64,000 bases of DNA from Deltaproteobacteria bacterium (GCA_009692615.1 SHYW01000004.1:8273-72272), one strand, 5' to 3'; shown: positions 1 through 64,000, counted from the first letter of the stretch. The notes: generated by a model from the letters alone, not told the origin. Program-made: numbers and translations.

Positions 1-555
1 CTTCTTCGGGTCAAGAAACGTCAGCCGCTCCGCCATCGGAGTTTCGGGAAAAACATAGCCGCAAGATTTACAGGTGCGAAGTTTCACATCGCCATTGAAC
101 TCGTTGTAGACCGCCGAGACCTGCGACGGAATATCGCCCTGGTTCACTAATCGCGAAAGCACCAAGTCGTCGCACTGCTCACAGAACCAGGCGAACTCTT
201 CTTTTTCTTCCTGGCGGCGCTTGCGCTCGATCACCAAGCCCCAAGTGTTTTCAAAGCGCCGCGGCGAATGCGGCGTGCCGCCGGGCAAAACGAAGATCTC
301 GCCTTCCTGGATGCGAAAGGATTGCCGCCGCTCGCCTTCCGGCTTGACCACCAACTCCATCTCGCCTTCGACCTGATAAAAAAACTCGTCACCCGGCTGA
401 ATATGAAAATCGAGCCGAGTATTCGGCCCGCGCAGTATCATCACGAGAAAGTCTTTGTAATGCACCAGCAGGTGATTGGTTCGGATCGGTGGATTGAACA
501 ACTGCGCGTTGTCTTTAACCCACTTCTTTAAATGGTATGTCGAAAGTAATTCCAT
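1..555 (-). CDS. 3-hydroxyanthranilate 3,4-dioxygenase (cupin); 3' end runs off window edge
   Basis: Minus frame from ATG at about 555 reads MELLSTYHLKKWVKDNAQLFNPPIRT..HIQPGDEFFYQVEGEMEL..GTPHSPRRFE..FCEQCDDLV..CKSCGYVF. This matches bacterial HAAO/NbaC, with a cupin metal site and a C-terminal CxxC..CxxC site. It is absent from the ORF track because it is open at the edge. Confidence 0.75.
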   Translation of the reverse strand, partial: MELLSTYHLKKWVKDNAQLFNPPIRTNHLLVHYKDFLVMILRGPNTRLDFHIQPGDEFFYQVEGEMELVVKPEGERRQSFRIQEGEIFVLPGGTPHSPRRFENTWGLVIERKRRQEEKEEFAWFCEQCDDLVLSRLVNQGDIPSQVSAVYNEFNGDVKLRTCKSCGYVFPETPMAERLTFLDPKK

Positions 556-568
556 AAGCTAGCTCGTT

Positions 569-606
569 GGAGTATTGGAGTACTGGAGTGATGGGTATCG
601 GATGGC
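569..606. repeat. left arm of imperfect inverted repeat built from ~8-nt periodic GGAGTA-like units
   Basis: The sequence ggagtattggagtactggagtgatgggtatcg has a reverse complement (acccatcactccagtactccaatactcc) that matches 1061-1099 at about 24 of 28 positions. Confidence 0.55.
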
Positions 607-613
607 GCCACGA

Positions 614-1063
614 CTACGTGTCAGTCTTCATTAACTTCCCGTAGTTTTCATTGCTTTCCTTTACGATAAGTGTGTCAACCCAATCTCCATTAAGTTTTTT
701 CCTCTCGAGTGTTTCAACAAGCTTCAGTAACCCGTTCTCGATCTTGAAGGCGAGTTTATTCAAAGTAACGAACTCCTCCTCGGTAATCTGTTCGGCCTCT
801 CGATACGCGTGAAATCCAGATACGTTCTCTCCAAGAGAGGCCAAAGCAATGGTTAGAAAGTTGAGGTATTCCCGAATCGACTTTCGACAATACCCCTCTG
901 CAATGTTGCGATGGACGGAATCGCTCGCCGCTATCGATTGTGAGCCGACTCGTTTCAATTCGTAAGGCAATTTACGAAACACTTGGCTAGTGAGCCGATA
1001 CAATTCGATTGAGTCTTGCCACACTCGCAGCTGTTGATAGCCGCGGTTTTTGTTCTTAAACAC
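614..1063 (-). CDS. four-helix-bundle protein (23S rRNA intervening-sequence protein family, PF05635/TIGR02436-like)
   Basis: 149-aa ORF with ..AEGYCRKSIREYLNFLTIALASLGENVSGFHAYREAEQI.. typical of the family. It sits exactly between the inverted repeats. Confidence 0.65.
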   Translation of the reverse strand: MFKNKNRGYQQLRVWQDSIELYRLTSQVFRKLPYELKRVGSQSIAASDSVHRNIAEGYCRKSIREYLNFLTIALASLGENVSGFHAYREAEQITEEEFVTLNKLAFKIENGLLKLVETLERKKLNGDWVDTLIVKESNENYGKLMKTDT

Positions 1064-1099
1064 CCATCACTCCAGTATTCCAGAACTCCATCACTCCAT
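1061..1099. repeat. right arm of inverted repeat flanking the four-helix-bundle gene
   Basis: cacccatcactccagtattccagaactccatcactccat carries periodic ..actcc units and is the inverted partner of 569-606. Confidence 0.55.
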
Positions 1100-1873
1100 T
1101 TTTTTCAGCTTCTCGCACTCGCGGGCGACGCCGTCGGTGAGCGCCCACCAGATCGCCAGCCCTTTGCGCAGCGCTTTTATCACTCGCACTTGCAGCTCGT
1201 TGGTGGTGGCGAACTGTTCGATTAATTCATAGCCGATATTGCTGTGTTCGGTGTCGGCCTCGCCGTGCTCGGCGAAGAATTCAATATCATTCGGTTTCAA
1301 ACCGTAATGATCTCGAAAGCTTTTAAAAAAGCGCCCGCCGGTCAATTGGTTCGAATATTCGTTGCAGCAATTGGTCGAGGCCACCTGTTCGAGAATGTGA
1401 TTACTGCGCAGCGCGATATCCAACCAACCGACCCGCGCCAGCACCGTGGTCGGGAGAAAGTCCTCTTCTATCTCGCAGCGTTCCAATTCCTTGGCCGGTA
1501 TGCCGATCGCCTCGCCGTAGCGCAAGAACAAGGCGCGATGGCCGAGCACCGCGCGCGGCGAACCTTCGAAATAACTGTAGCCCACCTCGGAATGAATAAC
1601 ATCGACAAATTTTTTGTGAATCTCGGGATCGTGAATACCCGACAGTTGGCAACGCACGAGCTTGGCCGTGTTAATGGCGACGTTGTAAGCGAAAATACCC
1701 CAGGCCTCTTTGGCCCACACCCGCACCGCTTCGATGGCCAGCTTGCCTTCATAGAGGTCGAGATAAAACGGATGATAGAGCCGCGCGTGGCGCTGCTTGA
1801 CCTCGTTCATGAGGGCCTGACAAAACTCTTTCGTGGGCAGCGTCTTTCCACTTAGGACTGCTTCAACTGACAT
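1091..1873 (-). CDS. TenA/PqqC-like (haem-oxygenase-fold) family protein
   Basis: 260 aa. The stretch ..FYLDLYEGKLAIEAVRVWAKEAWGIFAYNVAINTAKLVRC.. resembles the PqqC/TenA family. ATG verified at 1873. Confidence 0.45.
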   Translation of the reverse strand: MSVEAVLSGKTLPTKEFCQALMNEVKQRHARLYHPFYLDLYEGKLAIEAVRVWAKEAWGIFAYNVAINTAKLVRCQLSGIHDPEIHKKFVDVIHSEVGYSYFEGSPRAVLGHRALFLRYGEAIGIPAKELERCEIEEDFLPTTVLARVGWLDIALRSNHILEQVASTNCCNEYSNQLTGGRFFKSFRDHYGLKPNDIEFFAEHGEADTEHSNIGYELIEQFATTNELQVRVIKALRKGLAIWWALTDGVARECEKLKKME

Positions 1874-1896
1874 GTTTCACCTCTACATGAATCTTG

Positions 1897-1931
1897 GAAG
1901 GGCGGGTTTTAAACCCGCCCCTACGAATCTC
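1897..1931. repeat. repeat family A copy (perfect hairpin gggcgggttt-taa-aacccgccc)
   Basis: Identical core also at 43912-43942, with a related copy at 3279-3344. Confidence 0.5.
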
Positions 1932-1940
1932 ATTTCTTTT

Positions 1941-1990
1941 TTGCGTACTTTGCGTTCTTTGCGGTTAATTGTCCGAATTCCGCTTACGCC
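1941..1990. repeat. repeat family F copy (ttgcgtactttgcgttctttgcgg..tccgaattccg)
   Basis: Near-identical to 57418-57464, with a partial copy at 47538-47556. Confidence 0.5.
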
Positions 1991-2421
1991 ATCCGCTGCT
2001 TTCGATTGTCGAATTTAAATTTGTTGGCGTTGCAAGCGACCTCGACGCGGTTGCCGTCGGGATCGAGAAAACTCACCGAACGATTGCCCGCCACCACCAA
2101 AGTTTCCGGCCCGCTGACGACGGGAACCTTGCGCCGCTTTAGAAGCGGACACAGCTCATCGATAATTTCGTTGCGGTCGACGTAGATGCAGAAGTGATGC
2201 AGCTTCGCCATCCCCTTGCCGCCGACGTGCTTGGCGCCTTTGGGTAATGCTTGCAGCGCGATATCGTGATGCTCACGGCCGTAACTCAAAAACGTCATCT
2301 TGGTTTGCAAGTTGCGCGCCGAGACTTTCAAGCCGAGCACCGCGGTATAAAATCGCACCGACTTCTTGAGATCCGCGACATTGAGCACGATATGACCGAG
2401 GGCGCCATTTTTCACCAACAT
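1984..2421 (-). CDS. VOC family protein (glyoxalase/bleomycin-resistance/dioxygenase fold)
   Basis: MLVKNGALGHIVLNVADLKKSVRFYTAVLGLKV.. is a VOC N-terminal signature. The ORF-track start is TTG, so the internal ATG at 2421 was chosen. Confidence 0.55.
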   Translation of the reverse strand: MLVKNGALGHIVLNVADLKKSVRFYTAVLGLKVSARNLQTKMTFLSYGREHHDIALQALPKGAKHVGGKGMAKLHHFCIYVDRNEIIDELCPLLKRRKVPVVSGPETLVVAGNRSVSFLDPDGNRVEVACNANKFKFDNRKQRMA

Positions 2422-2528
2422 GCTAGCAGCATTAATGACCGGAGGCAGAACTGTCAAGCGCCGCTCGGCGACGACAACAACGATTTTCCATGTTACAACA
2501 TCAGCAGTAATCACCAAGGAATGATTAA

Positions 2529-3254
2529 ATGATCAAGACTCTGTTGTATCTTCTCGCCAGCGGCAAGTTGGGGACAGTGCTGCTCACGGGCGGTACAATG
2601 CTGTTGTCGGTGTTCGTCTACGCATGGATATTCGGCCTGCCCTACGCCGTCGGCTTTGTCCTGTTGATCTTCCTCCACGAGATGGGTCATTACGCCGCCG
2701 CTCGCCAGTGCGGCCTCAAGGTCGGCGCGCCGACGTTCATCCCATTCGTCGGCGCCTGGATCGCGCTCAAAGACTTGCCACACAATGCCGAAACCGAAGC
2801 CTACATCGGCATCGCCGGTCCCGTGGCCGGCAGCGTCGCCGCTGTCGCTTGTTATTTTCTCGCCTTGAGCTACGACAGCCGCTTGCTGCTGGCATTGTCC
2901 TACTCCGGTTTTTTTATCAATCTGTTTAACCTGATTCCGCTGTCACCCTTCGACGGCGGCCGCATCACCGCGATCATCAGCCCGCGCCTCTGGCTCCTCG
3001 GCGTGCCGATATTGATGGCGGTATTTTTCTACACGCCCAGCCCGCTGCTAATCTACATGGCGTTACTCGCCTGGCCGCAGATCAAGCGCGCCTGGCACTA
3101 CGACCCGGCGGCGCCGGAGAACGCCTTCTACTATTCGGTCAGCCCAAGAAAACGAATTCAGTACTCCGTCTGTTACCTTGGCTTGGCGGCATTTCTCGCC
3201 GTCATGAGTCACGACGTTCACGAGATGTTGGAATTGTCCCGCAGCGCTCGATGA
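2529..3254 (+). CDS. M50 family (site-2 protease-like) zinc metalloprotease
   Basis: HEMGH zinc motif, multiple transmembrane helices, and LSPFDGG near the C-terminus. Confidence 0.75.
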   Translation: MIKTLLYLLASGKLGTVLLTGGTMLLSVFVYAWIFGLPYAVGFVLLIFLHEMGHYAAARQCGLKVGAPTFIPFVGAWIALKDLPHNAETEAYIGIAGPVAGSVAAVACYFLALSYDSRLLLALSYSGFFINLFNLIPLSPFDGGRITAIISPRLWLLGVPILMAVFFYTPSPLLIYMALLAWPQIKRAWHYDPAAPENAFYYSVSPRKRIQYSVCYLGLAAFLAVMSHDVHEMLELSRSAR

Positions 3255-3278
3255 AAATGTCGCATCGAACTGTGTCCT

Positions 3279-3344
3279 GTACGGGCGGGGCGCGACCCGC
3301 CCTTCCCATCCACCCCTGGATACCGGCCTACGCCGGTATGACGG
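3279..3344. repeat. repeat family A-related palindromic element
   Basis: Hairpin gggcgggg-cgcga-cccgccc, followed by cctgga and ggtatgacgg arms resembling 43879-43975. Confidence 0.4.
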
Positions 3345-3449
3345 ATATAAAAAGTGCGTAAACCTGTCGAACCGAAACCAAGATCGCCATTGACAGCAGT
3401 TTAATCCATGGGCCATATATCGATTGCCATTCTTGTAACGAGGTAGAAG

Positions 3450-4157
3450 ATGAAAATCATGGTCGTCATGGGCGAGTATCCGTCCGAGGAAACCGAGCGG
3501 CGCCGCCAAGCGGTGCTGAAGTGCGCCACGCCGGGCACCGAGATCGGCTTCGGCGTCATCGGCGCGACCTTCTTTCGCCATTCCAATTCACAGGTCAATT
3601 CGCTTTCCGCCGGACCGCTGGTCGCCCAAGTAGCAATCAAAGCCGAAGCGGATGGCTATGACGCCGTCGTCCCCTTCGGCACGCTCGACGCCGGTGTCGA
3701 GCTGGCGCGCAATCTAGTGAAAATCCCCGTCGTCGGCGCCGGCCAATCCGTGCTTCACCTCGGCGCGCAACTGAGTAATCGTTTGGGCGTGATCGCCTAC
3801 GAAGACAAAAGCATTCCGTTCATGCGCAAACAGATGCACGCCTGGCGCGTCGCCGATTCGGTGGTCGGCATCCGCGGCATCGGCATTCCGCTGCCGGAGA
3901 GCACCAAGAATCGCGAAGCGATGCGTGGAAAGTTCCTCGAAGTCGCCCGCAGTCTGATCGCCGACTGCGACGCCGAAGTTATCGTGCCCATGGGCGTCAC
4001 CATGGTGCCGGTGCAATACTCGCCCGAGGAAATGGCCAAAGAGCTCGGCGTGCCGGTCATGGACGCCCTCAAGACCAGCATCCAAACCGCCGAGATGATG
4101 GTACGCATGGGGCTGACGCATAGCGTTAGAACTTATCCGCGGCCGCTGGAGAAATAG
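3450..4157 (+). CDS. Asp/Glu/hydantoin racemase family protein
   Basis: 235 aa with family-wide similarity (..DAVVPFGTLDAGVELARN..IPVVGAGQS..). GAGG ribosome-binding site before the ATG. Confidence 0.6.
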   Translation: MKIMVVMGEYPSEETERRRQAVLKCATPGTEIGFGVIGATFFRHSNSQVNSLSAGPLVAQVAIKAEADGYDAVVPFGTLDAGVELARNLVKIPVVGAGQSVLHLGAQLSNRLGVIAYEDKSIPFMRKQMHAWRVADSVVGIRGIGIPLPESTKNREAMRGKFLEVARSLIADCDAEVIVPMGVTMVPVQYSPEEMAKELGVPVMDALKTSIQTAEMMVRMGLTHSVRTYPRPLEK

Positions 4158-4200
4158 CGTTGAGCCTCGAGGTTTGAGGGCCGAGCAGCTGGGAATCGTA

Positions 4201-5070
4201 ATGAGAAACTTTGAATTAGTCGAACCGCGATCGCTAAACGAAGCCTGCGCGCTCCTCGCCAACGAGAGCGATGCCAAAGCAGTCGCCGGCGGCACGGCGC
4301 TCTTGACGATCATCAAGCAAGGCCTGCTTCTGCCGAAGTCATTGGTCAACTTGAAGAAGATCGGCGATGGATCGGCGATCGCGTTCGATCCAATCCACGG
4401 CATGCGCATCGGCGCTTTGGCGACGATCAACGAGATCGAAACCTGCGAAATTGTAAAGCAGCACTATCCTATTCTCGCCCAAGCCTGTCACGTCGTCGCC
4501 AACATTCGCATTCGTAACATGGCGACCATCGGCGGCAACCTCGCCCATGGCGATTATCAATCCGATCCGCCGACCGTGCTCGCTGCTTTGAATGCGCGCG
4601 TTGAAATCATGAGCGCGACAGGGATTCGTGAATTACCGCTCGGCGAATTCCAACGCGGCAGCTACGAAACGGCCCTCGAAGCCGGCGAGTTGATCTCCGC
4701 GGTGATCATGCCACCGCTGCCAAGCGGAATGCTGGGCCACTATGTAAAATTCACGACCGGCTCTTCGGAAGAGCGCCCCTGCGCCGGTGTCGCGGCGTTG
4801 GCGCGGTTTGAAAACGGGTTGTGCAAGGAACTGCGCCTCGCTGTCGGTGCCGTGTCGGCGAAGCCGTCGCGCATTGGCGCGGAAGCCCTCGCCAACGGCA
4901 AAGCGCTGACACCTGATTTGATCGCCACCATCGCCGCCGAGGCGGCGCGCGCCGTCGACCCGATCGACGATGTGCGCGGACCGGCCGATTACAAGCGCCA
5001 TCTGGTCGGCGTGTTAACCCGCCGCGCGATTCAAGCGCTCGCCAATGGCAAGACGGAGGCGACAACATGA
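4201..5070 (+). CDS. molybdopterin dehydrogenase FAD-binding (medium) subunit, xanthine dehydrogenase/CoxM family
   Basis: FELVEPRSLNEACALL..AVAGGTALL.. matches the FAD-binding molybdopterin dehydrogenase domain. Its stop overlaps the next start (ATGA). Confidence 0.8.
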   Translation: MRNFELVEPRSLNEACALLANESDAKAVAGGTALLTIIKQGLLLPKSLVNLKKIGDGSAIAFDPIHGMRIGALATINEIETCEIVKQHYPILAQACHVVANIRIRNMATIGGNLAHGDYQSDPPTVLAALNARVEIMSATGIRELPLGEFQRGSYETALEAGELISAVIMPPLPSGMLGHYVKFTTGSSEERPCAGVAALARFENGLCKELRLAVGAVSAKPSRIGAEALANGKALTPDLIATIAAEAARAVDPIDDVRGPADYKRHLVGVLTRRAIQALANGKTEATT

Positions 5071-7343
5071 CCCTAGTCGGGACCAATGTCGAAATGGTCG
5101 GCGGCCGCGCCAAGGTTAGCGGCGCGGTGAGCTATGTCGCCGATATGGAATTCCCAGGCCAGCTTTACGCCAAGGCGCTGCGCAGCCCCTATCCGCACGC
5201 GAAATTGCTGCGCGTCACCGCCAGTAAAGCGGCGGCGCTGCCAGGAGTCCGCGCAGTGGTGACACGCGACGATTTAGCGGGGCTTAATCCTTACTTCGGC
5301 ACCGGCGTCGAAGATCAGCCGGTGGTCGTCATCGACAAAGTTCGCTGCGTCGGCGACATCGTCGCCGCGGTGGCCGCGGACTCAAAAGAAATCGCCGAAG
5401 AAGCGATCACGCTGATCGAAGCCGACTATGAAGAGCTGCCCGCCGCCACCGACATTCTCGCAGCCGCCAAGCCGGGCGCGCCGCTGGTGCAGGAGCAGCA
5501 TGTCGACAAAAACGCCGGCGGCAACATTCACGGCGTCTATCGCGCCGCCAGCGGTGACATCGAGCAGGGTTTCAAAGAATCCGATGAGATCATCGAAAAC
5601 ATTTATCACATTCCGCCCGTGCAGCATGGCCATATCGAACCTCACGTCGTGACGGCGCTGTGGGAGCCCAGCGGCAAGCTGATCGTGCATACGCCGAGCC
5701 AGACGCCGTCGCCGCTGCAAGAGCAGATCGCCAAGGTTTTTAAAATGCCCTTGAACCGCGTGCGCGTCATCGTGCCCTTCATCGGCGGTGGCTACGGCGG
5801 CAAGAACCACGCGCGCATCGAGCCGGTGGTGGCGTTGCTGGCGCGCAAAGCGCGCCGCCCGGTGCAGTGGATTCTCAGTCGCGAGGAAGTTTTTCTCACC
5901 GGCCGGCGCTTCGGCGCGGTGGTGAAAATAAAAACCGGCTTCAAGCGCGACGGCCGGCTATGGGCGCGCAAGGTCGAAGCCTGGTACGACATGGGCGCCT
6001 ACGCGCTGTCGGGTCCGGCGAACACGAAGAACGCGGCCATCATCGCGGGCGGCCCCTACAACATTCCCCATCGCGACTACACCACTTACGCGGTTTACAC
6101 CAACCTGCCGCCCGCCGGTCCCTACCGCGGCGTCGGCGCGTCCCATGTTTGCTGGGCCTATGAATCGGACCTCGACGACATCGCCCGGCGCTGCAACCTC
6201 GATCCGTTGGCAGTACGGCTGAAAAATCTAATTCAAGAGAACGACCGCTTCATCACCGGTGAAGCGATGATTTCCGTCGGGGTTTCGCAATGCGTCAAGC
6301 AGGTCGCGGAATCCATCGGCTGGCAAACGGGAGCGGAGCAGTCCTCGCGAAGCGATACGATTGTCCGAGGCAAAGGCCTCGCCGTCGCGATCAAGAGCAC
6401 TTCGACACCGAGCACCTCTGCCGCCAGCGTGCGGCTTAACGCCGACGGCTCGGCGGTCTTGCTCACCAGCACCTCCGACATGGGCCAGGGCGCGCAGACC
6501 GCGTTGGCACAGATCGTCGCCGATGAATTGGCGCTACCCTTCGAGCGCGTCACCGTGACTTTCCCCGATAGCGATATTACGCCCTACGACAAATCCACCA
6601 GCTCCAGCCGAGCGACCTTTCACATGGGCAAAGCGGCGCAGCTCGCCGTCGGCCAGATTCGCGATCAATTGTTTCAAGCGGGAGCCAAAGCCCTCGAAGC
6701 CCGGGTCGAAGACTTGGAGTTGCGCGATAGCCGATTGCAAGTAAAAGGCGTACCGGAAAGAAGTCTCACCTACCCGCAGCTCTTCAAAGCGATCTACGGA
6801 GAGGCCAGCGGCAGCCTATTTGGCAGCCATACATTGCGCACCGAAGGCGGCATCGATGCCCAGGGGCATGGCAAAGGTTCGTCGTTTTGGTTTTACTCCG
6901 CCGCCAGCGCCGAAGTCGAAGTAGACACCGAGACCGGCAAAGTCCGCGTCCTCCAAGTCGCCAGCGCCGTCGATGTCGGCAAAGCGGTGCATCCGATTCA
7001 ATGCGGCCTGCAAAACGAAGGCTCGGCGCTGGCCGGATTGGGCTCGGCGTTATTTGAAGAGATGCGCTACGACAACGGCCAGCCGATCAACAGCAGTTTT
7101 CTCGATTATCTCTTGCCGTCGATGCTCGATCATCCCGGTGAATTTAACTCGCTGCTCGTGGAAACGCCCCATCCCGACGGTCCCTACGGCGCCAAGGGCA
7201 TGGGCGAAGCGGCGCTACCACCGATGGCGCCGGCAATCGGTAACGCCATCGCGAACGCATTGAACGGCGTACGCGTGCGCGATCTGCCGGTGAAGCCAGA
7301 CAAGATCGTCGCCGCTTTGAGCGCGAGTAAAAAGAGAAGCTGA
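5067..7343 (+). CDS. xanthine dehydrogenase family molybdopterin-binding large subunit
   Basis: 758 aa with aldehyde oxidase/XDH a/b hammerhead and MoCo-binding domains. The active-site loop reads PYRGVGA (form II/generic), not the AYxCSFR of true CO dehydrogenase. Confidence 0.85.
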   Translation: MTLVGTNVEMVGGRAKVSGAVSYVADMEFPGQLYAKALRSPYPHAKLLRVTASKAAALPGVRAVVTRDDLAGLNPYFGTGVEDQPVVVIDKVRCVGDIVAAVAADSKEIAEEAITLIEADYEELPAATDILAAAKPGAPLVQEQHVDKNAGGNIHGVYRAASGDIEQGFKESDEIIENIYHIPPVQHGHIEPHVVTALWEPSGKLIVHTPSQTPSPLQEQIAKVFKMPLNRVRVIVPFIGGGYGGKNHARIEPVVALLARKARRPVQWILSREEVFLTGRRFGAVVKIKTGFKRDGRLWARKVEAWYDMGAYALSGPANTKNAAIIAGGPYNIPHRDYTTYAVYTNLPPAGPYRGVGASHVCWAYESDLDDIARRCNLDPLAVRLKNLIQENDRFITGEAMISVGVSQCVKQVAESIGWQTGAEQSSRSDTIVRGKGLAVAIKSTSTPSTSAASVRLNADGSAVLLTSTSDMGQGAQTALAQIVADELALPFERVTVTFPDSDITPYDKSTSSSRATFHMGKAAQLAVGQIRDQLFQAGAKALEARVEDLELRDSRLQVKGVPERSLTYPQLFKAIYGEASGSLFGSHTLRTEGGIDAQGHGKGSSFWFYSAASAEVEVDTETGKVRVLQVASAVDVGKAVHPIQCGLQNEGSALAGLGSALFEEMRYDNGQPINSSFLDYLLPSMLDHPGEFNSLLVETPHPDGPYGAKGMGEAALPPMAPAIGNAIANALNGVRVRDLPVKPDKIVAALSASKKRS

Positions 7344-7344
7344 A

Positions 7345-7806
7345 ATGAAACTCTCTATCGCCACGACTATCAATGGCCACAGCCAAGAGTTTCAGGTCAA
7401 CGCAAACCAAACGCTCTTGGAGCTGCTGCGCGACAAACTGAAACTCAAAGGCGCCGTCGAAGGTTGCAGCGTCGGCGTCTGCGGTTCATGCACGGTGTTG
7501 ATCGACGGCAAACCGGTCAGCTCGTGTCTTACCCTGGCGAGCAATATCGAAGACAAACAGGTCATTACTATCGAAGGCCTGTCGCAAAACGGTGAACTCG
7601 ATCCCGTGCAGCAAGCGTTCCTGAAACACCAAGCCTTTCAATGCGGCTTCTGCACCACCGGCATGATCATGGCGGTGAAAGGTTTACTGAACTCCAATGC
7701 CCATCCGAATGAAGAACAAGCGCGAGATTATCTGTCGGGCAACCTTTGCCGCTGCGGCACTTACAAAGAAGTGTTGGCGGCGGTCAAAGAGTTGGCAAAT
7801 AGTTGA
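7345..7806 (+). CDS. (2Fe-2S)-binding small subunit of the molybdenum hydroxylase
   Basis: CSVGVCGSCTV and CGFCTTGMIM..CRCGTY cysteine motifs. Confidence 0.85.
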   Translation: MKLSIATTINGHSQEFQVNANQTLLELLRDKLKLKGAVEGCSVGVCGSCTVLIDGKPVSSCLTLASNIEDKQVITIEGLSQNGELDPVQQAFLKHQAFQCGFCTTGMIMAVKGLLNSNAHPNEEQARDYLSGNLCRCGTYKEVLAAVKELANS

Positions 7807-7890
7807 TAGAAACGGTCACTGGCAGGTTTGCATCTCGCTTGCCAACTTAACTCACCGAGTTTAAACTGCCAAAAGTTCGAGGAAGCTATT

Positions 7891-8142
7891 ATGAAAGCGC
7901 GCATCATTCAAATCGGCAAAGCAAAAGGCGTTCGACTTCCAAATAAATTGGTCAAAGTGGCCCATCTCAGGGAAGAGGTCGAACTCGCAGCGGCACCTGG
8001 GCATATCACTATTCACAGCGCCGCTCGGCCGCGCGCCGGATGGTCGGCCTCAGCCAAGCGCATGCGCGAGCGCGGCGAGGATCGGCTAGTCGCGCCGGTA
8101 CCAGCGACAAAATTCGACGAGGAAGAATGGCGGTGGCGCTAG
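7891..8142 (+). CDS. mazE: AbrB/MazE/SpoVT-type antitoxin
   Basis: MKARIIQIGKAKGVRLPNKLV swapped-hairpin N-terminus. Overlaps the downstream toxin by 16 nt. Confidence 0.6.
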   Translation: MKARIIQIGKAKGVRLPNKLVKVAHLREEVELAAAPGHITIHSAARPRAGWSASAKRMRERGEDRLVAPVPATKFDEEEWRWR

Positions 8143-8468
8143 CTCAAACACCCGCACGCGGCGAAGTCTATTTAGTTCAGCTCGATCCAACGCGTGGAGT
8201 AGAGATCCGGAAAACCAGACCCTGCATCGTCATCTCACCCAATGAACTAAATCAACACCTGCGCACAGTAATTGTCGCGCCTTTGACCACGCAGAGTCAC
8301 GCCTATCCGTGGCGCCCACGCTGCCGATTTCAGGGCAAAGCCGGTTATGTTGTCATCGATCAGCTTCGTACCGTCGACGTCCAACGCTTGACCAAACGAC
8401 TGGGACAAATTCCGCAAAACACGCTTACTACGATACTGAACGTACTCCACGAGATGTTTGCATTTTAA
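8127..8468 (+). CDS. mazF: MazF/PemK family mRNA interferase toxin
   Basis: GEVYLVQLDPTRGVEIRKTRPCIVISPNELN..VIVAPLTT.. is a canonical PemK/MazF core. Confidence 0.7.
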   Translation: MAVALAQTPARGEVYLVQLDPTRGVEIRKTRPCIVISPNELNQHLRTVIVAPLTTQSHAYPWRPRCRFQGKAGYVVIDQLRTVDVQRLTKRLGQIPQNTLTTILNVLHEMFAF

Positions 8469-8539
8469 GTCAGGCCCAAACCTGTCGTAACTTGGCCGTC
8501 GCAAAATTTTCTACAATTCAGTGAATCGCGAATAACTCC

Positions 8540-9343
8540 ATGCCCACCGACACCTGCTACTGGAAACACGAAATCCCCGCCGACCAAGCTTTTCCCTGCT
8601 ACGACGGCAAAAGCACAGTCTGTAGCCATTGCTGCGTCGAGCAGTGTCCCAAGGAAACGCCGCAATGGTTCGCCGCCTGCGCCCGCGCCGGCCATCCGAC
8701 CTGGCCTAGCGTCGATCAAGGCCAGCGCGTGTCGCGCAAACTGGTCGTGCTCGAATCTTACTGGGACAACCGTCTGTTTCAGACCATGTCGGTCAAAGGC
8801 TTCTTCGAATCCATGGGGCCGTTGCACGATCCGCCGTTGCAACTAGCGCACCGCTTCGTCGAATCCCAACGCGGCCTAGCACACTACACGCGATCGCCCG
8901 AAGGCCTTCTCTGGCGCGATCCCGCCGCCGCCGATGCGCCGATTTTCTACTTGGCATTTCACGGCGCGCCGAGCGAAGTCAAATCGGTCCTCGAATCCAT
9001 CGGCGCCCAAGAGCTGTGCGATGCCTTCCAAAACTTCGGCGTCAAACCCAACCTGGTTTACTTCGCCGCGTGCAGCGTGCTCAAAGGCCGCGCCGGCCGA
9101 CAGTTCGCCAAGAAATTTCTCGAAGCCTCCCGCTGCCGCGCGCTGCTCGGCTACACCACCAACGTCAACTGGATGCTCAGCCTGCTGACCGATATGCTTT
9201 TCCTACACCGCTTCTATCGCGACGACGATCCATGGAAAAACTTGCGCAAGATTTACCGCTCGGTGCTGAACGACTTCAAACCCGCCGAAGAAATTGGTTG
9301 GACATTAATCGAGAATCCGCGCAGCTTTAAGAAGCGCCGATAA
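8540..9343 (+). CDS. hypothetical protein: Cys-rich N-terminus plus candidate caspase/CHAT-like His-Cys dyad
   Basis: N-terminal CxxxxxxxxxxxCxxxxxxCxHCCxxxC cluster. Later IFYLAFHGAP and NLVYFAACSVLKG lie about 45 aa apart, in the pattern of C14/CHAT catalytic His and Cys. Confidence 0.35.
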   Translation: MPTDTCYWKHEIPADQAFPCYDGKSTVCSHCCVEQCPKETPQWFAACARAGHPTWPSVDQGQRVSRKLVVLESYWDNRLFQTMSVKGFFESMGPLHDPPLQLAHRFVESQRGLAHYTRSPEGLLWRDPAAADAPIFYLAFHGAPSEVKSVLESIGAQELCDAFQNFGVKPNLVYFAACSVLKGRAGRQFAKKFLEASRCRALLGYTTNVNWMLSLLTDMLFLHRFYRDDDPWKNLRKIYRSVLNDFKPAEEIGWTLIENPRSFKKRR

Positions 9344-9394
9344 CTTGCTAAAACTGACGACAGCTAGAAGCACACGAGGTCACGATATAATTTT

Positions 9395-9437
9395 CTGTAG
9401 GGGCAGACCTGCGTGTCTGCCCTTCTCCATTCGAAGG
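9395..9437. repeat. repeat family B copy (ctgtaggggcagacctgcgtgtctgccc..)
   Basis: Same element at 59855-59923, with related copies at 15525-15547 and 57465-57492. Confidence 0.5.
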
Positions 9438-9448
9438 ACTGAATCATC

Positions 9449-10552
9449 ATGCTGAGAGCTGGAATCGTCGGTCTGCCCAACGTCGGCAAGTCGACACTGT
9501 TTAACGCCATCACGCGCACGCGCAAAGCCGAGGCGGCCAATTATCCCTTTTGCACCATCGATCCCAACGTCGGCATGGTCACCGTGCCGGACGCGCGGCT
9601 CTATGTCTTGCAGCAGATGGTCAAAACCAACGTGGTCATCCCGGCGGTGATCGAGTTCGTTGACATCGCTGGCCTGGTCAAAGGCGCCAGCCAAGGCGAA
9701 GGGCTCGGCAATAAATTTCTCACCCATATCCGCGAAGTCGACGCCATCGTCCAAGTTGTGCGCTGCTTCGAAGACGCCGACGTGCACCATGTCTCCGGCA
9801 ACATCGATCCGGTGCGCGACATCGAAGTCATCAACACCGAACTCATGCTCGCCGATCTCGAAACCGTGAAGAAGCGGCGCGAGCGCATCGCCAAGGAGAT
9901 CAAGCGCGGCGACAAAGCCGCCGCCGCCGAGGACGCCCTGCTGGTGAAAATCGAAACCGCCCTCGACGCTGGCAAGCCAGCTCTCACTGTCGAACTGACG
10001 CCGGAAGAACACGCCATGTCCGCGCAGTTTTTCCTGCTCTCCGACAAGCGCACGATCTTCGCCTGCAACGTCAAAGAGTCCGACTTGGCCACCGCCGATC
10101 AGAACAGCTACGTGCAAAAAGTGCGCGACTACGTGAAAACCCATCTCGCTTGCGAAGCGGTGGTGATCAGCGCGCAGATCGAGAGCGACCTCGTCGATCT
10201 CGAACCCGCCGACGCTGAAGCCTTTCTCAAAGAACTCGGCGTACAAGAAAGCGGCATCGGCGCGCTCATCCGCGCAACTTATCATCTGCTCGGGTTGCGG
10301 ACTTATCTCACCGCCGGCGAAAAAGAAGTGCGTGCCTGGACCATTCACGCCGGCGACACCGCCCCCAAAGCCGCCGGCGTCATCCACTCCGACTTCGAAC
10401 GCGGCTTCATCAAAGCCGAAACCGTTTCTTACGAGGACTTAGTTCAATGCGGCTCCGTCGCCGCGGCCCGTACGAAGGGCTTATATCGCATGGAAGGGAA
10501 AGAATACGTCGTGCAGGATGGGGATGTGATGTTGTTTAAGTTCAATGTTTAG
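9449..10552 (+). CDS. ychF: redox-regulated ribosome-binding ATPase YchF (Obg family GTPase)
   Basis: GIVGLPNVGKSTLFNA P-loop, DIAGLV, a C-terminal TGS domain, and the conserved tail GKEYVVQDGDVMLFKFNV. Confidence 0.9.
   Translation: MLRAGIVGLPNVGKSTLFNAITRTRKAEAANYPFCTIDPNVGMVTVPDARLYVLQQMVKTNVVIPAVIEFVDIAGLVKGASQGEGLGNKFLTHIREVDAIVQVVRCFEDADVHHVSGNIDPVRDIEVINTELMLADLETVKKRRERIAKEIKRGDKAAAAEDALLVKIETALDAGKPALTVELTPEEHAMSAQFFLLSDKRTIFACNVKESDLATADQNSYVQKVRDYVKTHLACEAVVISAQIESDLVDLEPADAEAFLKELGVQESGIGALIRATYHLLGLRTYLTAGEKEVRAWTIHAGDTAPKAAGVIHSDFERGFIKAETVSYEDLVQCGSVAAARTKGLYRMEGKEYVVQDGDVMLFKFNV
10452..10552 (+). repeat. direct repeat R1 (3' 100 nt of ychF), copy 1
   Basis: About 88% identical to 11120-11219, and the last 60 nt are nearly identical. 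Confidence 0.65.
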
Positions 10553-10586
10553 TGAACAAGCTGAAAATGCGCAGCCGAAAGTAAAT

Positions 10587-10646
10587 CCTGTTACGTTAAC
10601 CAGGGAGACCCATTAAGAATAGTCGCGTAAAGAAAGCAACAGAGCC
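10587..10646 (+). repeat. direct repeat R2, copy 1; contains a 3' remnant of a DUF4926-type gene (..YVNQGDPLRIVA stop)
   Basis: About 80% identical to 11441-11497, which is the true 3' end of the DUF4926 gene (..HNQSPLRIVA stop). Confidence 0.55.
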
Positions 10647-10657
10647 AAATTCAATCC

Positions 10658-11074
10658 ATGAAGATTGCGCCTCAGAGTTTCTATGCAGCTATCGCTGCTG
10701 GCTGCGCCACGGTTTTGCCCTTGGTCGGGGTGCAATTAGTCGTTGATTATTTCGATTCACCCGCTAAAGGTCCGGATCGGGCAACAATGGCAGTGATCTT
10801 CCTAACGCCCATTATCATCTTGGGATTTGCAGCCTACTTTGTTGGAGTCAGGATATTACTTTCATTGCTTCGGCTCGATTCGCTTCGTACGGCATTGATC
10901 GTAAGCGCGCTCACTGTCGGCGTTCTAATAAGCTGGATGATTTTCAACGACCCGTCATCAAGCCCGAATACGTTCTGGGGATTTGTCGGACCTTCTTGCA
11001 TAGTTCTTACATCCCTCGTCGCGGGAACTTTTGTGTACGAGTGGGCGCGTCAACGTATTCATCCGAACTGGTGA
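10658..11074 (+). CDS. hypothetical integral membrane protein (3-4 TM helices)
   Basis: 138 aa and hydrophobic. Lies between R2 and the second ychF-tail copy. Confidence 0.4.
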   Translation: MKIAPQSFYAAIAAGCATVLPLVGVQLVVDYFDSPAKGPDRATMAVIFLTPIIILGFAAYFVGVRILLSLLRLDSLRTALIVSALTVGVLISWMIFNDPSSSPNTFWGFVGPSCIVLTSLVAGTFVYEWARQRIHPNW

Positions 11075-11119
11075 AATAGACCACAATACACATGACCGCT
11101 CACGTAGCGATGAATGCGA

Positions 11120-11219
11120 CTCCGTCACCGCCGCGCGCACCAAGGGCTTGTGCCGCATGGAAGGGAAAGAATATGTCGTGCAGGATGGGGATGTGATGTT
11201 GTTTAAGTTCAATGGGTAG
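11120..11219 (+). repeat. direct repeat R1 copy 2 (orphan duplicate of ychF 3' end)
   Basis: Encodes ..AARTKGLCRMEGKEYVVQDGDVMLFKFNG stop, versus the ychF tail ..AARTKGLYRMEGKEYVVQDGDVMLFKFNV. Confidence 0.65.
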
Positions 11220-11249
11220 TGCGCGCCTCGGTCGCGAACGGAAACGAAG

Positions 11250-11477
11250 ATGAAACAACGAAAACTCAAACTATTGGAAACCATCGCACTGCTTCAAGAC
11301 ATACCATCCCGCAAGCTGAAACGCGGCGAAGTTGGCACGGTAGAAGAAATCCTTGCGCCCAATTTTTACGAAGTTGAATTCTGTGATGACGAAGGGCAAA
11401 CCTACGCCGAACTGGCGTTACGCGGCATACAGATCATCCCGTTACATAACCAGAGCCCATTAAGAATTGTCGCGTGA
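11250..11477 (+). CDS. DUF4926-like small protein
   Basis: 75 aa. LLQDIPSRKLKRGEVGTVEEILAPNFYEVEFCDDEGQTYAELAL follows the DUF4926 pattern. Confidence 0.5.
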   Translation: MKQRKLKLLETIALLQDIPSRKLKRGEVGTVEEILAPNFYEVEFCDDEGQTYAELALRGIQIIPLHNQSPLRIVA

Positions 11478-11497
11478 GCAAAGAGGCCCACGACAGC
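11441..11497 (+). repeat. direct repeat R2 copy 2
   Basis: Pairs with 10587-10646. Confidence 0.55.
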
Positions 11498-11574
11498 TCC
11501 AATCTATAGAATTGGTATTATGCCCCCGGACCTTTGTCTCTTTCATTTTCCAAAACTGTGGCTACAATAGGTCC

Positions 11575-11907
11575 GTGGCTCGAGCACTCTCCCCGGATGA
11601 TGTTCTCTTTGAAGTTTTGAGTCCGCTTGGATTTCGTGTACGCGTCACACGCGGCTACTGGGAAGTCATCGTTTCGATCAAGCATCCGGTCATGGCGGGA
11701 CATGAACAGGATGTCAAAGAAACGCTTGAAACTCCCAGCGAGATTCGATTGAGCAAGAACGATTCGACAGTTCACCTGTTTTACCGGCAGAAAGAGATCG
11801 GACGATGGGTATGTGCTGTGGCCAAGCGTCTCGATGGTGAAGGCTTTCTGATTACAGCTTACCCAACCGACGCGATCAAAGAAGGAGAACAGATATGGCC
11901 CAAGTGA
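11575..11907 (+). CDS. DUF4258-like protein (putative toxin partner of DUF2283)
   Basis: C-terminal ..KEIGRWVCAVAKRLDGEGFLITAYPTD resembles the DUF4258 VVITAY motif. GTG start chosen; the ORF-track start is TTG at 11467. Confidence 0.35.
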   Translation: MARALSPDDVLFEVLSPLGFRVRVTRGYWEVIVSIKHPVMAGHEQDVKETLETPSEIRLSKNDSTVHLFYRQKEIGRWVCAVAKRLDGEGFLITAYPTDAIKEGEQIWPK

Positions 11908-12107
11908 AAGTTTTTTACGATGAAACCGGCAATACGCTCACCGTCTGGTTTGGCGATCCTGAGAGCGAGTACATCAGCGAGGAAACCGGTGAGGAAGTCA
12001 TCCTCATGAAGGACAAGGCTGGTCATGTCATCGGTTTTGAAAAGCTCAATTTCACGGTCGCCAAACCCAAGCATCTACAAGTGGCGTTCGAAACGGTAGG
12101 CGGCTAA
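11895..12107 (+). CDS. DUF2283 domain protein
   Basis: VKVFYDETGNTLTVWFGDPESEY..EEVILMKDKAGHVIGFEKL is a typical DUF2283 signature. Confidence 0.55.
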   Translation: MAQVKVFYDETGNTLTVWFGDPESEYISEETGEEVILMKDKAGHVIGFEKLNFTVAKPKHLQVAFETVGG

Positions 12108-12350
12108 CGGAATTTTCACCCCGATGTGGTTCGCTACTGTCTCGTCTGTCAAGCCTGACACGGAATCAGTGGATGGCCGTATATCACTGCATGATCTTGC
12201 TTTAAGAATCACTAGAAACTTGTAGGTGCAAAAAATATAGACACGTCCGAACAGATACTCCGACAACTTCGTTGGATCAAGTGGTTAAACGCATTCATCG
12301 CGATCAGTTTCGCAGTAACTGCCGGCTCGTTTGTGTGGGTAAGCCTTGAG

Positions 12351-12647
12351 ATGCCTCGCACCACATCCAACGCTGCTTATTCTGCCTCCTTTACGAACCA
12401 GGGCACAAACCTCTTAAACAAAGGCAAGGCAAAAGAAGTCATCCTGTTGGCAGAAGAACGCGAAAAGAAGTCTCCTATGGATCCGTACGTGTATTGGTTT
12501 CGGGGCAAAGCCTACTACCAATTAGGAGAGTATGATGCTGCGTTAAAAGATATACTTGTTGCGGACGAGATCTGCCCAGTGTGGCACGAAGAATATACCG
12601 GGCCTTTCATCAAGAGAATCAAAGAAAAACTTACTGAGAAGGGCTAG
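12351..12647 (+). CDS. hypothetical protein (possible single TPR-like motif) in a low-GC spacer
   Basis: ..AYYQLGEYDAALKDILVADEI.. The surrounding 12.1-12.75 kb is visibly AT-richer than its flanks. Confidence 0.25.
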   Translation: MPRTTSNAAYSASFTNQGTNLLNKGKAKEVILLAEEREKKSPMDPYVYWFRGKAYYQLGEYDAALKDILVADEICPVWHEEYTGPFIKRIKEKLTEKG

Positions 12648-12753
12648 GAACGACGTCGTTGCACGTAACATTTGCGTGGGGCGGATGCCACGCAAACTCG
12701 GGCTGTTTTTCGATACATCTGTAACGACTCCGCTCACGCTAACGTTAGTTTTG

Positions 12754-14325
12754 CTAACCTTTCAATTCAAACTTCCCATCCTTATCCTGACCGATTTTCT
12801 CTTCTTCATACAACCGCGCCAGCGCACTCGCGACGGTCTTGTAATCCGCCTTGGGAAACTTATCCAAGAGATCGGCGAAGAAACAGTGCGACTTGCCGAG
12901 AGCCGCGACGATCTTCTCAACCAGTAATTCCACTGTTTCTGCTGACGTTGCATTGGCTTTTGCCTTTACCGTGACATCGGAAACGCCGACGTAATCGCTC
13001 AACTTAACCTTGCCCTGATTGAAATAAATGATCCGCTGGTACCGCTCGGCCGGAATATTTTCCGGGATCGTCGCGTCGATGCCCATCTTCGCTGTCGTCG
13101 GAACTTTGCCGTACAATGGCAGCGGCAAAGATGGATCGAGCGGCTTAGAGCGCGCGTTGGAGACGATGACGACATCGCGGTCGGCTTGCACGCGGGTCGC
13201 GACGGCCCACTCCACGTCGATGGGATCAAACACGTCGATATCGTCGTCGACGATGGTCACGTGTTTGATATCGGCGATGGACAAGAGCGCCATGATCGCG
13301 TTCTTGCCGTCGCCGGGAACTTTTTTGATCGACGCAATGATATGCCAGTGGCAACAGCCGCCGGGCGTGACGTTGATCCCAACCGTCTGCACGCCCGCTT
13401 CAGCCAATACGCGGCGCGCCGCGGCTTCGTAGATCGGCGCCGACATCCAGATATTTTCCCAAGGCATCTGCAGCGCGTAGTACATAGCGTCCTTGCGGTG
13501 CATGATCGACTTGATGCGCACTCTTGGATTCATGTGCATGCCGCCCATCAGGCGATTGAATTCGCTGAACGGCCCTTCGCTGTGCACCCAGCCTTCGGGG
13601 AGAATTTCTCCCTCTAAAACAATTTCGGCGTCGGCGATGCACGGCACCGGCACGGTTTCGCCGTCGGCGAGACGCAGCGGTTCGTTACGCAAGCCACCGG
13701 CGAAGGTCAGTTCGTTGACGCCGAGGTTGGCTTTGAATGTCGACGCGACCAATTCATACGGATGAGTGCCGATGGAGATGGAGATCGGCAGCGGTTTCTT
13801 TTTTGCCAAGGCGCGTTCGGCGAACTTGCGCATGTTGTTGGGCGTGACGATGTCGATGCCGGTGATGTTGCGCTCCTTGAGCATCAAGCGGTAGATGCCG
13901 GCGTTGATGCCGAAATCCGGGTCCTCGGCGATCACCACGCCGGCGGTGATCATCGGCCCGCCATCCATGATCGAAAACACCGGCACCGGCAGGTCGTAGA
14001 GATTTACTTTCTTGCCGGTATGAATGACTTCCTTCACCGGCGCGTTGGCGACGCGCTTCGGTTGGATCGGTTTGTCCATCGCTTTGCCGAGCTTGGCGCC
14101 GATGTTTTCATAGTCGACGCCCATGCCGAGCGCGATGCGCTTGCGCGATTGCAGCAGACCGGAAACCACCGGCATCGAATAGCCGGGCAAATTCCTAAAC
14201 AGCAGCGCCTTCTCCGACTGCGCCACCAATGCCGCCACGTCGCGCAGATCAACAGGTTTGGAAATCTCCAACAGCTCGTCGTTTTTTCTTAGCGTGTCGA
14301 TGTAATCGCGAAAGCTCGCTTTCAT
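12754..14325 (-). CDS. UbiD family (prFMN-dependent) decarboxylase with a C-terminal extension of ~35 aa
   Basis: 523 aa with full-length UbiD similarity (..GGPMITAGVV..EGPFSEFNRLMGG..VTIVDDDIDVFDPIDVEWAVATRVQ..). Confidence 0.85.
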   Translation of the reverse strand: MKASFRDYIDTLRKNDELLEISKPVDLRDVAALVAQSEKALLFRNLPGYSMPVVSGLLQSRKRIALGMGVDYENIGAKLGKAMDKPIQPKRVANAPVKEVIHTGKKVNLYDLPVPVFSIMDGGPMITAGVVIAEDPDFGINAGIYRLMLKERNITGIDIVTPNNMRKFAERALAKKKPLPISISIGTHPYELVASTFKANLGVNELTFAGGLRNEPLRLADGETVPVPCIADAEIVLEGEILPEGWVHSEGPFSEFNRLMGGMHMNPRVRIKSIMHRKDAMYYALQMPWENIWMSAPIYEAAARRVLAEAGVQTVGINVTPGGCCHWHIIASIKKVPGDGKNAIMALLSIADIKHVTIVDDDIDVFDPIDVEWAVATRVQADRDVVIVSNARSKPLDPSLPLPLYGKVPTTAKMGIDATIPENIPAERYQRIIYFNQGKVKLSDYVGVSDVTVKAKANATSAETVELLVEKIVAALGKSHCFFADLLDKFPKADYKTVASALARLYEEEKIGQDKDGKFELKG

Positions 14326-14397
14326 TATTTTTCTCCAGCGATAATTTCGACGAAACTTAACATGGCGACTAGGCTAATGCCATCGGTGACAGTGGGT

Positions 14398-14477
14398 CGG
14401 CAGGGGCGAAAACTCTTTCGCCCCTGCCCATGAATATGCGCCGAGATGTTTCGCCGTAATTCCCCTTATGTTATAAT
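14398..14477 (+). promoter_or_regulatory. divergent intergenic region: perfect 13-bp-stem hairpin plus extended -10 (TGtTATAAT) upstream of the LLM gene
   Basis: ggcaggggcgaaa-actct-ttcgcccctgcc at 14398-14428, and tgttataat at 14469-14477, about 35 nt before the ATG at 14512. Confidence 0.3.
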
Positions 14478-14511
14478 CGCTACGATCTGGTCATTGTGAA
14501 AGGCTTTATCC

Positions 14512-15510
14512 ATGGCTTCATTCGGCCTCACACTAGCGAATCGCGGCGTCATCATCGGCGCCGTGACGATTCAGCAATTATTCGATATGGCCAAGCGTGG
14601 CGAAGACTCGGGCGCGTTCAACGCGGTTTGGGTCGGCGACAGTTTGCTGGCGAAACCGCGCTTGGAATCCATCGCGCTCTTGTCCGCATTGGCGGTGGTC
14701 ACTAAGAAAGTAAAACTCGCCGTCGGCTGCATGGCGACCTTTCCCCATCGCCATCCGGCGCTGCTCGCGCAGCAATGGGCGAGCTTGGATGTGATCTCCG
14801 GCGGCCGCTCGTGGTTGGCGGTCTGTCTCGGCGGACCCAACGAACAAAGCCCGGCGCAAGCGTTGGAACATAAAGTCATGGGCATCAAGGACACCGAACG
14901 GGTCGGCCGGCTTGAAGAGGGCATCACCATCCTGCGCAAATTTTTCCACGAGGAAAAGGCGTCATTCAAAGGACGCTTCTACGAATTCGAAGGCGTGACC
15001 ATCCAACCTCGCCCGATACAAAATCCCCTGCCAATTTGGATCGCCAGCAATCCCACCGGCCTCACTTGGAAAGACGGCGCCAGCGCGCCTTCGCCCGCAG
15101 TCGAAAAAGGCTTACGCCGTGTCGCTAAATACGCCGACGGCTGGATGACCAACAAAGTCACGCCGGAGGAATTCAAATCCCAATGGAAGCACATCCTCGA
15201 GATGGCCAAGGAAGAAGGCCGCGATCCAACGAAGATCGGCAGCTCGCTTTACCACAACATCAACATCAACGAGAACCGCCAAGCGGCGTTGGACGAGAGC
15301 AAAGCGTTTCTCGACAAGTATTACACGTCCAACTTCAGCATGAAGTTCGTCGAAGGCTTCACCACCGCGGGCAGTCCGGCGCAGTGCATCGAAGAACTGA
15401 AAGCCTACTTCGCCGCCGGTATCGAACATATCACGCTGCGCATGACTTCCTGGGATCAAACCGGCCAGCTCAAACGATTTCTCGATGAAGTTGCGCCGGC
15501 GTTTAATTAA
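14512..15510 (+). CDS. LLM class (luciferase-like) flavin-dependent oxidoreductase
   Basis: TIM-barrel LLM signature (..AVWVGDSLL..SGGRSWLAV..). Confidence 0.8.
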   Translation: MASFGLTLANRGVIIGAVTIQQLFDMAKRGEDSGAFNAVWVGDSLLAKPRLESIALLSALAVVTKKVKLAVGCMATFPHRHPALLAQQWASLDVISGGRSWLAVCLGGPNEQSPAQALEHKVMGIKDTERVGRLEEGITILRKFFHEEKASFKGRFYEFEGVTIQPRPIQNPLPIWIASNPTGLTWKDGASAPSPAVEKGLRRVAKYADGWMTNKVTPEEFKSQWKHILEMAKEEGRDPTKIGSSLYHNININENRQAALDESKAFLDKYYTSNFSMKFVEGFTTAGSPAQCIEELKAYFAAGIEHITLRMTSWDQTGQLKRFLDEVAPAFN

Positions 15511-15524
15511 AATTGATGAACACG

Positions 15525-15596
15525 TGTAGGGGCGACCGGCGGTCGCCCTTGCCCTTACCCTCACCCCTGCCCTCTCCCATCGGAATGGGCGAGGGT
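15525..15596. repeat. composite repeat: family B hairpin (gtaggggcgaccggcggtcgccc) plus family D element (ccctcaccc..ccctctcccatcggaatgggcgaggg)
   Basis: Family D copies also occur at 48647-48740 and 60950-61036. Here it overlaps the predicted ATG of the downstream solute-binding protein. Confidence 0.55.
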
Positions 15597-16607
15597 GAAG
15601 AAAAGAAGAACAGGCCGAGTAACTCCGTTGAGACCAACAAGAAGCGAAATTTATTTTTCTACCTTGTCGCCGCCACTTCGTTACTTTTCGGCACCGCGTC
15701 GCCGCAAGCGCAAACCGAGCGCGTCACGCTCGGTTACCCGGCGACCGCGATGAGCCACTTTCCCGCTTTCGTCGGCCGCGAGTTTGGGCAATTCAAAGAT
15801 GAAGGACTCGACGTCCAGCTCGTGCGGGTGTCGGGCAACGTCGTCGTCGCGGCGCTGCTCTCTGGCGAGCTCGGTTACACCACCTCCGGCGACGGCACCA
15901 TTCGCTCGGCGGTCTTGGGATTGCCGATCAAAATGCTCGCCGCCATCGGCGTCAAACCGTCCTTGTCATTGATCGTGCGACCGGAAATCAAAACCGTCGC
16001 CGACTTGAAAGGCAAAGCCATCGCGATTTCCACGCCGGGAACGACGACGGACTTCACCGCCCGCGAGATCGTCAAACATTACGGCTTGAATCCCGATCGC
16101 GACATCACGACCATTGGCATGGGCGATCAACCCCAACGCATGGCCGCCATGCAGAGCTGCACCGCCGCCGGCGCCATCGTCACGCCGCCCAACGATCTCA
16201 AGGCCGAAGCTCAAGGATTTCGATTATTAGTATTTTCCGGCGATATCATGGAGGACAGCATTCTCGGCGTGCTCGGCACCAGCGAGCGGCGCATCAAAGA
16301 ACGGCCCGACCAAGTCAAAAAAATGGTCCGCGCCATCGTCAGATCGCTGATCTTCATCCGCCAACAGCCCGAGAAGGTGATCAACTTCGCCCAACGCTTT
16401 TGGAAACTCGACCGCAAGCAGGCGGAAAAAAGCTACGAGCTGATCGTCAAAACCATGAGCCGCGACGGCAGCGCCACCGACGCGGCGATGCAGGCGGCGA
16501 TCTATCAAGCCAAGGTAACGAGCAAGATTCAGAAAGATATTTCGCCGGCCCAAGCGGTCGATTTCAGCTTCCTTCAGCAAGTTCAACAAGAACTCAAGCT
16601 TCGCTAA
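15585..16607 (+). CDS. ABC transporter substrate-binding protein, NMT1/THI5/SsuA-like (aliphatic sulfonate/nitrate/taurine family)
   Basis: Signal peptide KKRNLFFYLVAATSLLFGTASPQA, then an NMT1-like domain. The ORF-track N-terminus LPLPSPLPSPIGMGEG is repeat-derived, so the ATG inside the repeat was chosen. Confidence 0.65.
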   Translation: MGEGEEKKNRPSNSVETNKKRNLFFYLVAATSLLFGTASPQAQTERVTLGYPATAMSHFPAFVGREFGQFKDEGLDVQLVRVSGNVVVAALLSGELGYTTSGDGTIRSAVLGLPIKMLAAIGVKPSLSLIVRPEIKTVADLKGKAIAISTPGTTTDFTAREIVKHYGLNPDRDITTIGMGDQPQRMAAMQSCTAAGAIVTPPNDLKAEAQGFRLLVFSGDIMEDSILGVLGTSERRIKERPDQVKKMVRAIVRSLIFIRQQPEKVINFAQRFWKLDRKQAEKSYELIVKTMSRDGSATDAAMQAAIYQAKVTSKIQKDISPAQAVDFSFLQQVQQELKLR

Positions 16608-16651
16608 TCAGAAATTTACTTAACTACTATAAAGTCAGAAAGTTATTCCAA

Positions 16652-17422
16652 ATGATTCAAGGTATCGATCACCTGGTCATCGTGGTCAAAGATCTCGACC
16701 AAGCTGCGAGGGACTACCAGCAACTCGGCTTCACCGTGGTGCCCGGCGGGCAGCACCCGGTGGGCAGCCATAACGTCTTGATCTCCTTCGCCGATGGTTC
16801 CTATCTGGAAATCATCGCCTTCTATCGCGAGGCGATCGATCATCGTTGGTGGGATCCGCTGGCGAAGGGCGAACGGCTGGTCGACTTTTGTTTTCAAACC
16901 GACGACCTCGGCGGCGACACCAAGAAACTCCAAGACGCCGGCGCAGCGATCAACAACCCCGTGCCCTGGTCGCGCAAGCGGCCGGATGGTTTTGAATTGA
17001 AATGGCTCTTGTCGCTGGCCACTGGCAGCCATCGCGGTGTCGCGCCATTTTTGATCGAAGATGTCACCGCGCGCAGCGAACGGGTGCCCCAAGAGTTCCA
17101 ACATCAAAATGGCATCACCGGCATCGAAAAACTGATCGTCTCGGTGGGCGAACTCGGCCCGATCGAAAAGTGGTACGGCGCGCTGCTCGGCGCCAAGGGC
17201 CAAGCCGTGCGCAACGATGAGCTAAAAGCCGATGGCCTCGGCTTTCAAACCGGCGCGCAACGCATCGACTTTCTAACCCCAAATGACGTCTCCAGCCCGC
17301 TGGTAAATTGGCTGCGCGAGTTCGGTCCCTCGCCCTACGCTGCGCAATTGAAAACCAGCAACCCATCGGAGCAATCCTTCGACCTAGGTTTGACCCACGG
17401 CGCCAACTTGGTGGTTACCTAA
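16652..17422 (+). CDS. VOC family protein (two glyoxalase-like modules)
   Basis: MIQGIDHLVIVVKDLDQAARDYQQLGFTV.. Long ORF-track N-terminal extension discarded. Confidence 0.6.
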   Translation: MIQGIDHLVIVVKDLDQAARDYQQLGFTVVPGGQHPVGSHNVLISFADGSYLEIIAFYREAIDHRWWDPLAKGERLVDFCFQTDDLGGDTKKLQDAGAAINNPVPWSRKRPDGFELKWLLSLATGSHRGVAPFLIEDVTARSERVPQEFQHQNGITGIEKLIVSVGELGPIEKWYGALLGAKGQAVRNDELKADGLGFQTGAQRIDFLTPNDVSSPLVNWLREFGPSPYAAQLKTSNPSEQSFDLGLTHGANLVVT

Positions 17423-17495
17423 AGCCAGCCGATCGATTACAATCGTAGTTAAGATTCTTTACCGAACGGCGTCTAACTGGCAAGGAGGCAGGCAA

Positions 17496-17837
17496 ATGGC
17501 TAACAGAAATTACCGACAGTTCACCGGCAGTGCGCTGCTGATCGTTTCGCTCATGGTCGCGCTCGTCGGTTCCGTCGGTCCGGCATGGAGCAGTCACGAG
17601 CATATCCGCAATGAAATAAATCTATTTCACGACTTCTTGCTCAACCACCCAAAGGTTTCGGCCGAATTGCGCCACAACCCCAATCTCGCCAATAACAAGA
17701 AATATTTGGCCAAGCACGAAGATTTGGCGAAGTTCTTGAAACGTCACCCCGATGTCAAACGTGAGTTAATCAATCATCCGAGCCGGGTCTTCAGCCGCCA
17801 TCATAACGAAGAGTACGCCCGTTTGCGCCACCGTTAG
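17496..17837 (+). CDS. secreted His-rich repeat protein, hypothetical
   Basis: Signal peptide, then two or three repeats of L..HP.V..EL..NP. Confidence 0.4.
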   Translation: MANRNYRQFTGSALLIVSLMVALVGSVGPAWSSHEHIRNEINLFHDFLLNHPKVSAELRHNPNLANNKKYLAKHEDLAKFLKRHPDVKRELINHPSRVFSRHHNEEYARLRHR

Positions 17838-17984
17838 AAAGCGACAAGCTTAACTCGACTGCACGAATCGTCGCGGCGTTTTTTCTCGTTCATCTCGCCG
17901 CGATTTGACAGCCTGTCAGCCTACCGTTACTGTGCCCCAATGCTTCGCCTCGTTGCGGACTGAGACAATCACTGGAGGACACCT

Positions 17985-18677
17985 ATGACGCTACCGGAAA
18001 AACTCGCGCTCGCCTGCCGCATACTCGCCATGCAGGGGCACAACGATATGATCTACGGCCACGTCTCAGCACTCACCGACAAGCCCAACGAATATTGGAT
18101 CAAGGGCTCGGGCATCGGCTTGGAAGAAGCCGTCGGCGACGACATGGTGCTGATCGATTTCGACGGCAACACGCTGGCCGGCAAGCGCAAACGCCACAAT
18201 GAGTTTCCCATCCACAGCGAAGTCTATCGGACCAACCCGGCGATCAAATGCGTCATCCACACCCATCCGACCTATTCGACGATCATCGCGTCGTCGGAAC
18301 ATCGGCTGTTGCCGATCACCAATTTGAGCTGCGCCTTTTATCCGCCGGCGATCAATAAATTCGAAGAGTCTTCCGACTTGATTGTCACCGCCGAGCAAGG
18401 CGCTTCGGTGGCGAAACTCTTGGGCGAACATAAAATTGTTCTCCTACGTAACCACGGCATCGTCGTCGCCGGCACATCCATCGAAGAAGCCTGCATCCGC
18501 GGCGTCCTGCTCGAATACAGCGCCAAAACCCAAGTCACCGCCGCCTCCATGGGCGCCTTCTCCTGGGCCACCGACACCGACGCATTATTGAAGAGAAAAA
18601 GAATCTATCGGCCCGATGCGATGTTGAATCTGTGGGATTATTACGTGCGCATGCTCGAGAAACATGAAAGCAAGTAA
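17985..18677 (+). CDS. class II aldolase/adducin family protein
   Basis: ..VIHTHPTYS..NHGIVVAG.. GGAGG ribosome-binding site. Confidence 0.75.
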   Translation: MTLPEKLALACRILAMQGHNDMIYGHVSALTDKPNEYWIKGSGIGLEEAVGDDMVLIDFDGNTLAGKRKRHNEFPIHSEVYRTNPAIKCVIHTHPTYSTIIASSEHRLLPITNLSCAFYPPAINKFEESSDLIVTAEQGASVAKLLGEHKIVLLRNHGIVVAGTSIEEACIRGVLLEYSAKTQVTAASMGAFSWATDTDALLKRKRIYRPDAMLNLWDYYVRMLEKHESK

Positions 18678-18681
18678 GCCT

Positions 18682-19869
18682 TCAACGGTGAATCGCCAAG
18701 AACGCAAAAACCTTGGCCGCGTCGAGCACGCTATTCAGCGGAACCAGATCATGATCGGTGTGCTGAAACTTAATATGCCGTGAGCCGTAGTTGATCGCCT
18801 GAATGCCGCGGTGATTGAACAAACCGGTGTCGTTGGCGGCGGTGGAATATGAAAACTTCGGCTCATGGTTGAGCATCGTGCGAATCCCCTGCTCCAAGAC
18901 CTGCACCACTTCGGCATCGCGCTTCACTTCACTGGGATACATAAAATCGCGCGGCGACACTTCGATCTCGTAGGGTTCGATGGTGCCGATGGCGTCGCGC
19001 ATCTGCTGCACCGCTTTGGCCGGATCGTCGCCGGGCAGTAAGCGGCGGTCGAACATGATGCGGCATTCGCTCTGAATCGTGTGCGTCGCCTTGGGAAAAC
19101 TCTCGATCGCATTGGTGGTCAAACTGACGTCGCCGAGATCGGCGTGGGATCGTTCTTCGGGAAACGGCATCAAGGGTTTCAACCGCTCCAACACAAGCAT
19201 GGCGCCCTCGATGGCGTTGACGCCCTCCCACGGCCGGCTGCTGTGCGCCTGCTTGCCTTTGACGGTCACCAGCACGTCGACTCTACCTTTGTTGCCCAGT
19301 TGAATTTCCGGCGGCCCGTCGATGATGCACCAGTCGGCCTCGACGCTGCCATGATCGAGCACGTAAGCGAGAGAATCATGCTTGCCGGTCTCGCCCGCGG
19401 TGCTGACGACGAAATAAAGATCGCTCGGCAGCTCGACTTTGTTGACGCCGAGAAAACGCACCGCCGCCATCATCGCCGCCAAACTACCCTTCTGCTCGCA
19501 GGCGCCGCGGCCCCAGACGCATTGGCCGGAAAGTTTGTAGGGCGTGCCGTCGATGACTTCACCCGAATAGGGATTCTCCATCGTACTCGGCGCCGCGCAC
19601 ATGGCATAGCCCACCAGCATCAAGCGGTCCTGGGAAGAGCGGCCGCGCAGCCGTAGTATCAGATTGCCCATCTTGTCGATGGCGGGATGAAGACCGGCCT
19701 GCTCAAGCTCCGGTTTGACCACATCGGTGATCAGCGCCAACACCTGCGGCTCGGCTTCGAGCAGCCGGGTCTGCGGACTGGCATGCTGGACGAGTTTAAC
19801 CGTGAGCCGTTTGACCTCATCGTAACTCAGATGCTTTTCGATTAATTTTTTCGCCGTGCCGTCATCCAT
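18682..19869 (-). CDS. M20 family metallopeptidase (ArgE/DapE/acetylornithine deacetylase-like)
   Basis: 395 aa, with ..GRGACEQKG..NKGRVDVLVTVKGKQAHSS.. Confidence 0.75.
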   Translation of the reverse strand: MDDGTAKKLIEKHLSYDEVKRLTVKLVQHASPQTRLLEAEPQVLALITDVVKPELEQAGLHPAIDKMGNLILRLRGRSSQDRLMLVGYAMCAAPSTMENPYSGEVIDGTPYKLSGQCVWGRGACEQKGSLAAMMAAVRFLGVNKVELPSDLYFVVSTAGETGKHDSLAYVLDHGSVEADWCIIDGPPEIQLGNKGRVDVLVTVKGKQAHSSRPWEGVNAIEGAMLVLERLKPLMPFPEERSHADLGDVSLTTNAIESFPKATHTIQSECRIMFDRRLLPGDDPAKAVQQMRDAIGTIEPYEIEVSPRDFMYPSEVKRDAEVVQVLEQGIRTMLNHEPKFSYSTAANDTGLFNHRGIQAINYGSRHIKFQHTDHDLVPLNSVLDAAKVFAFLAIHR

Positions 19870-19900
19870 CCTACTCGTGCCTCACGCCTCAAGCCTAATT

Positions 19901-21619
19901 TTAATGCCCCTCGAAGGTGCCGGCGGCCTTGCCAACTTTTCGCGCGATCACCACCAGCACGATGCACACTACACTGACAATCAGCGCCAAGGAACACATG
20001 GGGCCGAGATTGCCATCGACGTAGAAATGGTAGAGCAGCGGTCCCAACGGTTCGGCGCCCGGCGAATAGAGAAAGACCGAGGTGCTGAACTCGCGCAAAA
20101 AAATCGTCGCCAGGATAATCCATCCGGCGATGAACCCCGGCCGTAGCAGCGGCAAGAGAATACGCCGAAAGGTCGTCAAAAAGCTCGCGCCGCAAGCCAT
20201 CGACGCCTGCTGCAAGTCGTCGTGCAATTGCACGATCGTACTGGTCATGGTGCGCAAACCGTAGGGCAAGAACCGGGTAATGTAACCGATCAGCAAGATC
20301 CACAAAGTGCCGTAAATCGGTAGCGGTATGTAAACGTAAGTCCAAAGCAGACCGATGCCCAATGCCGTGCCGGGAAACGCCCATGGAATAAACGTCATCG
20401 CTTCGATCAAACCGCGGCCTCTAGCTTTGCTCTTAGTCGTGACCCACGCCGTCAGAGCGGCGAGCAGCATGCACAAGGTCGCGCCACCGACCGAAAGCAT
20501 CAAGCTATTTTGCAAGGCCCGATAGGTGCGCGAGTCGGTGAAGTTGGCGCGATAGTTGTCGAGCGTCAAAAGCTCCCAGGTCTTGGCGCTCGGCACGTGG
20601 ATGTAAGAGATAAACGAAACATAGATCATCACCATGAACGGCAGCGCGACGATCAGCAGCAGGATCAAGCTCGCCACCAGCGATGCCGCCCAGCGCCACT
20701 TACCCAGATCGATGATCATCGGCCGATAGCCGCGGCCGGTCACCGTGACGTAGCGCTCAGAGCGCGCGGTCAAGCGGCGATAGAAATACACGAACAGCAT
20801 GGTGATGAACAGCAGCGACACGCCATAAGCGGCGGCGAGATTTTGATTGGGCGGAAAGGCGCCCACCGCTTCGCGATAAATTTTTGTCGTAAACACTTCG
20901 ATCCGCGCCGGTAACGCAATAATCGCCGGCGTGTCGAAGCTTTCGATAGCGCGGACGAAGTTGAGCATCGCCGAAGCCAACAACGCCGGCCGGACGATGG
21001 GAATCGTAATGCGCCAAGCGATCTGCAAATTGCTCGATCCAGCCACCCGCGCGGACTCTTCTAGCGAAGGGTCCATGGAGTATAGCGCCGCCGAAATCAT
21101 CAAAAACGCCAGCGGCACGGTGATCAAAGCTTCGACATACATCATGCCCCAAAGGGAATAGAGATTGAGCGGCGCTTGCGCGAGATCGAAGAGCTGCATT
21201 AGCAAACGGTTGATCAAGCCGGTGCGCGGGCTCAGCAACACGGTCCAGGAGACGGCCAACATCACCGGTGGAAAAATATTCGGTACGATGGCGGTCAACT
21301 CGAACAGTTTGCGAAACGGCGCATTGGTGCGGATCGAGATCCACGCCAGGATCGCCGCCAACGCTGTCGCCAATAGCGCCGAGCCGCCGGCGAAGATGAA
21401 GGAATTGAACAGCAACTGATAGGTTAACGGATCGGAATAAGCGCTAACGTAATGGGCCAGGGTAAAGCCGCCGGGCACACCCAACGGTTTATCGCGGAAG
21501 CTGCCATAGAATAGCATCAAGGTTGGCGACAGACTTAGATAAGCGATCACCAGACCGATGCCCCAAACCACGCCGAGCTGGGGATCGCGGCGAAACGCGC
21601 CAAGGAACCGGGAAATCAT
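19901..21619 (-). CDS. iron(III)-type ABC transporter permease with two fused BPD-transport domains (FbpB/SfuB-like)
   Basis: About 570 aa with 12 TM helices and two EAA-like loops. ATG with GAGG ribosome-binding site at 21619. Confidence 0.75.
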   Translation of the reverse strand: MISRFLGAFRRDPQLGVVWGIGLVIAYLSLSPTLMLFYGSFRDKPLGVPGGFTLAHYVSAYSDPLTYQLLFNSFIFAGGSALLATALAAILAWISIRTNAPFRKLFELTAIVPNIFPPVMLAVSWTVLLSPRTGLINRLLMQLFDLAQAPLNLYSLWGMMYVEALITVPLAFLMISAALYSMDPSLEESARVAGSSNLQIAWRITIPIVRPALLASAMLNFVRAIESFDTPAIIALPARIEVFTTKIYREAVGAFPPNQNLAAAYGVSLLFITMLFVYFYRRLTARSERYVTVTGRGYRPMIIDLGKWRWAASLVASLILLLIVALPFMVMIYVSFISYIHVPSAKTWELLTLDNYRANFTDSRTYRALQNSLMLSVGGATLCMLLAALTAWVTTKSKARGRGLIEAMTFIPWAFPGTALGIGLLWTYVYIPLPIYGTLWILLIGYITRFLPYGLRTMTSTIVQLHDDLQQASMACGASFLTTFRRILLPLLRPGFIAGWIILATIFLREFSTSVFLYSPGAEPLGPLLYHFYVDGNLGPMCSLALIVSVVCIVLVVIARKVGKAAGTFEGH

Positions 21620-21729
21620 CGCCTGCCCTCGAGTTGCGCATGAATGTAGAGTTGCATAACCAAAACTAAGAAGGGCCAGCGCTATGGCCGGCCCTTCTTT
21701 ATTCACTAATCAATGGCGCTTTTCAACGA

Positions 21730-22743
21730 TTACTTTGCTGCGGCGAAGATGTCGCGAAAGGTGCCGCTCATGAGCTTCTTGAACTCGTCCTCTGAGGGAT
21801 TGTCCATGAACACCATGCGCGGCGCGACCTTTTCGGCGTCTTTAATCGGCGGATAAACGCCCGGCGCCAAGACAAATTCGCCATCCTCGGCGATTTCCTT
21901 TTGCCCTTCGACGGAGCAGGCAAAATCGATGTAGAGCTTAGCGGCATTAGCTCGTGTCGACTTGGCGCTAAGACTCAAGTAATTGGGATCGGTCAGATAC
22001 CTATCCATCGGGATGAAGTCCACCGGCCCTTTGTATTGCTTGATGTACTTGATGTAAGTGATGCCCAACGCGGCTTCGCCTTTGATCACGGTGGTGGTCA
22101 CTGGAGCCAGAGATTCGACTAGGATGGGATTCTGCTTGGCCAGCGCTTTCACATAATCCAACCACTTGTCGCCCTTGAATTCTTTGCGCCGCAGGTTCCA
22201 GAGAAATTGCGCCGTGGTGGTGTGGCGCGTCGGATCGGGAATGGAAATTTTGCCGCTCCATTTAGGATTTAACAAATCGTCGAACGTCTTGGGCAAGTCC
22301 GCCGCTTTAACCAACTCGGTGTTGAAGAGAATGCTGATCGGCAGCACCCGCCAGGGCGTGATCAAACCGTCTTTCTCTTTGTACTGAGCGGGAAATTTCT
22401 CCGACGACGGCGGCACGAACTTCTGAAAGAGACCCTCGCCTTTCATGATCAACTGCACGCCGCGGTTGCCCTCGGCGATATCGAAACCGGGCCGGCCGGC
22501 GCGCCACTCGGTCAGCGCGCGCTCGGACACTTGAGTCGATGAACCGCGCCAGTATTCAACGTCGATGCCGTATTTCTTTTTGAACGCTTGATGCAGCCCC
22601 TCCATCGCTTGTGGCACGACGGAGCCATAGACCACCACCTTGCCTTCCTTCTTGGCGGCGTCGAGGTTGGCGGGCTGCGCCGAAGCAGTTGCGATGCGCA
22701 ACAGCAGGAAAACCGAAAGTAATAATAGTTTAGTAAATTTCAT
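21730..22743 (-). CDS. family-1 extracellular solute-binding protein, Fe3+-type
   Basis: Signal peptide MKFTKLLLLSVFLLLRIATASAQ. About 50% identical to the paralog at 22931-24016. GGAGGA ribosome-binding site. Confidence 0.7.
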   Translation of the reverse strand: MKFTKLLLLSVFLLLRIATASAQPANLDAAKKEGKVVVYGSVVPQAMEGLHQAFKKKYGIDVEYWRGSSTQVSERALTEWRAGRPGFDIAEGNRGVQLIMKGEGLFQKFVPPSSEKFPAQYKEKDGLITPWRVLPISILFNTELVKAADLPKTFDDLLNPKWSGKISIPDPTRHTTTAQFLWNLRRKEFKGDKWLDYVKALAKQNPILVESLAPVTTTVIKGEAALGITYIKYIKQYKGPVDFIPMDRYLTDPNYLSLSAKSTRANAAKLYIDFACSVEGQKEIAEDGEFVLAPGVYPPIKDAEKVAPRMVFMDNPSEDEFKKLMSGTFRDIFAAAK

Positions 22744-22878
22744 CGCATCCTCCGACTCAATCAACTCGGCATTTCGCGATCGGGGTATGAACCCCGCTCG
22801 CGACCAAAGGGGATGCTCGCCCCCTTTGGAAACCCCATTTAGTTGTGCCCGCCGCAAGCAGCGGGCAATATTAGATTT

Positions 22879-22922
22879 AAACAAAAAACTACCGACGCGC
22901 TCTGGCTAAGTCAAGCCGTCGG
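22879..22922 (-). terminator. candidate intrinsic terminator for upstream solute-binding protein gene
   Basis: Minus strand forms ccgacg..cgtcgg stem, followed by tagttttttgttt. Confidence 0.35.
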
Positions 22923-22930
22923 CTGAAAAG

Positions 22931-24016
22931 CTACTTGGCGATGAACAACTGGCGAAACTCGGCCTGGAGCTTTTGCAATTGTTCGGCGCTCGGATCTTCT
23001 AACAGTTGCAGATTAGCCATGATCCGCTCGGCGCCTTTGATCGCCGGAAAGACTCCCGGCGCTAAAACGAATTCGTAGGTCTCGGAAACTTTTTTCTGCC
23101 CCTCGGGCGAGCAGAGATAATCGATCAAGAAGCGCGCGGCATTAGGATTGACCGCCTTCGCGCTAATCGCCGCATCGCTCGGATCGGCGAACACTTGCTC
23201 GATGGGCGCGAAACCGATGGGCCCTTTGGTCTGCGGCACATATTGAATGTAAGAAATGCCGAGAGCGGCTTCGCCGCGGACGATGGCGTTGGGCACGGAC
23301 GAATAGGACTCAACCAGCAACGGCTTTTGTTTGGCGAGTGCGCGCACGAAGTCGAGCCACTTGTCGCCTTTGATTTTCTGCAGGTTCCATAAGAATGTCG
23401 CCGTGCTGGCGTGGCGCGAAGGATCGGGCAGAGAAATTTTTCCCAGCCACTTGGGATCTAGCAGGTCGTCCAAACTTTTCGGCACGTCGTTACCTTTCAC
23501 TAAATCGGTGTTGGTAAGAATGCCCACGGGTGTAACCCGCCAAGCGGTCAACTGACCGTCTTTATCCTTGAACTTGGCGGGAAAATTTGCCGCGCTCGCC
23601 GGCGTGAACTTCGCGTAAACGCCATCGGCCTTACCCAACGCCAACGGACCGCGGGCACCGATCACCATGTCGAAACCAGGTTTACCGGCGCGCCATTCGG
23701 TCAGCACGCGGTCGATGAGTTTGGTCGCGTCGCCGCGCCAGTACTCGATATTGACGCCGTACTTGGCTTCAAAGCCCTTCTCGATGAGCGACATCACCTG
23801 GGGAATGATGGTGCCGTAAACGTTGACCTTGCCTTCCTTCTTAGCCGCTTCATGGCTCACACCCTGAGCTGAAACCTGTGCCGTCGGACCAAGAAGAATG
23901 CAAAGCAAAAATAAAAATGCATAACGCCCAACTGGTTGTCGGAGCCAAGTTACCTTCCCCCTTTGAAAAAGGGGGATTGAGGAGAATTTTCCTTGCACGA
24001 TAACGAAATTTTTCAT
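22931..24016 (-). CDS. family-1 extracellular solute-binding protein, Fe3+-type (tandem paralog)
   Basis: AAKKEGKVNVYGTIIPQVM..EYWRGDATK.. A hairpin ccccctttgaaaaaggggg lies inside the N-terminal coding region, so the start is uncertain. Confidence 0.65.
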   Translation of the reverse strand: MKNFVIVQGKFSSIPLFQRGKVTWLRQPVGRYAFLFLLCILLGPTAQVSAQGVSHEAAKKEGKVNVYGTIIPQVMSLIEKGFEAKYGVNIEYWRGDATKLIDRVLTEWRAGKPGFDMVIGARGPLALGKADGVYAKFTPASAANFPAKFKDKDGQLTAWRVTPVGILTNTDLVKGNDVPKSLDDLLDPKWLGKISLPDPSRHASTATFLWNLQKIKGDKWLDFVRALAKQKPLLVESYSSVPNAIVRGEAALGISYIQYVPQTKGPIGFAPIEQVFADPSDAAISAKAVNPNAARFLIDYLCSPEGQKKVSETYEFVLAPGVFPAIKGAERIMANLQLLEDPSAEQLQKLQAEFRQLFIAK

Positions 24017-24059
24017 AAACACCTCTTGGACTATCCAGTTAAAATTGACAATCTAATTC

Positions 24060-25043
24060 TCAGCCGACAATCTCACGCACCATGCGAACAACTTTCTTGC
24101 GCGCCTCTTGCGTCCCCGTCGGCAACACGATCGGCAGGTCGAGCCCGCCCTTGGTGAACGCTTCGAGCTGTTTGGCGCATTCATTCGGCGTCCCAGCCAC
24201 CGAGTGGGCGAAGACCACTTCATCGCTGATAAATTTCTTCGCCGTGTCCCAATCGCGCTTGCCCACCGCGGCGGCCAAACCTTCTTGATCGACCTTGCCG
24301 CCGCCCAAGCGGATATTCTCGGCGTGGTGCACGTTGCGAAAAATATATGCAAGAAAATGTTTATTCGCTTCGATGGCTTCCTTGGCGCTGTCCGAAACTG
24401 CAGCAGTGACGAAGCCGGCGACATCGACATTAGTCGCCGCCTTACCGCCCTTGCCTGCGCCAACAGCGATATCATCGGCGCATTTACGAATATAGCCCGG
24501 CGCGCAGCCCGCCGACAACAACACGCCGTCGCCGATCTCGCCGCCCAGTCGCAACATCAGCGAACGCACTGCGGTGATATACATCTTGATCGGCGCCGAG
24601 GGCACGAAGCCCATCTTTGCGCCGTTGACCTGAAACATCTTGCCTTGAAAATTCACCGTCTCGCCTTTGAGATAGCGGCGCAGGATGTCGACATACTCGC
24701 GCATGGTCTGCAACGGATGGGGCGACTCCATGCCGGCTTCTTTCAAAGCTGCGGCGTTGCCAGTACCCGGACTCGCGATCACCCGGCCGGGAGCAAACTC
24801 GTCCATGGTGGCGATCGACATGGCGGTGATGATCGGATTGCGCGAATACGGACTCATCGGCGCCGCCGCGACTTTGATTTTACTGGTTCGCGCCAACAGC
24901 GCCATCGAAGTGGTGAAGGAATCGCGAAAACAGAGATGATCCGACATCCAGATCGAGTCCATGCCGATTTCATCCGCCAGCTGAGCGAGTTCGATCATCT
25001 CTTGAATCGAATAAAAACCATCAAAGCACAGACCCACGCGCAT
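24060..25043 (-). CDS. LLM class flavin-dependent oxidoreductase (F420/FMN luciferase-like)
   Basis: 327 aa, with ..GMDSIWMSDHL.. Confidence 0.8.
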   Translation of the reverse strand: MRVGLCFDGFYSIQEMIELAQLADEIGMDSIWMSDHLCFRDSFTTSMALLARTSKIKVAAAPMSPYSRNPIITAMSIATMDEFAPGRVIASPGTGNAAALKEAGMESPHPLQTMREYVDILRRYLKGETVNFQGKMFQVNGAKMGFVPSAPIKMYITAVRSLMLRLGGEIGDGVLLSAGCAPGYIRKCADDIAVGAGKGGKAATNVDVAGFVTAAVSDSAKEAIEANKHFLAYIFRNVHHAENIRLGGGKVDQEGLAAAVGKRDWDTAKKFISDEVVFAHSVAGTPNECAKQLEAFTKGGLDLPIVLPTGTQEARKKVVRMVREIVG

Positions 25044-25053
25044 AATCTTGCTC

Positions 25054-26160
25054 CTAAAATCCTTCCGCTAAAATCTTACCGAGATTTTCCGGTGCAACGT
25101 TGGCCAAGCCCATCTTTCCCAACGTCAAACCTTCCGTGCGAAAATCGATGCCCAGCGCCGTCGACGCCAGCGTGATCAGCGCATCCATCACCGGAGTCGC
25201 AACGCCGAGCAGTGTGCCGATCGCCGCCATCGGCACCAGACCATAACCTACATCCTCACGAATGTAGCGGTGATCGAGTGCCGGCGGTGACTTGATCGTG
25301 AAATTCGCTTCGCTGTTGTGAATCGCCTCATAAGCCGATCCCGAATCCCGCGCCGCGCTCGTGGTCAAGCCAGCCTGATGAAAAATATCGACGAAGCGTA
25401 ACGGCGGAAGGCCGAGCAACTTGGCAATCGTCAAACGCTCCCGGTCCACAGCGTCGATCCACGCACCGATCGCCGGCGTGAGACCTTCGCGGTAATAGAG
25501 AAAATCTCCGCCAGTCTTTTCGATCCAGCCAGCGTTACCGAGAGTCCCCGCCGGATGCATGAGCGCATTGATATTCGACAACCCGGTTTCCAGCACGTTG
25601 GCGGCGGCAACGACATTAGGAAACACTTGCTGGATCTCGCTGACAAGCTCAGCCGAATGCTTCCCAGGAAACGCCGCGCAGCGCAAATTCGTCGTGCGCC
25701 GATAAACTTCCACGCGGCCGAATTGCGGCATGCGGCAGATATAAGTGAGCGTCACGGTCTCGCACAGCCGCACCGACGCTTTGCAGCCAAGCATACGCAA
25801 GAGATTGGCAAAATGCAGCGCGCCGCCGGTGTGGCCGGGGTTGAGCAGAATCCGCTGGCCGTCGGTGAGGTAATTGGCCAGGCCTTTCGCCAAATACTCA
25901 TGCCCCACTGCCGGCGTCGCGATGACGATCAGATCGACACCCTGCACCACCGGCGGCAAATGCGGACTCATGAAAAACGGCGCGGCCTTTTTGCTGACGC
26001 CGTTTTCAATCAGCTCGATTTCGCCAAGCTTGGCGAGTTTCGCGATCGTACTTTCCGAGCGCGCGAACAGCCGCACTTCGAAACCACGCAGCGTCAGGTC
26101 GGCAGCCGCGGCACAACCGCCGTTGCCTGCGCCCAGAATCGCGATTTTCTTGATGGTCAT
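25054..26160 (-). CDS. NAD/NADP octopine/nopaline (opine) dehydrogenase family protein
   Basis: MTIKKIAILGAGNGGCAAAADLTLRGFEV.. Rossmann N-terminus. The ORF-track 5' extension of 157 codons is Arg-rich nonsense. Confidence 0.7.
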   Translation of the reverse strand: MTIKKIAILGAGNGGCAAAADLTLRGFEVRLFARSESTIAKLAKLGEIELIENGVSKKAAPFFMSPHLPPVVQGVDLIVIATPAVGHEYLAKGLANYLTDGQRILLNPGHTGGALHFANLLRMLGCKASVRLCETVTLTYICRMPQFGRVEVYRRTTNLRCAAFPGKHSAELVSEIQQVFPNVVAAANVLETGLSNINALMHPAGTLGNAGWIEKTGGDFLYYREGLTPAIGAWIDAVDRERLTIAKLLGLPPLRFVDIFHQAGLTTSAARDSGSAYEAIHNSEANFTIKSPPALDHRYIREDVGYGLVPMAAIGTLLGVATPVMDALITLASTALGIDFRTEGLTLGKMGLANVAPENLGKILAEGF

Positions 26161-26360
26161 GGCGATGTCTAAACCGGCGACAACTTGGAATTGTCCGCTG
26201 CGCTGGTTTTTCTTCGCGTCATAGCGGCGCAGGTCGGTATCCATCTTCCTTCGTTGCCAACGCACCACCACCCCTGGATGCCGGCCTGCGCCGGCATGAC
26301 CAATACGCGGATAACCACGCGACGTGTGCAATCCTTCATAATTTGAGACCGCGACAAGAA

Positions 26361-27515
26361 CTACGAAATCCGATAATGCTTGATCTTGTCTTCGTCCAAC
26401 TCGATGCCGAGCCCCGGCTTTGACGAAACGATCACCTCGCCGTCGGCGTATTCGAACGCTTCGGTGATGACATCGTCCGAATAATAAATCCCCGCGATGC
26501 CGCCATGGCCTTTGCCCTTGGGCGTCGACACCGGCACGACGCAGCCGTACGTTACGACGCCGGTCGACGCCGCGAGGTGAATATTCGCCGCGTTGCCGAC
26601 GCCGGTTTCCACAGAACCGTTGACATTGCACTTGAGCCCCGCCGCTTCCGCCACCGCGGCAACTTTTTTGCCTTTGAACATGCCGCCGGGTTTAGTCGTG
26701 TAGAGGGAAATCACATCGGCGGCTTTTTTCTGGATGATCTCGATCACGTCCTGCGCCGTCCAAGCGCTTTCATCCGCCATGATCGGCGTGTCGACTCGGC
26801 GCACTACTTCAGCCATCTGATCGATGCCCTCCACCGGCTGTTCCATGTAAAGCAGATTATATCTTTCCATCTCGCGAATGATTTTCACCGCGGCCTTCGC
26901 CGTCGGATAGCCTTGATTGGCGTCGACGCAAATACTTAGGTCGGGACCGATCGCCGTGCGAATCTGTCTGACTAACTCGACATCGCGTTTTTGCTCGACG
27001 CCGCCCTTGAGCTTGATCGTCTTCACGCCCTCAGCTTTAGCTTGCAACGCTTCCTCGACCGCCTTGTCAATTTCCATCAAGCCAAGACTATGAGCGATGG
27101 GAATCCGCTCGCGAAACAATCCGCCGAGCAATTGATACGCGGGGACGTTCAAGGCTTTGCCGACGACATCGTAAAGCGCCGCGTCGATGGCCGCTTTGCA
27201 ATAGGGATAGCCTTTCACCGCCTTATCCATCAGGCCGTGAATCGATTCGAATCGGCTCGGATCCTGGCCGCTCAGTGCCGGTGCGAGAATGTCGTTGATG
27301 ATATGCGCCGTGGTCTGCGGCGTCTCGCCGAAATATTTCCCATGATCGCCGCCCCAGTCTTTCAGCACCGGCGCTTCGCCGAGACCGATCAAGCCTTGGT
27401 CGGTGTAAAGTTTGATGATGACATAGACACCGATGGGCGTCGTCAAACTCGCCCACTGATGCACGCGTCGCGTCGGCAGGCGAATCGGAATAGTTTCAAT
27501 CTTGGTGATTTTCAT
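26361..27515 (-). CDS. enolase superfamily, mandelate racemase/muconate lactonizing enzyme family protein
   Basis: ..KLKGG..CVDANQGY..LYMEQP..IMADES.. metal ligand pattern. Confidence 0.8.
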   Translation of the reverse strand: MKITKIETIPIRLPTRRVHQWASLTTPIGVYVIIKLYTDQGLIGLGEAPVLKDWGGDHGKYFGETPQTTAHIINDILAPALSGQDPSRFESIHGLMDKAVKGYPYCKAAIDAALYDVVGKALNVPAYQLLGGLFRERIPIAHSLGLMEIDKAVEEALQAKAEGVKTIKLKGGVEQKRDVELVRQIRTAIGPDLSICVDANQGYPTAKAAVKIIREMERYNLLYMEQPVEGIDQMAEVVRRVDTPIMADESAWTAQDVIEIIQKKAADVISLYTTKPGGMFKGKKVAAVAEAAGLKCNVNGSVETGVGNAANIHLAASTGVVTYGCVVPVSTPKGKGHGGIAGIYYSDDVITEAFEYADGEVIVSSKPGLGIELDEDKIKHYRIS

Positions 27516-27596
27516 TTAAAGCGACAACCTCGGTAACGCATAGACATCTACTTCTGGATATCAGCACCAACAACCCACAGCGCTCTCCGAATCTTA

Positions 27597-27697
27597 CCTC
27601 CTCTCCCTTGACGGGAGAGGACAGAGGTGAGGGTGCCAGAATCTTTCAATACCCCTCACTCTAACTCTCTCCCGCAAGGGGAGAGAGAACCGGAATC
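27597..27697. repeat. repeat family E copy (ctctcccttgacgggagag / gaggtgaggg..cccctcactc / ctctctcccgcaaggggagagag)
   Basis: Related copy at 62708-62815. Shares gggtgaggg arms and the cggaatcg motif with family D. Confidence 0.5.
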
Positions 27698-27721
27698 GAT
27701 GCGCGAGCCACGGCCCGAAAA

Positions 27722-28834
27722 CTAACCCACTCTCAACAAACTATCCGTCGGCGTCACATCGGACAACAACTCGCAGCCCTTATCCGTCACGCAAAACATA
27801 TCCTTGTTCTGCATACCGAAGCGGCCGGGAATATAAACCAACGGCTCGAAGGCGCCGACCATGCCCGCTTCGACGATTTCATCGCCATATCGTCCCATGT
27901 ACGGCTCTTCATGCAAATGCAAGCCGATGCCGTGGGCGACGAAGCTGATCGGCTCAAATCCGAGCTCGCTGAACTTTGCCAAAAATTTACGGTAAACCTC
28001 CGGACAACAGGCGCCCGGCTTGATCAAATCCATGACTAAATATTTACACTCGATCAGGTTCGACCAAATCTTATACTGCTCCTCTGTCGCGTCGCCGACT
28101 ACCGCCGTACGGCACACGCCGGTCAAATAGCCGCTCTTCTGGCCGAAGATTTCCATGCGAATGATGTCGCCGTGCTTTAGCTTACGATCCGTCGGCCCGA
28201 CGTTGGGAAACTGGCTGCGCTCACCCGAGGCGATGATCATGAGTTTATAGCTCTCCGCGCCACCGCCAAACAAAGAAGTCAGCAAGGTCCCGGCCAGCTC
28301 CATCTCGCTCATGCCGACTTTCGCCGAGCGTAGCGCCGTACCCAACGCGTGATCGGTAAGTTTGCTCAGCGAGCGAAGCAGAGCCAGCTCCCCCGCCGTC
28401 TTGATCTGCCGCGCCTTATTGAAAATCCCATCGGCCGCTGACCAGTTGGTATGCGGCAAGCGTTTTTGCAGCGTCGTAAAATCCTTCGCCGGCAGAAACT
28501 CCAACTCGATGGCAACCTTGCCGCGATCTAATTTTAGATCAACCAACGCATCGGCCAGCTTATCCATCGGATCGTCGGAGAACTCCCGATAGATGCGCAA
28601 ATCGTCGATGCCGGCATGAGCCTTGACCGTGGTCGCCTCCATATCGATAGCAACCATAGAAATTTTTCCGTCCGCTGTCACAATACAAGCCGCATGGCGC
28701 CAGCGCATGAGCGACTGCGACGGCACCACGAAACCGGAAACGTAGGTTACGTTTTCTGGCGAAATCGCGACGATGGCGTCTAAACCTCCGGCGACGATTC
28801 GTTTCCTTAAGCGCGCGACAATTTCTTGATCCAT
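27722..28834 (-). CDS. M24 family metallopeptidase (creatinase/Xaa-Pro peptidase-like)
   Basis: 370 aa, with ..HGIGLHLHEEP.. Confidence 0.75.
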   Translation of the reverse strand: MDQEIVARLRKRIVAGGLDAIVAISPENVTYVSGFVVPSQSLMRWRHAACIVTADGKISMVAIDMEATTVKAHAGIDDLRIYREFSDDPMDKLADALVDLKLDRGKVAIELEFLPAKDFTTLQKRLPHTNWSAADGIFNKARQIKTAGELALLRSLSKLTDHALGTALRSAKVGMSEMELAGTLLTSLFGGGAESYKLMIIASGERSQFPNVGPTDRKLKHGDIIRMEIFGQKSGYLTGVCRTAVVGDATEEQYKIWSNLIECKYLVMDLIKPGACCPEVYRKFLAKFSELGFEPISFVAHGIGLHLHEEPYMGRYGDEIVEAGMVGAFEPLVYIPGRFGMQNKDMFCVTDKGCELLSDVTPTDSLLRVG

Positions 28835-28910
28835 ATTGAATGGAAGCGAGAATATCGGCTGCTGCTCGGGGGGTCAAGCGAAACCGACTTGATAGCAATT
28901 GGAGCTTCGA

Positions 28911-29417
28911 TTAATGCGACTGCTCGCCCGCGGTATTTTTCTTCAAACTAAACTCTATCGGCTGCGTGCCACGATCATCCTGCACACGCATGTGAACTTG
29001 GCTATCTGCCAACTTACCCCAGGGATAGGTTTTATGTTCGCGATTAACATTTTCCGCGACTTCGACGTAGCGGATAAAAAGAGAAACAGCTGCGCCATTT
29101 ATCCGCCCTTCCTCCATGCCGTGCTTCAGGCCTAAATAACTCGCCGTGCCGAGGAGTGTTTCCCCTTCGGGTTGAAACATAAACCGCTCGGCATGTTTGC
29201 CGCGACCAGGATAATTCACCTCGCCTTGCCAAGATCCCGTGAGTTTCTGAGTCATCTGTGCGCTTACGACTACCGATTTGGCTAGACTGTCATTCTTTAC
29301 TTCCTGCCGCGACTGCCACCATGCGGCGAACGTCACCAACGCGATGATCAACGGCGCTTTCCAGATCAACCGCCGCATCAGTTTTTTGCGTAATTCTATT
29401 TGCTCGTTGCTAAGCAT
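28911..29417 (-). CDS. hypothetical membrane-anchored protein
   Basis: An N-terminal TM segment follows a basic stretch. No family recognised. Confidence 0.3.
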   Translation of the reverse strand: MLSNEQIELRKKLMRRLIWKAPLIIALVTFAAWWQSRQEVKNDSLAKSVVVSAQMTQKLTGSWQGEVNYPGRGKHAERFMFQPEGETLLGTASYLGLKHGMEEGRINGAAVSLFIRYVEVAENVNREHKTYPWGKLADSQVHMRVQDDRGTQPIEFSLKKNTAGEQSH

Positions 29418-29433
29418 GATGGGTCAACAATGT

Positions 29434-30080
29434 TCACGCCCAATACGTCGTCCGGTCAACGGGAATATGCTGCAACACTTCGCCCGGCACGAAATCTTCC
29501 AAGCGAATGCGCGTCAGCGCTTCGTCGGGACATTTTGACACCGGCGATAACGGTCGATCTAATGGCTTCGTCGCATCGACGATCATCGCCGAAGTTTTGC
29601 GCGGGTCGACCATCGATGGATCGATCAAGCTACCGCGCATGATTTGCTTGATGATCGACACTTGCAGATGCGGTTGGACGCGAGTCGCCAGAGCCCAAAG
29701 AATTTCCGTCGGATTGTAAACGTCGATGTCTTCGTCGAAGACAAAAACACTCTTGCACCAATCCCAGGTCAGCACCGCGGCCGCGGCCCGGCCTGGATCG
29801 CCTTCGGAAAGTTTTTTCATCGAGATGAAAACGTTCAACAGCGCGTGGCGGCCGCTGGTGCAGACGGTTTCGACATTGGGCACAGCCTCCCGGGCGCGGC
29901 GCAAGTAGGCGCCTTCGGGCGCCAGGTCCATCCACGGTTTGTCACCTTCCGGTGTGAGTATCGAAGTGTGCTGCGCGTCGCACGCAGCCGCTTGGCGCAA
30001 ATGGATAGCGAAGGTCGCGGCGATGGGACACCGGACAAAGCGCTTGCACTTCAACGGGACCTTGCCGACCAAAGTGACGT
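29434..30080 (-). pseudogene. 5'-truncated UbiD-family decarboxylase paralog (C-terminal ~215 aa only)
   Basis: ..VFVFDEDIDVYNPTEILWALATRVQ.. aligns with the C-terminal half of the intact UbiD at 12754-14325. The upstream ORF-track N-terminus is not UbiD-like and collides with a Sel1 fragment. Confidence 0.5.
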
Positions 30081-30094
30081 AAGAGGCCGACAGC

Positions 30095-30357
30095 CACTGG
30101 CTAATCGTCTTTATGCAGGCACCGGAGTCGAAAAGAATCCTGCCGAAGCGGTTCGTTGGTATCGCGCCGCGGCTGAACAAGGAAATGCAAACGCGCACTT
30201 GACTGTAGGTCTAAGATTGGTCGACGGTATCGGCGCACCGAAAGACGAGAAGCAGGGAGTTGGCTGGTATCGCCGTGCAGCGGAACAGGAACATCCGCAA
30301 GCTCGATTCAGTATGGCGTGGCCCCTCGGAGCTGGGCAAGGCGCACTTAAAGTATAG
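30095..30357 (+). pseudogene. Sel1-repeat protein C-terminal fragment
   Basis: LANRLYAGTGVEKNPAEAVRWYRAAAEQGNANAHLTVGL..GVGWYRRAAEQEH.. gives two Sel1 repeats with no start codon and no signal peptide. Confidence 0.4.
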
Positions 30358-30492
30358 ACTTATACAAATAACCTAGAAGTCGAGATCTTTCGACTAAAGC
30401 CTGAGGATGACATCAACTACAGTCCCTACTGAGCGATGAGAAATTTTCCGCTATTCAATTCTCGCCAAGATTCGGTATCATTACCAGTCAAG

Positions 30493-31164
30493 ATGATCAG
30501 CACAGTTATTTTCGATCTCGATGGGCTCCTTGCCGACACCGAACCGCTCCATTGCCGAGCTTACCAGTTGGCGATGGTTGAGCACGGCGTCACGGTTAGC
30601 GACGATGACTACGCCGACCATTGGGTCAAGCATGGCTACGGTATCGTCGACTGGGTCAACTGGCACAAACTCGAACTCGATCCCCACGCTCTGCGTCAAC
30701 GCAAGTCGGAGCATTATCTAAAGCTGCTCGAAACCTCATTGCAGCCCATGGACGGCGCGCTTGAATTACTCGCCGGCTTAACCGGCAAAATCCGCATCGC
30801 CCTCGCTTCCTCATCCTATCGCGACGCCATCGACGGCGTCCTCGCCGGTCTGAAGATCGCGCACTACTTCGAGGCCGTCGTCAGCGGCCAAGATGTCGCC
30901 AAGGTCAAACCGGCGCCGGATATTTTTTTACAAACGGCCGAGCGCTTGGCCGTCACGCCGTCAGAATGCGTGGTGCTCGAAGACGCCGAGAAAGGCGTCG
31001 TCGCCGCGCGGCTCGCCGGCATGGCTTGCGTCGCGGTGCCAAATCCATGGACGCGCCACCACGACTTTTCCCAAGCTACACGAGTTTGCGGCTCCCTGAG
31101 AGAAATCGATTTGACTTTCTTGCGCGGCTTAGCGCCAGCGATAAACGAGAGACATTTGCCATGA
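30493..31164 (+). CDS. HAD family hydrolase (subfamily IA, beta-phosphoglucomutase-like)
   Basis: VIFDLDGLLADTE motif I, and ..VLEDAEKGVVAARLAGMACVAVPN.. motif III. Confidence 0.75.
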   Translation: MISTVIFDLDGLLADTEPLHCRAYQLAMVEHGVTVSDDDYADHWVKHGYGIVDWVNWHKLELDPHALRQRKSEHYLKLLETSLQPMDGALELLAGLTGKIRIALASSSYRDAIDGVLAGLKIAHYFEAVVSGQDVAKVKPAPDIFLQTAERLAVTPSECVVLEDAEKGVVAARLAGMACVAVPNPWTRHHDFSQATRVCGSLREIDLTFLRGLAPAINERHLP

Positions 31165-31856
31165 CCGCATGGCTCGATCGGTATTACGGCTTCATTCTAG
31201 TCTTGGCGGTGCCCGCGCCATTGTGGTTCAGCGTCGCCCAAAACCCCGCGGACCTGCGTCTCGCCGCGCTCCACGATGCACTCATCTGGTGCGCTATTTT
31301 ACTGATCGGTTGGTTGATCGTCAGAAAACTACCGCGCTACCAAGTCCGCGGCGCATGGCGCCAACCGACGACGCAGGAATCCCGCCGTTATCTAAGATGG
31401 CTACTCGCCGTCTTGGTGATCGACTTCAGCTCCAAAGCGCTATTTTTCCGCTGGGACAACGCGCAGCGAATCGAGATCTTCAAAGACTTCGGCATCTACT
31501 CGATGTTTCACGTCACGCCGTTTGAATCCTTTCACGTCTACCTACTGCTCTATTTCGCTTATCTGTTTTTACTCGGACCCTGGTATTTTCGTTTCACCAA
31601 ACCGGTCCATGACCGCATCTGGGTGGCATCCAGCGCCACCGCCATGGGCGGCGTCATCGCCCTCACCGGCGAGCGCTGGCTCTTCGGCGGCGTCCACGAC
31701 TCGTTTTATTTCGCCGGACGATCCTTACTTTATGTCTGGACGCCGGCGGATTTTTTCGTTCATGCCAGGGTCTTACCGTTCATCGTTTTGCTCGCCTCAT
31801 ACGCCGGCCGGCACAGCGCTGAAACCAACCGTCTCTTGCAGGACCCTGCGCCGTGA
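31161..31856 (+). CDS. hypothetical integral membrane protein (weak resemblance to lipoprotein signal peptidase C-terminal motifs)
   Basis: Five or six TM helices. ATGA overlap with the HAD gene. GGVHDSFYF..WTPADFFV is loosely like the LspA C-region. Confidence 0.35.
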   Translation: MTAWLDRYYGFILVLAVPAPLWFSVAQNPADLRLAALHDALIWCAILLIGWLIVRKLPRYQVRGAWRQPTTQESRRYLRWLLAVLVIDFSSKALFFRWDNAQRIEIFKDFGIYSMFHVTPFESFHVYLLLYFAYLFLLGPWYFRFTKPVHDRIWVASSATAMGGVIALTGERWLFGGVHDSFYFAGRSLLYVWTPADFFVHARVLPFIVLLASYAGRHSAETNRLLQDPAP

Positions 31857-31902
31857 CGTAACTTGGCAAGTGAAAATTCATTAGTCCAAGGAGCATTTCA
31901 TC

Positions 31903-32904
31903 ATGGCCTCAGCTGAATTGATCGTCGATGTGCACCACCACTACATGCCGGCGCAATTGTTCGATCGCCTGGCCGCCCAAGCCGGCGGTAAACGCATCGT
32001 CACCAAAGAAATTAGTCTAACCCTGCACCCGTCGCGCAAAGATCTCGACGCTCATATCAAAGCGATGGACGAAGCGGGCGTCACGGTCTCGATCCTCACG
32101 GACCAGGTCCAAGTCATGGGCGCGGATGTGGCTCGGGCGCTCAACGACGGTGTCGCCGAGGTGGAGAAGAAACATCCAAGCCGTTTTCGCAGCGCCATCC
32201 ACATGGCGATCCACGAGCCGGAAAGCGCCAAGCGCGAGCTCGAACGGGGTATCCACGAGCTCGGCTTGCGCTCCGTCGCCCTGCTCGCCTGCCACCTCGA
32301 CGTCCAGCTCGACAACCCGATCATGTTCCCGCTTTACGAGATCATTCAAAAAAACAATTTGCCGATCATCATCCATCCGCAGTCGAAACCCACGGGTTCG
32401 GAAACCACCTACAGTCTCGACCGCTGCGTGTTTCGCCCGCTGGAAACCACTCAAGCGATCGTGCGCATCATGAACGCCGTGCTGCCGCGCTTCCCCGAGC
32501 TGCGTTTCATCATTCCCCATCTCGGCGGCGCCGCGTCGTCGCTCAAAGGGCGCATGATGGCGTTTTTCGAAACCGACGACGCGCCGATTCCGGCGGAGAT
32601 GCGCGGCTATTTGAAAACTCAAAACGAACAGATAAAATTCGGCGTCACCGAACGGTTTGAAAATCTATTTCAACGGCTCTACTTCGACACCGCCGGCACC
32701 GGCGCCTGGGCGCCGTCCATGGCCGCGGCATTGAATATCACGACAGCCGACCGCATCATGTTCGGCAGCGACTATCCGTTGGAATGTAAAAGCGCCGCGA
32801 ACATCATCGAGTCCATCGACATGGTGCGCCAAGCGCCCTGCTCCACAGCCAACAAGTCGAACATCCTCGGCAACACCGCGGCGGGAGTTTTCAACTTACA
32901 ATAA
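31903..32904 (+). CDS. amidohydrolase-2 family metal-dependent hydrolase (ACMSD-like)
   Basis: VDVHHHY N-terminal metal site, and ..IIPHLGG.. AAGGAG ribosome-binding site. Confidence 0.75.
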   Translation: MASAELIVDVHHHYMPAQLFDRLAAQAGGKRIVTKEISLTLHPSRKDLDAHIKAMDEAGVTVSILTDQVQVMGADVARALNDGVAEVEKKHPSRFRSAIHMAIHEPESAKRELERGIHELGLRSVALLACHLDVQLDNPIMFPLYEIIQKNNLPIIIHPQSKPTGSETTYSLDRCVFRPLETTQAIVRIMNAVLPRFPELRFIIPHLGGAASSLKGRMMAFFETDDAPIPAEMRGYLKTQNEQIKFGVTERFENLFQRLYFDTAGTGAWAPSMAAALNITTADRIMFGSDYPLECKSAANIIESIDMVRQAPCSTANKSNILGNTAAGVFNLQ

Positions 32905-32908
32905 GCCA

Positions 32909-33484
32909 ATGAAGAAGCTGCCTTCACTGCCGACCGCAGTATTGCTGCTGTCCGTCCTATTCCCCGCGACGGCATTGGCGGCGGAAGCGCCGGTGACGAA
33001 GCGCGCCGAGTTGGAACGCATTGAGCGCGCCCTCGGCGCCGATGTGCCGAAAGTGCTTTGCTTGGACGACAGTTTCACCACCGGCGCTCAGCCCACCGCC
33101 GAAGCCTATGGCAAGGCCGCCGCCAACGGCTTTCGCGCCGTGCTGAGCCTGCGCACCAATAGTGAAGGCATCGATCTCGTGCTCGAACGCGCCAGAGTCG
33201 AGAGCCAGCGCCTGCGCTATTTCAATATTCCGGTAAACGGCTCAGCGCCGCGGCCCGAACAGGCCGACGAATTTCTACGCATCGCGCGGGACAAAAGCAA
33301 TCATCCGATGCTGGTCAATTGCGCCAGCGCCAATCGCGTCGGCGCCTTCATGATGATCCTGCGAGTGGTCGATCAAAAATGGAGCGAGGGGAAAGCTCTG
33401 GAGGAAGCGATCAAAATCGGTCTCGCTAGCGAGGTTTTGCAGAAATTCGCCAAGGACTACATCGCGCTCCACAAAGCTCAGTGA
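32909..33484 (+). CDS. secreted DUF442/TIGR01244-like (PTP-fold, CX4R loop) protein
   Basis: Signal peptide, then ..AANGFRAVLSLR..FNIPV..PMLVNCASANRVG. The CX4R loop matches DUF442 HCRSGTRS. Confidence 0.45.
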   Translation: MKKLPSLPTAVLLLSVLFPATALAAEAPVTKRAELERIERALGADVPKVLCLDDSFTTGAQPTAEAYGKAAANGFRAVLSLRTNSEGIDLVLERARVESQRLRYFNIPVNGSAPRPEQADEFLRIARDKSNHPMLVNCASANRVGAFMMILRVVDQKWSEGKALEEAIKIGLASEVLQKFAKDYIALHKAQ

Positions 33485-33501
33485 ATTGCGTGGTCTTTAG
33501 C

Positions 33502-34089
33502 ATGACGAAACGAAAAACACGGAACACGATCAAAGCTCTGCTCGCCTGGAGCGTGATTCTCTCGTGGCAAAGCGCAATCGCAGCCGAAACGCCGCGCCAA
33601 AGCCAGCGCCCCGCGACCGATGAATTTGACTCTCTGATCAAAGCCGCGGCGCCGATCGTGTTATGTATCGACGACAAGCCCTCAAGCGGCGGGCAGCCAT
33701 CCGGCGACGCCTATGCCAACGCTGCGGCCAACGGCTTTCGCGCGGTGCTGACGCTGCGCGCGCGCCAGGATGGTGTCGATACCTTGCGCGAGCGTTTCAT
33801 GGTCGAGCAAAATCAGCTGCGCTACTTCAATCTGCCGTTTCTGGATCATCTCCCAACCCACGAGCAAATCGATGAGTTCCTACGACTGGTGCGCGATAAA
33901 CGCAACCAACCGATGTTGGTCAACTGCGCGTTCGCCGAACGGGTCGCGCCCTACATGATGATCTTCCACGTCGTCGAGCAAGGCTGGAGCGAGACCAAAG
34001 CTGCCGATGAAGCGAGCCATGCCGGTCAGCGCCGGGCCGAACTGCAAAAATTCCTGCGCGCTTACCTCAAACCGCGCGGCACGAAATAG
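33502..34089 (+). CDS. secreted DUF442/TIGR01244-like protein, tandem paralog
   Basis: ..AANGFRAVLTLR..FNLPF..PMLVNCAFAERVA, about 45% identical to the upstream copy. Confidence 0.45.
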   Translation: MTKRKTRNTIKALLAWSVILSWQSAIAAETPRQSQRPATDEFDSLIKAAAPIVLCIDDKPSSGGQPSGDAYANAAANGFRAVLTLRARQDGVDTLRERFMVEQNQLRYFNLPFLDHLPTHEQIDEFLRLVRDKRNQPMLVNCAFAERVAPYMMIFHVVEQGWSETKAADEASHAGQRRAELQKFLRAYLKPRGTK

Positions 34090-34387
34090 AGGCGGGACCG
34101 GCTGTGGCAGCGCGTCGATCTGCCGCCACCGTCATCAAAACCGCTAAAGAACAGATTACAACCAGAGATCATCGGCGCTGCATCAAATTTCTTTAATCCA
34201 CCTAGCGCGGCACAAAACCCGCGCAACAATTCGCGCTACGGTGTGACAATTCCCGTTATTCACAGCCACGCCGCTGACATCGCCTTCTTACCTCAACTGT
34301 GCTCCGACGTAATCGATTTCCCGCGGCGGAAGTGGCATCTGCTTTGCTCAAAGCAGGAGTAGAATAACAAACCCCCAAGGAGGCAAA

Positions 34388-34717
34388 ATGATCAAAAACA
34401 ACCTCAAACCCTTAGCCTTGTCAGCCATGATGGCGCTGTCTGTGACGGTCGGCGCCGGCCACGCTAAAGCTAACGAAAGCGGCGTCATTTCCAAGCAGGC
34501 GAACGCCGATGGCACCTACTGCCACATCAAATATATGGCGTTCACCGCTGAATCCCTGCGCAACGGTTCGTTGGAATTCGAACCGTCCGACGTCATCGAC
34601 AGCTACGGCCCCTGCGATTTCGATCCCAAGAGCCAGCAGGAAGTGCGCAAACAATTGGCCGCCTCCAGTCGCGGTATTCACGGCGACGGCAGCAGCAGCG
34701 GCGACAGCGGCGACTAA
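34388..34717 (+). CDS. small secreted protein, hypothetical
   Basis: Signal peptide and Gly/Ser-rich tail. AAGGAGG ribosome-binding site, with an intrinsic terminator downstream. Confidence 0.4.
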   Translation: MIKNNLKPLALSAMMALSVTVGAGHAKANESGVISKQANADGTYCHIKYMAFTAESLRNGSLEFEPSDVIDSYGPCDFDPKSQQEVRKQLAASSRGIHGDGSSSGDSGD

Positions 34718-34750
34718 TCCCGATCGATCCTTATCCAATCGAACCGATCA

Positions 34751-34788
34751 GACTGGGAGAGTCACTCGCTCTCCCAGTCTTTTTTTTT
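34751..34788 (+). terminator. intrinsic terminator
   Basis: gactgggagag-tcactcg-ctctcccagtc followed by T9. Confidence 0.65.
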
Positions 34789-35353
34789 AGCCTCGGCGTA
34801 AAGCCGGGTCGTGCATTTCCACGCACTCTCGCACCAATACGTCGGGATCGTGGTTGAAGATGACAACCGCCGAAGTTATTTTATTGCAAAAGCTAATTAT
34901 CTCTCGAAGATGATCGGCGACTCCGCCGCTACCGTCGAGGACACCGATGATCTTTCCTTCGTCGTAGGCGATGGTAAATTCGTTAAGCGTGCCGGTGGCG
35001 CCGCCAAAGATAATGACGATATCGGCCGAGCGGATATTGATGACATTGCGTCCCTTGTATCCGAAGCCGGTGTAGACGATGAGATCGGCGCCATCATCCG
35101 GCAACCCGAAGCGACTTACGTGTTCACGACGATTCTCCGCCGGTGAGATCCCCAACGCAAAACCGCCCCGTTTGCGAAACGCCTGGGCAACTTGATTCGG
35201 CATTCCGGTGGTAGCGCCGGTTAATAGAAAACAATCCGCGGCAGCGATCGCCGAGCCTAATTTTTCCGCCAGCTGTTGCAGGCGATTTTCTTCTGTTGCC
35301 GTGAGCCCATCGTTGGCCGACGCGCCCATCACGCCAATGACCGGTTTCGCCAT
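34787..35353 (-). CDS. TIGR00725 / LOG-SLOG family Rossmann-fold nucleotide-binding protein
   Basis: VIGVMGAS..LLTGATTGM..GISP..VYTGFGYKGRN..IFGGATGTLNE follows the family consensus. Confidence 0.55.
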   Translation of the reverse strand: MAKPVIGVMGASANDGLTATEENRLQQLAEKLGSAIAAADCFLLTGATTGMPNQVAQAFRKRGGFALGISPAENRREHVSRFGLPDDGADLIVYTGFGYKGRNVINIRSADIVIIFGGATGTLNEFTIAYDEGKIIGVLDGSGGVADHLREIISFCNKITSAVVIFNHDPDVLVRECVEMHDPALRRG

Positions 35354-35408
35354 CCCCGCCTCCTATTATTGTAATTGACTGACCCCAGCCTTTTTTTACT
35401 TTGCCCAC

Positions 35409-36416
35409 ATGGGAAGACACCTTTTCCCAATCATCCTAACAGCCGTTCTGCCATTCTCAACGAGTTTTGGCGCCGAACGCTCGCAATTGGATCGTGCCAA
35501 GCGTGAAGGAAAGCTGGTTGCCTATTTGGCGATGAACGCCGCCGACGCGGTCACCGTGCAAACCAGCTTCGAGAAAAAATATCCCCAGATCAAAGTCGAA
35601 CTGGTGCGCATGGGCGCGCCGGCGATCTTGCAGCGCATTCTCACCGAGCATCGCGGCGGCAAAGTATTTACCGACGTCGTGCTCGGCTTTGGCTTTGTCC
35701 ACTACGAGCTGGCGCAGCAAAAGCTCTTGGCCAAATACGAATCGCCGGAGCGAAACAACTATGTCGCGCAGTTCAAAGACACTGAAGGTTATTGGACCAA
35801 CGTCATGCCGATCGTCCACACCGTCGCCTACAACAGCAAAATGTTGTCGCCGGCGGAACTGCCGGCGCGCTACATCGACCCGCTGCAAGCCAAATGGAAA
35901 GGCCGGCTCGGTTTGAACAGCAACAATCTAATGTTCCTGGCCGCCATGACGACCCATTTCGGCAAGGAAGCCGGCAGGGACTTTTTGCAGAAACTCGCCG
36001 CCCAGTCGCCACAAGTTCGCGGCGGCGGCAGTTTACTCTTAACCCTCGTCGCCGCCGGGGAGTTTCCCTTGGGATTTTCGATCAACGAAAACAACGTCGA
36101 AAATCTAAAACTCAAAGGCGCGCCGGTGGATTGGTTAAAGCCGATCGATCCGCTCTACGGCGAGTTGGTGTCCATCGGCGTCACGGCGGGCGCGGCCCAT
36201 CCAAATGCCGCGAGGTTATTTATCGATTACGTCTTATCGAAGGACGGCCAAGAGCTGTTTCGCAATCTGGGAAAAATTCCCGCGCGCAGCGATGTCACGC
36301 CCAAGATCAGCATTGATCGCGACAAGATCCGCATGATCCCGCCCGAAGAAGCGGCGCGCACCCAATACTACGCCAAACTGTTCGACTATCTATTCGTGAA
36401 ACGGGCGGCTAAATAA
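35409..36416 (+). CDS. family-1 extracellular solute-binding protein, Fe3+-type (third paralog)
   Basis: Signal peptide, and ..AKREGKLVAYLAMNAAD.. Confidence 0.65.
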   Translation: MGRHLFPIILTAVLPFSTSFGAERSQLDRAKREGKLVAYLAMNAADAVTVQTSFEKKYPQIKVELVRMGAPAILQRILTEHRGGKVFTDVVLGFGFVHYELAQQKLLAKYESPERNNYVAQFKDTEGYWTNVMPIVHTVAYNSKMLSPAELPARYIDPLQAKWKGRLGLNSNNLMFLAAMTTHFGKEAGRDFLQKLAAQSPQVRGGGSLLLTLVAAGEFPLGFSINENNVENLKLKGAPVDWLKPIDPLYGELVSIGVTAGAAHPNAARLFIDYVLSKDGQELFRNLGKIPARSDVTPKISIDRDKIRMIPPEEAARTQYYAKLFDYLFVKRAAK

Positions 36417-37614
36417 CTTTTTCGCGCTTGAGCGCTTCGATAGCGGCGCCGTCGTAGCCAAGCTCGGCGAGAATCGCCTCATTGTTTTCACCGAGCCCAG
36501 GAATCCGATCGTAGCGCGCCTCGCTTTTCGACATCTTGAGCGCGTTGGCGATCACTGGAACTTTGCCTACCGGCGATTCGGCTTCACGGATGAGTTTGCG
36601 CGCGATCACTTGGGGATGGGCTAACACTTGGGCAATGCCACGCACGATACCGTGCGGCAACTCGGCTTTCTTCAGTTGCTCAAGCCAAAATTTGTGGTCG
36701 CGGGCGGAAAAAATATCCTCGATCGTCTCTTCCAGCAGACCCCGGTTTGTCCGCCGATCTTGAACCGTGGCAAAACGCGCGTCGGTAAGCATCTCGGGTT
36801 TTTCAATGACGACTTTGCAGAAGACATTCCAATCCGCCGGACTTGCCACCGCCAGGTTGACGTATTCGCCGTCCCCCGCCAGATACGGCCCGTAGGGACA
36901 AACATAATGATGACGCATGCCGACGCGCCCAGGCTCTTCGCCGGCGTGCCAGTAGTGATGGGGAAAATATCCGAGCCACGAGACAATGGAATCGAGCATG
37001 GACACGTCGACCCATTGTCCCTCGCCGGTCTTCTCGCGCTGGTACAAAGCGAGCAGTAGACCGATCGCCGCATACATGCCGGAAGCGATGTCGGCGATGG
37101 CGATGCCCGCTTTCGCCGGCTTGTCGGGATAGCCGGTGGTGGCAATGATCCCGCCCTCGCCTTGAATCAAAAGATCGTAAGCCTTCACATCGCGATACGG
37201 CCCGTCTTGGCCATAACCGGACAGCGAACAATAGATCAGCCGCGGATTGAGTTCTGAAAGCTTTTCATAGCCGAGTCCAAGCCGGCCGGCGACGCCAGGC
37301 GCATAATTCTCGAAGAAAATATCCGAGCGCTTGGCTAACTCTTGCAGAATCTCGCGCCCCTTTTCTTTTTTAACATTGACCGTCAAACTGCGCTTGTTGC
37401 GATTCAACCAAACGTAACCGGAAGACAATCCTTTCACGACCGAATCCCAGGAACGAATCACATCGCCGACACCGGGCCGCTCGACTTTGATCACTTCCGC
37501 GCCCATATCGGCGAGCAAGCAAGTTGCAAACGGGCCGGAGAGCACCTGCTCGAATGCGAGTATCTTCACGCCATCTAATGCCCGCGTAGGTTTCGAATTA
37601 CTTGCCACAGCCAC
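36409..37614 (-). CDS. CaiB/BaiF family III CoA-transferase
   Basis: ..GVKILAFEQVLSGPFATCLLADMGAEVIKVE.. GTG start. Confidence 0.8.
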   Translation of the reverse strand: MAVASNSKPTRALDGVKILAFEQVLSGPFATCLLADMGAEVIKVERPGVGDVIRSWDSVVKGLSSGYVWLNRNKRSLTVNVKKEKGREILQELAKRSDIFFENYAPGVAGRLGLGYEKLSELNPRLIYCSLSGYGQDGPYRDVKAYDLLIQGEGGIIATTGYPDKPAKAGIAIADIASGMYAAIGLLLALYQREKTGEGQWVDVSMLDSIVSWLGYFPHHYWHAGEEPGRVGMRHHYVCPYGPYLAGDGEYVNLAVASPADWNVFCKVVIEKPEMLTDARFATVQDRRTNRGLLEETIEDIFSARDHKFWLEQLKKAELPHGIVRGIAQVLAHPQVIARKLIREAESPVGKVPVIANALKMSKSEARYDRIPGLGENNEAILAELGYDGAAIEALKREKVI

Positions 37615-37634
37615 CCCTTAAGTATTGAACAGAA

Positions 37635-38144
37635 TTACTTCTTGTCTTCTTTGATTTCCGGAAACAAATCGTTCTTCGGCGCGAACGCTTTCTTCCACAC
37701 CATCACGCTACGCGCGTAGTCGATGACGACTTTGCCTTCTTGCTGAATGCCGCGGGTGCGCACTTTGATAATGCCCCACTGCGGCTTGGAACTGGACTCG
37801 CGCTTTTCAAGCACTTCCGATTCGGAATAAAGGGTATCGCCGGCGAACAGCGGATTGGGTAGTTTGATGCCGTCCCAGCCCAGCGCGAAGCCATTCTCGC
37901 TCACATCCGCCACGCCCATGCCGGCGACGATGGCAAGAGTCAAAGCGCTGTTGATCAGACATTTACCGAACTCGGTGCGCTTGCCGTACTCGTTGTTGAA
38001 ATGAATCTGATTGGTGTTGTTGGTGAGCAATGTGAACCAAATGTTATCCGCTTCGGTGACCGTCCGTCCCAAGCGGCAGCGATAGACGTCGCCGATTTCA
38101 AAGTCCTCAAAAAAACGCCCTTCCCAACCCGGCTTAATCGCCAT
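37635..38144 (-). CDS. MaoC-like (hotdog-fold) enoyl-CoA hydratase/dehydratase
   Basis: 169 aa, matching the itaconyl/mesaconyl-CoA hydratase type of MaoC family. Confidence 0.75.
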   Translation of the reverse strand: MAIKPGWEGRFFEDFEIGDVYRCRLGRTVTEADNIWFTLLTNNTNQIHFNNEYGKRTEFGKCLINSALTLAIVAGMGVADVSENGFALGWDGIKLPNPLFAGDTLYSESEVLEKRESSSKPQWGIIKVRTRGIQQEGKVVIDYARSVMVWKKAFAPKNDLFPEIKEDKK

Positions 38145-38209
38145 GACGCGCCTCCTGTTTAAGCAAAAACAACATTACGCTATAGTCTAGGTAATTATAG
38201 GGGGAAGTA

Positions 38210-39370
38210 ATGGATTTCAACCTGACCACCGAGCAGCAGCAGATTCGCGACGAGATTAAAAAAGTCTGCAAAGAATTTCCCGACGCCTACTGGCGCAAGA
38301 TCGACAGCGAAAAAGCCTATCCTGATACATTCGTGAAAAAACTTAGCGATCTCGGCTGGCTGGCGGCGCTGATCCCCGAAGAATTTGGCGGCACCGGACT
38401 GGGCATCACCGAAGCGAGCATCATCTTGGAAGAGATCAACCACTCCGGCGGCGTCGCCACCGCATGTCATGCGCAGATGTATACGATGGGCACACTGCTG
38501 CGCCACGGCAACGACGAACAGAAGAAACGCTACCTACCGAAAATCGCCACCGGCGAGCTACGCCTGCAAGCCTTCGGCGTCACCGAGCCCAACGCCGGCT
38601 CGGAGTCGACGCGCATTCAAACCATGGCGGTGAAAAAAGGCGACCGCTACTTGATCAACGGCGAGAAAATTTTTATCTCACGCGTGCTGCAATCCGACTT
38701 GATGCTGCTGCTTGCCCGCACCACGCCGTATAACGAACTGAAGGACAAAACCCGCGGCCTGTCGGTCTTCATCGTCGATTTGAAAGCCAATCGAGAAAAA
38801 CTCGACGTAAAACCACTCGACCTGATGATCAACCATCACACCAACGCGCTGTTCTTCGATAATGTCGAAGTGCCGGTGGAGAATTTAATCGGCGAAGAAG
38901 GCATGGGTTTTCGCTACATCATCGACGGCTGGAACGCGGAAAGAATTCTCGTCGCCGCCGAAGCGGTTGGCGACGGCCGCTGGTTCGTTGAGCGCGCCGC
39001 CAAGTACGCTAGCGAGAGAAATGTCTTCGGCAAAGCCATCGGCTCGAATCAGGGCATCCAATTTCCCATCGCCAAAGCTTACGCCAATATCGAGGCAGCT
39101 GACTTAGTACGCTACCAAGCCGCGACCAAATTCGATCGCAAGGAAAAATGCGGCGCCGAAGCGAACCTGGCCAAGTATCTAGCGAGCGAAGCGGCTTGGG
39201 AAGCGGCGAATGCCTGTCTGACCACCCATGGCGGCTACGGCTTCGCGGCGGAATACGATGTCGAAAGAAAATTTCGCGAGACGCGTTTGCTAACCATCGC
39301 GCCGGTGAGCAACAATCTTGTGCTGGCTTATCTCGGACAACATGTGCTCGGCATGCCTAAGTCGTACTAA
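38210..39370 (+). CDS. acyl-CoA dehydrogenase family protein
   Basis: 386 aa, with ..FGVTEPNAGS.. and a C-terminal ..GGYGF..E.. catalytic region. Confidence 0.85.
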   Translation: MDFNLTTEQQQIRDEIKKVCKEFPDAYWRKIDSEKAYPDTFVKKLSDLGWLAALIPEEFGGTGLGITEASIILEEINHSGGVATACHAQMYTMGTLLRHGNDEQKKRYLPKIATGELRLQAFGVTEPNAGSESTRIQTMAVKKGDRYLINGEKIFISRVLQSDLMLLLARTTPYNELKDKTRGLSVFIVDLKANREKLDVKPLDLMINHHTNALFFDNVEVPVENLIGEEGMGFRYIIDGWNAERILVAAEAVGDGRWFVERAAKYASERNVFGKAIGSNQGIQFPIAKAYANIEAADLVRYQAATKFDRKEKCGAEANLAKYLASEAAWEAANACLTTHGGYGFAAEYDVERKFRETRLLTIAPVSNNLVLAYLGQHVLGMPKSY

Positions 39371-39454
39371 AAAAATGGAGCGCGGACATTGGAGCTCGGA
39401 CACTCCTGTCCGCGTATTTTCCTGAGCGGGTTAGAAAACCCGCGCTCCTTTAAC

Positions 39455-40657
39455 TCAAGATGCAAGACTCTTGGAATTTTCCCTCTTGCTCATCCTTCGC
39501 AACCACACCACACCGATAAGAAACAGCACTGTTGACCCCAACGAGCCAACCACGAACACGCTGGCGATGCCGGTGGCGTGAGCGATGAAGCCGCCGATGG
39601 ATGGACCGAGAATATTGCCCAGATCGCCGGCGGCGTTGTAAACACCCGAAGCCAAACCGCGGCGGACTTTCGATTCCGGTACGTCTTGGACTAAACCGAC
39701 CGCGTTCGCGACAAACACGATAGCGCGCATGAAACCCGACGCGACGTAGACGACGATGATCGTGCCGAAAGTAGAAAACAGCGGCACCAGCATCAAGATC
39801 AACGCTTGCAGCGGCAAACCGAGATAGGACAAGCCTTTGTGGCCGACTTTGTTGACCACATGGCCGCTGATTGGCCGGGTCACCGCATTGCAGCCGGCGT
39901 AGGCGGCGCGGATGATGCCGATTTGGGTCAGACTCATGCCGACCCCCAAGCCGTAGAGCGAAATGAACACGCCGCCCATTTGATGCAATAAATTTAAAAA
40001 CAACGCGACCAACACGACGAATGCCAACTCGGGTTCGAGCAAAGCTTTGAGTGAATCTTTAGAAGTCAGCTTCGCCGTTTCCTTAGCTTTCGCCACGCTC
40101 TCGCCGATCGCCTCAGGGCCATGGAGCAGCCACAAAAGCGCCACCGCCACCAACGACAAGAACGCCCCCAATTGAAACGTCCAGCCATAACCCCAATGAT
40201 CGGCGATCAAGCCGCCGAAAAAATTTCCCGTCGAGTAACCCAACGCCAGGGTGCCGACGTAGTAGCCCATGGCGTGGTTGCGGTTTTCATCGGGGGATAA
40301 AGAATCGACGTAGAACGCCATGTAAAGCGTAGTCACCGCACTGTAGGCAAAACCGTTGAGGCAATGGACGATGGCGAAGGTCCAGCTGCTGAGCGCGAAG
40401 CTATAGCAATAATTGGTCACGCCCATCGCCAGCACCGCCAGGGAAACCAGCAGCCGTGCTCTGTTCCGAACGTAGAGCATGCCCACCGGCAGGCGCGCCA
40501 TCAACGCGAAGATCGGCCCGAGGGAGATCAACGTGCCGATCAACGCCACTGGAATATGCATATGATCGAGATAAGGCGGGATCACCGTCGATGCCGAATT
40601 GCTTTGAATCGTCACCGCGACGATCGGCACCAGAAGTTTGACCGTGCTGAGCTTCAT
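39455..40657 (-). CDS. MFS transporter
   Basis: 400 aa with 12 predicted TM helices. Confidence 0.75.
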   Translation of the reverse strand: MKLSTVKLLVPIVAVTIQSNSASTVIPPYLDHMHIPVALIGTLISLGPIFALMARLPVGMLYVRNRARLLVSLAVLAMGVTNYCYSFALSSWTFAIVHCLNGFAYSAVTTLYMAFYVDSLSPDENRNHAMGYYVGTLALGYSTGNFFGGLIADHWGYGWTFQLGAFLSLVAVALLWLLHGPEAIGESVAKAKETAKLTSKDSLKALLEPELAFVVLVALFLNLLHQMGGVFISLYGLGVGMSLTQIGIIRAAYAGCNAVTRPISGHVVNKVGHKGLSYLGLPLQALILMLVPLFSTFGTIIVVYVASGFMRAIVFVANAVGLVQDVPESKVRRGLASGVYNAAGDLGNILGPSIGGFIAHATGIASVFVVGSLGSTVLFLIGVVWLRRMSKRENSKSLAS

Positions 40658-40877
40658 ATCCCAACAGTTATTCTCTAAAACTTTCCCGTCTTCAAGCGAA
40701 CGGCGGGAAAGATTTCTCCCAGGGGTCGAAATGACAGATGAGTCTTATTCAACTTCTGTCATCTCGAACGAAGTGAGAGATCTCGTCCTCAAAGGCAAAA
40801 CGGTCACTCAGCCAACCGACGACGTTAGACATTCGCCGCCCCTTCAGGTAAAAATTTCCGCCAAGGAGATTTTTCCC

Positions 40878-41762
40878 ATGGATTTGATCCGCTCGTGGAT
40901 GTTCGTGCCGGGACACCGGCAAAAGATGATCGACAAAGCGTTCGGCTTGAACGCCGACGCGATCATGCTCGATATCGAAGACGGCGTCGCGCCCAATGAA
41001 AAAGACGCCGCGCGCAAAAATATCGGCGAATCCTTGGGCCGCGCCAAAGTTCCCGTCTCCCCCGCCCGCTACGTGCGCATCAACTCCATCGGCCACCAGT
41101 GGATGGACGCCGACTTGGCCGCGGTTGTTCGTCCCGGTCTCGAAGGATTAGTCTGTCCGAAAGTCGACACCGTCGACGATGTGCGCAAAGTCGATGCGCT
41201 TTTGAACGAAATGGAACCGAAGAACCAAATCGCCAAGGGCAGCGTACGATTATTGATCGCCATCGAGAGCCCAAAGGGGCTATTCAATGCGCCGGCCATC
41301 GCCGCCGCGTCATCGCGCATCGTCGGGATCATTTTTGGCGCCGAGGACTTCGGCCGCGAGATCGGCCTACCCGCCGTACGGGAAGGCGAAGCACGAGATC
41401 TAATCTACGCCCGCTCAGCCATCGTCGTCGCCGCTGCAGCGGCTCACGTCCAAGCGGTGGACGGCGTCTGGGTCGATTTGAACGACACAGCAGGCCTGCA
41501 CGGCTTCGCCAAGCAGTCGCGCCAACTCGGCTTCTCAGCCATGTCGTGCATTCATCCCTCGCAAGTCGACGCGATCAATACGGTCTTCAGTCCGACCGCG
41601 ACGGAAATCGACTACTGTCAAAAAGTCCTGCAAGCGTTTGGAGAAGCGAACGCGCGCGGCGACGGCTCCATCGCTTTTGGCGGCCAACTCATCGACCGCC
41701 CCATCGTCGAGCGCGCCCGGCGCACCATCGACATGGCGAAGTCGTTGGGCATGATCCAATAA
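40878..41762 (+). CDS. HpcH/HpaI aldolase - citrate lyase beta (CitE)-like acyl-CoA lyase (citramalyl-/malyl-CoA lyase type)
   Basis: MDLIRSWMFVPG..IMLDIEDGV..LLIAIESPKG.. AAGGAG ribosome-binding site. The ORF-track 5' extension is discarded. Confidence 0.75.
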   Translation: MDLIRSWMFVPGHRQKMIDKAFGLNADAIMLDIEDGVAPNEKDAARKNIGESLGRAKVPVSPARYVRINSIGHQWMDADLAAVVRPGLEGLVCPKVDTVDDVRKVDALLNEMEPKNQIAKGSVRLLIAIESPKGLFNAPAIAAASSRIVGIIFGAEDFGREIGLPAVREGEARDLIYARSAIVVAAAAAHVQAVDGVWVDLNDTAGLHGFAKQSRQLGFSAMSCIHPSQVDAINTVFSPTATEIDYCQKVLQAFGEANARGDGSIAFGGQLIDRPIVERARRTIDMAKSLGMIQ

Positions 41763-41791
41763 ACTGATGCAACATCAAAGGAAGTAGGCCA

Positions 41792-42724
41792 ATGAAATTC
41801 AAATTGCCATTGTTGCTCGCCGCCGTCAGTCTCTTCACCATGGGCGCTGCCGCGCCGGTGCGCCTGACGCCGGTGAAAATCGCCGACAACGTTTATCTGA
41901 TGCAGCATTCCGGCGGGTCGGGCAATTCTACCGTAGTGTTCACCAACGACGGCGTGGTCGTGCTCGACTTCGCCATCGACAGCGCCGACCAAACCCTGGC
42001 GTTCATCCGGAAAACCACCGACAAAAAAATAAGATTTCTCATCACCTCTCACAGCGCCGGCGACCATGCGACTGGCTCCATGCACTTCCGTGAAGACAAA
42101 CCGATCTGGATCGGCAGCAAAAATCAGATCCACGATTTTCAAATGCAGGAGCTGAAAGATTTCAACGAGCGAAAAAATTCCGCCGACCCGCGCTTCGCGG
42201 CTTACAAAAAAGGCGACCTGGGCCAGCCCGATATCGGCATCGAAGCGCCGACGACGATTTACTTGGGGGGCCTGACGTTTCAGATCACTCCCGAGGGTCG
42301 CGGCCACAGCACCGGGGATTTGACCGTCTACATTCCGCAGAAACGCGTCATGCTCATGGGCGATCTGCTCGACACCGAGATTCATCCCGGCCAAGGCGAG
42401 TCGGGAGAAATTTTTTATTCCAACGTCAAAGGCTGGATTCAGATTCTCGACAACATCATGGCGCGCAATCTGCCGGTGGAGACGTTTGTTCCGGGCCACG
42501 GCCCCGCTCACTTGGGCAGAGGCGTAAAGGATTTAGAAGAGCAGAAACGCTATTTCGTCGTCATGCGCGACGAGGTGGCCAAGATGATCGCCGCGGGCAA
42601 GAGCCTGGAGCAAATCGAAAAAGAATTCAAAATTCCCCAAGAGTTCGCACACTATACTCGGCCCGAACGGCTGCGTTCGTTCTACAAACTTTTTTACAAT
42701 CAGTTGATGGAAACCGGTTATTAG
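41792..42724 (+). CDS. secreted MBL-fold metallo-hydrolase
   Basis: Signal peptide, HSAGDH variant of HxHxDH, and a later ..GHG.. site. Confidence 0.7.
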   Translation: MKFKLPLLLAAVSLFTMGAAAPVRLTPVKIADNVYLMQHSGGSGNSTVVFTNDGVVVLDFAIDSADQTLAFIRKTTDKKIRFLITSHSAGDHATGSMHFREDKPIWIGSKNQIHDFQMQELKDFNERKNSADPRFAAYKKGDLGQPDIGIEAPTTIYLGGLTFQITPEGRGHSTGDLTVYIPQKRVMLMGDLLDTEIHPGQGESGEIFYSNVKGWIQILDNIMARNLPVETFVPGHGPAHLGRGVKDLEEQKRYFVVMRDEVAKMIAAGKSLEQIEKEFKIPQEFAHYTRPERLRSFYKLFYNQLMETGY

Positions 42725-42737
42725 GGAGAGGGAATCA

Positions 42738-43784
42738 ATGAAACCCATCGTCGCAACAGTTCTCGTCACGTTAAGCATCGCCGGTTCGGCTTGGGCCCAG
42801 GGCAAGATGACCACCGAACAACTGGCCGCCTACGACAAACCCGACCGCGAGAAAGTGCTCTACGCCGGCGCTAAAGCCGAAGGCAAAGTCACTTGGTACA
42901 CCTCCCTGGCTGGCGATTCCTATAAAAAACTCGCCGCCGCGTACGAAGCGCGCTATCCCGGCGTGGCGGTGGAATCCTACCGCGCCACGCGCCAGGAGAT
43001 GAGCGCGCGCATCCTGGCCGAGTCCCAGGCCAAGCGCTACATCGCCGACACCATGGAGACGACGATTCCACTGTTAAAACTATTGAAGGACAACAACTGG
43101 CTGGTGCCTTATTATTTCTCGACCATCGCCAAGTATCCCGATAATGTCAAAGAAAAGGCGCCCAAGGGTTTGGTCTACTGGGCCATCGATCGCGAATCCC
43201 ACATCGGCCTCGCCTACAATAAAAATATCATCCCGCAGAAAATCGCGCCGCGAAACTACGAAGGACTGTTGCGCCCGGAATTCAAGGACAAGATCTCCTT
43301 CGCCGGTAGCGACACCGGCGTCACCGTCACCGGCGCCATGCTCAAGTTCAAAGGCGAGGAGTATGTCAGAAAGCTCAGAGCCTTAAATCCTTCGGTGCAC
43401 AACGTCTCCGGCCGCGCCTTGCTCGACATGGTGATCTCCGGCGAAGTTGGCGTCTCGCCGACGACGTTTCGCAATCACGTCGAAGTCTCGCTCAAAGCCG
43501 GCGCGCCCATCGAATGGATTCCCATGGACGTGGTGCCGTCCAACTCCGGCTCCACCGCGGTCCTCGCCAAGTCGCCTCATCCCAATGCCGCGTTGCTGTT
43601 GGCCGACTTCATCCTCGGACCGGGCGGGCAGAAAGTTCTCGAAGAGTACGAATACGGCAACCCGACCAAGGACTACGGCTTCAAGCGCTGGTATCCAGAA
43701 ACAGGCATGAGCGCCGAACAGATCGACAACCTCGAGAGCAAGTGGCGCACGATCATGCGCGACCTAACGCGACGGTCTTTCTAG
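42738..43784 (+). CDS. family-1 extracellular solute-binding protein, Fe3+-type (fourth paralog)
   Basis: Signal peptide, and ..AKAEGKVTWYTSLAGD.. Confidence 0.65.
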   Translation: MKPIVATVLVTLSIAGSAWAQGKMTTEQLAAYDKPDREKVLYAGAKAEGKVTWYTSLAGDSYKKLAAAYEARYPGVAVESYRATRQEMSARILAESQAKRYIADTMETTIPLLKLLKDNNWLVPYYFSTIAKYPDNVKEKAPKGLVYWAIDRESHIGLAYNKNIIPQKIAPRNYEGLLRPEFKDKISFAGSDTGVTVTGAMLKFKGEEYVRKLRALNPSVHNVSGRALLDMVISGEVGVSPTTFRNHVEVSLKAGAPIEWIPMDVVPSNSGSTAVLAKSPHPNAALLLADFILGPGGQKVLEEYEYGNPTKDYGFKRWYPETGMSAEQIDNLESKWRTIMRDLTRRSF

Positions 43785-43878
43785 TTTCTCCGGGAATTTG
43801 AATCCACGATAACGAAACTCCTTAGACTTCAAGCCGAAGGGTTTTGAGTGTGTCAACTGGAAGTCGCCTTGTTCCCAT

Positions 43879-43975
43879 CCGTCATTCCCGTGACAACGGG
43901 AATCCAGGGAGGGCGGGTTTTAAACCCGCCCCTACGGCGAATCACCTGGATTTCCGCGTGCGCGGGAATGACGGA
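43879..43975. repeat. repeat family A full copy: three-level nested palindrome
   Basis: The outer arms ccgtcattcccg..cgggaatgacgg enclose tccagg..cctgga, which enclose the core gggcgggttttaaacccgccc. Confidence 0.6.
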
Positions 43976-44107
43976 CTTTCGCCGCGATTGGCGCATGTCC
44001 TGTCAGCCGTGGAAAAGGCAAGTGACGCCTATCATCGCCGCTCTGGTTTTTATTTGCCCTGCCGGATATATCATTGAACCAAAATCACCAGCGAGAGCGA
44101 GGTCATC

Positions 44108-45577
44108 ATGAACACCGGTTCATTTGTCGACGGCAAATGGTTTCACCCGAAGTCGAATCGATTGGTGCGTAATATTAACCCGGCGGATACCGATGAAGTA
44201 ATCGCCGAGTTTCCCGCCGCAACCGCCGAGGATGTCGCGCGCGCGATCGACGCGGCGCAAGCGGCATTTCGCGGTTGGAAGAAAACTCCCGGCCCCGAGC
44301 GCGGTCGGGTGCTGTGGCGCGCCGCTGACATCGCGCGCCAACGCGCTGACGAAATCGCCCGCACGCTCACCCGCGAAGAAGGAAAAATTCTCAAAGAAGC
44401 CAAAGGCGAAGTGATGAAAGGCATCTCGCTGTTGGAATTCTACGCCGGCGAGGGTTTTCGCATGCACGGCATGACGCTGCCGTCCGAAGCGCGCGATACG
44501 TTTACTTACACGATTCGCCGTCCGCTCGGCGTCGTCGGCCTGATAGCACCGTGGAATTTTCCCTGGGCGATTCCGGTGTGGAAATCCGCTCCTGCGCTGG
44601 CCGCGGGCAACTGTGTGATTTTCAAACCCGCTGAACTGACGCCCGCCACCGCCGCTCTGCTTACCGAGATTTACACAGAAGCCGGATTGCCTCCCGGAGT
44701 ATTCAACATGCTGGTCGGCGCCGGCTCGGTGGTTGGCGAAGCGATGGTTCACTCGCCGGTGCTGCGCGCGATCTCATTCACCGGATCGAACGAAGTCGGT
44801 GGCGCGCTCTACGCCAAGGCGGCCCAGCGCGGCGCTAAAGTAACCTGTGAAATGGGCGGCAAGAACGCGGTCATCGTCATGGCCGACGCCGATCTCGACA
44901 AGGCGGCCATCGCCATCCACGGCGGCGCCTTCGGCTCCACCGGCCAACGCTGCACGGCGACTTCGCGCGTGATCGCGGCGCCCGCCGTCAAAGACGCGCT
45001 GGTCGAACGACTGGTGGCGGCGGCGAAAAACATCACAGTGGGTCCCGGTCTCGACGAGTCGGTCGATATGGGTCCGGCGGTCGACAACAAACAATGGAAA
45101 ACCGATCTCGATTACATCGCCATCGGCCAGCAAGAAGGCGCGCGTCTGCTGCTCGGCGGCAAAGCGCCGCAAGAGCTTGGCAAAGGTTATTTCGTCGAGC
45201 CGACGATATTCGACAACGTCACGCCGGCCATGCGCATCTTCAAAGAAGAAATCTTCGGCCCGGTGCTCGCAGTCACCACGGCGAACAATCTCGACGAAGC
45301 GCTCAGCTACGCCAACGGCGTCGAGTATGGCCTGACGACGTCGATCTTCACGGAAAATATCGACACGATCATGAACTTCGTCGAGGAAGTGGAAACCGGC
45401 ATGGTGCACGTCAACGAACCGACGATTGGCGGCGAAGCTCAACTACCCTTCGGCGGCACTAAGGCCACCGGCGTCGGCGAGCGCGAGATGGCGGTCGAGG
45501 GACTGAACTTTTTCACTGAGTTGAAAACCGTGTTTATCAACTACTCCGGCAAGGCGGAGAGGTTGATGATTCGGTGA
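44108..45577 (+). CDS. NAD(P)-dependent aldehyde dehydrogenase
   Basis: ..[18 protein letters not shown].. catalytic Glu and Cys motifs. Confidence 0.85.
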
Positions 45578-45676
45578 AGTAAACAAGCAGAGATATCACC
45601 GCCGAGACGCGGAGCATCCAGAGATAAGAGATTTGTATTAACTCTCTGCGAACTCAGCGCCTCTGCGATGAAAGTC

Positions 45677-45714
45677 CCGTAGGTCGGGTACGCTGCGCTA
45701 ACCCGACCTACGGG
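45677..45714. repeat. repeat family C copy 1 (ccgtaggtcgggtacgctgcgctaacccgacctacgg)
   Basis: Four copies occur within 1.8 kb: 45677, 46511 (inverted), 46866 and 47413. Confidence 0.55.
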
Positions 45715-45902
45715 CTTCTGCTGGTAGAAATTGTCAGTAGCGCTGCCGAAGTGGCTTTGATACAATACAACCACGATGAGCAAGGCTACAGAGACATCTT
45801 CGAAAATCATCGAATCGCTTCCGCAAGCCACACAAAACGAGTTGTCGAAGAACTACGGGCTTTAACTCTATCGAGTCTTTAGGACACCTACCCAAACTAA
45901 CG

Positions 45903-46094
45903 ATGGAAAAAATCGTCCGCAAGTTCCGATCTTTTGACGCGCAAGAAGAGGCCGAATACGAAGAATACCGGCATCTTTCGGGCGATGAAAAACTTCAACG
46001 CCTCCTCGACTTGATTATGCCGGAGAATCCCGATGCAGCAACTATCGACCGATCTGCGCGAGTTCATCCGCTTGCTGACCACGAAGAATGTTAG
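45903..46094 (+). CDS. small hypothetical protein upstream of, and overlapping, a nucleotidyltransferase-fold gene
   Basis: 63 aa. Its 3' 62 nt overlap the next ORF. A 29-codon ORF (MSKATETSSKIIESLPQATQNELSKNYGL) lies just upstream, at about 45776-45865. Confidence 0.3.
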   Translation: MEKIVRKFRSFDAQEEAEYEEYRHLSGDEKLQRLLDLIMPENPDAATIDRSARVHPLADHEEC

Positions 46095-46497
46095 GTACGT
46101 TATCGTCGGCGCCTGGGCCCTCGCCTTTCACGGTCGGCCGCGCTACACGGGCGATCTTGATGTCTTTGTCGCGCGGGATGAGCAAAATGCTGACAATTTA
46201 ATCCAGGTTATCGATGCATTTGGATTTGCCCAACTCGGCATCAAACGTGAAGATTTTTTACAAGTGGATTACGTCATTCAACTCGGGCGAGAACCTAACC
46301 GTATAGATATTTTAACTGGAATCAGTGGTGTGACCTTCGAAGAAGCGTGGGCGAACCGAAATCAAGGCAACCTATCCGGGCTCCCAGCATTTTTCCTGAG
46401 TCGAGATCTCTTAATCAAGAATAAACGCGCAGCCAACCGGGACAAAGACCTCGGTGATATTAAACTCCTAGAAAAAACCCGACCCACCCGATCCTAA
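46033..46497 (+). CDS. nucleotidyltransferase-fold protein (minimal NTase, TA-associated type)
   Basis: VIVGAWALAFHGRPRYTGDLDVFV is the G-x(n)-D-x-D NTase motif. C-terminal ..LLIKNKRAANRDKDLGDIKLL. Confidence 0.5.
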   Translation: MQQLSTDLREFIRLLTTKNVRYVIVGAWALAFHGRPRYTGDLDVFVARDEQNADNLIQVIDAFGFAQLGIKREDFLQVDYVIQLGREPNRIDILTGISGVTFEEAWANRNQGNLSGLPAFFLSRDLLIKNKRAANRDKDLGDIKLLEKTRPTRS

Positions 46498-46628
46498 GCA
46501 TTCAAAACATTAGGTCGGGTTAGCAAGCGTAACCCGACATCCGCTCTACTCACTGACCAACCGAGCCAGGTCACATCCTCAGTGGCGATGTCGAGCAAGA
46601 CGTTCGTATCGAAAAGGATTCCGCTCAT
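46494..46628 (-). pseudogene. PIN-domain (VapC-like) toxin N-terminal fragment, truncated by a family C repeat
   Basis: MSGILFDTNVLLDIATEDVTW.., then the frame runs into repeat 46511-46540 and stops after 44 codons. ATGA overlap with the upstream antitoxin remnant. Confidence 0.4.
46511..46540. repeat. repeat family C copy 2 (inverted orientation)
   Basis: taggtcgggttagcaagcgtaacccgacat. Confidence 0.5.
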
Positions 46629-46780
46629 TCCTCACCACGAGTGAGGGCCATCACGTCCGGCAGAGCGTCGCCCCGCGCCCGCTTGAGTCAGGCTTCGGCA
46701 GCCAGCGACGCGGCGAGTTCGTCCACTTGCGGTGTCGGTAAATGCTCAATAGCGGTTTCAATTTCAGCGATAGTGCTCAT
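46625..46780 (-). pseudogene. VapB-like antitoxin with an in-frame TGA
   Basis: MSTIAEIETAIEHLPTPQVDELAASLAAEA-TGA-LKRARGDALPDVMALTRGEE. The two halves together have normal antitoxin length. Confidence 0.4.
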
Positions 46781-46865
46781 AGGCAAAAGTCTAGCATCGC
46801 ATCGGAGAAACCGTCAACAAGCCCGGCCTCTGCGCCGCGATGTTGCATCGCGGTTAGCGCAGGCG

Positions 46866-46896
46866 TCGGCTTACGCTGCGCTAACCCGACCTACCG
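46866..46896. repeat. repeat family C copy 3
   Basis: gtcggcttacgctgcgctaacccgacctaccgg. Confidence 0.5.
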
Positions 46897-46899
46897 GCT

Positions 46900-47303
46900 T
46901 TACTCTTCTACCAGCGTGATATTTACCAACCACTGATGCGCATCGCTGGCTTCTCCACGAGAGGTGGTGACAGCTAAACCGACAGCGGTGGCCGGCCCTT
47001 GCTCAAATGTCTCGTTGCCGTGGTTCGATGCATGGACTTTCCATTGTTGGGTGTGTATGCCCGTGCAGTTGAACAGCGTGCGGCCCTCTGCCACGGCCCC
47101 AGTTGAACGCTGAGTTACCGCCACTCGTAGAGACGCCCTCTCCCCCTTAGTGCACTCAATTGGCCCGGTCACAATGATATGGCGACCGTTGTCAGTCATA
47201 ATGGCGACCGGGTCGATGGTGTTATATGTAACCCTTGCGAAGACTAGAGATGCGCCCCCCCCGCAAAGGTCAGGACGATGGCAGCCGACATGAGACGGTT
47301 CAT
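46900..47303 (-). pseudogene. secreted hypothetical protein gene split by a G8 homopolymer frameshift (signal peptide and mature part in different frames)
   Basis: ATG..MNRLMSAAIVLTFAGGAHL-stop in one frame. The ORF 46900-47199 (MTDNGRHIIVTG..) continues upstream, in the adjacent frame, straight through the C8/G8 run at 47255-47262. A +1 G fuses the two. Confidence 0.4.
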
Positions 47304-47412
47304 GCGCTTTTGGGTTGGTTGAGCAAACATGGTTAGTGTTCCATTCTGTCGATGTTGAAGTCGAACGTGTAGCGCCTTTATCGCCAACGGCTAGCGGTAG
47401 TCAAGAGCCGTA

Positions 47413-47450
47413 CCGTAGGTCGGTTATGCTGAACGCTAACCCGACCCACG
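47413..47450. repeat. repeat family C copy 4
   Basis: ccgtaggtcggttatgctgaacgctaacccgacccacg. Confidence 0.5.
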
Positions 47451-47589
47451 ACGGTGGGAGAGCAAGGCTGGTGTGCTCATCGACGAAAAAAAAGGGCGCA
47501 GCATGCTGCGCCCTTACAACCCTGATATTTGTTCCGACCCTTTGCGTACTTTGCGCCCCGATCGCCCTGAGCATCGTCGAAGGATGCGG

Positions 47590-47967
47590 CTAATTTTTCT
47601 TCTCTTCCACCGGCGCCGCGCCCTGCCAGTGGCCGACATCGACGATAATGCCCTCCGGCCCTTTATATTTATCTTCGTAGTAGGCTGTGCCGAGATTCAC
47701 CGCGCCAGCTTTTTCCGCGCCCGCCGCTTCTAACGCCTTAAACTACTCCTGATCGTTGTCCGTGGAGAAGCCGATGTGGTCGATGCCGGCTTGGCCGCCC
47801 GTACCGGCGGCGAGCGGAAGAACCGTGATGTTGACCGAACCGTCGCTCAGATCGATGGCGTTGTTCTTGCGCTTCTGGATCAACTTCATGCCCATGGCGT
47901 CGACAAAAAAATTAGCCATCGCGTCCACGTCCACCGCACGGTAAGCAATGTGTCTGATTTTAGCCAT
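47590..47967 (-). pseudogene. VOC/glyoxalase family gene interrupted by an in-frame TAG (amber) codon
   Basis: MAKIRHIAYRAVDVD..GIDHIGFSTDNDQE-TAG-FKALEAAGAEKAG..VDVGHWQGAAPVEEKKN. The two halves share one frame and together make a normal ~125-aa VOC protein. GGAGG ribosome-binding site. Confidence 0.5.
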
Positions 47968-48032
47968 GATCGGCCTCCAAAAAAATATTTGGCGTCTAAG
48001 GTTCAACTCTCGACGCTAGACTCGGAATAATT

Positions 48033-48536
48033 CTATCCGCCGTAGAAGACTTTGTCGCCCAAATCGCGCATCGCCAAGATCGCATCGTCAGGCCGCCCGG
48101 CTGGCGCCACAGCAACGCCGGCATCTTTCACTTCGCCGACAAAGATCGAGTGATCGCCCATCTCGACGGTGTTGACCAGCGTGCACTCAACGAACGCCGG
48201 CGCCTTCTCCAAGATCGGCGCGCCCAACGAACCTTTGCGGAACGCTTCGCCGCCAATCGTGTTGCCGTCCCGCTCAAGCGGTTTGAAAAAAGTAAAAGCC
48301 TGACCCTTCTGATCTTTGCCCAACATGTTGAGGGCAAAGACCTTCGACTCTTTGATCAGCGCGTGCGCACCCGAGTCGGTCTTCACAGCGACCACCACCA
48401 GCGGCGGCGCAAACGCCGTCTGGGTCACCCAGTTGACCGTCGAAGCGGCCACCTTGCCGTCTTTTCCTTCAGCGGTAAGAACGTAAATCCCGTAGGGGAT
48501 CATCCGCAACGCGGTTTTCTTCGCATCAGCATCCAT
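48033..48536 (-). CDS. flavin reductase family protein (FMN-binding split barrel)
   Basis: ..IPYGIYVLTAEGKDGKVAASTVNWVTQ.. is typical of HpaC-like flavin reductases. Confidence 0.75.
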   Translation of the reverse strand: MDADAKKTALRMIPYGIYVLTAEGKDGKVAASTVNWVTQTAFAPPLVVVAVKTDSGAHALIKESKVFALNMLGKDQKGQAFTFFKPLERDGNTIGGEAFRKGSLGAPILEKAPAFVECTLVNTVEMGDHSIFVGEVKDAGVAVAPAGRPDDAILAMRDLGDKVFYGG

Positions 48537-48646
48537 AATTTTATCCTTTCAATTTCGATCTGCCGAATCGGCGAAGCGATTCTATGGGAGAGTAACCGAT
48601 TGCGCAAGCGCAAGCCGCGTCATGTCGCATTTTGAACCTTCGAATT

Positions 48647-48740
48647 CCCTCGCCCTCTGGGAGAGGGCTAGGGTGAGGGCGTACGAAAAATTCAAACCCT
48701 CACCCCCCGCCCTCTCCCATCGGAATGGGCGAGGGAGCCG
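48647..48740. repeat. repeat family D full palindromic copy
   Basis: ccctcgccctctgggagagggctagggtgaggg ..spacer.. ccctcaccccccgccctctcccatcggaatgggcgaggg, with the arms mutually reverse-complementary. Confidence 0.55.
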
Positions 48741-48770
48741 GGAAAAGCATCGCTGGCTGGTTCTATTGGC

Positions 48771-49328
48771 CTACAAACGAAACGCCACGGTGGCGAAAAC
48801 ATTACCGTTGACCTCGAAGCTCCCGACATCGGTCATCCCCAAACCCGCGACGTGGGCATCCATCGAGTGTTGGTTGGCGCGTGCGATCAGCGCGACGCCG
48901 ACTTCGAACCGCCCTGCCAGGTCTCGTTTCTGCGCTTCGAACAAGCCGCGCAAAAGTCCTTGGCGCCGATGAACGCGGTCGATGCACACCGGACCGTAGG
49001 CATAGGATTTGTAAGTATTGAGCAGCTGGCCGTCAAAGCGCAGGCGATCGTAGGATTCGATCATCTTGGCGACCACGGGCGAACCATGGTTGAATTCGTT
49101 GCGAAAGGCGCAGAGAAATCCGGCGAGCTGGCCATCGACAATCGCCACCGTCGTGCCCAAATCTTCCGCCATGGCGGCGGTCTGATCCAACGTAAATACC
49201 GCCGAGAGAAATCCATCCGCGCGCTCATCGGCGGCAAGATTGGTGATGAAGTTGGCGGCGTTGAGCTGCACGATGGCCGGATAATCCGCCGGCAACGCGC
49301 GGCGATAATCAGTAGCACCCATAATCAT
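48771..49328 (-). CDS. GNAT family N-acetyltransferase
   Basis: ..CIDRVHRRQGLLRGLFE.. acetyl-CoA-binding motif A-like. Confidence 0.65.
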   Translation of the reverse strand: MIMGATDYRRALPADYPAIVQLNAANFITNLAADERADGFLSAVFTLDQTAAMAEDLGTTVAIVDGQLAGFLCAFRNEFNHGSPVVAKMIESYDRLRFDGQLLNTYKSYAYGPVCIDRVHRRQGLLRGLFEAQKRDLAGRFEVGVALIARANQHSMDAHVAGLGMTDVGSFEVNGNVFATVAFRL

Positions 49329-49768
49329 CTCGCTCGGAACAAAGCTATCAGCCAAAACACCGCACCGTAGGCGACTCCGGTAATCAGGGGTAATGCCCAC
49401 TGCATGACTTGAAAGACAACGCGGCCATTCGCCTCGACAGTATTTCTACTATTGAACACGATGTCCCAAATTGACTGGATACAGTAAGCTACAATACCCG
49501 AAACAATACATGAGAGCAGCGTCCATCCGAAAATAGATCGGCATAACAGAAATACCGGCACAGGGATAAATAGAACCCAGTAATCAAATGACAGCGCACC
49601 TATCCCGTCAGAAAAGCTGAAGCAAACAAGGGCTAACGAACTAGAAATAATCAAAGCCAGTAGCGGTGACATTACAAACGCTAGTATGATTCGAATCCAG
49701 GTCATTACCTTCTCCAGAAATACTCGCGTGAACTCAGGAGCAATCACTCCATGACTACGCCGCGTCAT
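49325..49768 (-). CDS. hypothetical integral membrane protein (AT-richer segment)
   Basis: Four TM helices. The ORF-track N-terminal 75 aa are Arg/Gly-rich and probably untranslated. Confidence 0.35.
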   Translation of the reverse strand: MTRRSHGVIAPEFTRVFLEKVMTWIRIILAFVMSPLLALIISSSLALVCFSFSDGIGALSFDYWVLFIPVPVFLLCRSIFGWTLLSCIVSGIVAYCIQSIWDIVFNSRNTVEANGRVVFQVMQWALPLITGVAYGAVFWLIALFRAR

Positions 49769-50096
49769 CAGGCGGTCCCTGCCGTGAACGCCTACCGACC
49801 GCCGCGGTAAAACTTGGCCGCTTCGGTATCGGCATCGCCAACGCGCCGCCATAGGGCCCGCCGTTCCACCAGCCGCTTTCGCGCAGATACCATTCCGCCT
49901 CGGCCTGAAACTTCCTCGCTTTCCCGCCGGCACCGCGCCGCCTGTAACAATCGGCCAAGCGCCAGCAACGATCGCCGAGATAATAGCAAACATCTGCGTT
50001 GGGTTCGCCGCTCCTGCCGGCTTTAGCGATGACTAAAAGCAAGTGAGCCACCATGATATCGATCCATAACCGTAGAGCCGTCGAAAGTTCTTTCAT
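49755..50096 (-). CDS. hypothetical protein
   Basis: MKELSTALRLWIDIMVAHLLLVIAKAG.. overlaps the downstream membrane protein start by 14 nt. Confidence 0.3.
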   Translation of the reverse strand: MKELSTALRLWIDIMVAHLLLVIAKAGRSGEPNADVCYYLGDRCWRLADCYRRRGAGGKARKFQAEAEWYLRESGWWNGGPYGGALAMPIPKRPSFTAAVGRRSRQGPPDDAA

Positions 50097-50129
50097 ACGC
50101 ACTCCTACGTCCCAGCTATCCCAACTAAA

Positions 50130-50639
50130 TTATTTCGGAACGGGCCGCTCCGGCGAACCCTCGCCAGTCCCACCGCTGAACCACTTAAATAGCTCCGCGC
50201 ATAAGCCACCGAGCAGGCCGGCGGGGATCAGTGCGGCAAGTGACAAACCGATGAACCATTCGGGCATATCGCTTTCCTTGGCGATGAGCTGCATGAATAG
50301 GCCGAACAGCACCGACCCGACGGCGACCAAGCCGCCATGTTTCATCTCAAGCACTCCCGCCTTATAAGCCGCGTAAAAACCGCCGATTGCCGTACCCAAG
50401 CAACCGAGCAGCAGACTCGCCAACAAACCTTCGCTGGTGAGTAAATAGGCGGCCATCGCTTGCTCATTGGTCGCTGCCCCCTTGCCGATAGCAAAGGCAA
50501 AGTAGAGTTCGAACAAGACATAGCTTGAGATGGTGTCGAGCATCACGCCGGTGACCACTGGGCGTAGTTGAATGCCGGTGAAAAAGCCAGTGGGTTCGAT
50601 GGCGGCGGGGGCTTCGGATTGGCGCGGATCGTATTGCAT
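50130..50639 (-). CDS. hypothetical integral membrane protein
   Basis: 169 aa with about five TM helices. Confidence 0.4.
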   Translation of the reverse strand: MQYDPRQSEAPAAIEPTGFFTGIQLRPVVTGVMLDTISSYVLFELYFAFAIGKGAATNEQAMAAYLLTSEGLLASLLLGCLGTAIGGFYAAYKAGVLEMKHGGLVAVGSVLFGLFMQLIAKESDMPEWFIGLSLAALIPAGLLGGLCAELFKWFSGGTGEGSPERPVPK

Positions 50640-50800
50640 GAGGTGCTAGTTCTTTCTGCGATCGAGGTTGCGATTAAATGATTGCGCGGTCCGACCGATA
50701 TTCTGAATTAGGAAGCAGCATGATGTCATCGGCAAAAATCCTCAAGCCCGATACGCCGCCCAAACGACGCGCGCCGCACTTCCCGGCGCTGCGTTCTCGA

Positions 50801-51214
50801 CTACGCCTTTGGCTGTTTCCAGCGCGGCACCTTCTTGCGATTTGGCATGCCGTCGCCAAGCAGCGTCCGGCCGCCGAGCGGAAACTTTTTCGGCGGCACC
50901 GCGCCTAGGATCATAAAGACCACGTCTTTTTTCGAATCGTTGCCGATGGCGCACCAGACAGTGGCCGCCACCCGCACCGCCGTTCCCTCCGGCATTTTGA
51001 TCCGTTTACCGTTGAGTATTATCGTGCCGTCGCCTTTGAGGGCGATGAAAACTTCTTCCTGAACCTTGTGGCGGTGCACGTAGGTCGCGCCCTGGCCGGG
51101 CTTGATGCGCACGTAACTAAAGCCCACGCCTTTGCAGCCCATGGGTCTGGAAAGAAATTCCTTCTCGACCACTTTGCCGATGGGCATGAAGATCTTGCTG
51201 TAACCGGTTGCCAT
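50801..51214 (-). CDS. cupin domain protein
   Basis: ..GATYVHRHKVQEEVFIALKGDGTIILNG.. conserved cupin motifs. Confidence 0.65.
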   Translation of the reverse strand: MATGYSKIFMPIGKVVEKEFLSRPMGCKGVGFSYVRIKPGQGATYVHRHKVQEEVFIALKGDGTIILNGKRIKMPEGTAVRVAATVWCAIGNDSKKDVVFMILGAVPPKKFPLGGRTLLGDGMPNRKKVPRWKQPKA

Positions 51215-51313
51215 ACTTCCTCCTCGCCCGCGATATTGTCGGCGCGGTTGACTTGCACCCGACTATCAGGAAAATAACTTTTCACAGGGGCGAAAGGCAA
51301 CCGATCCCGCGAA

Positions 51314-51751
51314 ATGTTTCATCGCTACGACTACGAAGCGGAGTTTTACCCGGACTTGAGCCGCTTGCCGCTCGATTTGCGCCGCAAGCTCGATGTCACC
51401 GGCGTCAAGCTTGGGCTCAAAGATTGGCTGGCGCTGAGCTTCGAAGAGCGCAGCGTGCTTTGCCATCTGCCCTGCGACAACGCGGAAGAATGTCAAGTCT
51501 TCGCCAACTATCTCGACTTTCTGTCGCACAAATATCGCAATGAACCAATCAGCCGCATCGCGCCCAGCGATCCTGCGCTGTGGAGTGAATTATCGGTGCC
51601 GCATGCGGTACGCGAACGGAGCGACGCCGTCACCGTCGATCGCTGGCGCGGCTGGCCGTCTCATGATCGCTATGCGCTCTACAAAACCGCAACATCCAAA
51701 AGCCAACCCGATGCCTTCGAGCTGGTCTTGAAGCAACTCTCTGGCAACTAA
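51314..51751 (+). CDS. nitrate reductase associated protein (TIGR02664-like)
   Basis: MFHRYDYEAEFYPDLSRLPLDLRRKLDVTGVKLGLKDWLALSFEER matches the family N-terminus as I recall it. Confidence 0.5.
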   Translation: MFHRYDYEAEFYPDLSRLPLDLRRKLDVTGVKLGLKDWLALSFEERSVLCHLPCDNAEECQVFANYLDFLSHKYRNEPISRIAPSDPALWSELSVPHAVRERSDAVTVDRWRGWPSHDRYALYKTATSKSQPDAFELVLKQLSGN

Positions 51752-51949
51752 CGCCTACCAACTAAAAACTGCCGTGAAATCCAACGACACGCTGCTCTGG
51801 CGCATCGTTCCCTGCGATCTCAAACGTGTTAATTTAGCGCCGCGACAATCCGGTCTTCAGCGAACCGGACTACAATGCCGAAGTGTGACTAAAAAGGCGT
51901 GAGAAAATTTCGAGAATTGTCGCTGGGGAATTGCTATAGTAAGCTCACT

Positions 51950-52093
51950 TGGTCGCAGCGAGTCGATTCAAAATTTGCCGATCAACCAGTCTGCGTGCTG
52001 TCTAGAGAACTCTTGATCAAAAACAAGCTGACAGCGGCAAGACCGCAGGACCTAGCCGATGTCGAAAGATTAAAAAGAAAAATCACCTCATAA
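51950..52093 (+). pseudogene. C-terminal fragment of a nucleotidyltransferase-fold paralog
   Basis: ..CVLSRELLIKNKLTAARPQDLADVERLKRKITS aligns with the C-terminus of 46033-46497 (..FFLSRDLLIKNKRAANRDKDLGDIKLLEK..). No NTase core lies upstream. Confidence 0.35.
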
Positions 52094-52107
52094 CGAAAGA
52101 CTGACCT

Positions 52108-52551
52108 TTGTCGCTAACGATTTTTTTCATAATGGTCGCCGCGGCCGCACTGAGCGGCGCACAATTTGGTCCAGGCCCATGGTACATGGCGTTGCACAAA
52201 CCCGCTTGGACTCCACCGAACTGGCTCTTCGCACCGGTTTGGACGGCGCTGTATATCGCCATTGCCGTTGCCGGTTGGTCTCTGTGGCGTTCCAAAGCTA
52301 TTAGCATCACCAAACCCATCCTGATTTGGTTACTGCAGTTGATTCTAAACGCTCTCTGGTCATGGCTCTTCTTTGGACTGCACCGCCCAGATCTCGCATT
52401 GATCGATATCATCGCGTTGCTGGCGGCGATCTGCTGCTTTATCGCGACGGCCCACAAAGCTAGCCAAACCGCCGCGTGGCTATTTCTTCCCTATGCCCTT
52501 TGGGTGGCAATTGCCGCGGCGCTAAATTTGGCGATCTGGCGGCTGAACTAA
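52108..52551 (+). CDS. tspO: TspO/MBR family tryptophan-rich sensory protein
   Basis: ..FGPGPWYMALHKPAWTPPNWLFAPVWTALY.. Trp-rich with five TM helices. TTG start, or ATG at 52132. Confidence 0.8.
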   Translation: MSLTIFFIMVAAAALSGAQFGPGPWYMALHKPAWTPPNWLFAPVWTALYIAIAVAGWSLWRSKAISITKPILIWLLQLILNALWSWLFFGLHRPDLALIDIIALLAAICCFIATAHKASQTAAWLFLPYALWVAIAAALNLAIWRLN

Positions 52552-52584
52552 CAAACATTCAGTGACACATGGCAGAGGTTTCAA

Positions 52585-53733
52585 ATGACTGAAATGCTTT
52601 TCCCGCGCTTCTCGGAAACTGAATACGGGCGCCGTTACGACGCCATCCGCGATGCCATGAAAAGAGAAAACCTCGACGCACTGTTGATCTCCGGTGCGCG
52701 CGGCTCGTCGGAGGTCGCCTATCTCTCGAACTACCAAGCGCAGTCGCCCTGCTGGATGATATTTCCGCGCGAAGGCGATGCCACGGTCTTGATCCATTAT
52801 TTCAATCATCAACCTTGCGCCAAAGCGCAGTCGATCGTCGACGATGTCCGATGGTACGGGCCGACGCCGATGCCGACGTTGGTCGAAGAGATTCGCAAGC
52901 GCGGACTGAGCAAAAGCAAAATCGGCCTGGTCAGCATGCGCGCCATGGCGTACGGCAGCGTGACCGAATTGCTGCGCCAGTTTCCAGAAGCGGATTTCGT
53001 CGAGTTCGGCCCGCAGTTCGGCAGAATACGCCGCGTGCGCAGCGAAGCAGAGCTGGTCTATCTTCGCAAAAGCGGCTATCTCACCGACCTCGCTTGCGAA
53101 GCGTTGGAAAACAACCTACGGCCCGGCCTGACGGAACAAGATGTTCTCTCGATCGTCTACAACGCCTACGTGAAAAACGGCGGCGATCCGGGCATCCACT
53201 TCATCGCGTCAACGAACATGGACAACCCCGACCGCTTCGTCCCCTGGCAGCGTCAGACATCACGCGTGCTCGAAAAAGGTAGCATCGTCATCACCGAACT
53301 CACCGTCAGTTACTGGGGCTACTCGACGCAAATCCATCGCCCCTTCGCGATCGGCAAAGAACCTGCGCCGATTTACCGCAAACTCTTCGACGCCGCCTAC
53401 GAATGCTACGAAAGCGTGCGCAAAGTTTGCAAACCCGGCACCACTAGCGAACAGATCGTCGCGGCAACATCAGCCATCGAAGATAACGGATTCACCAGCT
53501 ATGACAGCGTCTTTCACGGCGAAGCCGGTAAATCTCCCGAGCTTGGCACGAAATCAGCAACTCATCCGCTAGAAAAATGGACGCTCGAAGAAAACATGGT
53601 TCATGTCATTCAACCCAATCCGGTCACCAAAGATTTTACGGCGGGCTTGCAGCTCGGCGCCGCCGTCGTGGTAAAACCGAATGGCGGCGAGGCGCTGCAC
53701 GACTATCCGTTTAAATTTTCCGTATGCGGGTGA
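52585..53733 (+). CDS. M24 family metallopeptidase (creatinase/prolidase-like)
   Basis: 382 aa, creatinase N-domain plus pita-bread catalytic domain. Confidence 0.75.
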   Translation: MTEMLFPRFSETEYGRRYDAIRDAMKRENLDALLISGARGSSEVAYLSNYQAQSPCWMIFPREGDATVLIHYFNHQPCAKAQSIVDDVRWYGPTPMPTLVEEIRKRGLSKSKIGLVSMRAMAYGSVTELLRQFPEADFVEFGPQFGRIRRVRSEAELVYLRKSGYLTDLACEALENNLRPGLTEQDVLSIVYNAYVKNGGDPGIHFIASTNMDNPDRFVPWQRQTSRVLEKGSIVITELTVSYWGYSTQIHRPFAIGKEPAPIYRKLFDAAYECYESVRKVCKPGTTSEQIVAATSAIEDNGFTSYDSVFHGEAGKSPELGTKSATHPLEKWTLEENMVHVIQPNPVTKDFTAGLQLGAAVVVKPNGGEALHDYPFKFSVCG

Positions 53734-53755
53734 AATCGATTTATGAAAAAACGTA

Positions 53756-54400
53756 ATGACTGAACCAACCGTCGAAATTCTCGCCTTCGACGTTTTCGGC
53801 GCCGTCGTCGATTGGCGCTCAAGCGTAATCGCCGAAATCGAACAGCTCGCCAAAGCCAAAGGTCTCGACATCGACTGTGCCGCCTTCGCTGACGCTTGGC
53901 GGGCGATTTATCGGCCCTACATGGACAAAGTGCAGAACGGCGAACTGCCGTGGACGAAGTTGGACGATCTCCATCGCATGATGCTCGCCGAGACGCTGAA
54001 AAAGTTCGACATACTGAAACTCAGCGATGACGAGAAAGAAAATCTCAATCGCGTCTGGCATCGGCTCAACCCCTGGCCGGATTCCGTGCCGGGACTGCAA
54101 CGGCTGAAATCGAGATTCGTCATCACGACGCTGTCCAACGGTAATATTTCGCTATTAACAAACATGGCCAAACACGCCGGCCTGCCGTGGGATTGCATCC
54201 TATCGGCGGAAAACGTGCGCCGCTACAAACCGGCGCCGGAAGTCTATCTATTACCGCTCCGACTCTTCGATCTCAAACCCGAAGAGGTCATGATGGTCGC
54301 CGCGCATGAACATGATCTGCAATCCGCGAGTAAACATGGACTGCGCACGGCATATGTACATCGGCGGATGGACCGTGGACAGGGAAAAGAATCGGCCTAG
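53756..54400 (+). CDS. HAD family hydrolase (haloacid dehalogenase type II-like)
   Basis: ILAFDVFGAVVDW motif I, and ..SNGN.. motif II. Confidence 0.7.
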   Translation: MTEPTVEILAFDVFGAVVDWRSSVIAEIEQLAKAKGLDIDCAAFADAWRAIYRPYMDKVQNGELPWTKLDDLHRMMLAETLKKFDILKLSDDEKENLNRVWHRLNPWPDSVPGLQRLKSRFVITTLSNGNISLLTNMAKHAGLPWDCILSAENVRRYKPAPEVYLLPLRLFDLKPEEVMMVAAHEHDLQSASKHGLRTAYVHRRMDRGQGKESA

Positions 54401-54483
54401 CCCCCGGCAGGAAGATTCGACATCTTAACCGCTGACTTTTTAGATCTTGCCAAGCAACTTGGCGTTTAACCGAAGGAGCTATC

Positions 54484-55479
54484 TTGTTTGCACGAGCTTT
54501 GACAATCGTTTTAATTCTAGCTTTCTCCGTCCTCGGACTAGGCCGCGCAGAAGCCCAGCGCCTGCGCGCCGCCAGCGGCGGGCTTTCGGTGATCCATTCG
54601 CTGCTCTGGGTCACCTACGACCAGAAGCTTTTGAAAAAGTACGGATTCGATTTGGAATACATCGCCATCGAGAACGGCACGGTGGGCATGCAGGCATTGA
54701 TTGCCAACGAAGCGCAGTTTCTTTTTTCCACCTCGTCCCTCGCCGTGAGCGCCAACCTACGAGGCTCGGACATCGCCGTGGTCGGCGGCGGATTGAACTT
54801 CATTCCCGACAAACTGATCGTCCGACCGGAGATCAAGCAGCCGGAAGATCTCGCCGGCAAACGTTTGGCGATCAGCCGCTTCGGCTCGTCGTCCGAAGTC
54901 AGCGCCAAGCTCACGCTGGAAAAAGTCGGCGTCAAACCGGAAAGTGTTTCGTTGATTCAGCTAGGCGGCGTTTCCACGCGCCAAGCGGCATTGATGGCCG
55001 GCCAAGTCCAAGCGACGATTTTGAGCGATCCCCAGGCGACGGCGGCGGTCAATGCCGGCATGAAACTTTGGGTCGACTTATCCGAGAGCAAATGGGGCCT
55101 GCCGCGCTTTTGCTTCAACTGCTTCATGGCGAAGCGGAGCTTTCTCGAATCGAATCGCGCCGCCGCCATCGGCTTTCTCAAGGCGGTGATCGAAGGACTC
55201 TATCTGCTTAAAAAAGACAAACCTCTCGGCGTACGGCTGATCAAGAAATATTTGCGTCTGAACGACGAAGCGGCGTCCATCGGTTACGACTTCTATATCG
55301 CCAAACATGGCGAAGGTCTGCTCAGTCTGCCGGAGCGCAAGGGAATGGAATTTGTCATCGCCGAAACCGCCAAAACCAATCCCGCCGCGGCCAAGGCGAC
55401 GCCGGAAAGTCAGCGCCTGGTGGAAGGAAGCTTGCTAGATGAGATTAAAGCCAGCGGCTTTGTCGAGCGCTTCAAGTAA
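54484..55479 (+). CDS. NMT1/THI5/SsuA-like substrate-binding protein
   Basis: Signal peptide, and ..LAGKRLAISRFGSSSE.. Confidence 0.7.
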   Translation: MFARALTIVLILAFSVLGLGRAEAQRLRAASGGLSVIHSLLWVTYDQKLLKKYGFDLEYIAIENGTVGMQALIANEAQFLFSTSSLAVSANLRGSDIAVVGGGLNFIPDKLIVRPEIKQPEDLAGKRLAISRFGSSSEVSAKLTLEKVGVKPESVSLIQLGGVSTRQAALMAGQVQATILSDPQATAAVNAGMKLWVDLSESKWGLPRFCFNCFMAKRSFLESNRAAAIGFLKAVIEGLYLLKKDKPLGVRLIKKYLRLNDEAASIGYDFYIAKHGEGLLSLPERKGMEFVIAETAKTNPAAAKATPESQRLVEGSLLDEIKASGFVERFK

Positions 55480-55588
55480 TCGATCCAAGCGAAAAGCAGA
55501 TGGCAAATCACCGACTCTTTCACCCAGCGATCCCTACAAATAGAGAAGTCTGCGCGCCATTGTCGGTAGAACCAAGAAAGGTGGGCGC

Positions 55589-56902
55589 ATGCAGTTGAAT
55601 CGAGAATCGCTCAAAGATATCTTGATCACCGTCGTCCTGCCGCTGCTCGCGGTGACCGGCGCATTCTGGGTCGCCGCCAAATTCGTCAAGCCCGCGCCGC
55701 CCGATAGTTTTGTTATGACTACCGGTGCCGATGGCGGCGCTTATCATCTGTTCGCGCAACGCTACCGCGACATTCTCAAACGGGAAAAGATCACGGTTAC
55801 GCTGAAACCGTCGGCGGGCTCCATCGACAATTTGCAGCGCTTACAGAAGAGCGACAGCGGTTTTGACGTTGGCTTGATTCAGGCCGGCGTCGTTCTCGGT
55901 GAACCGCCCGCGGGCCTGCGTTCCCTCGGCGCGGTGGCTTACGAACCGTTGTGGATTTTTTATCGCGGCAAAGAAGACCTCGACAAACTGAGTCAGCTCG
56001 CCGGCAAGCGCGTCGCCGTCGGCGCCGAAGGCAGCGGCACCCGCGCCCTCGCGCTGCAATTATTAAAAATTAGCGGCATCGACGGCTCGACCAGCGAACT
56101 GTTACCGATTGGCGGCAATGAAGCGGTAAGCGCGCTCATCGAAGAATCGGTCGACGCCGCGCTGTTGGTCGCGTCAGCCGACGCGCCCACAGTGCAAACC
56201 TTGGCCAAAGCCAAAGACATCAAGCTGGCAAATTTAATCCAGGCCGAAGCGTTCACGCGCCGCTTCCCTTATCTGACCTCCATGCAGTTGCCGCGCGGAG
56301 CCGTCGACATCGCCGCCGACTTGCCGGCGCGCGACGTCACCTTGATCGCCACCACCGCCAACTTGATCGTCAAAGAAGATTTTCACCCGGCGTTGGGCTA
56401 CTTGCTGCTGCAAGCCGCCAGCGAAGTCCACGGCCGCTCCGGCATGCTGCAAAAGGCCGGCGACTTTCCCGCCGCCAAGGAAATTGAATTCGTTCTCGCC
56501 GACGAAGCCAAGCGCTTTTACAAAACCGGCACGCCGTTCTTGCAGCGCTACTTGCCCTTCTGGGTGGCGAATTTAATCGAACGCATGGCAGTGTTGTTGC
56601 TGCCGCTGGTCGCCGTGCTCTTGCCGCTGTTTAAAATTCTGCCGGCGCTGATCCAATGGCGCAACAAATCGCGCCTGTTCAAATGGTACGGCGAGTTGAA
56701 ATATTTGGAAGCCCAGGCCGCGGCCGACCCCGAGGTCGCGCAACTCGGCAACTATCTCCATCGTCTCGACGATATCGAAATCGGCATCAACAATACCCGG
56801 GTGAGCGCAAACTATTCCGACTACGTTTACAACCTGCGTCTCCATGTCAACCTCGTGCGTGATCGGCTGCACAGGATTACCCAACAAAGCCAAACCGGCT
56901 AG
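55589..56902 (+). CDS. TAXI-family TRAP-type solute-binding protein with N-terminal TM anchor and an extra C-terminal TM plus ~90-aa tail
   Basis: TTGADGGAYHLFAQ TAXI glycine motif. The N-terminus is a single TM rather than a cleavable signal. After the binding domain comes a TM (LPFWVANLIERMAVLLLPLVAVLLPLFKILPALIQW) and then a hydrophilic tail. Confidence 0.55.
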   Translation: MQLNRESLKDILITVVLPLLAVTGAFWVAAKFVKPAPPDSFVMTTGADGGAYHLFAQRYRDILKREKITVTLKPSAGSIDNLQRLQKSDSGFDVGLIQAGVVLGEPPAGLRSLGAVAYEPLWIFYRGKEDLDKLSQLAGKRVAVGAEGSGTRALALQLLKISGIDGSTSELLPIGGNEAVSALIEESVDAALLVASADAPTVQTLAKAKDIKLANLIQAEAFTRRFPYLTSMQLPRGAVDIAADLPARDVTLIATTANLIVKEDFHPALGYLLLQAASEVHGRSGMLQKAGDFPAAKEIEFVLADEAKRFYKTGTPFLQRYLPFWVANLIERMAVLLLPLVAVLLPLFKILPALIQWRNKSRLFKWYGELKYLEAQAAADPEVAQLGNYLHRLDDIEIGINNTRVSANYSDYVYNLRLHVNLVRDRLHRITQQSQTG

Positions 56903-56915
56903 GGAGAAATACGCC

Positions 56916-57395
56916 ATGATCAAAGGACTGCATCACAGCGCCTACCGTTGCCGCGACTCGGAACAGACGCGCAAGTTCTACGAAGATTTTCTCGGCTTGA
57001 AATTGGTCGGGTCCCTGGCGATCAAAGACCGGCCGAAACTTGCCAAGAGCAACGTGCTGCACACCTTCTTTCAGATGGACGACGGATCGTGCTTGGCATT
57101 TTTCGAAGCTCTGGACATGCCCTTCGAGTTCAAAGCGCAACAAGATTTCGACTTGCACATCGCCTTGGAAGTCGACGAACCGACGCTGCACGCGATGTTC
57201 GCCAAGGGAAAAGAACAGGGCATCGATACCCGCGGCATCGCCGACCACGGCATGGTGCACTCGATTTACTTCCGCGATCCCAACGGCTACGTCGTCGAGC
57301 TAACGACAAAAATGCCAAGCCACGACGAAGCGATGAATCCGGCAACGAACAAGGCCCGCGCGATCCTCGACGACTGGCAGCAAATGAAAGCGTAA
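56916..57395 (+). CDS. VOC family protein
   Basis: MIKGLHHSAYRCRDSEQTRKFYEDFLGLKLV.. Confidence 0.65.
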   Translation: MIKGLHHSAYRCRDSEQTRKFYEDFLGLKLVGSLAIKDRPKLAKSNVLHTFFQMDDGSCLAFFEALDMPFEFKAQQDFDLHIALEVDEPTLHAMFAKGKEQGIDTRGIADHGMVHSIYFRDPNGYVVELTTKMPSHDEAMNPATNKARAILDDWQQMKA

Positions 57396-57417
57396 AGCGG
57401 TATAGCATTCGAATTCT

Positions 57418-57492
57418 GCTTTTGCGTCCCTTTGCGTTCTTTGCGGCCAATCCTCCGATTCCGGTAGGGGACGGTCGCGACCGTCCCCTACA
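57418..57492. repeat. composite repeat: family F copy plus family B-like hairpin (gtaggggacggtcgcgaccgtcccctac)
   Basis: The family F part matches 1941-1990. The hairpin has a perfect 12-bp stem. Confidence 0.5.
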
Positions 57493-57502
57493 TCGAAGCA
57501 AC

Positions 57503-58719
57503 CTATTCCGCCAAACGCTTAAGGCGCGCGCCGAGGAAGATGTAACCGACCAGCGCCAAGACGATCGCACCCGCGGCGATGGCGATGGGCGCGCTGGTCC
57601 ATTCGGCGACGAATCCTGCTTGCATGCCGCCCAACTCGCGCAAGCCGCCGCCGGTGAGACCGTAAAATCCCGACACTCGCCCACGATACGATTCCTCGAC
57701 GCGTAACTGAATCGATGTATTGAGCAAGGTTTCGAACACCGTGCTGAGCGCGCCGACGACGACCAACGTGGCAAACGCAAGCCAAGCAACCGTGTTAAGC
57801 GCGAAGAAGCACAGGCAGATCGAAAACGCCAACAACAGCGCAACCAAGATCGGTCGGCGTGATCGCACGCGGCCGACTGACGCCAAGGTCAATGAACCGA
57901 TGATCGTGCCAAGGCCGGGACCGGCGGAGATGAAACCGAATCCCGACGCGCCGACGTGCAGAACTTCCTTGGCGACCACCGGCAGCAAAGTAATGTAGGA
58001 GCGGCCAAAAATATTGAACAGCGCCGATACCGAGAGAAAAGTCATGATGATGCGCTCGCCGCGCACGTAGGTAAACGCCGGCTCAAACTCTCCAACACGC
58101 TGGACTTCGGCGCCTCGACATTTTTCGGGACATGCATGCGCAGCAGCGCGCCGATGACCGCGAGATAGCTGATAACGTTGGCGTAGAAACAGCCGTCGAT
58201 GCCGATGTAAGCGACGGAAACGCCGACCAGACTCGGACCGATCAATCCCGCGCCGTTCCAAGTGAGTGCGTTTAAAGCGATGGCATTGACCAACACGTCG
58301 CGATCGACCAACTGCGGCAGCAGCGCTTGGCGCACCGGCTGTTCGAAGGCCCAGGTCGTCGAAGTGATCGCGCCAAGCACGAAGATATGCCAGACGCGGA
58401 TCGAATCGGTCGAGATCAGCAGCGCCAACACCAGCGCGGTCAGCGCGGCGATGATTTGAATCGCCAGCAACACCTTGCGCCGGTCGATACGATCGGACAT
58501 GACGCCGCCGAGAATAAAAAAGCTCAGCAGCAAGACCATGCGCAGCGAACTGAACAGACCAAGATAAAGCGGCGACGCGGTGAGATCGAAGAGCAGCCAG
58601 CCCATGGCGATGCTCTGCATCCATGAGCCGACGTTGGAGACGAAGTAGCTCGACCAAAACCAAAAATAGTTGGGATAACTGAGTGCGCGAAAGGCGCCGG
58701 AGCTGCGATCGAATTTCAA
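57503..58719 (-). pseudogene. MFS transporter with frameshift in the TM6-TM7 loop
   Basis: The N-terminal half (58042-58719, good MFS up to ..LRMHVPKNVEAPKS) and the C-terminal half (from ..EFEPAFTYVRGERIIMTFLS, 57503-~58100) lie in different frames. The shift is at about 58085-58110. Confidence 0.5.
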
Positions 58720-58782
58720 ATCATTGCCAGATCAAGTGGATTGTTTAAGTGAAAGCCCGGAACATCGAACTCGATACACGCG

Positions 58783-59757
58783 TCACGGAACCTTGTAGCC
58801 CAACTCCTTCGCCACTTCTCGGGCGATGCGGTCGTCGGCGATCTCGTCGAAGGCGACCTTGCGATCGGTGAATTGACCGGCGGCTTGGAGCGACTTCATA
58901 ATCAAGTCCATCCCCTCGTGCGTCGGCACGCCGCTACCGCTGACGGTCTTTTTAAGAGCGTCGTAAGTGTCCTCCGCCGCCTCTTTATCGACCTGCAAGT
59001 ATTTCAACATCAGCGCCGTGGCTTTTTCCTTGGAGCGCAGCACTTCTTGCTTGGCCAATTGCAGCGAGCGCAGCACGCGCTTTACTTCGTCGGGACGGTT
59101 GCGGAGCGTCGACACCATGGTGGTCAAGCCGCCCAGCGGCATTTTTACTTTCGAGCCGACATCGAGCACTTCGCGAAAACGTTTCTTCTTAGCGTAAAAA
59201 TCGAAGGGCGGGCTGAACATCGCCGCCTCGACAGTGCCGGTTTCCAACGCCGGCAGCATCTGCGCCGCACCGAGCACGACGTAAACGAAATTCTTCGGAT
59301 TCTCCCCGGCGGCTTCGAGGGCGATCTGCAGGGCGACATGTGACGTGCCGCCGAGCCCCGTGATACCGATTTTCTTGCCGCGCAGATCGCGCAGATTCGG
59401 TATCTCGGGGCGGGCCATCAGGGAATAAATCAACTGGTCCGAGGCAAACCACACGCCGCGCGACTGCATGCCGCGCAAAGTGGCGGTTACGGAAGCCGGC
59501 CCGACGCCGGTGAAATATTGAATCTCGTTGGCCATCATCGCCATATTGCCGATCTGCGAACGGATCTGCACGATCTCGACATGCAACCCGTTCTCCTCGA
59601 AAATCTTCCATTGAATTCCGCCGTACAAAGCCAAACAGCAAATACCGCCGCTCGGATAGGCGACACGGATTTTACGCAGCTCCTGCGCGCTCGCCGCCGC
59701 GGCGAACCCGCCAAGCAAGGCGATGACGATCGCCCGACGAAACAATTTTCTGTGCAT
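58783..59757 (-). CDS. NMT1/THI5/SsuA-like substrate-binding protein
   Basis: Signal peptide, and ..LRGKKIGITGLGGTSH.. Confidence 0.7.
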   Translation of the reverse strand: MHRKLFRRAIVIALLGGFAAAASAQELRKIRVAYPSGGICCLALYGGIQWKIFEENGLHVEIVQIRSQIGNMAMMANEIQYFTGVGPASVTATLRGMQSRGVWFASDQLIYSLMARPEIPNLRDLRGKKIGITGLGGTSHVALQIALEAAGENPKNFVYVVLGAAQMLPALETGTVEAAMFSPPFDFYAKKKRFREVLDVGSKVKMPLGGLTTMVSTLRNRPDEVKRVLRSLQLAKQEVLRSKEKATALMLKYLQVDKEAAEDTYDALKKTVSGSGVPTHEGMDLIMKSLQAAGQFTDRKVAFDEIADDRIAREVAKELGYKVP

Positions 59758-59854
59758 AGTGCGCTCCCTGCCTCCGGTTTATGCCATCGTTGTAAGTCCG
59801 TCAAATGATCCGCCTTTGGGGTGTGTTTCATTTTGTTTTTAACATCGCATCTCA

Positions 59855-59923
59855 CTGTAGGGGCCGACCTGCGTGTCGGCCCTCTGAACGGGCGGACACA
59901 TAGGTCCGCCTCTACAAATTCAG
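59855..59923. repeat. repeat family B full copy (two hairpins)
   Basis: ctgtaggggccgacctgcgtgtcggcccc followed by gggcggac-acatag-gtccgcc. Confidence 0.5.
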
Positions 59924-59993
59924 GCGAAACTGAATCACTACCCGCCTTTGGCATTAGTTGACAGTCTCCTCACGCCCATGTTTAGTGACCGTC

Positions 59994-60944
59994 ATGCGCA
60001 GCAAGATTTTCTTTCTGGCCCTGCTCCTGCTCTTTGACAGTTCCCCAGCGTTCGCCCAACTGAAAAAAGTTCGCTTCTCGGTGAGCGCCGCATCCATCGC
60101 CGAACTGCCCTTTCGCATCGCCCATGTCAAAGGCTTCTATCGCGAAGAAGGGCTCGACGTCGAAGTGATCTTCATTCGCGGCGCGGTGGGCATGCAGGCG
60201 TTGCTCGGCGGCTCGGTGGATTTCACCTCGGCGTCGGGCTCGACCATCGCGGCGGCTGTGCGCGGTATCCCAGTGAAATTAGTTTTCATCGCCTCGGCCA
60301 AACCGCAGTTCGACATGGTCGCGCAAAAAGAGATTCGCTCGATGAACGACCTCAAAGGCAAATTCGTCGGCATCTCGTCGCGCGGCGGCGCCATCGATTT
60401 GCTTACTCAACTGATGGTCCAGAAACATGGCTTAACGCCGAACAAAGACGTCACCAGCCTGGTCATCGGCGGGCAAGAAGACACGGTGCTGGCGCTGCGC
60501 GCCGGCCGCATCGCCGCGGCGTTATTGACTCCGCCCCGGCCGTTGATATTGCAGCGCGAAGGTTTTAACCGCATCGGCTATTCCGGCGACTACATGCCGA
60601 CCTACCCGAGCGGCGGCATCGGCGTCACCGATGAGACGATCAAGAGCAAAACGCCGGAACTGCAAGCCTTCGTCAAAGCCAGCGTGCGCGGCTTGCAATA
60701 CGCCCGGCAAAATCGCGCCGACGCGAAAAAGCTCGTCGCCGATTATTTCGCCATCAAAGACGCCGCCCTGGCCGAGCAATTTTTCGACTTGTACTTGAGC
60801 CGCCTGCCGGTGAACGGTTCCGCCGACGAAGCCTGGATGAAAGGCGCCATCGAGTTCACTCAAAAGAGTTTAGGCGACGCATCCAAGGAAGCGAGCATGA
60901 GTCAAGTTTTCGATTTCAGTTTCGTGAATCGTGCGGTGCGATAA
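59994..60944 (+). CDS. NMT1/THI5/SsuA-like substrate-binding protein
   Basis: Signal peptide MRSKIFFLALLLLFDSSPAFA, and ..LKGKFVGISSRGGAID.. Confidence 0.7.
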   Translation: MRSKIFFLALLLLFDSSPAFAQLKKVRFSVSAASIAELPFRIAHVKGFYREEGLDVEVIFIRGAVGMQALLGGSVDFTSASGSTIAAAVRGIPVKLVFIASAKPQFDMVAQKEIRSMNDLKGKFVGISSRGGAIDLLTQLMVQKHGLTPNKDVTSLVIGGQEDTVLALRAGRIAAALLTPPRPLILQREGFNRIGYSGDYMPTYPSGGIGVTDETIKSKTPELQAFVKASVRGLQYARQNRADAKKLVADYFAIKDAALAEQFFDLYLSRLPVNGSADEAWMKGAIEFTQKSLGDASKEASMSQVFDFSFVNRAVR

Positions 60945-60949
60945 AGATT

Positions 60950-61036
60950 GCCCTCTCCCATCGGAATGGGCGAGGGAGTCGGAATCGATTTTGTTCCCTC
61001 GACCGCAACGCGGGAGAGGGTTAGGGTGAGGGCAGC
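60950..61036. repeat. repeat family D copy
   Basis: gccctctcccatcggaatgggcgagggagtcggaatcg..cgggagagggttagggtgaggg. Confidence 0.55.
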
Positions 61037-61054
61037 AAAATAAAGATTCTGAGT

Positions 61055-62674
61055 ATGCCAACCAGCCCCACACACACTCCCGTTCTCATCGCCGGCGCCG
61101 GCCCAGTTGGTCTCGCCCTCGCCAGTGAACTCGCTTATCGAAATATTCGCTGCTTAGTCGTCGAACAAACCGACGGCAGCGTCGACTTTCCGACGACCAA
61201 CTTGGCCAACACCCGCACCGTCGAACACCTGCGCCGCTGGGGCCTCGCCGATCGTATGCGCTACCAATCCGGCTATCCCACCGACTATCCGCGCAATTAT
61301 TTATTCGTCACGCGCATGGATGGCCATCTGATCGCCCGCTTCGATCATCCGGCCAACGGCGCGCCCGACGCGCGTTCGCCCTACAGCCCCGAAGGCCGGT
61401 TGTGGATTTCCAAACCCTACTTCGATCCGGTTTTGCGCGCCCATGTCGCGACGCTGCCGCAGGTCGAAGTGCGCTACGAGACTTCGTTCGAATCGTTTCA
61501 GCAAAACGACAACGGCGTCAGTGCCAAAGTCCTCGACAAAAAAACCGGTAGGAGCGAAATCATCGAAGCCGATTATCTCGTCGGCTGCGACGGCGGCCGG
61601 AGCAACATTCGCCGCGCCATCGAGATAAAATACGCCGGAGTTTTTTCCCAAGGCATGAACGTCGCCGTGCTGTTTCGCTCGCCGTTGTTGAAATTAATTA
61701 CCCACGGCCCGGCGGTGCAGTATCAAATCATCAACGCCCAGTTGAACGGCGCCATCGCCGCCGTCGACGGCAAAGAACTTTGGCGTTTGAACATCCGCAA
61801 CGTCAAACAAGAGCAGATCGATGGCTTGAACGCGCCGGAAAAACTGAGCTTCGCCCTCGGGCCGGACATTCCGTTTGAGTTGCTCGCCGTGCGCCCCTGG
61901 ACCGGCCACTGCGTGGTCGCCGACAGTTACCAAAAAGGCCGAGTCTTTCTCGCCGGCGACGCGGCGCATTTGAACTGGCCCGCCGGCGGCTTCGGCATGA
62001 ACACCGGCGTCGGCGACGCCGTCGACATCGGCTGGAAGCTCGCCGCCGTGCTCCAAGGCTGGGGCGGCGCGAATTTGTTAAATAGCTACACCGCGGAAAG
62101 AAAACCCATCGCCATGATCAACGTCAACGAAGCCGCCGAAATGCGCGCCAGCTTCGACAACCAAACGCCCTTCGCGCCGCAAATCGGCGACGACAGCGAC
62201 GAAGGTCAAGCGCTGCGCGAAAAAGCCCGCGCCGCGATCATGCGCACCCGGGCGAAAGAATTTCAGCACGACTCGGTCGGCATCGAACTCGGCTACCGCT
62301 ACGAGAACTCACCGATCTGCGTCGCCGACGGCACGCCCGCGCCGGAACTCGACCACGGCCTCTACGTCGCATCAACTTGGCCCGGCGCCCGCGCGCCCCA
62401 CGTCCAACTAAAAGACGGCCGCTCGACGCTAGATCTTTATGGCAAAACTTTTGTTCTGTTGAATTTCTCCGCCACGAACACGACCACGATCACGAACAGC
62501 GCCAAGCAAGTCGGCTTGCCGCTGGAAGTAATAGCCATCGATGAACCGACGGTACGCGAAATCTACGAACACGATTTAGTCCTAGTCCGCCCCGACGGCC
62601 ACGTCGCCTGGCGAGGCAATTCAATTCTAGCGAACCTCACCAAAATCATCGACAAAGTCCGCGGCGTAATATGA
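61055..62674 (+). CDS. FAD-dependent aromatic-ring monooxygenase (PheA/TfdB-type)
   Basis: VLIAGAGPVGLALASEL dinucleotide fold, ..GCDGGRSNIRR.., ..FLAGDAAH.., and a thioredoxin-like C-domain. Confidence 0.8.
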   Translation: MPTSPTHTPVLIAGAGPVGLALASELAYRNIRCLVVEQTDGSVDFPTTNLANTRTVEHLRRWGLADRMRYQSGYPTDYPRNYLFVTRMDGHLIARFDHPANGAPDARSPYSPEGRLWISKPYFDPVLRAHVATLPQVEVRYETSFESFQQNDNGVSAKVLDKKTGRSEIIEADYLVGCDGGRSNIRRAIEIKYAGVFSQGMNVAVLFRSPLLKLITHGPAVQYQIINAQLNGAIAAVDGKELWRLNIRNVKQEQIDGLNAPEKLSFALGPDIPFELLAVRPWTGHCVVADSYQKGRVFLAGDAAHLNWPAGGFGMNTGVGDAVDIGWKLAAVLQGWGGANLLNSYTAERKPIAMINVNEAAEMRASFDNQTPFAPQIGDDSDEGQALREKARAAIMRTRAKEFQHDSVGIELGYRYENSPICVADGTPAPELDHGLYVASTWPGARAPHVQLKDGRSTLDLYGKTFVLLNFSATNTTTITNSAKQVGLPLEVIAIDEPTVREIYEHDLVLVRPDGHVAWRGNSILANLTKIIDKVRGVI

Positions 62675-62707
62675 GCGTCATAGTTTTCATCCTAATCCGA
62701 TCCGACG

Positions 62708-62815
62708 TCCTTCCCCTTGACGGGGAAGGAATGAGCAAGGGGTGCGCAAAATATTTTAATAGCTTGCGCAGCACCCCTATCCTAACCTTCCACCGTCGAG
62801 GGGGAAGGAATAAGA
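62708..62815. repeat. repeat family E copy (three hairpins)
   Basis: ccttccccttgacggggaagg, then aggggtgcgcaa..ttgcgcagcacccct, then ccttccaccgtcgagggggaagg. Confidence 0.5.
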
Positions 62816-62825
62816 TTCGAAATCA

Positions 62826-63824
62826 ATGAACAAACATATTCAAAACTTTTTACGGATCACGCTACTGCTCGGCGCCTTCGCATCTTCAACACACGCGGCG
62901 ACAAAAGTTTCTTTCCCCTTTACACCCATCAGCGCCGCCAGTTTGCCCTGGTGGATGGCCAAGGAATCGCACTTCTACGAAAAATACGGCCTCGACGTGG
63001 ACATGATCTACGTCGGCGCGTCGCCGGTGATCATCCAAGCGATGCTCGGCGGCCAAGCCTTCATCGGCGCCGGCGGCGGACCGCCGTTGGTCGGCAATGT
63101 TTTGCAAGGCGGCGACATCGTCCAGGTCGCCACCACCGTGCCCTACGCGATTCAATCGCTGATCGTCAAAGCGGAAATCAAAACGCCCACCGATTTGGCC
63201 GGTAAACGAATCGCCATCAGCCGCCTCGGCGCGATTCCCCATTTCACGCTCCAAGCGATCGTCAAAATGCACAACGTTCAAGGTATCAACATCGTACAAA
63301 CCGGCACGACCACGCAGGCGATCGCGAGTTTGTCCCAAGGCCTGGTCGACGGCATGATCACCTCGGCGCCGTTCACGTTTCGCATGATGAAAGATGGCTA
63401 TAGAGAACTGGTCGGACCAAAAGATTTCAAAAAAGCCGGCGTGGAATTTTTGATCCAAGGATTGGTCGCGCGCAAATCCATCGCCGCGAAAAACCGTGAA
63501 GCGACCGTCGCCATGATCAAAGCGACCATGGAAGGAATCAAACAAATCTTCGTCAACGAGAAGCTGACCAAGTCCGTGCTCGCCAAATACACCCGCCAAA
63601 CCGACCCAGAAATCCTCGATCAAACCTACAAATTCGCCCTCGATATTTTCGTCAAAGACCCAACCGTCACGCCCAGCTCGATCCAACCGATCGTGCAGCA
63701 GTCCGCGCAGTTCAACCTCGTCGACGCCAAAGCAGCCAACAGCACGCCGCTGAGCGCCTACTACGACAACGGCTATATCGAAGAGATAAAACGGAGCGGA
63801 TGGTTGGCGGAATTGTGGCGGTGA
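62826..63824 (+). CDS. NMT1/THI5/SsuA-like substrate-binding protein
   Basis: Signal peptide, and ..LAGKRIAISRLGAIPH.. Confidence 0.7.
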   Translation: MNKHIQNFLRITLLLGAFASSTHAATKVSFPFTPISAASLPWWMAKESHFYEKYGLDVDMIYVGASPVIIQAMLGGQAFIGAGGGPPLVGNVLQGGDIVQVATTVPYAIQSLIVKAEIKTPTDLAGKRIAISRLGAIPHFTLQAIVKMHNVQGINIVQTGTTTQAIASLSQGLVDGMITSAPFTFRMMKDGYRELVGPKDFKKAGVEFLIQGLVARKSIAAKNREATVAMIKATMEGIKQIFVNEKLTKSVLAKYTRQTDPEILDQTYKFALDIFVKDPTVTPSSIQPIVQQSAQFNLVDAKAANSTPLSAYYDNGYIEEIKRSGWLAELWR

Positions 63825-64000
63825 ACCAACCATTGCTGAACAGATCCCGCGTTGACCAAGTCGGCAGCCTGCTCCGCCCGCAAGCTCTGAAGGACGCATA
63901 CGTCCGCCACGGCAATGGCGAAATGGGCGACGACGAATTGACGCAAGTTCAAGACGAGTCGGTCAAAGAGTTAATCGCCAAGCAAGACGCTCAGGGCCTT
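63824..64000 (+). CDS. partial CDS (5' end only): cobalamin-independent methionine synthase (MetE C-terminal domain)-like family
   Basis: VNQPLLNRSRVDQVGSLLRPQALKDA.. resembles the ..TTxVGSLPRPxEL.. N-terminus of the MetE-like family. GTG start, running off the window. Confidence 0.3.

Follow-up and report, generated by a model that had tools for sequence, protein, structure and literature searches.

Introduction

The Pseudomonas/Cupriavidus-type cluster for branched C5-dicarboxylates has the gene order ich-mcd-(VOC)-msi-ict-ccl, corresponding to PA0878-PA0883 (Gonner et al. 2025, PMC12290011). Within this cluster, PA0879 was shown by experiment to be an (RS)-methylsuccinyl-C4-CoA dehydrogenase; itaconyl-CoA hydratase is one of the two pathway-specific enzymes and (S)-citramalyl-CoA lyase the other, and class I fumarases catalyze the mesaconase reaction (PMC12290011). 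Our reference was the experimentally characterized cluster of P. aeruginosa, which we recovered as L012. The Pseudomonas-type itaconate degradation cluster was also reportedly treated by Sasikaran et al. 2014. In the ripABC systems of Yersinia pestis and Salmonella, RipB/Ich is an (R)-specific enoyl-CoA hydratase, and RipA is a CoA-transferase of a family other than III. Human CLYBL, a mitochondrial citramalyl-CoA lyase, provides a precedent for CitE-like proteins acting as citramalyl-CoA lyases.

Here, we analyze a gene cluster from a Candidatus Binatia bacterium, found in a 64-kb stretch of DNA that we call the window. The cluster probably encodes CoA-dependent catabolism of branched C5-dicarboxylates, chiefly itaconate and methylsuccinate, with an enzyme set that resembles each of the described systems only in part.

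Results

Organization of the gene cluster

An earlier note, made from the sequence alone, had placed five genes at 36409-41762, and our open reading frame, Pfam and NCBIfam analyses recovered all of them on the strands given there. The minus strand carries a family III, Ict-like CoA-transferase (36409..37614; Pfam CoA_transf_3, E 9e-116) and a single-domain MaoC (hot-dog) hydratase (37635..38144; Pfam MC_hydratase and MaoC_dehydratas). A 65-bp intergenic region (38145..38209) separates this MaoC-CoAT operon from the divergently oriented acyl-CoA dehydrogenase (ACAD) gene on the plus strand (38210..39370), whose product matches all three ACAD domains in Pfam. The 65-bp region presumably holds predicted divergent promoters, and no regulator gene adjoins it. 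An MFS transporter gene follows on the minus strand (39455..40657; Pfam MFS_1, E 4e-49), with hairpins between the 3' ends of the MFS and ACAD genes, and the CitE-like CoA-ester lyase gene lies on the plus strand (Pfam HpcH_HpaI, E 9e-55).

The lyase start needed correction. The mechanical lyase ORF (40638-41762) opens with a TTG at 40638. Because the Pfam domain starts only at residue 85 of this ORF, an ATG at 40878 is preceded by an AAGGAG ribosome-binding site, and nearly all of the close homologues among the matches listed are 294 aa long, we assign the lyase gene to 40878..41762. Between the MFS and lyase genes, which diverge, lies an intergenic region of 220 bp (40658..40877) that had formerly been counted as coding, owing to the over-long TTG ORF. 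The homologues of the transferase are 399 aa long, so its true start may lie two codons downstream from the GTG at position 37614.

Three further genes share the lyase strand (41792..45577). As the earlier note had observed, an MBL-fold protein is encoded immediately downstream of the lyase (41792-42724; Lactamase_B, motif HSAGDH); it scores at most 64 bits against solved structures. It is followed by an orphan solute-binding protein at 42738-43784 and, at 44108-45577, an aldehyde dehydrogenase, all assigned by Pfam and NCBIfam; the first two carry signal-peptide-like N-termini and are predicted to be exported. We found no methylsuccinate isomerase, regulator or ETF gene within the 64-kb window, and tblastn detected no homologue of PA0878 or PA0881 anywhere in it.

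The dehydrogenase and CoA-transferase are related to the Pseudomonas enzymes

The ACAD (386 aa) is 58.9% identical to PA0879 over 382 of 386 residues (542 bits), against 213 bits for the best solved ACAD structure. Pseudomonas-type clusters of Ralstonia, Phaeobacter, Eleftheria and Thermus encode ACADs to which it is 60-63% identical. In both the ACAD and PA0879, the sequence RETRL..AP(V/I)S replaces the usual IYEG(T/S) catalytic-glutamate motif; the ACAD retains Glu244, within NAER. This active-site signature, common to both, is a derived feature. With its full-length match and its position beside transferase, hydratase and lyase genes, the ACAD is the predicted orthologue of PA0879 and a member of the PA0879/Q0K3E4 family, and we propose that it is an (RS)-methylsuccinyl-C4-CoA dehydrogenase (Mcd).

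The transferase shares 43.9% identity with PA0882, the itaconate CoA-transferase (Ict) of P. aeruginosa, and scores 353 bits against it in phmmer; the best solved structure scores 264 bits, and E. coli YfdE, Frc and CaiB score 230, 199 and 106. In our tree the transferase and PA0882 form a superclade in 91/100 bootstraps, with YfdE, Frc and CaiB outside. By this exclusion, together with the lower scores, it does not group with the Frc/YfdW, YfdE or CaiB type; the Frc model in NCBIfam scores 285 of 442, below its cut-off, with the match in two stretches. The predicted catalytic residue, Asp175, aligns with Asp169 of Frc, and many close homologues carry the JGI label "itaconate CoA-transferase". 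We propose that the protein is a succinyl-CoA:itaconate/methylsuccinate CoA-transferase, at a level of identity (44%) that leaves substrate specificity within family III unfixed.

These two enzymes also bear on whether the cluster could instead serve glutarate or another straight-chain dicarboxylate, through an SUGCT-like transferase and a glutaryl-CoA dehydrogenase-like ACAD. Against the succinate-glutarate CoA-transferase model the transferase scores 272 bits, and against human SUGCT 263; the Desulfococcus-type glutaryl-CoA dehydrogenase model gives 249 bits for the ACAD, and C. necator Ict has trace glutarate activity. Yet these scores fall far under the curated thresholds of 750 and 470, and also under the scores for PA0882 and PA0879. 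Moreover, going by the known chemistry of CitE-type lyases, such an enzyme would not be able to cleave 3-hydroxyglutaryl-CoA, whose hydroxyl-bearing carbon has no carboxylate, and this counts against a glutarate pathway. We consider such a pathway highly improbable.

The hydratase belongs to an uncharacterized MaoC subfamily

The hydratase is one 169-aa domain. RipB_Ich is the NCBIfam model that it matches best, with a full-length alignment scoring 180 bits (cut-off 340) and a runner-up at 73 bits. Direct sequence comparison detected no similarity to the Pseudomonas hydratase PA0878. Among cluster-linked MaoC proteins, those of Thermus thermophilus pAA2-2c and Natronorubrum are 59% and 46% identical to it, respectively. 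JGI names its homologues "itaconyl-CoA hydratase" or "acyl dehydratase", and the PGAP label on its relatives is only "MaoC family dehydratase". The protein falls in an uncharacterized MaoC subfamily to which Yersinia RipB/Ich is nearest. Its motif N43-T-x-x-I-H48-F is also the motif in the C-terminal domain of the mesaconyl-CoA hydratases 8hgn and 4e3e. Gene context and this mesaconyl-CoA-hydratase-like motif support a role as itaconyl-CoA hydratase, and we propose an Ich-like, RipB-related itaconyl-CoA isomerase/mesaconyl-C4-CoA hydratase.

The CitE-like lyase falls in a weakly supported clade of its own

Among reference proteins, the lyase is closest to E. coli CitE (37.8% identity, 190 bits), followed by RipC (3qll; 123 bits) and PA0883 (31% identity, 103 bits). 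Its best solved-structure match is human CLYBL (PDB 5vxc; 143 bits, residues 5-290), with whose matching residues its ESpkG, GAEDF and liDrP segments align, identically at the ESxxG, GxEDF and xiDxP positions. The malyl-CoA lyase structures 5ugr and 4l9y score 131 and 114 bits. In NCBIfam, citE (TIGR01588) is the top match at 242 of 443, ahead of RipC_Ccl (177 of 375) and malyl-CoA lyase (85 of 500); none of the four enzymes of the cluster reaches an equivalog cut-off. A tree places the lyase in its own clade in 59/100 bootstraps and with CitE in 41/100. We read this as a weakly supported separate clade, with E. coli CitE and with human CLYBL closer to it than either characterized bacterial citramalyl-CoA lyase. 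We propose that the enzyme is an (S)-citramalyl-CoA lyase yielding acetyl-CoA and pyruvate.

The malyl-CoA lyase matches raise a different route, that of the ethylmalonyl-CoA pathway or methylaspartate cycle, in which the ACAD would dehydrogenate methylsuccinyl-C1-CoA, the hydratase would hydrate mesaconyl-C1-CoA, and the lyase would act on beta-methylmalyl-CoA/malyl-CoA, with glyoxylate and propionyl-CoA as products. The hydratase matches Pfam MC_hydratase, and its top solved match is the beta-methylmalyl-CoA dehydratase 8hgn (121 bits). It nevertheless has a single domain, not a double one of 350 aa, and it scores only 73 (of 560) against the haloarchaeal 2-methylfumaryl-CoA hydratase model, compared with 180 for RipB/Ich. 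The ACAD is the apparent orthologue of a C4-specific enzyme and scores only 160 bits against the 551-aa 6es9, which we take to be the Mcd of the ethylmalonyl pathway. The malyl-CoA lyase model lies well behind citE and RipC, and the succinyl-CoA:mesaconate transferase model reaches only 244 of 700 (NCBIfam). With neither a ~550-aa Mcd, nor a ~350-aa hydratase, nor a malyl-CoA lyase-level score, the genes do not form an Mcd-C1, Mch and Mcl module, and we judge the beta-methylmalyl-CoA route quite improbable. Of the two routes that the earlier note had offered, our analysis favors the one from itaconate/methylsuccinate C4-CoA esters to citramalyl-CoA, as suggested by homology, over that from mesaconyl-C1-CoA to beta-methylmalyl-CoA.

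The proximity to CitE also invites a reading of the lyase as a genuine citrate lyase beta subunit, or of the genes as functionally unrelated neighbors. In this direction point the top NCBIfam match to citE and the alternating strands of the genes in the window. Against it, the citE score is well under its cut-off, neither the window nor any of 82 related loci (L001, L004 and 80 genome loci) has a homologue of CitD, CitF, CitC or CitX, and the four enzyme genes co-occur across several phyla, often in one same-strand operon. The first of these findings and the second exclude membership of a citrate (pro-3S)-lyase complex, and we give the whole alternative very little credence.

The earlier note had named grouping with formyl-CoA:oxalate or carnitine transferases, and with true citrate lyase beta subunits, as outcomes that would refute a C5-dicarboxylate pathway. 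The two proteins gave a split answer. The transferase grouped with PA0882 and apart from both other transferase types, in favor of such a pathway; for the lyase, CitE is the nearest reference, albeit with the grouping recovered in only 41/100 bootstraps and with no other citrate lyase component in sight. The lyase result slightly lowers support for the C5-dicarboxylate interpretation without refuting it.

The gene set recurs in Binatia and in distant phyla

The whole block, with aldehyde dehydrogenase, solute-binding protein, MBL-fold protein and lyase genes followed by the MFS gene, the ACAD gene and the MaoC-CoAT pair, is found again in other Binatia contigs. Seven genome loci combine a hydratase of 83% identity or higher with flanks of 4 kb or more on each side. 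All seven have the same ACAD and CoA-transferase, and 6/7 have the same lyase. In more distant phyla, ACAD-lyase-MaoC-CoAT forms a same-strand operon (L019, L022, L025, L028, L037, L038 and L041); in compact operons of other phyla, a lyase of the same type (50-68% identity) lies between the ACAD and MaoC genes, and Paraglaciecola (L046) has a three-gene version, lyase-MaoC-CoAT. Cultured bacteria that possess the gene set include Thermus thermophilus AA2-2 and Aneurinibacillus sp. Ricciae_BoGa-3. Because the block recurs in Binatia, the genes co-occur in close relatives, and operons exist in distant phyla, the clustering is not due to chance.

Relatives of the hydratase gene adjoin methylsuccinate isomerase genes whose products are 63-66% identical to PA0881 (L060, L063 and L078), and class I fumarase pairs (L081, L088 and the Thermus plasmid L007). 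These neighbors are relevant to the idea that the cluster applies the same chemistry to another acid, its CitE-like lyase cleaving a different 3-hydroxy-3-carboxy-acyl-CoA from a related, undescribed substrate. Such a compound could be (3S)-citryl-CoA, formed from tricarballylate/aconitate via tricarballylyl-CoA and aconityl-CoA, or malyl-CoA from fumarate. The proximity of the lyase to true citrate lyase beta, its JGI label "citrate lyase subunit beta/citryl-CoA lyase", the uncharacterized subfamilies of hydratase and lyase, and the modest transferase identity to Ict all fit this idea. Conversely, the identity of the ACAD to PA0879 and their common active-site signature point to a substrate that is the same or very similar, methylsuccinate isomerase and mesaconase-type fumarase genes accompany the relatives, and support for the CitE grouping is low. 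Overall, we regard a different acid as improbable.

The MFS gene is kept at the same position in L001, L004, L014 and L015 and is missing from distant clusters such as L019 and L024; it lies between the ACAD and lyase genes as an insertion in this Binatia sub-lineage. Its NCBIfam matches are generic only, and gene position alone leads us to propose it as the importer of the dicarboxylate substrate. The MBL, solute-binding and aldehyde dehydrogenase genes accompany the cluster only in close Binatia relatives (L001, L004 and L015) and are absent from the other examined loci beyond L014/L015; they are uncertain members of the pathway.

Discussion

A mosaic enzyme set, probably for a known pathway

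Based on homology and gene context, we outline the following pathway. The acid would be imported by the MFS protein and activated by the family III CoA-transferase, with succinyl-CoA, to itaconyl-C4-CoA or methylsuccinyl-C4-CoA. Electrons from the dehydrogenase step would presumably pass to an ETF encoded elsewhere. The small MaoC hydratase would then isomerize itaconyl-CoA and hydrate mesaconyl-C4-CoA to (S)-citramalyl-CoA, from which the CitE-like lyase would release acetyl-CoA and pyruvate. Such a pathway would be the one established in Pseudomonas and Cupriavidus, and the enzyme set a mosaic: a Pseudomonas-type transferase and dehydrogenase, an uncharacterized MaoC protein nearest to RipB, and a separate CitE/CLYBL-like lyase, with no methylsuccinate isomerase. 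The matches of ACAD and transferase to PA0879 and PA0882 support the earlier proposal of a C5-dicarboxylate CoA cluster, and its suggestion of a distinct variant agrees with a hydratase not of Pseudomonas type, a transferase not of Yersinia type and a lyase of neither.

A further-reaching possibility, which we think unlikely but worth stating, is that this gene set represents a third, evolutionarily independent assembly of a branched C5-dicarboxylate pathway, dominant outside Pseudomonadota (Binatia, Acidobacteriota, Actinomycetota, Chloroflexota, Thermus and haloarchaea). If so, its hydratase and lyase could accept a different range of substrates than the known enzymes, or act with a different stereochemistry; they might, for example, allow direct use of (S)-methylsuccinate, or convert C6 analogues to citryl-CoA-like intermediates.

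Comparison with known systems

The locus shares with the Pseudomonas/Cupriavidus cluster an ACAD orthologous to PA0879, by identity (59%) and by the AP(V/I)S signature in both, and a transferase in the sister clade of PA0882. It differs in its 169-aa MaoC hydratase (PA0878 is annotated "MaoC family dehydratase N-terminal domain-containing"), in a lyase that falls in another clade than PA0883, in having no MmgE/PrpD methylsuccinate isomerase, VOC protein or LysR regulator, in an MFS transporter in place of a TRAP system, and in the division of its genes into divergent units. With neither a PA0878-type hydratase nor an MmgE/PrpD isomerase detected by tblastn in the 64-kb window, we do not assign it to the Pseudomonas-type five-gene cluster (ich-mcd-msi-ict-ccl).

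The Yersinia pestis/Salmonella ripABC system resembles the locus in its hydratase, to which ours is nearest with a full-length match, in a CitE-like lyase, and in the three-step itaconate route proposed here. In contrast to ripABC, the transferase here is a family III enzyme (CoA_transf_3), hydratase and lyase stay below the RipB_Ich and RipC_Ccl cut-offs (180 of 340 and 177 of 375), and an Mcd-type ACAD is present where the Yersinia operon has none; the transferase family and these two scores set the locus outside the ripABC type. Human CLYBL is likewise a stand-alone CitE-like enzyme, working on a CoA ester with neither a CitD nor a CitF partner, but its identity to the lyase is low and its context is eukaryotic and vitamin B12-related.

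Finally, an uncharacterized cluster in Thermus thermophilus pAA2-2c comprises genes for a TRAP system, a CoA ester lyase, a GntR protein, class I fumarase alpha and beta, an ACAD, a CoA-transferase and a MaoC protein. It has the same ACAD (60%) and small MaoC hydratase as the Binatia locus and a related transferase (45%). Its lyase, however, is of another CitE-like type (31% identity). Further differences are its mesaconase-like fumarase genes, its regulator (GntR) and its transporter (TRAP). Judged by its gene content, this Thermus cluster shows that a mosaic of predicted Mcd, Ict and RipB-like hydratase exists in a cultured organism.

Organization of the cluster

The ORF map and Pfam/NCBIfam scans of the window match the gene list and strands proposed in the earlier note. 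The cluster comprises a family III CoA-transferase (36409-37614, minus strand, 401 aa; CoA_transf_3, E = 9e-116), a MaoC-domain hydratase (37635-38144, minus, 169 aa), a three-domain acyl-CoA dehydrogenase (ACAD; 38210-39370, plus, 386 aa), an MFS_1 transporter (39455-40657, minus, 400 aa), and an HpcH_HpaI/CitE-like lyase (40638-41762, plus, 374 aa as listed). The MBL-fold gene said to lie downstream of the lyase is also present (41792-42724, plus, 310 aa). The lyase gene and its strand stand, but its start at 40638 does not: the ORF is too long at its 5' end, since the domain begins at residue 85, an ATG at 40878 is preceded by AAGGAG, and close homologues are almost all listed at 294 aa. 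We therefore place the gene at 40878-41762, which leaves a divergent intergenic region of 220 bp between the lyase and MFS genes. The MaoC and ACAD starts are also divergent and lie 65 bp apart, and the ACAD and MFS genes converge, with hairpins between their ends. The transferase ORF, with its GTG start, exceeds the called homologues by two residues, explaining why an exact-sequence look-up returned no match.

None of the four window enzymes reaches an NCBIfam equivalog cut-off, and by these scores all four are assigned to uncurated subfamilies. Scans of the window for tRNAs and Rfam families gave no match, and hence no RNA feature or taxonomic marker there.

Acyl-CoA dehydrogenase and CoA-transferase

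By tblastn of a plasmid collection, we recovered a P. aeruginosa record (locus L012) with the canonical PA0877-PA0887 block in the order LysR, Ich, Mcd, VOC, MmgE/PrpD, Ict, Ccl, TRAP, and acs, and took authentic reference sequences from it. In the known pathway, itaconate is degraded by Ict, Ich, and Ccl (PMC12290011). Scores for window proteins are given in phmmer bits and can be compared directly with those of our PDB search, and bootstraps are from neighbour-joining (NJ) trees on Kimura distances with 100 replicates and small samples.

The window ACAD is 58.9% identical to PA0879 (Mcd) over 382 of 386 residues (542 bits), compared with 213 bits for the best solved ACAD structure. It shares 60-63% identity with the ACADs encoded in Pseudomonas-type clusters of Ralstonia, Phaeobacter, and Eleftheria. 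The window ACAD, PA0879, and all cluster-linked ACADs share the motif RETRL..AP(V/I)S at the position where ordinary ACADs have the catalytic glutamate of IYEG(T/S), and all keep the glutamate of NAER (Glu244). Isovaleryl-CoA dehydrogenase (IVD) uses this position, and by analogy with IVD and LCAD Glu244 is the presumed catalytic base. Overall, there is good evidence, at the level of sequence, that the window ACAD is orthologous to PA0879.

The transferase is 43.9% identical to PA0882 (Ict; 353 bits), and scores lower against the best solved structures (10uh, SUGCT; 264 bits) and E. coli YfdE (230 bits), Frc (199 bits), and CaiB (106 bits). Its Asp175 lines up with Asp169, the catalytic residue of Frc. 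The earlier note had named, as the outcome that would overturn its reading, a grouping of the transferase with formyl-CoA:oxalate or carnitine transferases together with one of the lyase with true citrate lyase beta subunits. For the transferase, the window clade and the PA0882 clade grouped together in 91 of 100 bootstraps, with YfdE, Frc, and CaiB outside. We reject a glutarate pathway, for which scores fall far under the cut-offs and also under those against PA0879 and PA0882. Moreover, 3-hydroxyglutaryl-CoA would not be a substrate for a CitE-type lyase. A leucine/HMG-CoA reading was likewise dismissed, with scores below cut-off and no carboxylase among the annotated neighbours.

Hydratase and lyase

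The hydratase shows no similarity to PA0878 (Ich). Its closest curated family is the Yersinia-type RipB/Ich family, which it matches over its full length with 180 bits against a cut-off of 340 (an NCBIfam model score, not a comparison with a RipB sequence); the next family scores 73 bits. Its motif N43-T-x-x-I-H48-F resembles the C-terminal domain of the mesaconyl-CoA hydratases 8hgn and 4e3e, and differs from the canonical D-x-N-P-x-H. Some of its 90%-identity clusters hold thousands of sequences, and in a tblastn search of plasmids every annotated match listed bears a generic MaoC name.

The lyase scores 103 bits against PA0883 (Ccl; 31% identity), 123 bits against RipC, the Yersinia-type Ccl (3qll), 143 bits against human CLYBL, a citramalyl-CoA lyase, and 190 bits against E. 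coli CitE (37.8% identity). Residues of its ESpkG, GAEDF, and liDrP motifs are the same as those aligned in CLYBL. The earlier note had called for a phylogeny to separate Ccl from Mcl. The NJ tree does not decide between Ccl, Mcl, and CitE: the lyase falls in a weakly supported clade of its own with other cluster-linked lyases (59/100), this clade groups with CitE in 41/100, and deep branches reach at most 60/100. Homologues of CitD, CitF, CitC, and CitX are missing from the window, from two related Binatia contigs (L001 and L004), and from 80 further loci, placing the lyase outside any citrate lyase complex. These missing partner genes, together with scores below cut-off, exclude a true citrate lyase. 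A related pathway acting on a different substrate, for example via citryl-CoA, would fit the uncharacterised hydratase and lyase subfamilies and the lyase's proximity to CitE, and we consider it improbable. A beta-methylmalyl-CoA (C1) route is disfavoured by the orthology of the ACAD to PA0879, the single-domain hydratase, and low malyl-CoA lyase scores.

Proposed pathway

We favour a mosaic itaconate/methylsuccinate pathway, in which the MFS protein, judged from gene position only, would import the acid; P. putida, a species without the cluster, has already served as a heterologous host for uptake of this kind (de Witt et al. 2023). CoA transfer from succinyl-CoA would then yield itaconyl-C4-CoA or methylsuccinyl-C4-CoA. 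The MaoC hydratase is predicted to isomerise itaconyl-CoA and to hydrate mesaconyl-C4-CoA to (S)-citramalyl-CoA, which the CitE-like lyase would cleave to acetyl-CoA and pyruvate. Use of both methylsuccinate enantiomers without an isomerase would hinge on the stereoselectivity of the transferase.

Conservation and gene context across phyla

Metagenomes from soil and sediment contain very many close homologues (85-94% identity), and those with names belong to MAGs of Candidatus Binatia or 'Deltaproteobacteria'. The block ALDH-SBP-MBL-lyase / MFS / ACAD / MaoC-CoA-transferase-LOG also occurs in other Binatia contigs, including L001 (6.7 Mb) and L004 (GCA_016874755.1). When a genome collection was scanned with a hydratase alignment, at least 586 relatives were detected; the 80 loci retrieved span many phyla, and we mapped all window and reference proteins onto them. 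Loci in which the hydratase match had 4 kb or more of sequence on each side were binned by hydratase identity and scored for an Mcd-like ACAD (≥55% identity), a CoA-transferase (≥40%), and a window-type lyase (≥40%). At ≥83% hydratase identity (7 loci), an ACAD was found in 7, a CoA-transferase in 7, and a lyase in 6; at 67-83% (10 loci), the counts were 5, 3, and 5.

A compact same-strand operon, ACAD-lyase-MaoC-CoA-transferase, is found at L019, L022, L025, L028, L037, L038, and L041, in MAGs labelled Acidobacteriota, Alphaproteobacteria, Bryobacteraceae, Acidimicrobiia, and Streptosporangiaceae. Such labels are unreliable, with several loci at 80-95% identity tagged 'Chloroflexota', 'Klebsiella', or 'Enterobacteriaceae'; at least the closest oddly labelled loci, such as L015 with the Binatia block in full, probably represent mis-binned Binatia. 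Plasmid pAA2-2c of Thermus thermophilus AA2-2, a cultured carrier of the gene set like Aneurinibacillus sp. Ricciae_BoGa-3, has genes for TRAP, lyase, GntR, fumarase alpha/beta, ACAD, CoA-transferase, and MaoC (60%, 45%, and 59% identity to the window for ACAD, CoA-transferase, and MaoC), and Natronorubrum has ACAD-MaoC-CoA-transferase with an MmgE/PrpD gene close by. Among 54-66% hydratase relatives, the hydratase adjoins genes that share 63-66% identity with PA0881, the methylsuccinate isomerase, at L060, L063, and L078, and class I fumarase pairs at L081 and L088. Class I fumarases have mesaconase activity (PMC12290011), and the associations described here all point to branched C5-dicarboxylate metabolism.

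Nine loci (L029-L036 and L039), several on contigs labelled Binatia, hold hydratase genes that share 78-82% identity with that of the window, and genes for CoA-transferase, ACAD, and lyase are all missing within 8 kb of them. A second Binatia cluster around the 79-82% copies was considered and set aside: at L032, the one locus annotated in detail, the MaoC gene (7959-8504) adjoins regulators and a DNA methylase, with no metabolic neighbours. Seven Actinomycetota loci (L055, L061, L064, L075, L080, L082, and L084) carry hydratase relatives (57-61%) upstream of another type of family III CoA-transferase, which shares 33-35% identity with that of the window and falls in a separate clade; next comes an MmgE/PrpD protein only 31-34% identical to methylsuccinate isomerase. 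This conserved trio may represent a related, uncharacterised dicarboxylate pathway.

Accessory genes and other features of the window

The downstream MBL, solute-binding protein (SBP), and ALDH genes accompany the cluster in close Binatia relatives only and lack informative characterised homologues, and the MBL and SBP proteins are seemingly exported; we did not retain a pathway role for them. The MBL-fold protein has a signal-peptide-like N-terminus (MKFKLPLLLAAVSLFTMGAAAP) and a degenerate metal motif, HSAGDH, with alanine at the second histidine of HxHxDH. Its best matches are weak: the SoxH-related 'quinoprotein relay system zinc metallohydrolase 2' (111/280 bits) and PDB 8d2z (64 bits). 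It is conceivable that it is a periplasmic esterase or lactonase supplying the pathway. In L010, an Eleftheria terrae plasmid with a Pseudomonas-type cluster, an alpha/beta-fold hydrolase gene (9506-10177) lies between transferase and lyase, paralleling both the P. aeruginosa VOC protein PA0880, a proposed hydroxyparaconate lactonase, and the window MBL protein. Accessory hydrolases appear to have been recruited repeatedly to these clusters.

A further SBP gene (35409-36416, plus) sits between the CoA-transferase and LOG-like genes, its 3' end overlapping that of the transferase by 8 bp. No gene separates the transferase from the LOG-like gene in L001 and L004, so the SBP gene here seems to reflect a local insertion or rearrangement. 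SBP genes are unusually many in the window, with four SBP_bac_6-type and six NMT1/THI5-like (15513-16607, 21730-22884, 22931-24022, 35409-36416, 42738-43784, 54484-55479, 55589-56902, 58783-59757, 59958-60944, and 62826-63824). Most lack neighbouring genes for an ABC permease or ATPase, the sole permease seen being at 19901-21706.

A minus-strand block at 18682-28834 resembles a catabolic cluster for opines or modified amino acids. It encodes an M20 peptidase, a fused ABC permease, two SBP_bac_6 proteins, a luciferase-like monooxygenase, an octopine/nopaline dehydrogenase-like protein, an MR/MLE enolase-superfamily protein, and an M24 creatinase/prolidase. Because the ORFs at 25054-26631 and 26361-27515 share 271 bp, one of the two starts was probably over-called. 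The window also encodes a full-length UbiD-family decarboxylase (12754-14325, minus); a second ORF (29434-30198, minus) matches the UbiD C-terminal domain only, and may be a truncated copy or wrongly delimited.

Comparison with known systems

Fungi release itaconate as an overflow product, and it also serves as an antimicrobial in immunity. The pathway is already known, as are two of the four enzyme families. Two convergent variants of the itaconate pathway have been described, methylsuccinate was added to the recognised substrates of the 'itaconate' cluster only in 2025, the methylsuccinate isomerase is 96% in Pseudomonadota, and a single Binatia genome appears in the supplementary table (PMC12290011). 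JGI pipeline names on close homologues include 'itaconate CoA-transferase' and 'itaconyl-CoA hydratase'; NCBI names are generic, with the lyase labelled citrate lyase beta. Within our limited literature coverage, we found no description of a gene set that joins Ict and Mcd of the Pseudomonas type to a RipB-related hydratase and a lyase from a third clade, nor of the wide spread of this mosaic cluster outside Pseudomonadota.

If the mosaic cluster works as proposed, branched C5-dicarboxylate breakdown would extend well past Pseudomonadota, to abundant uncultured soil lineages (Binatia and Acidobacteriota), Actinomycetota, Thermus, and haloarchaea, by a route depending on uncharacterised hydratase and lyase subfamilies that the NCBI pipeline names generically. 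Very abundant proteins of soil metagenomes could then be annotated better, and further enzymes would become available for C5-dicarboxylate bioconversion; no new chemistry is revealed. At its smallest, in Paraglaciecola (L046), the set is a minimal lyase-MaoC-CoA-transferase, paralleling the three-gene itaconate clusters of pathogens. The 'distinct variant' suggested by the earlier note is borne out as a mosaic composition, with a hydratase unlike PA0878 and a lyase only 31% identical to PA0883.
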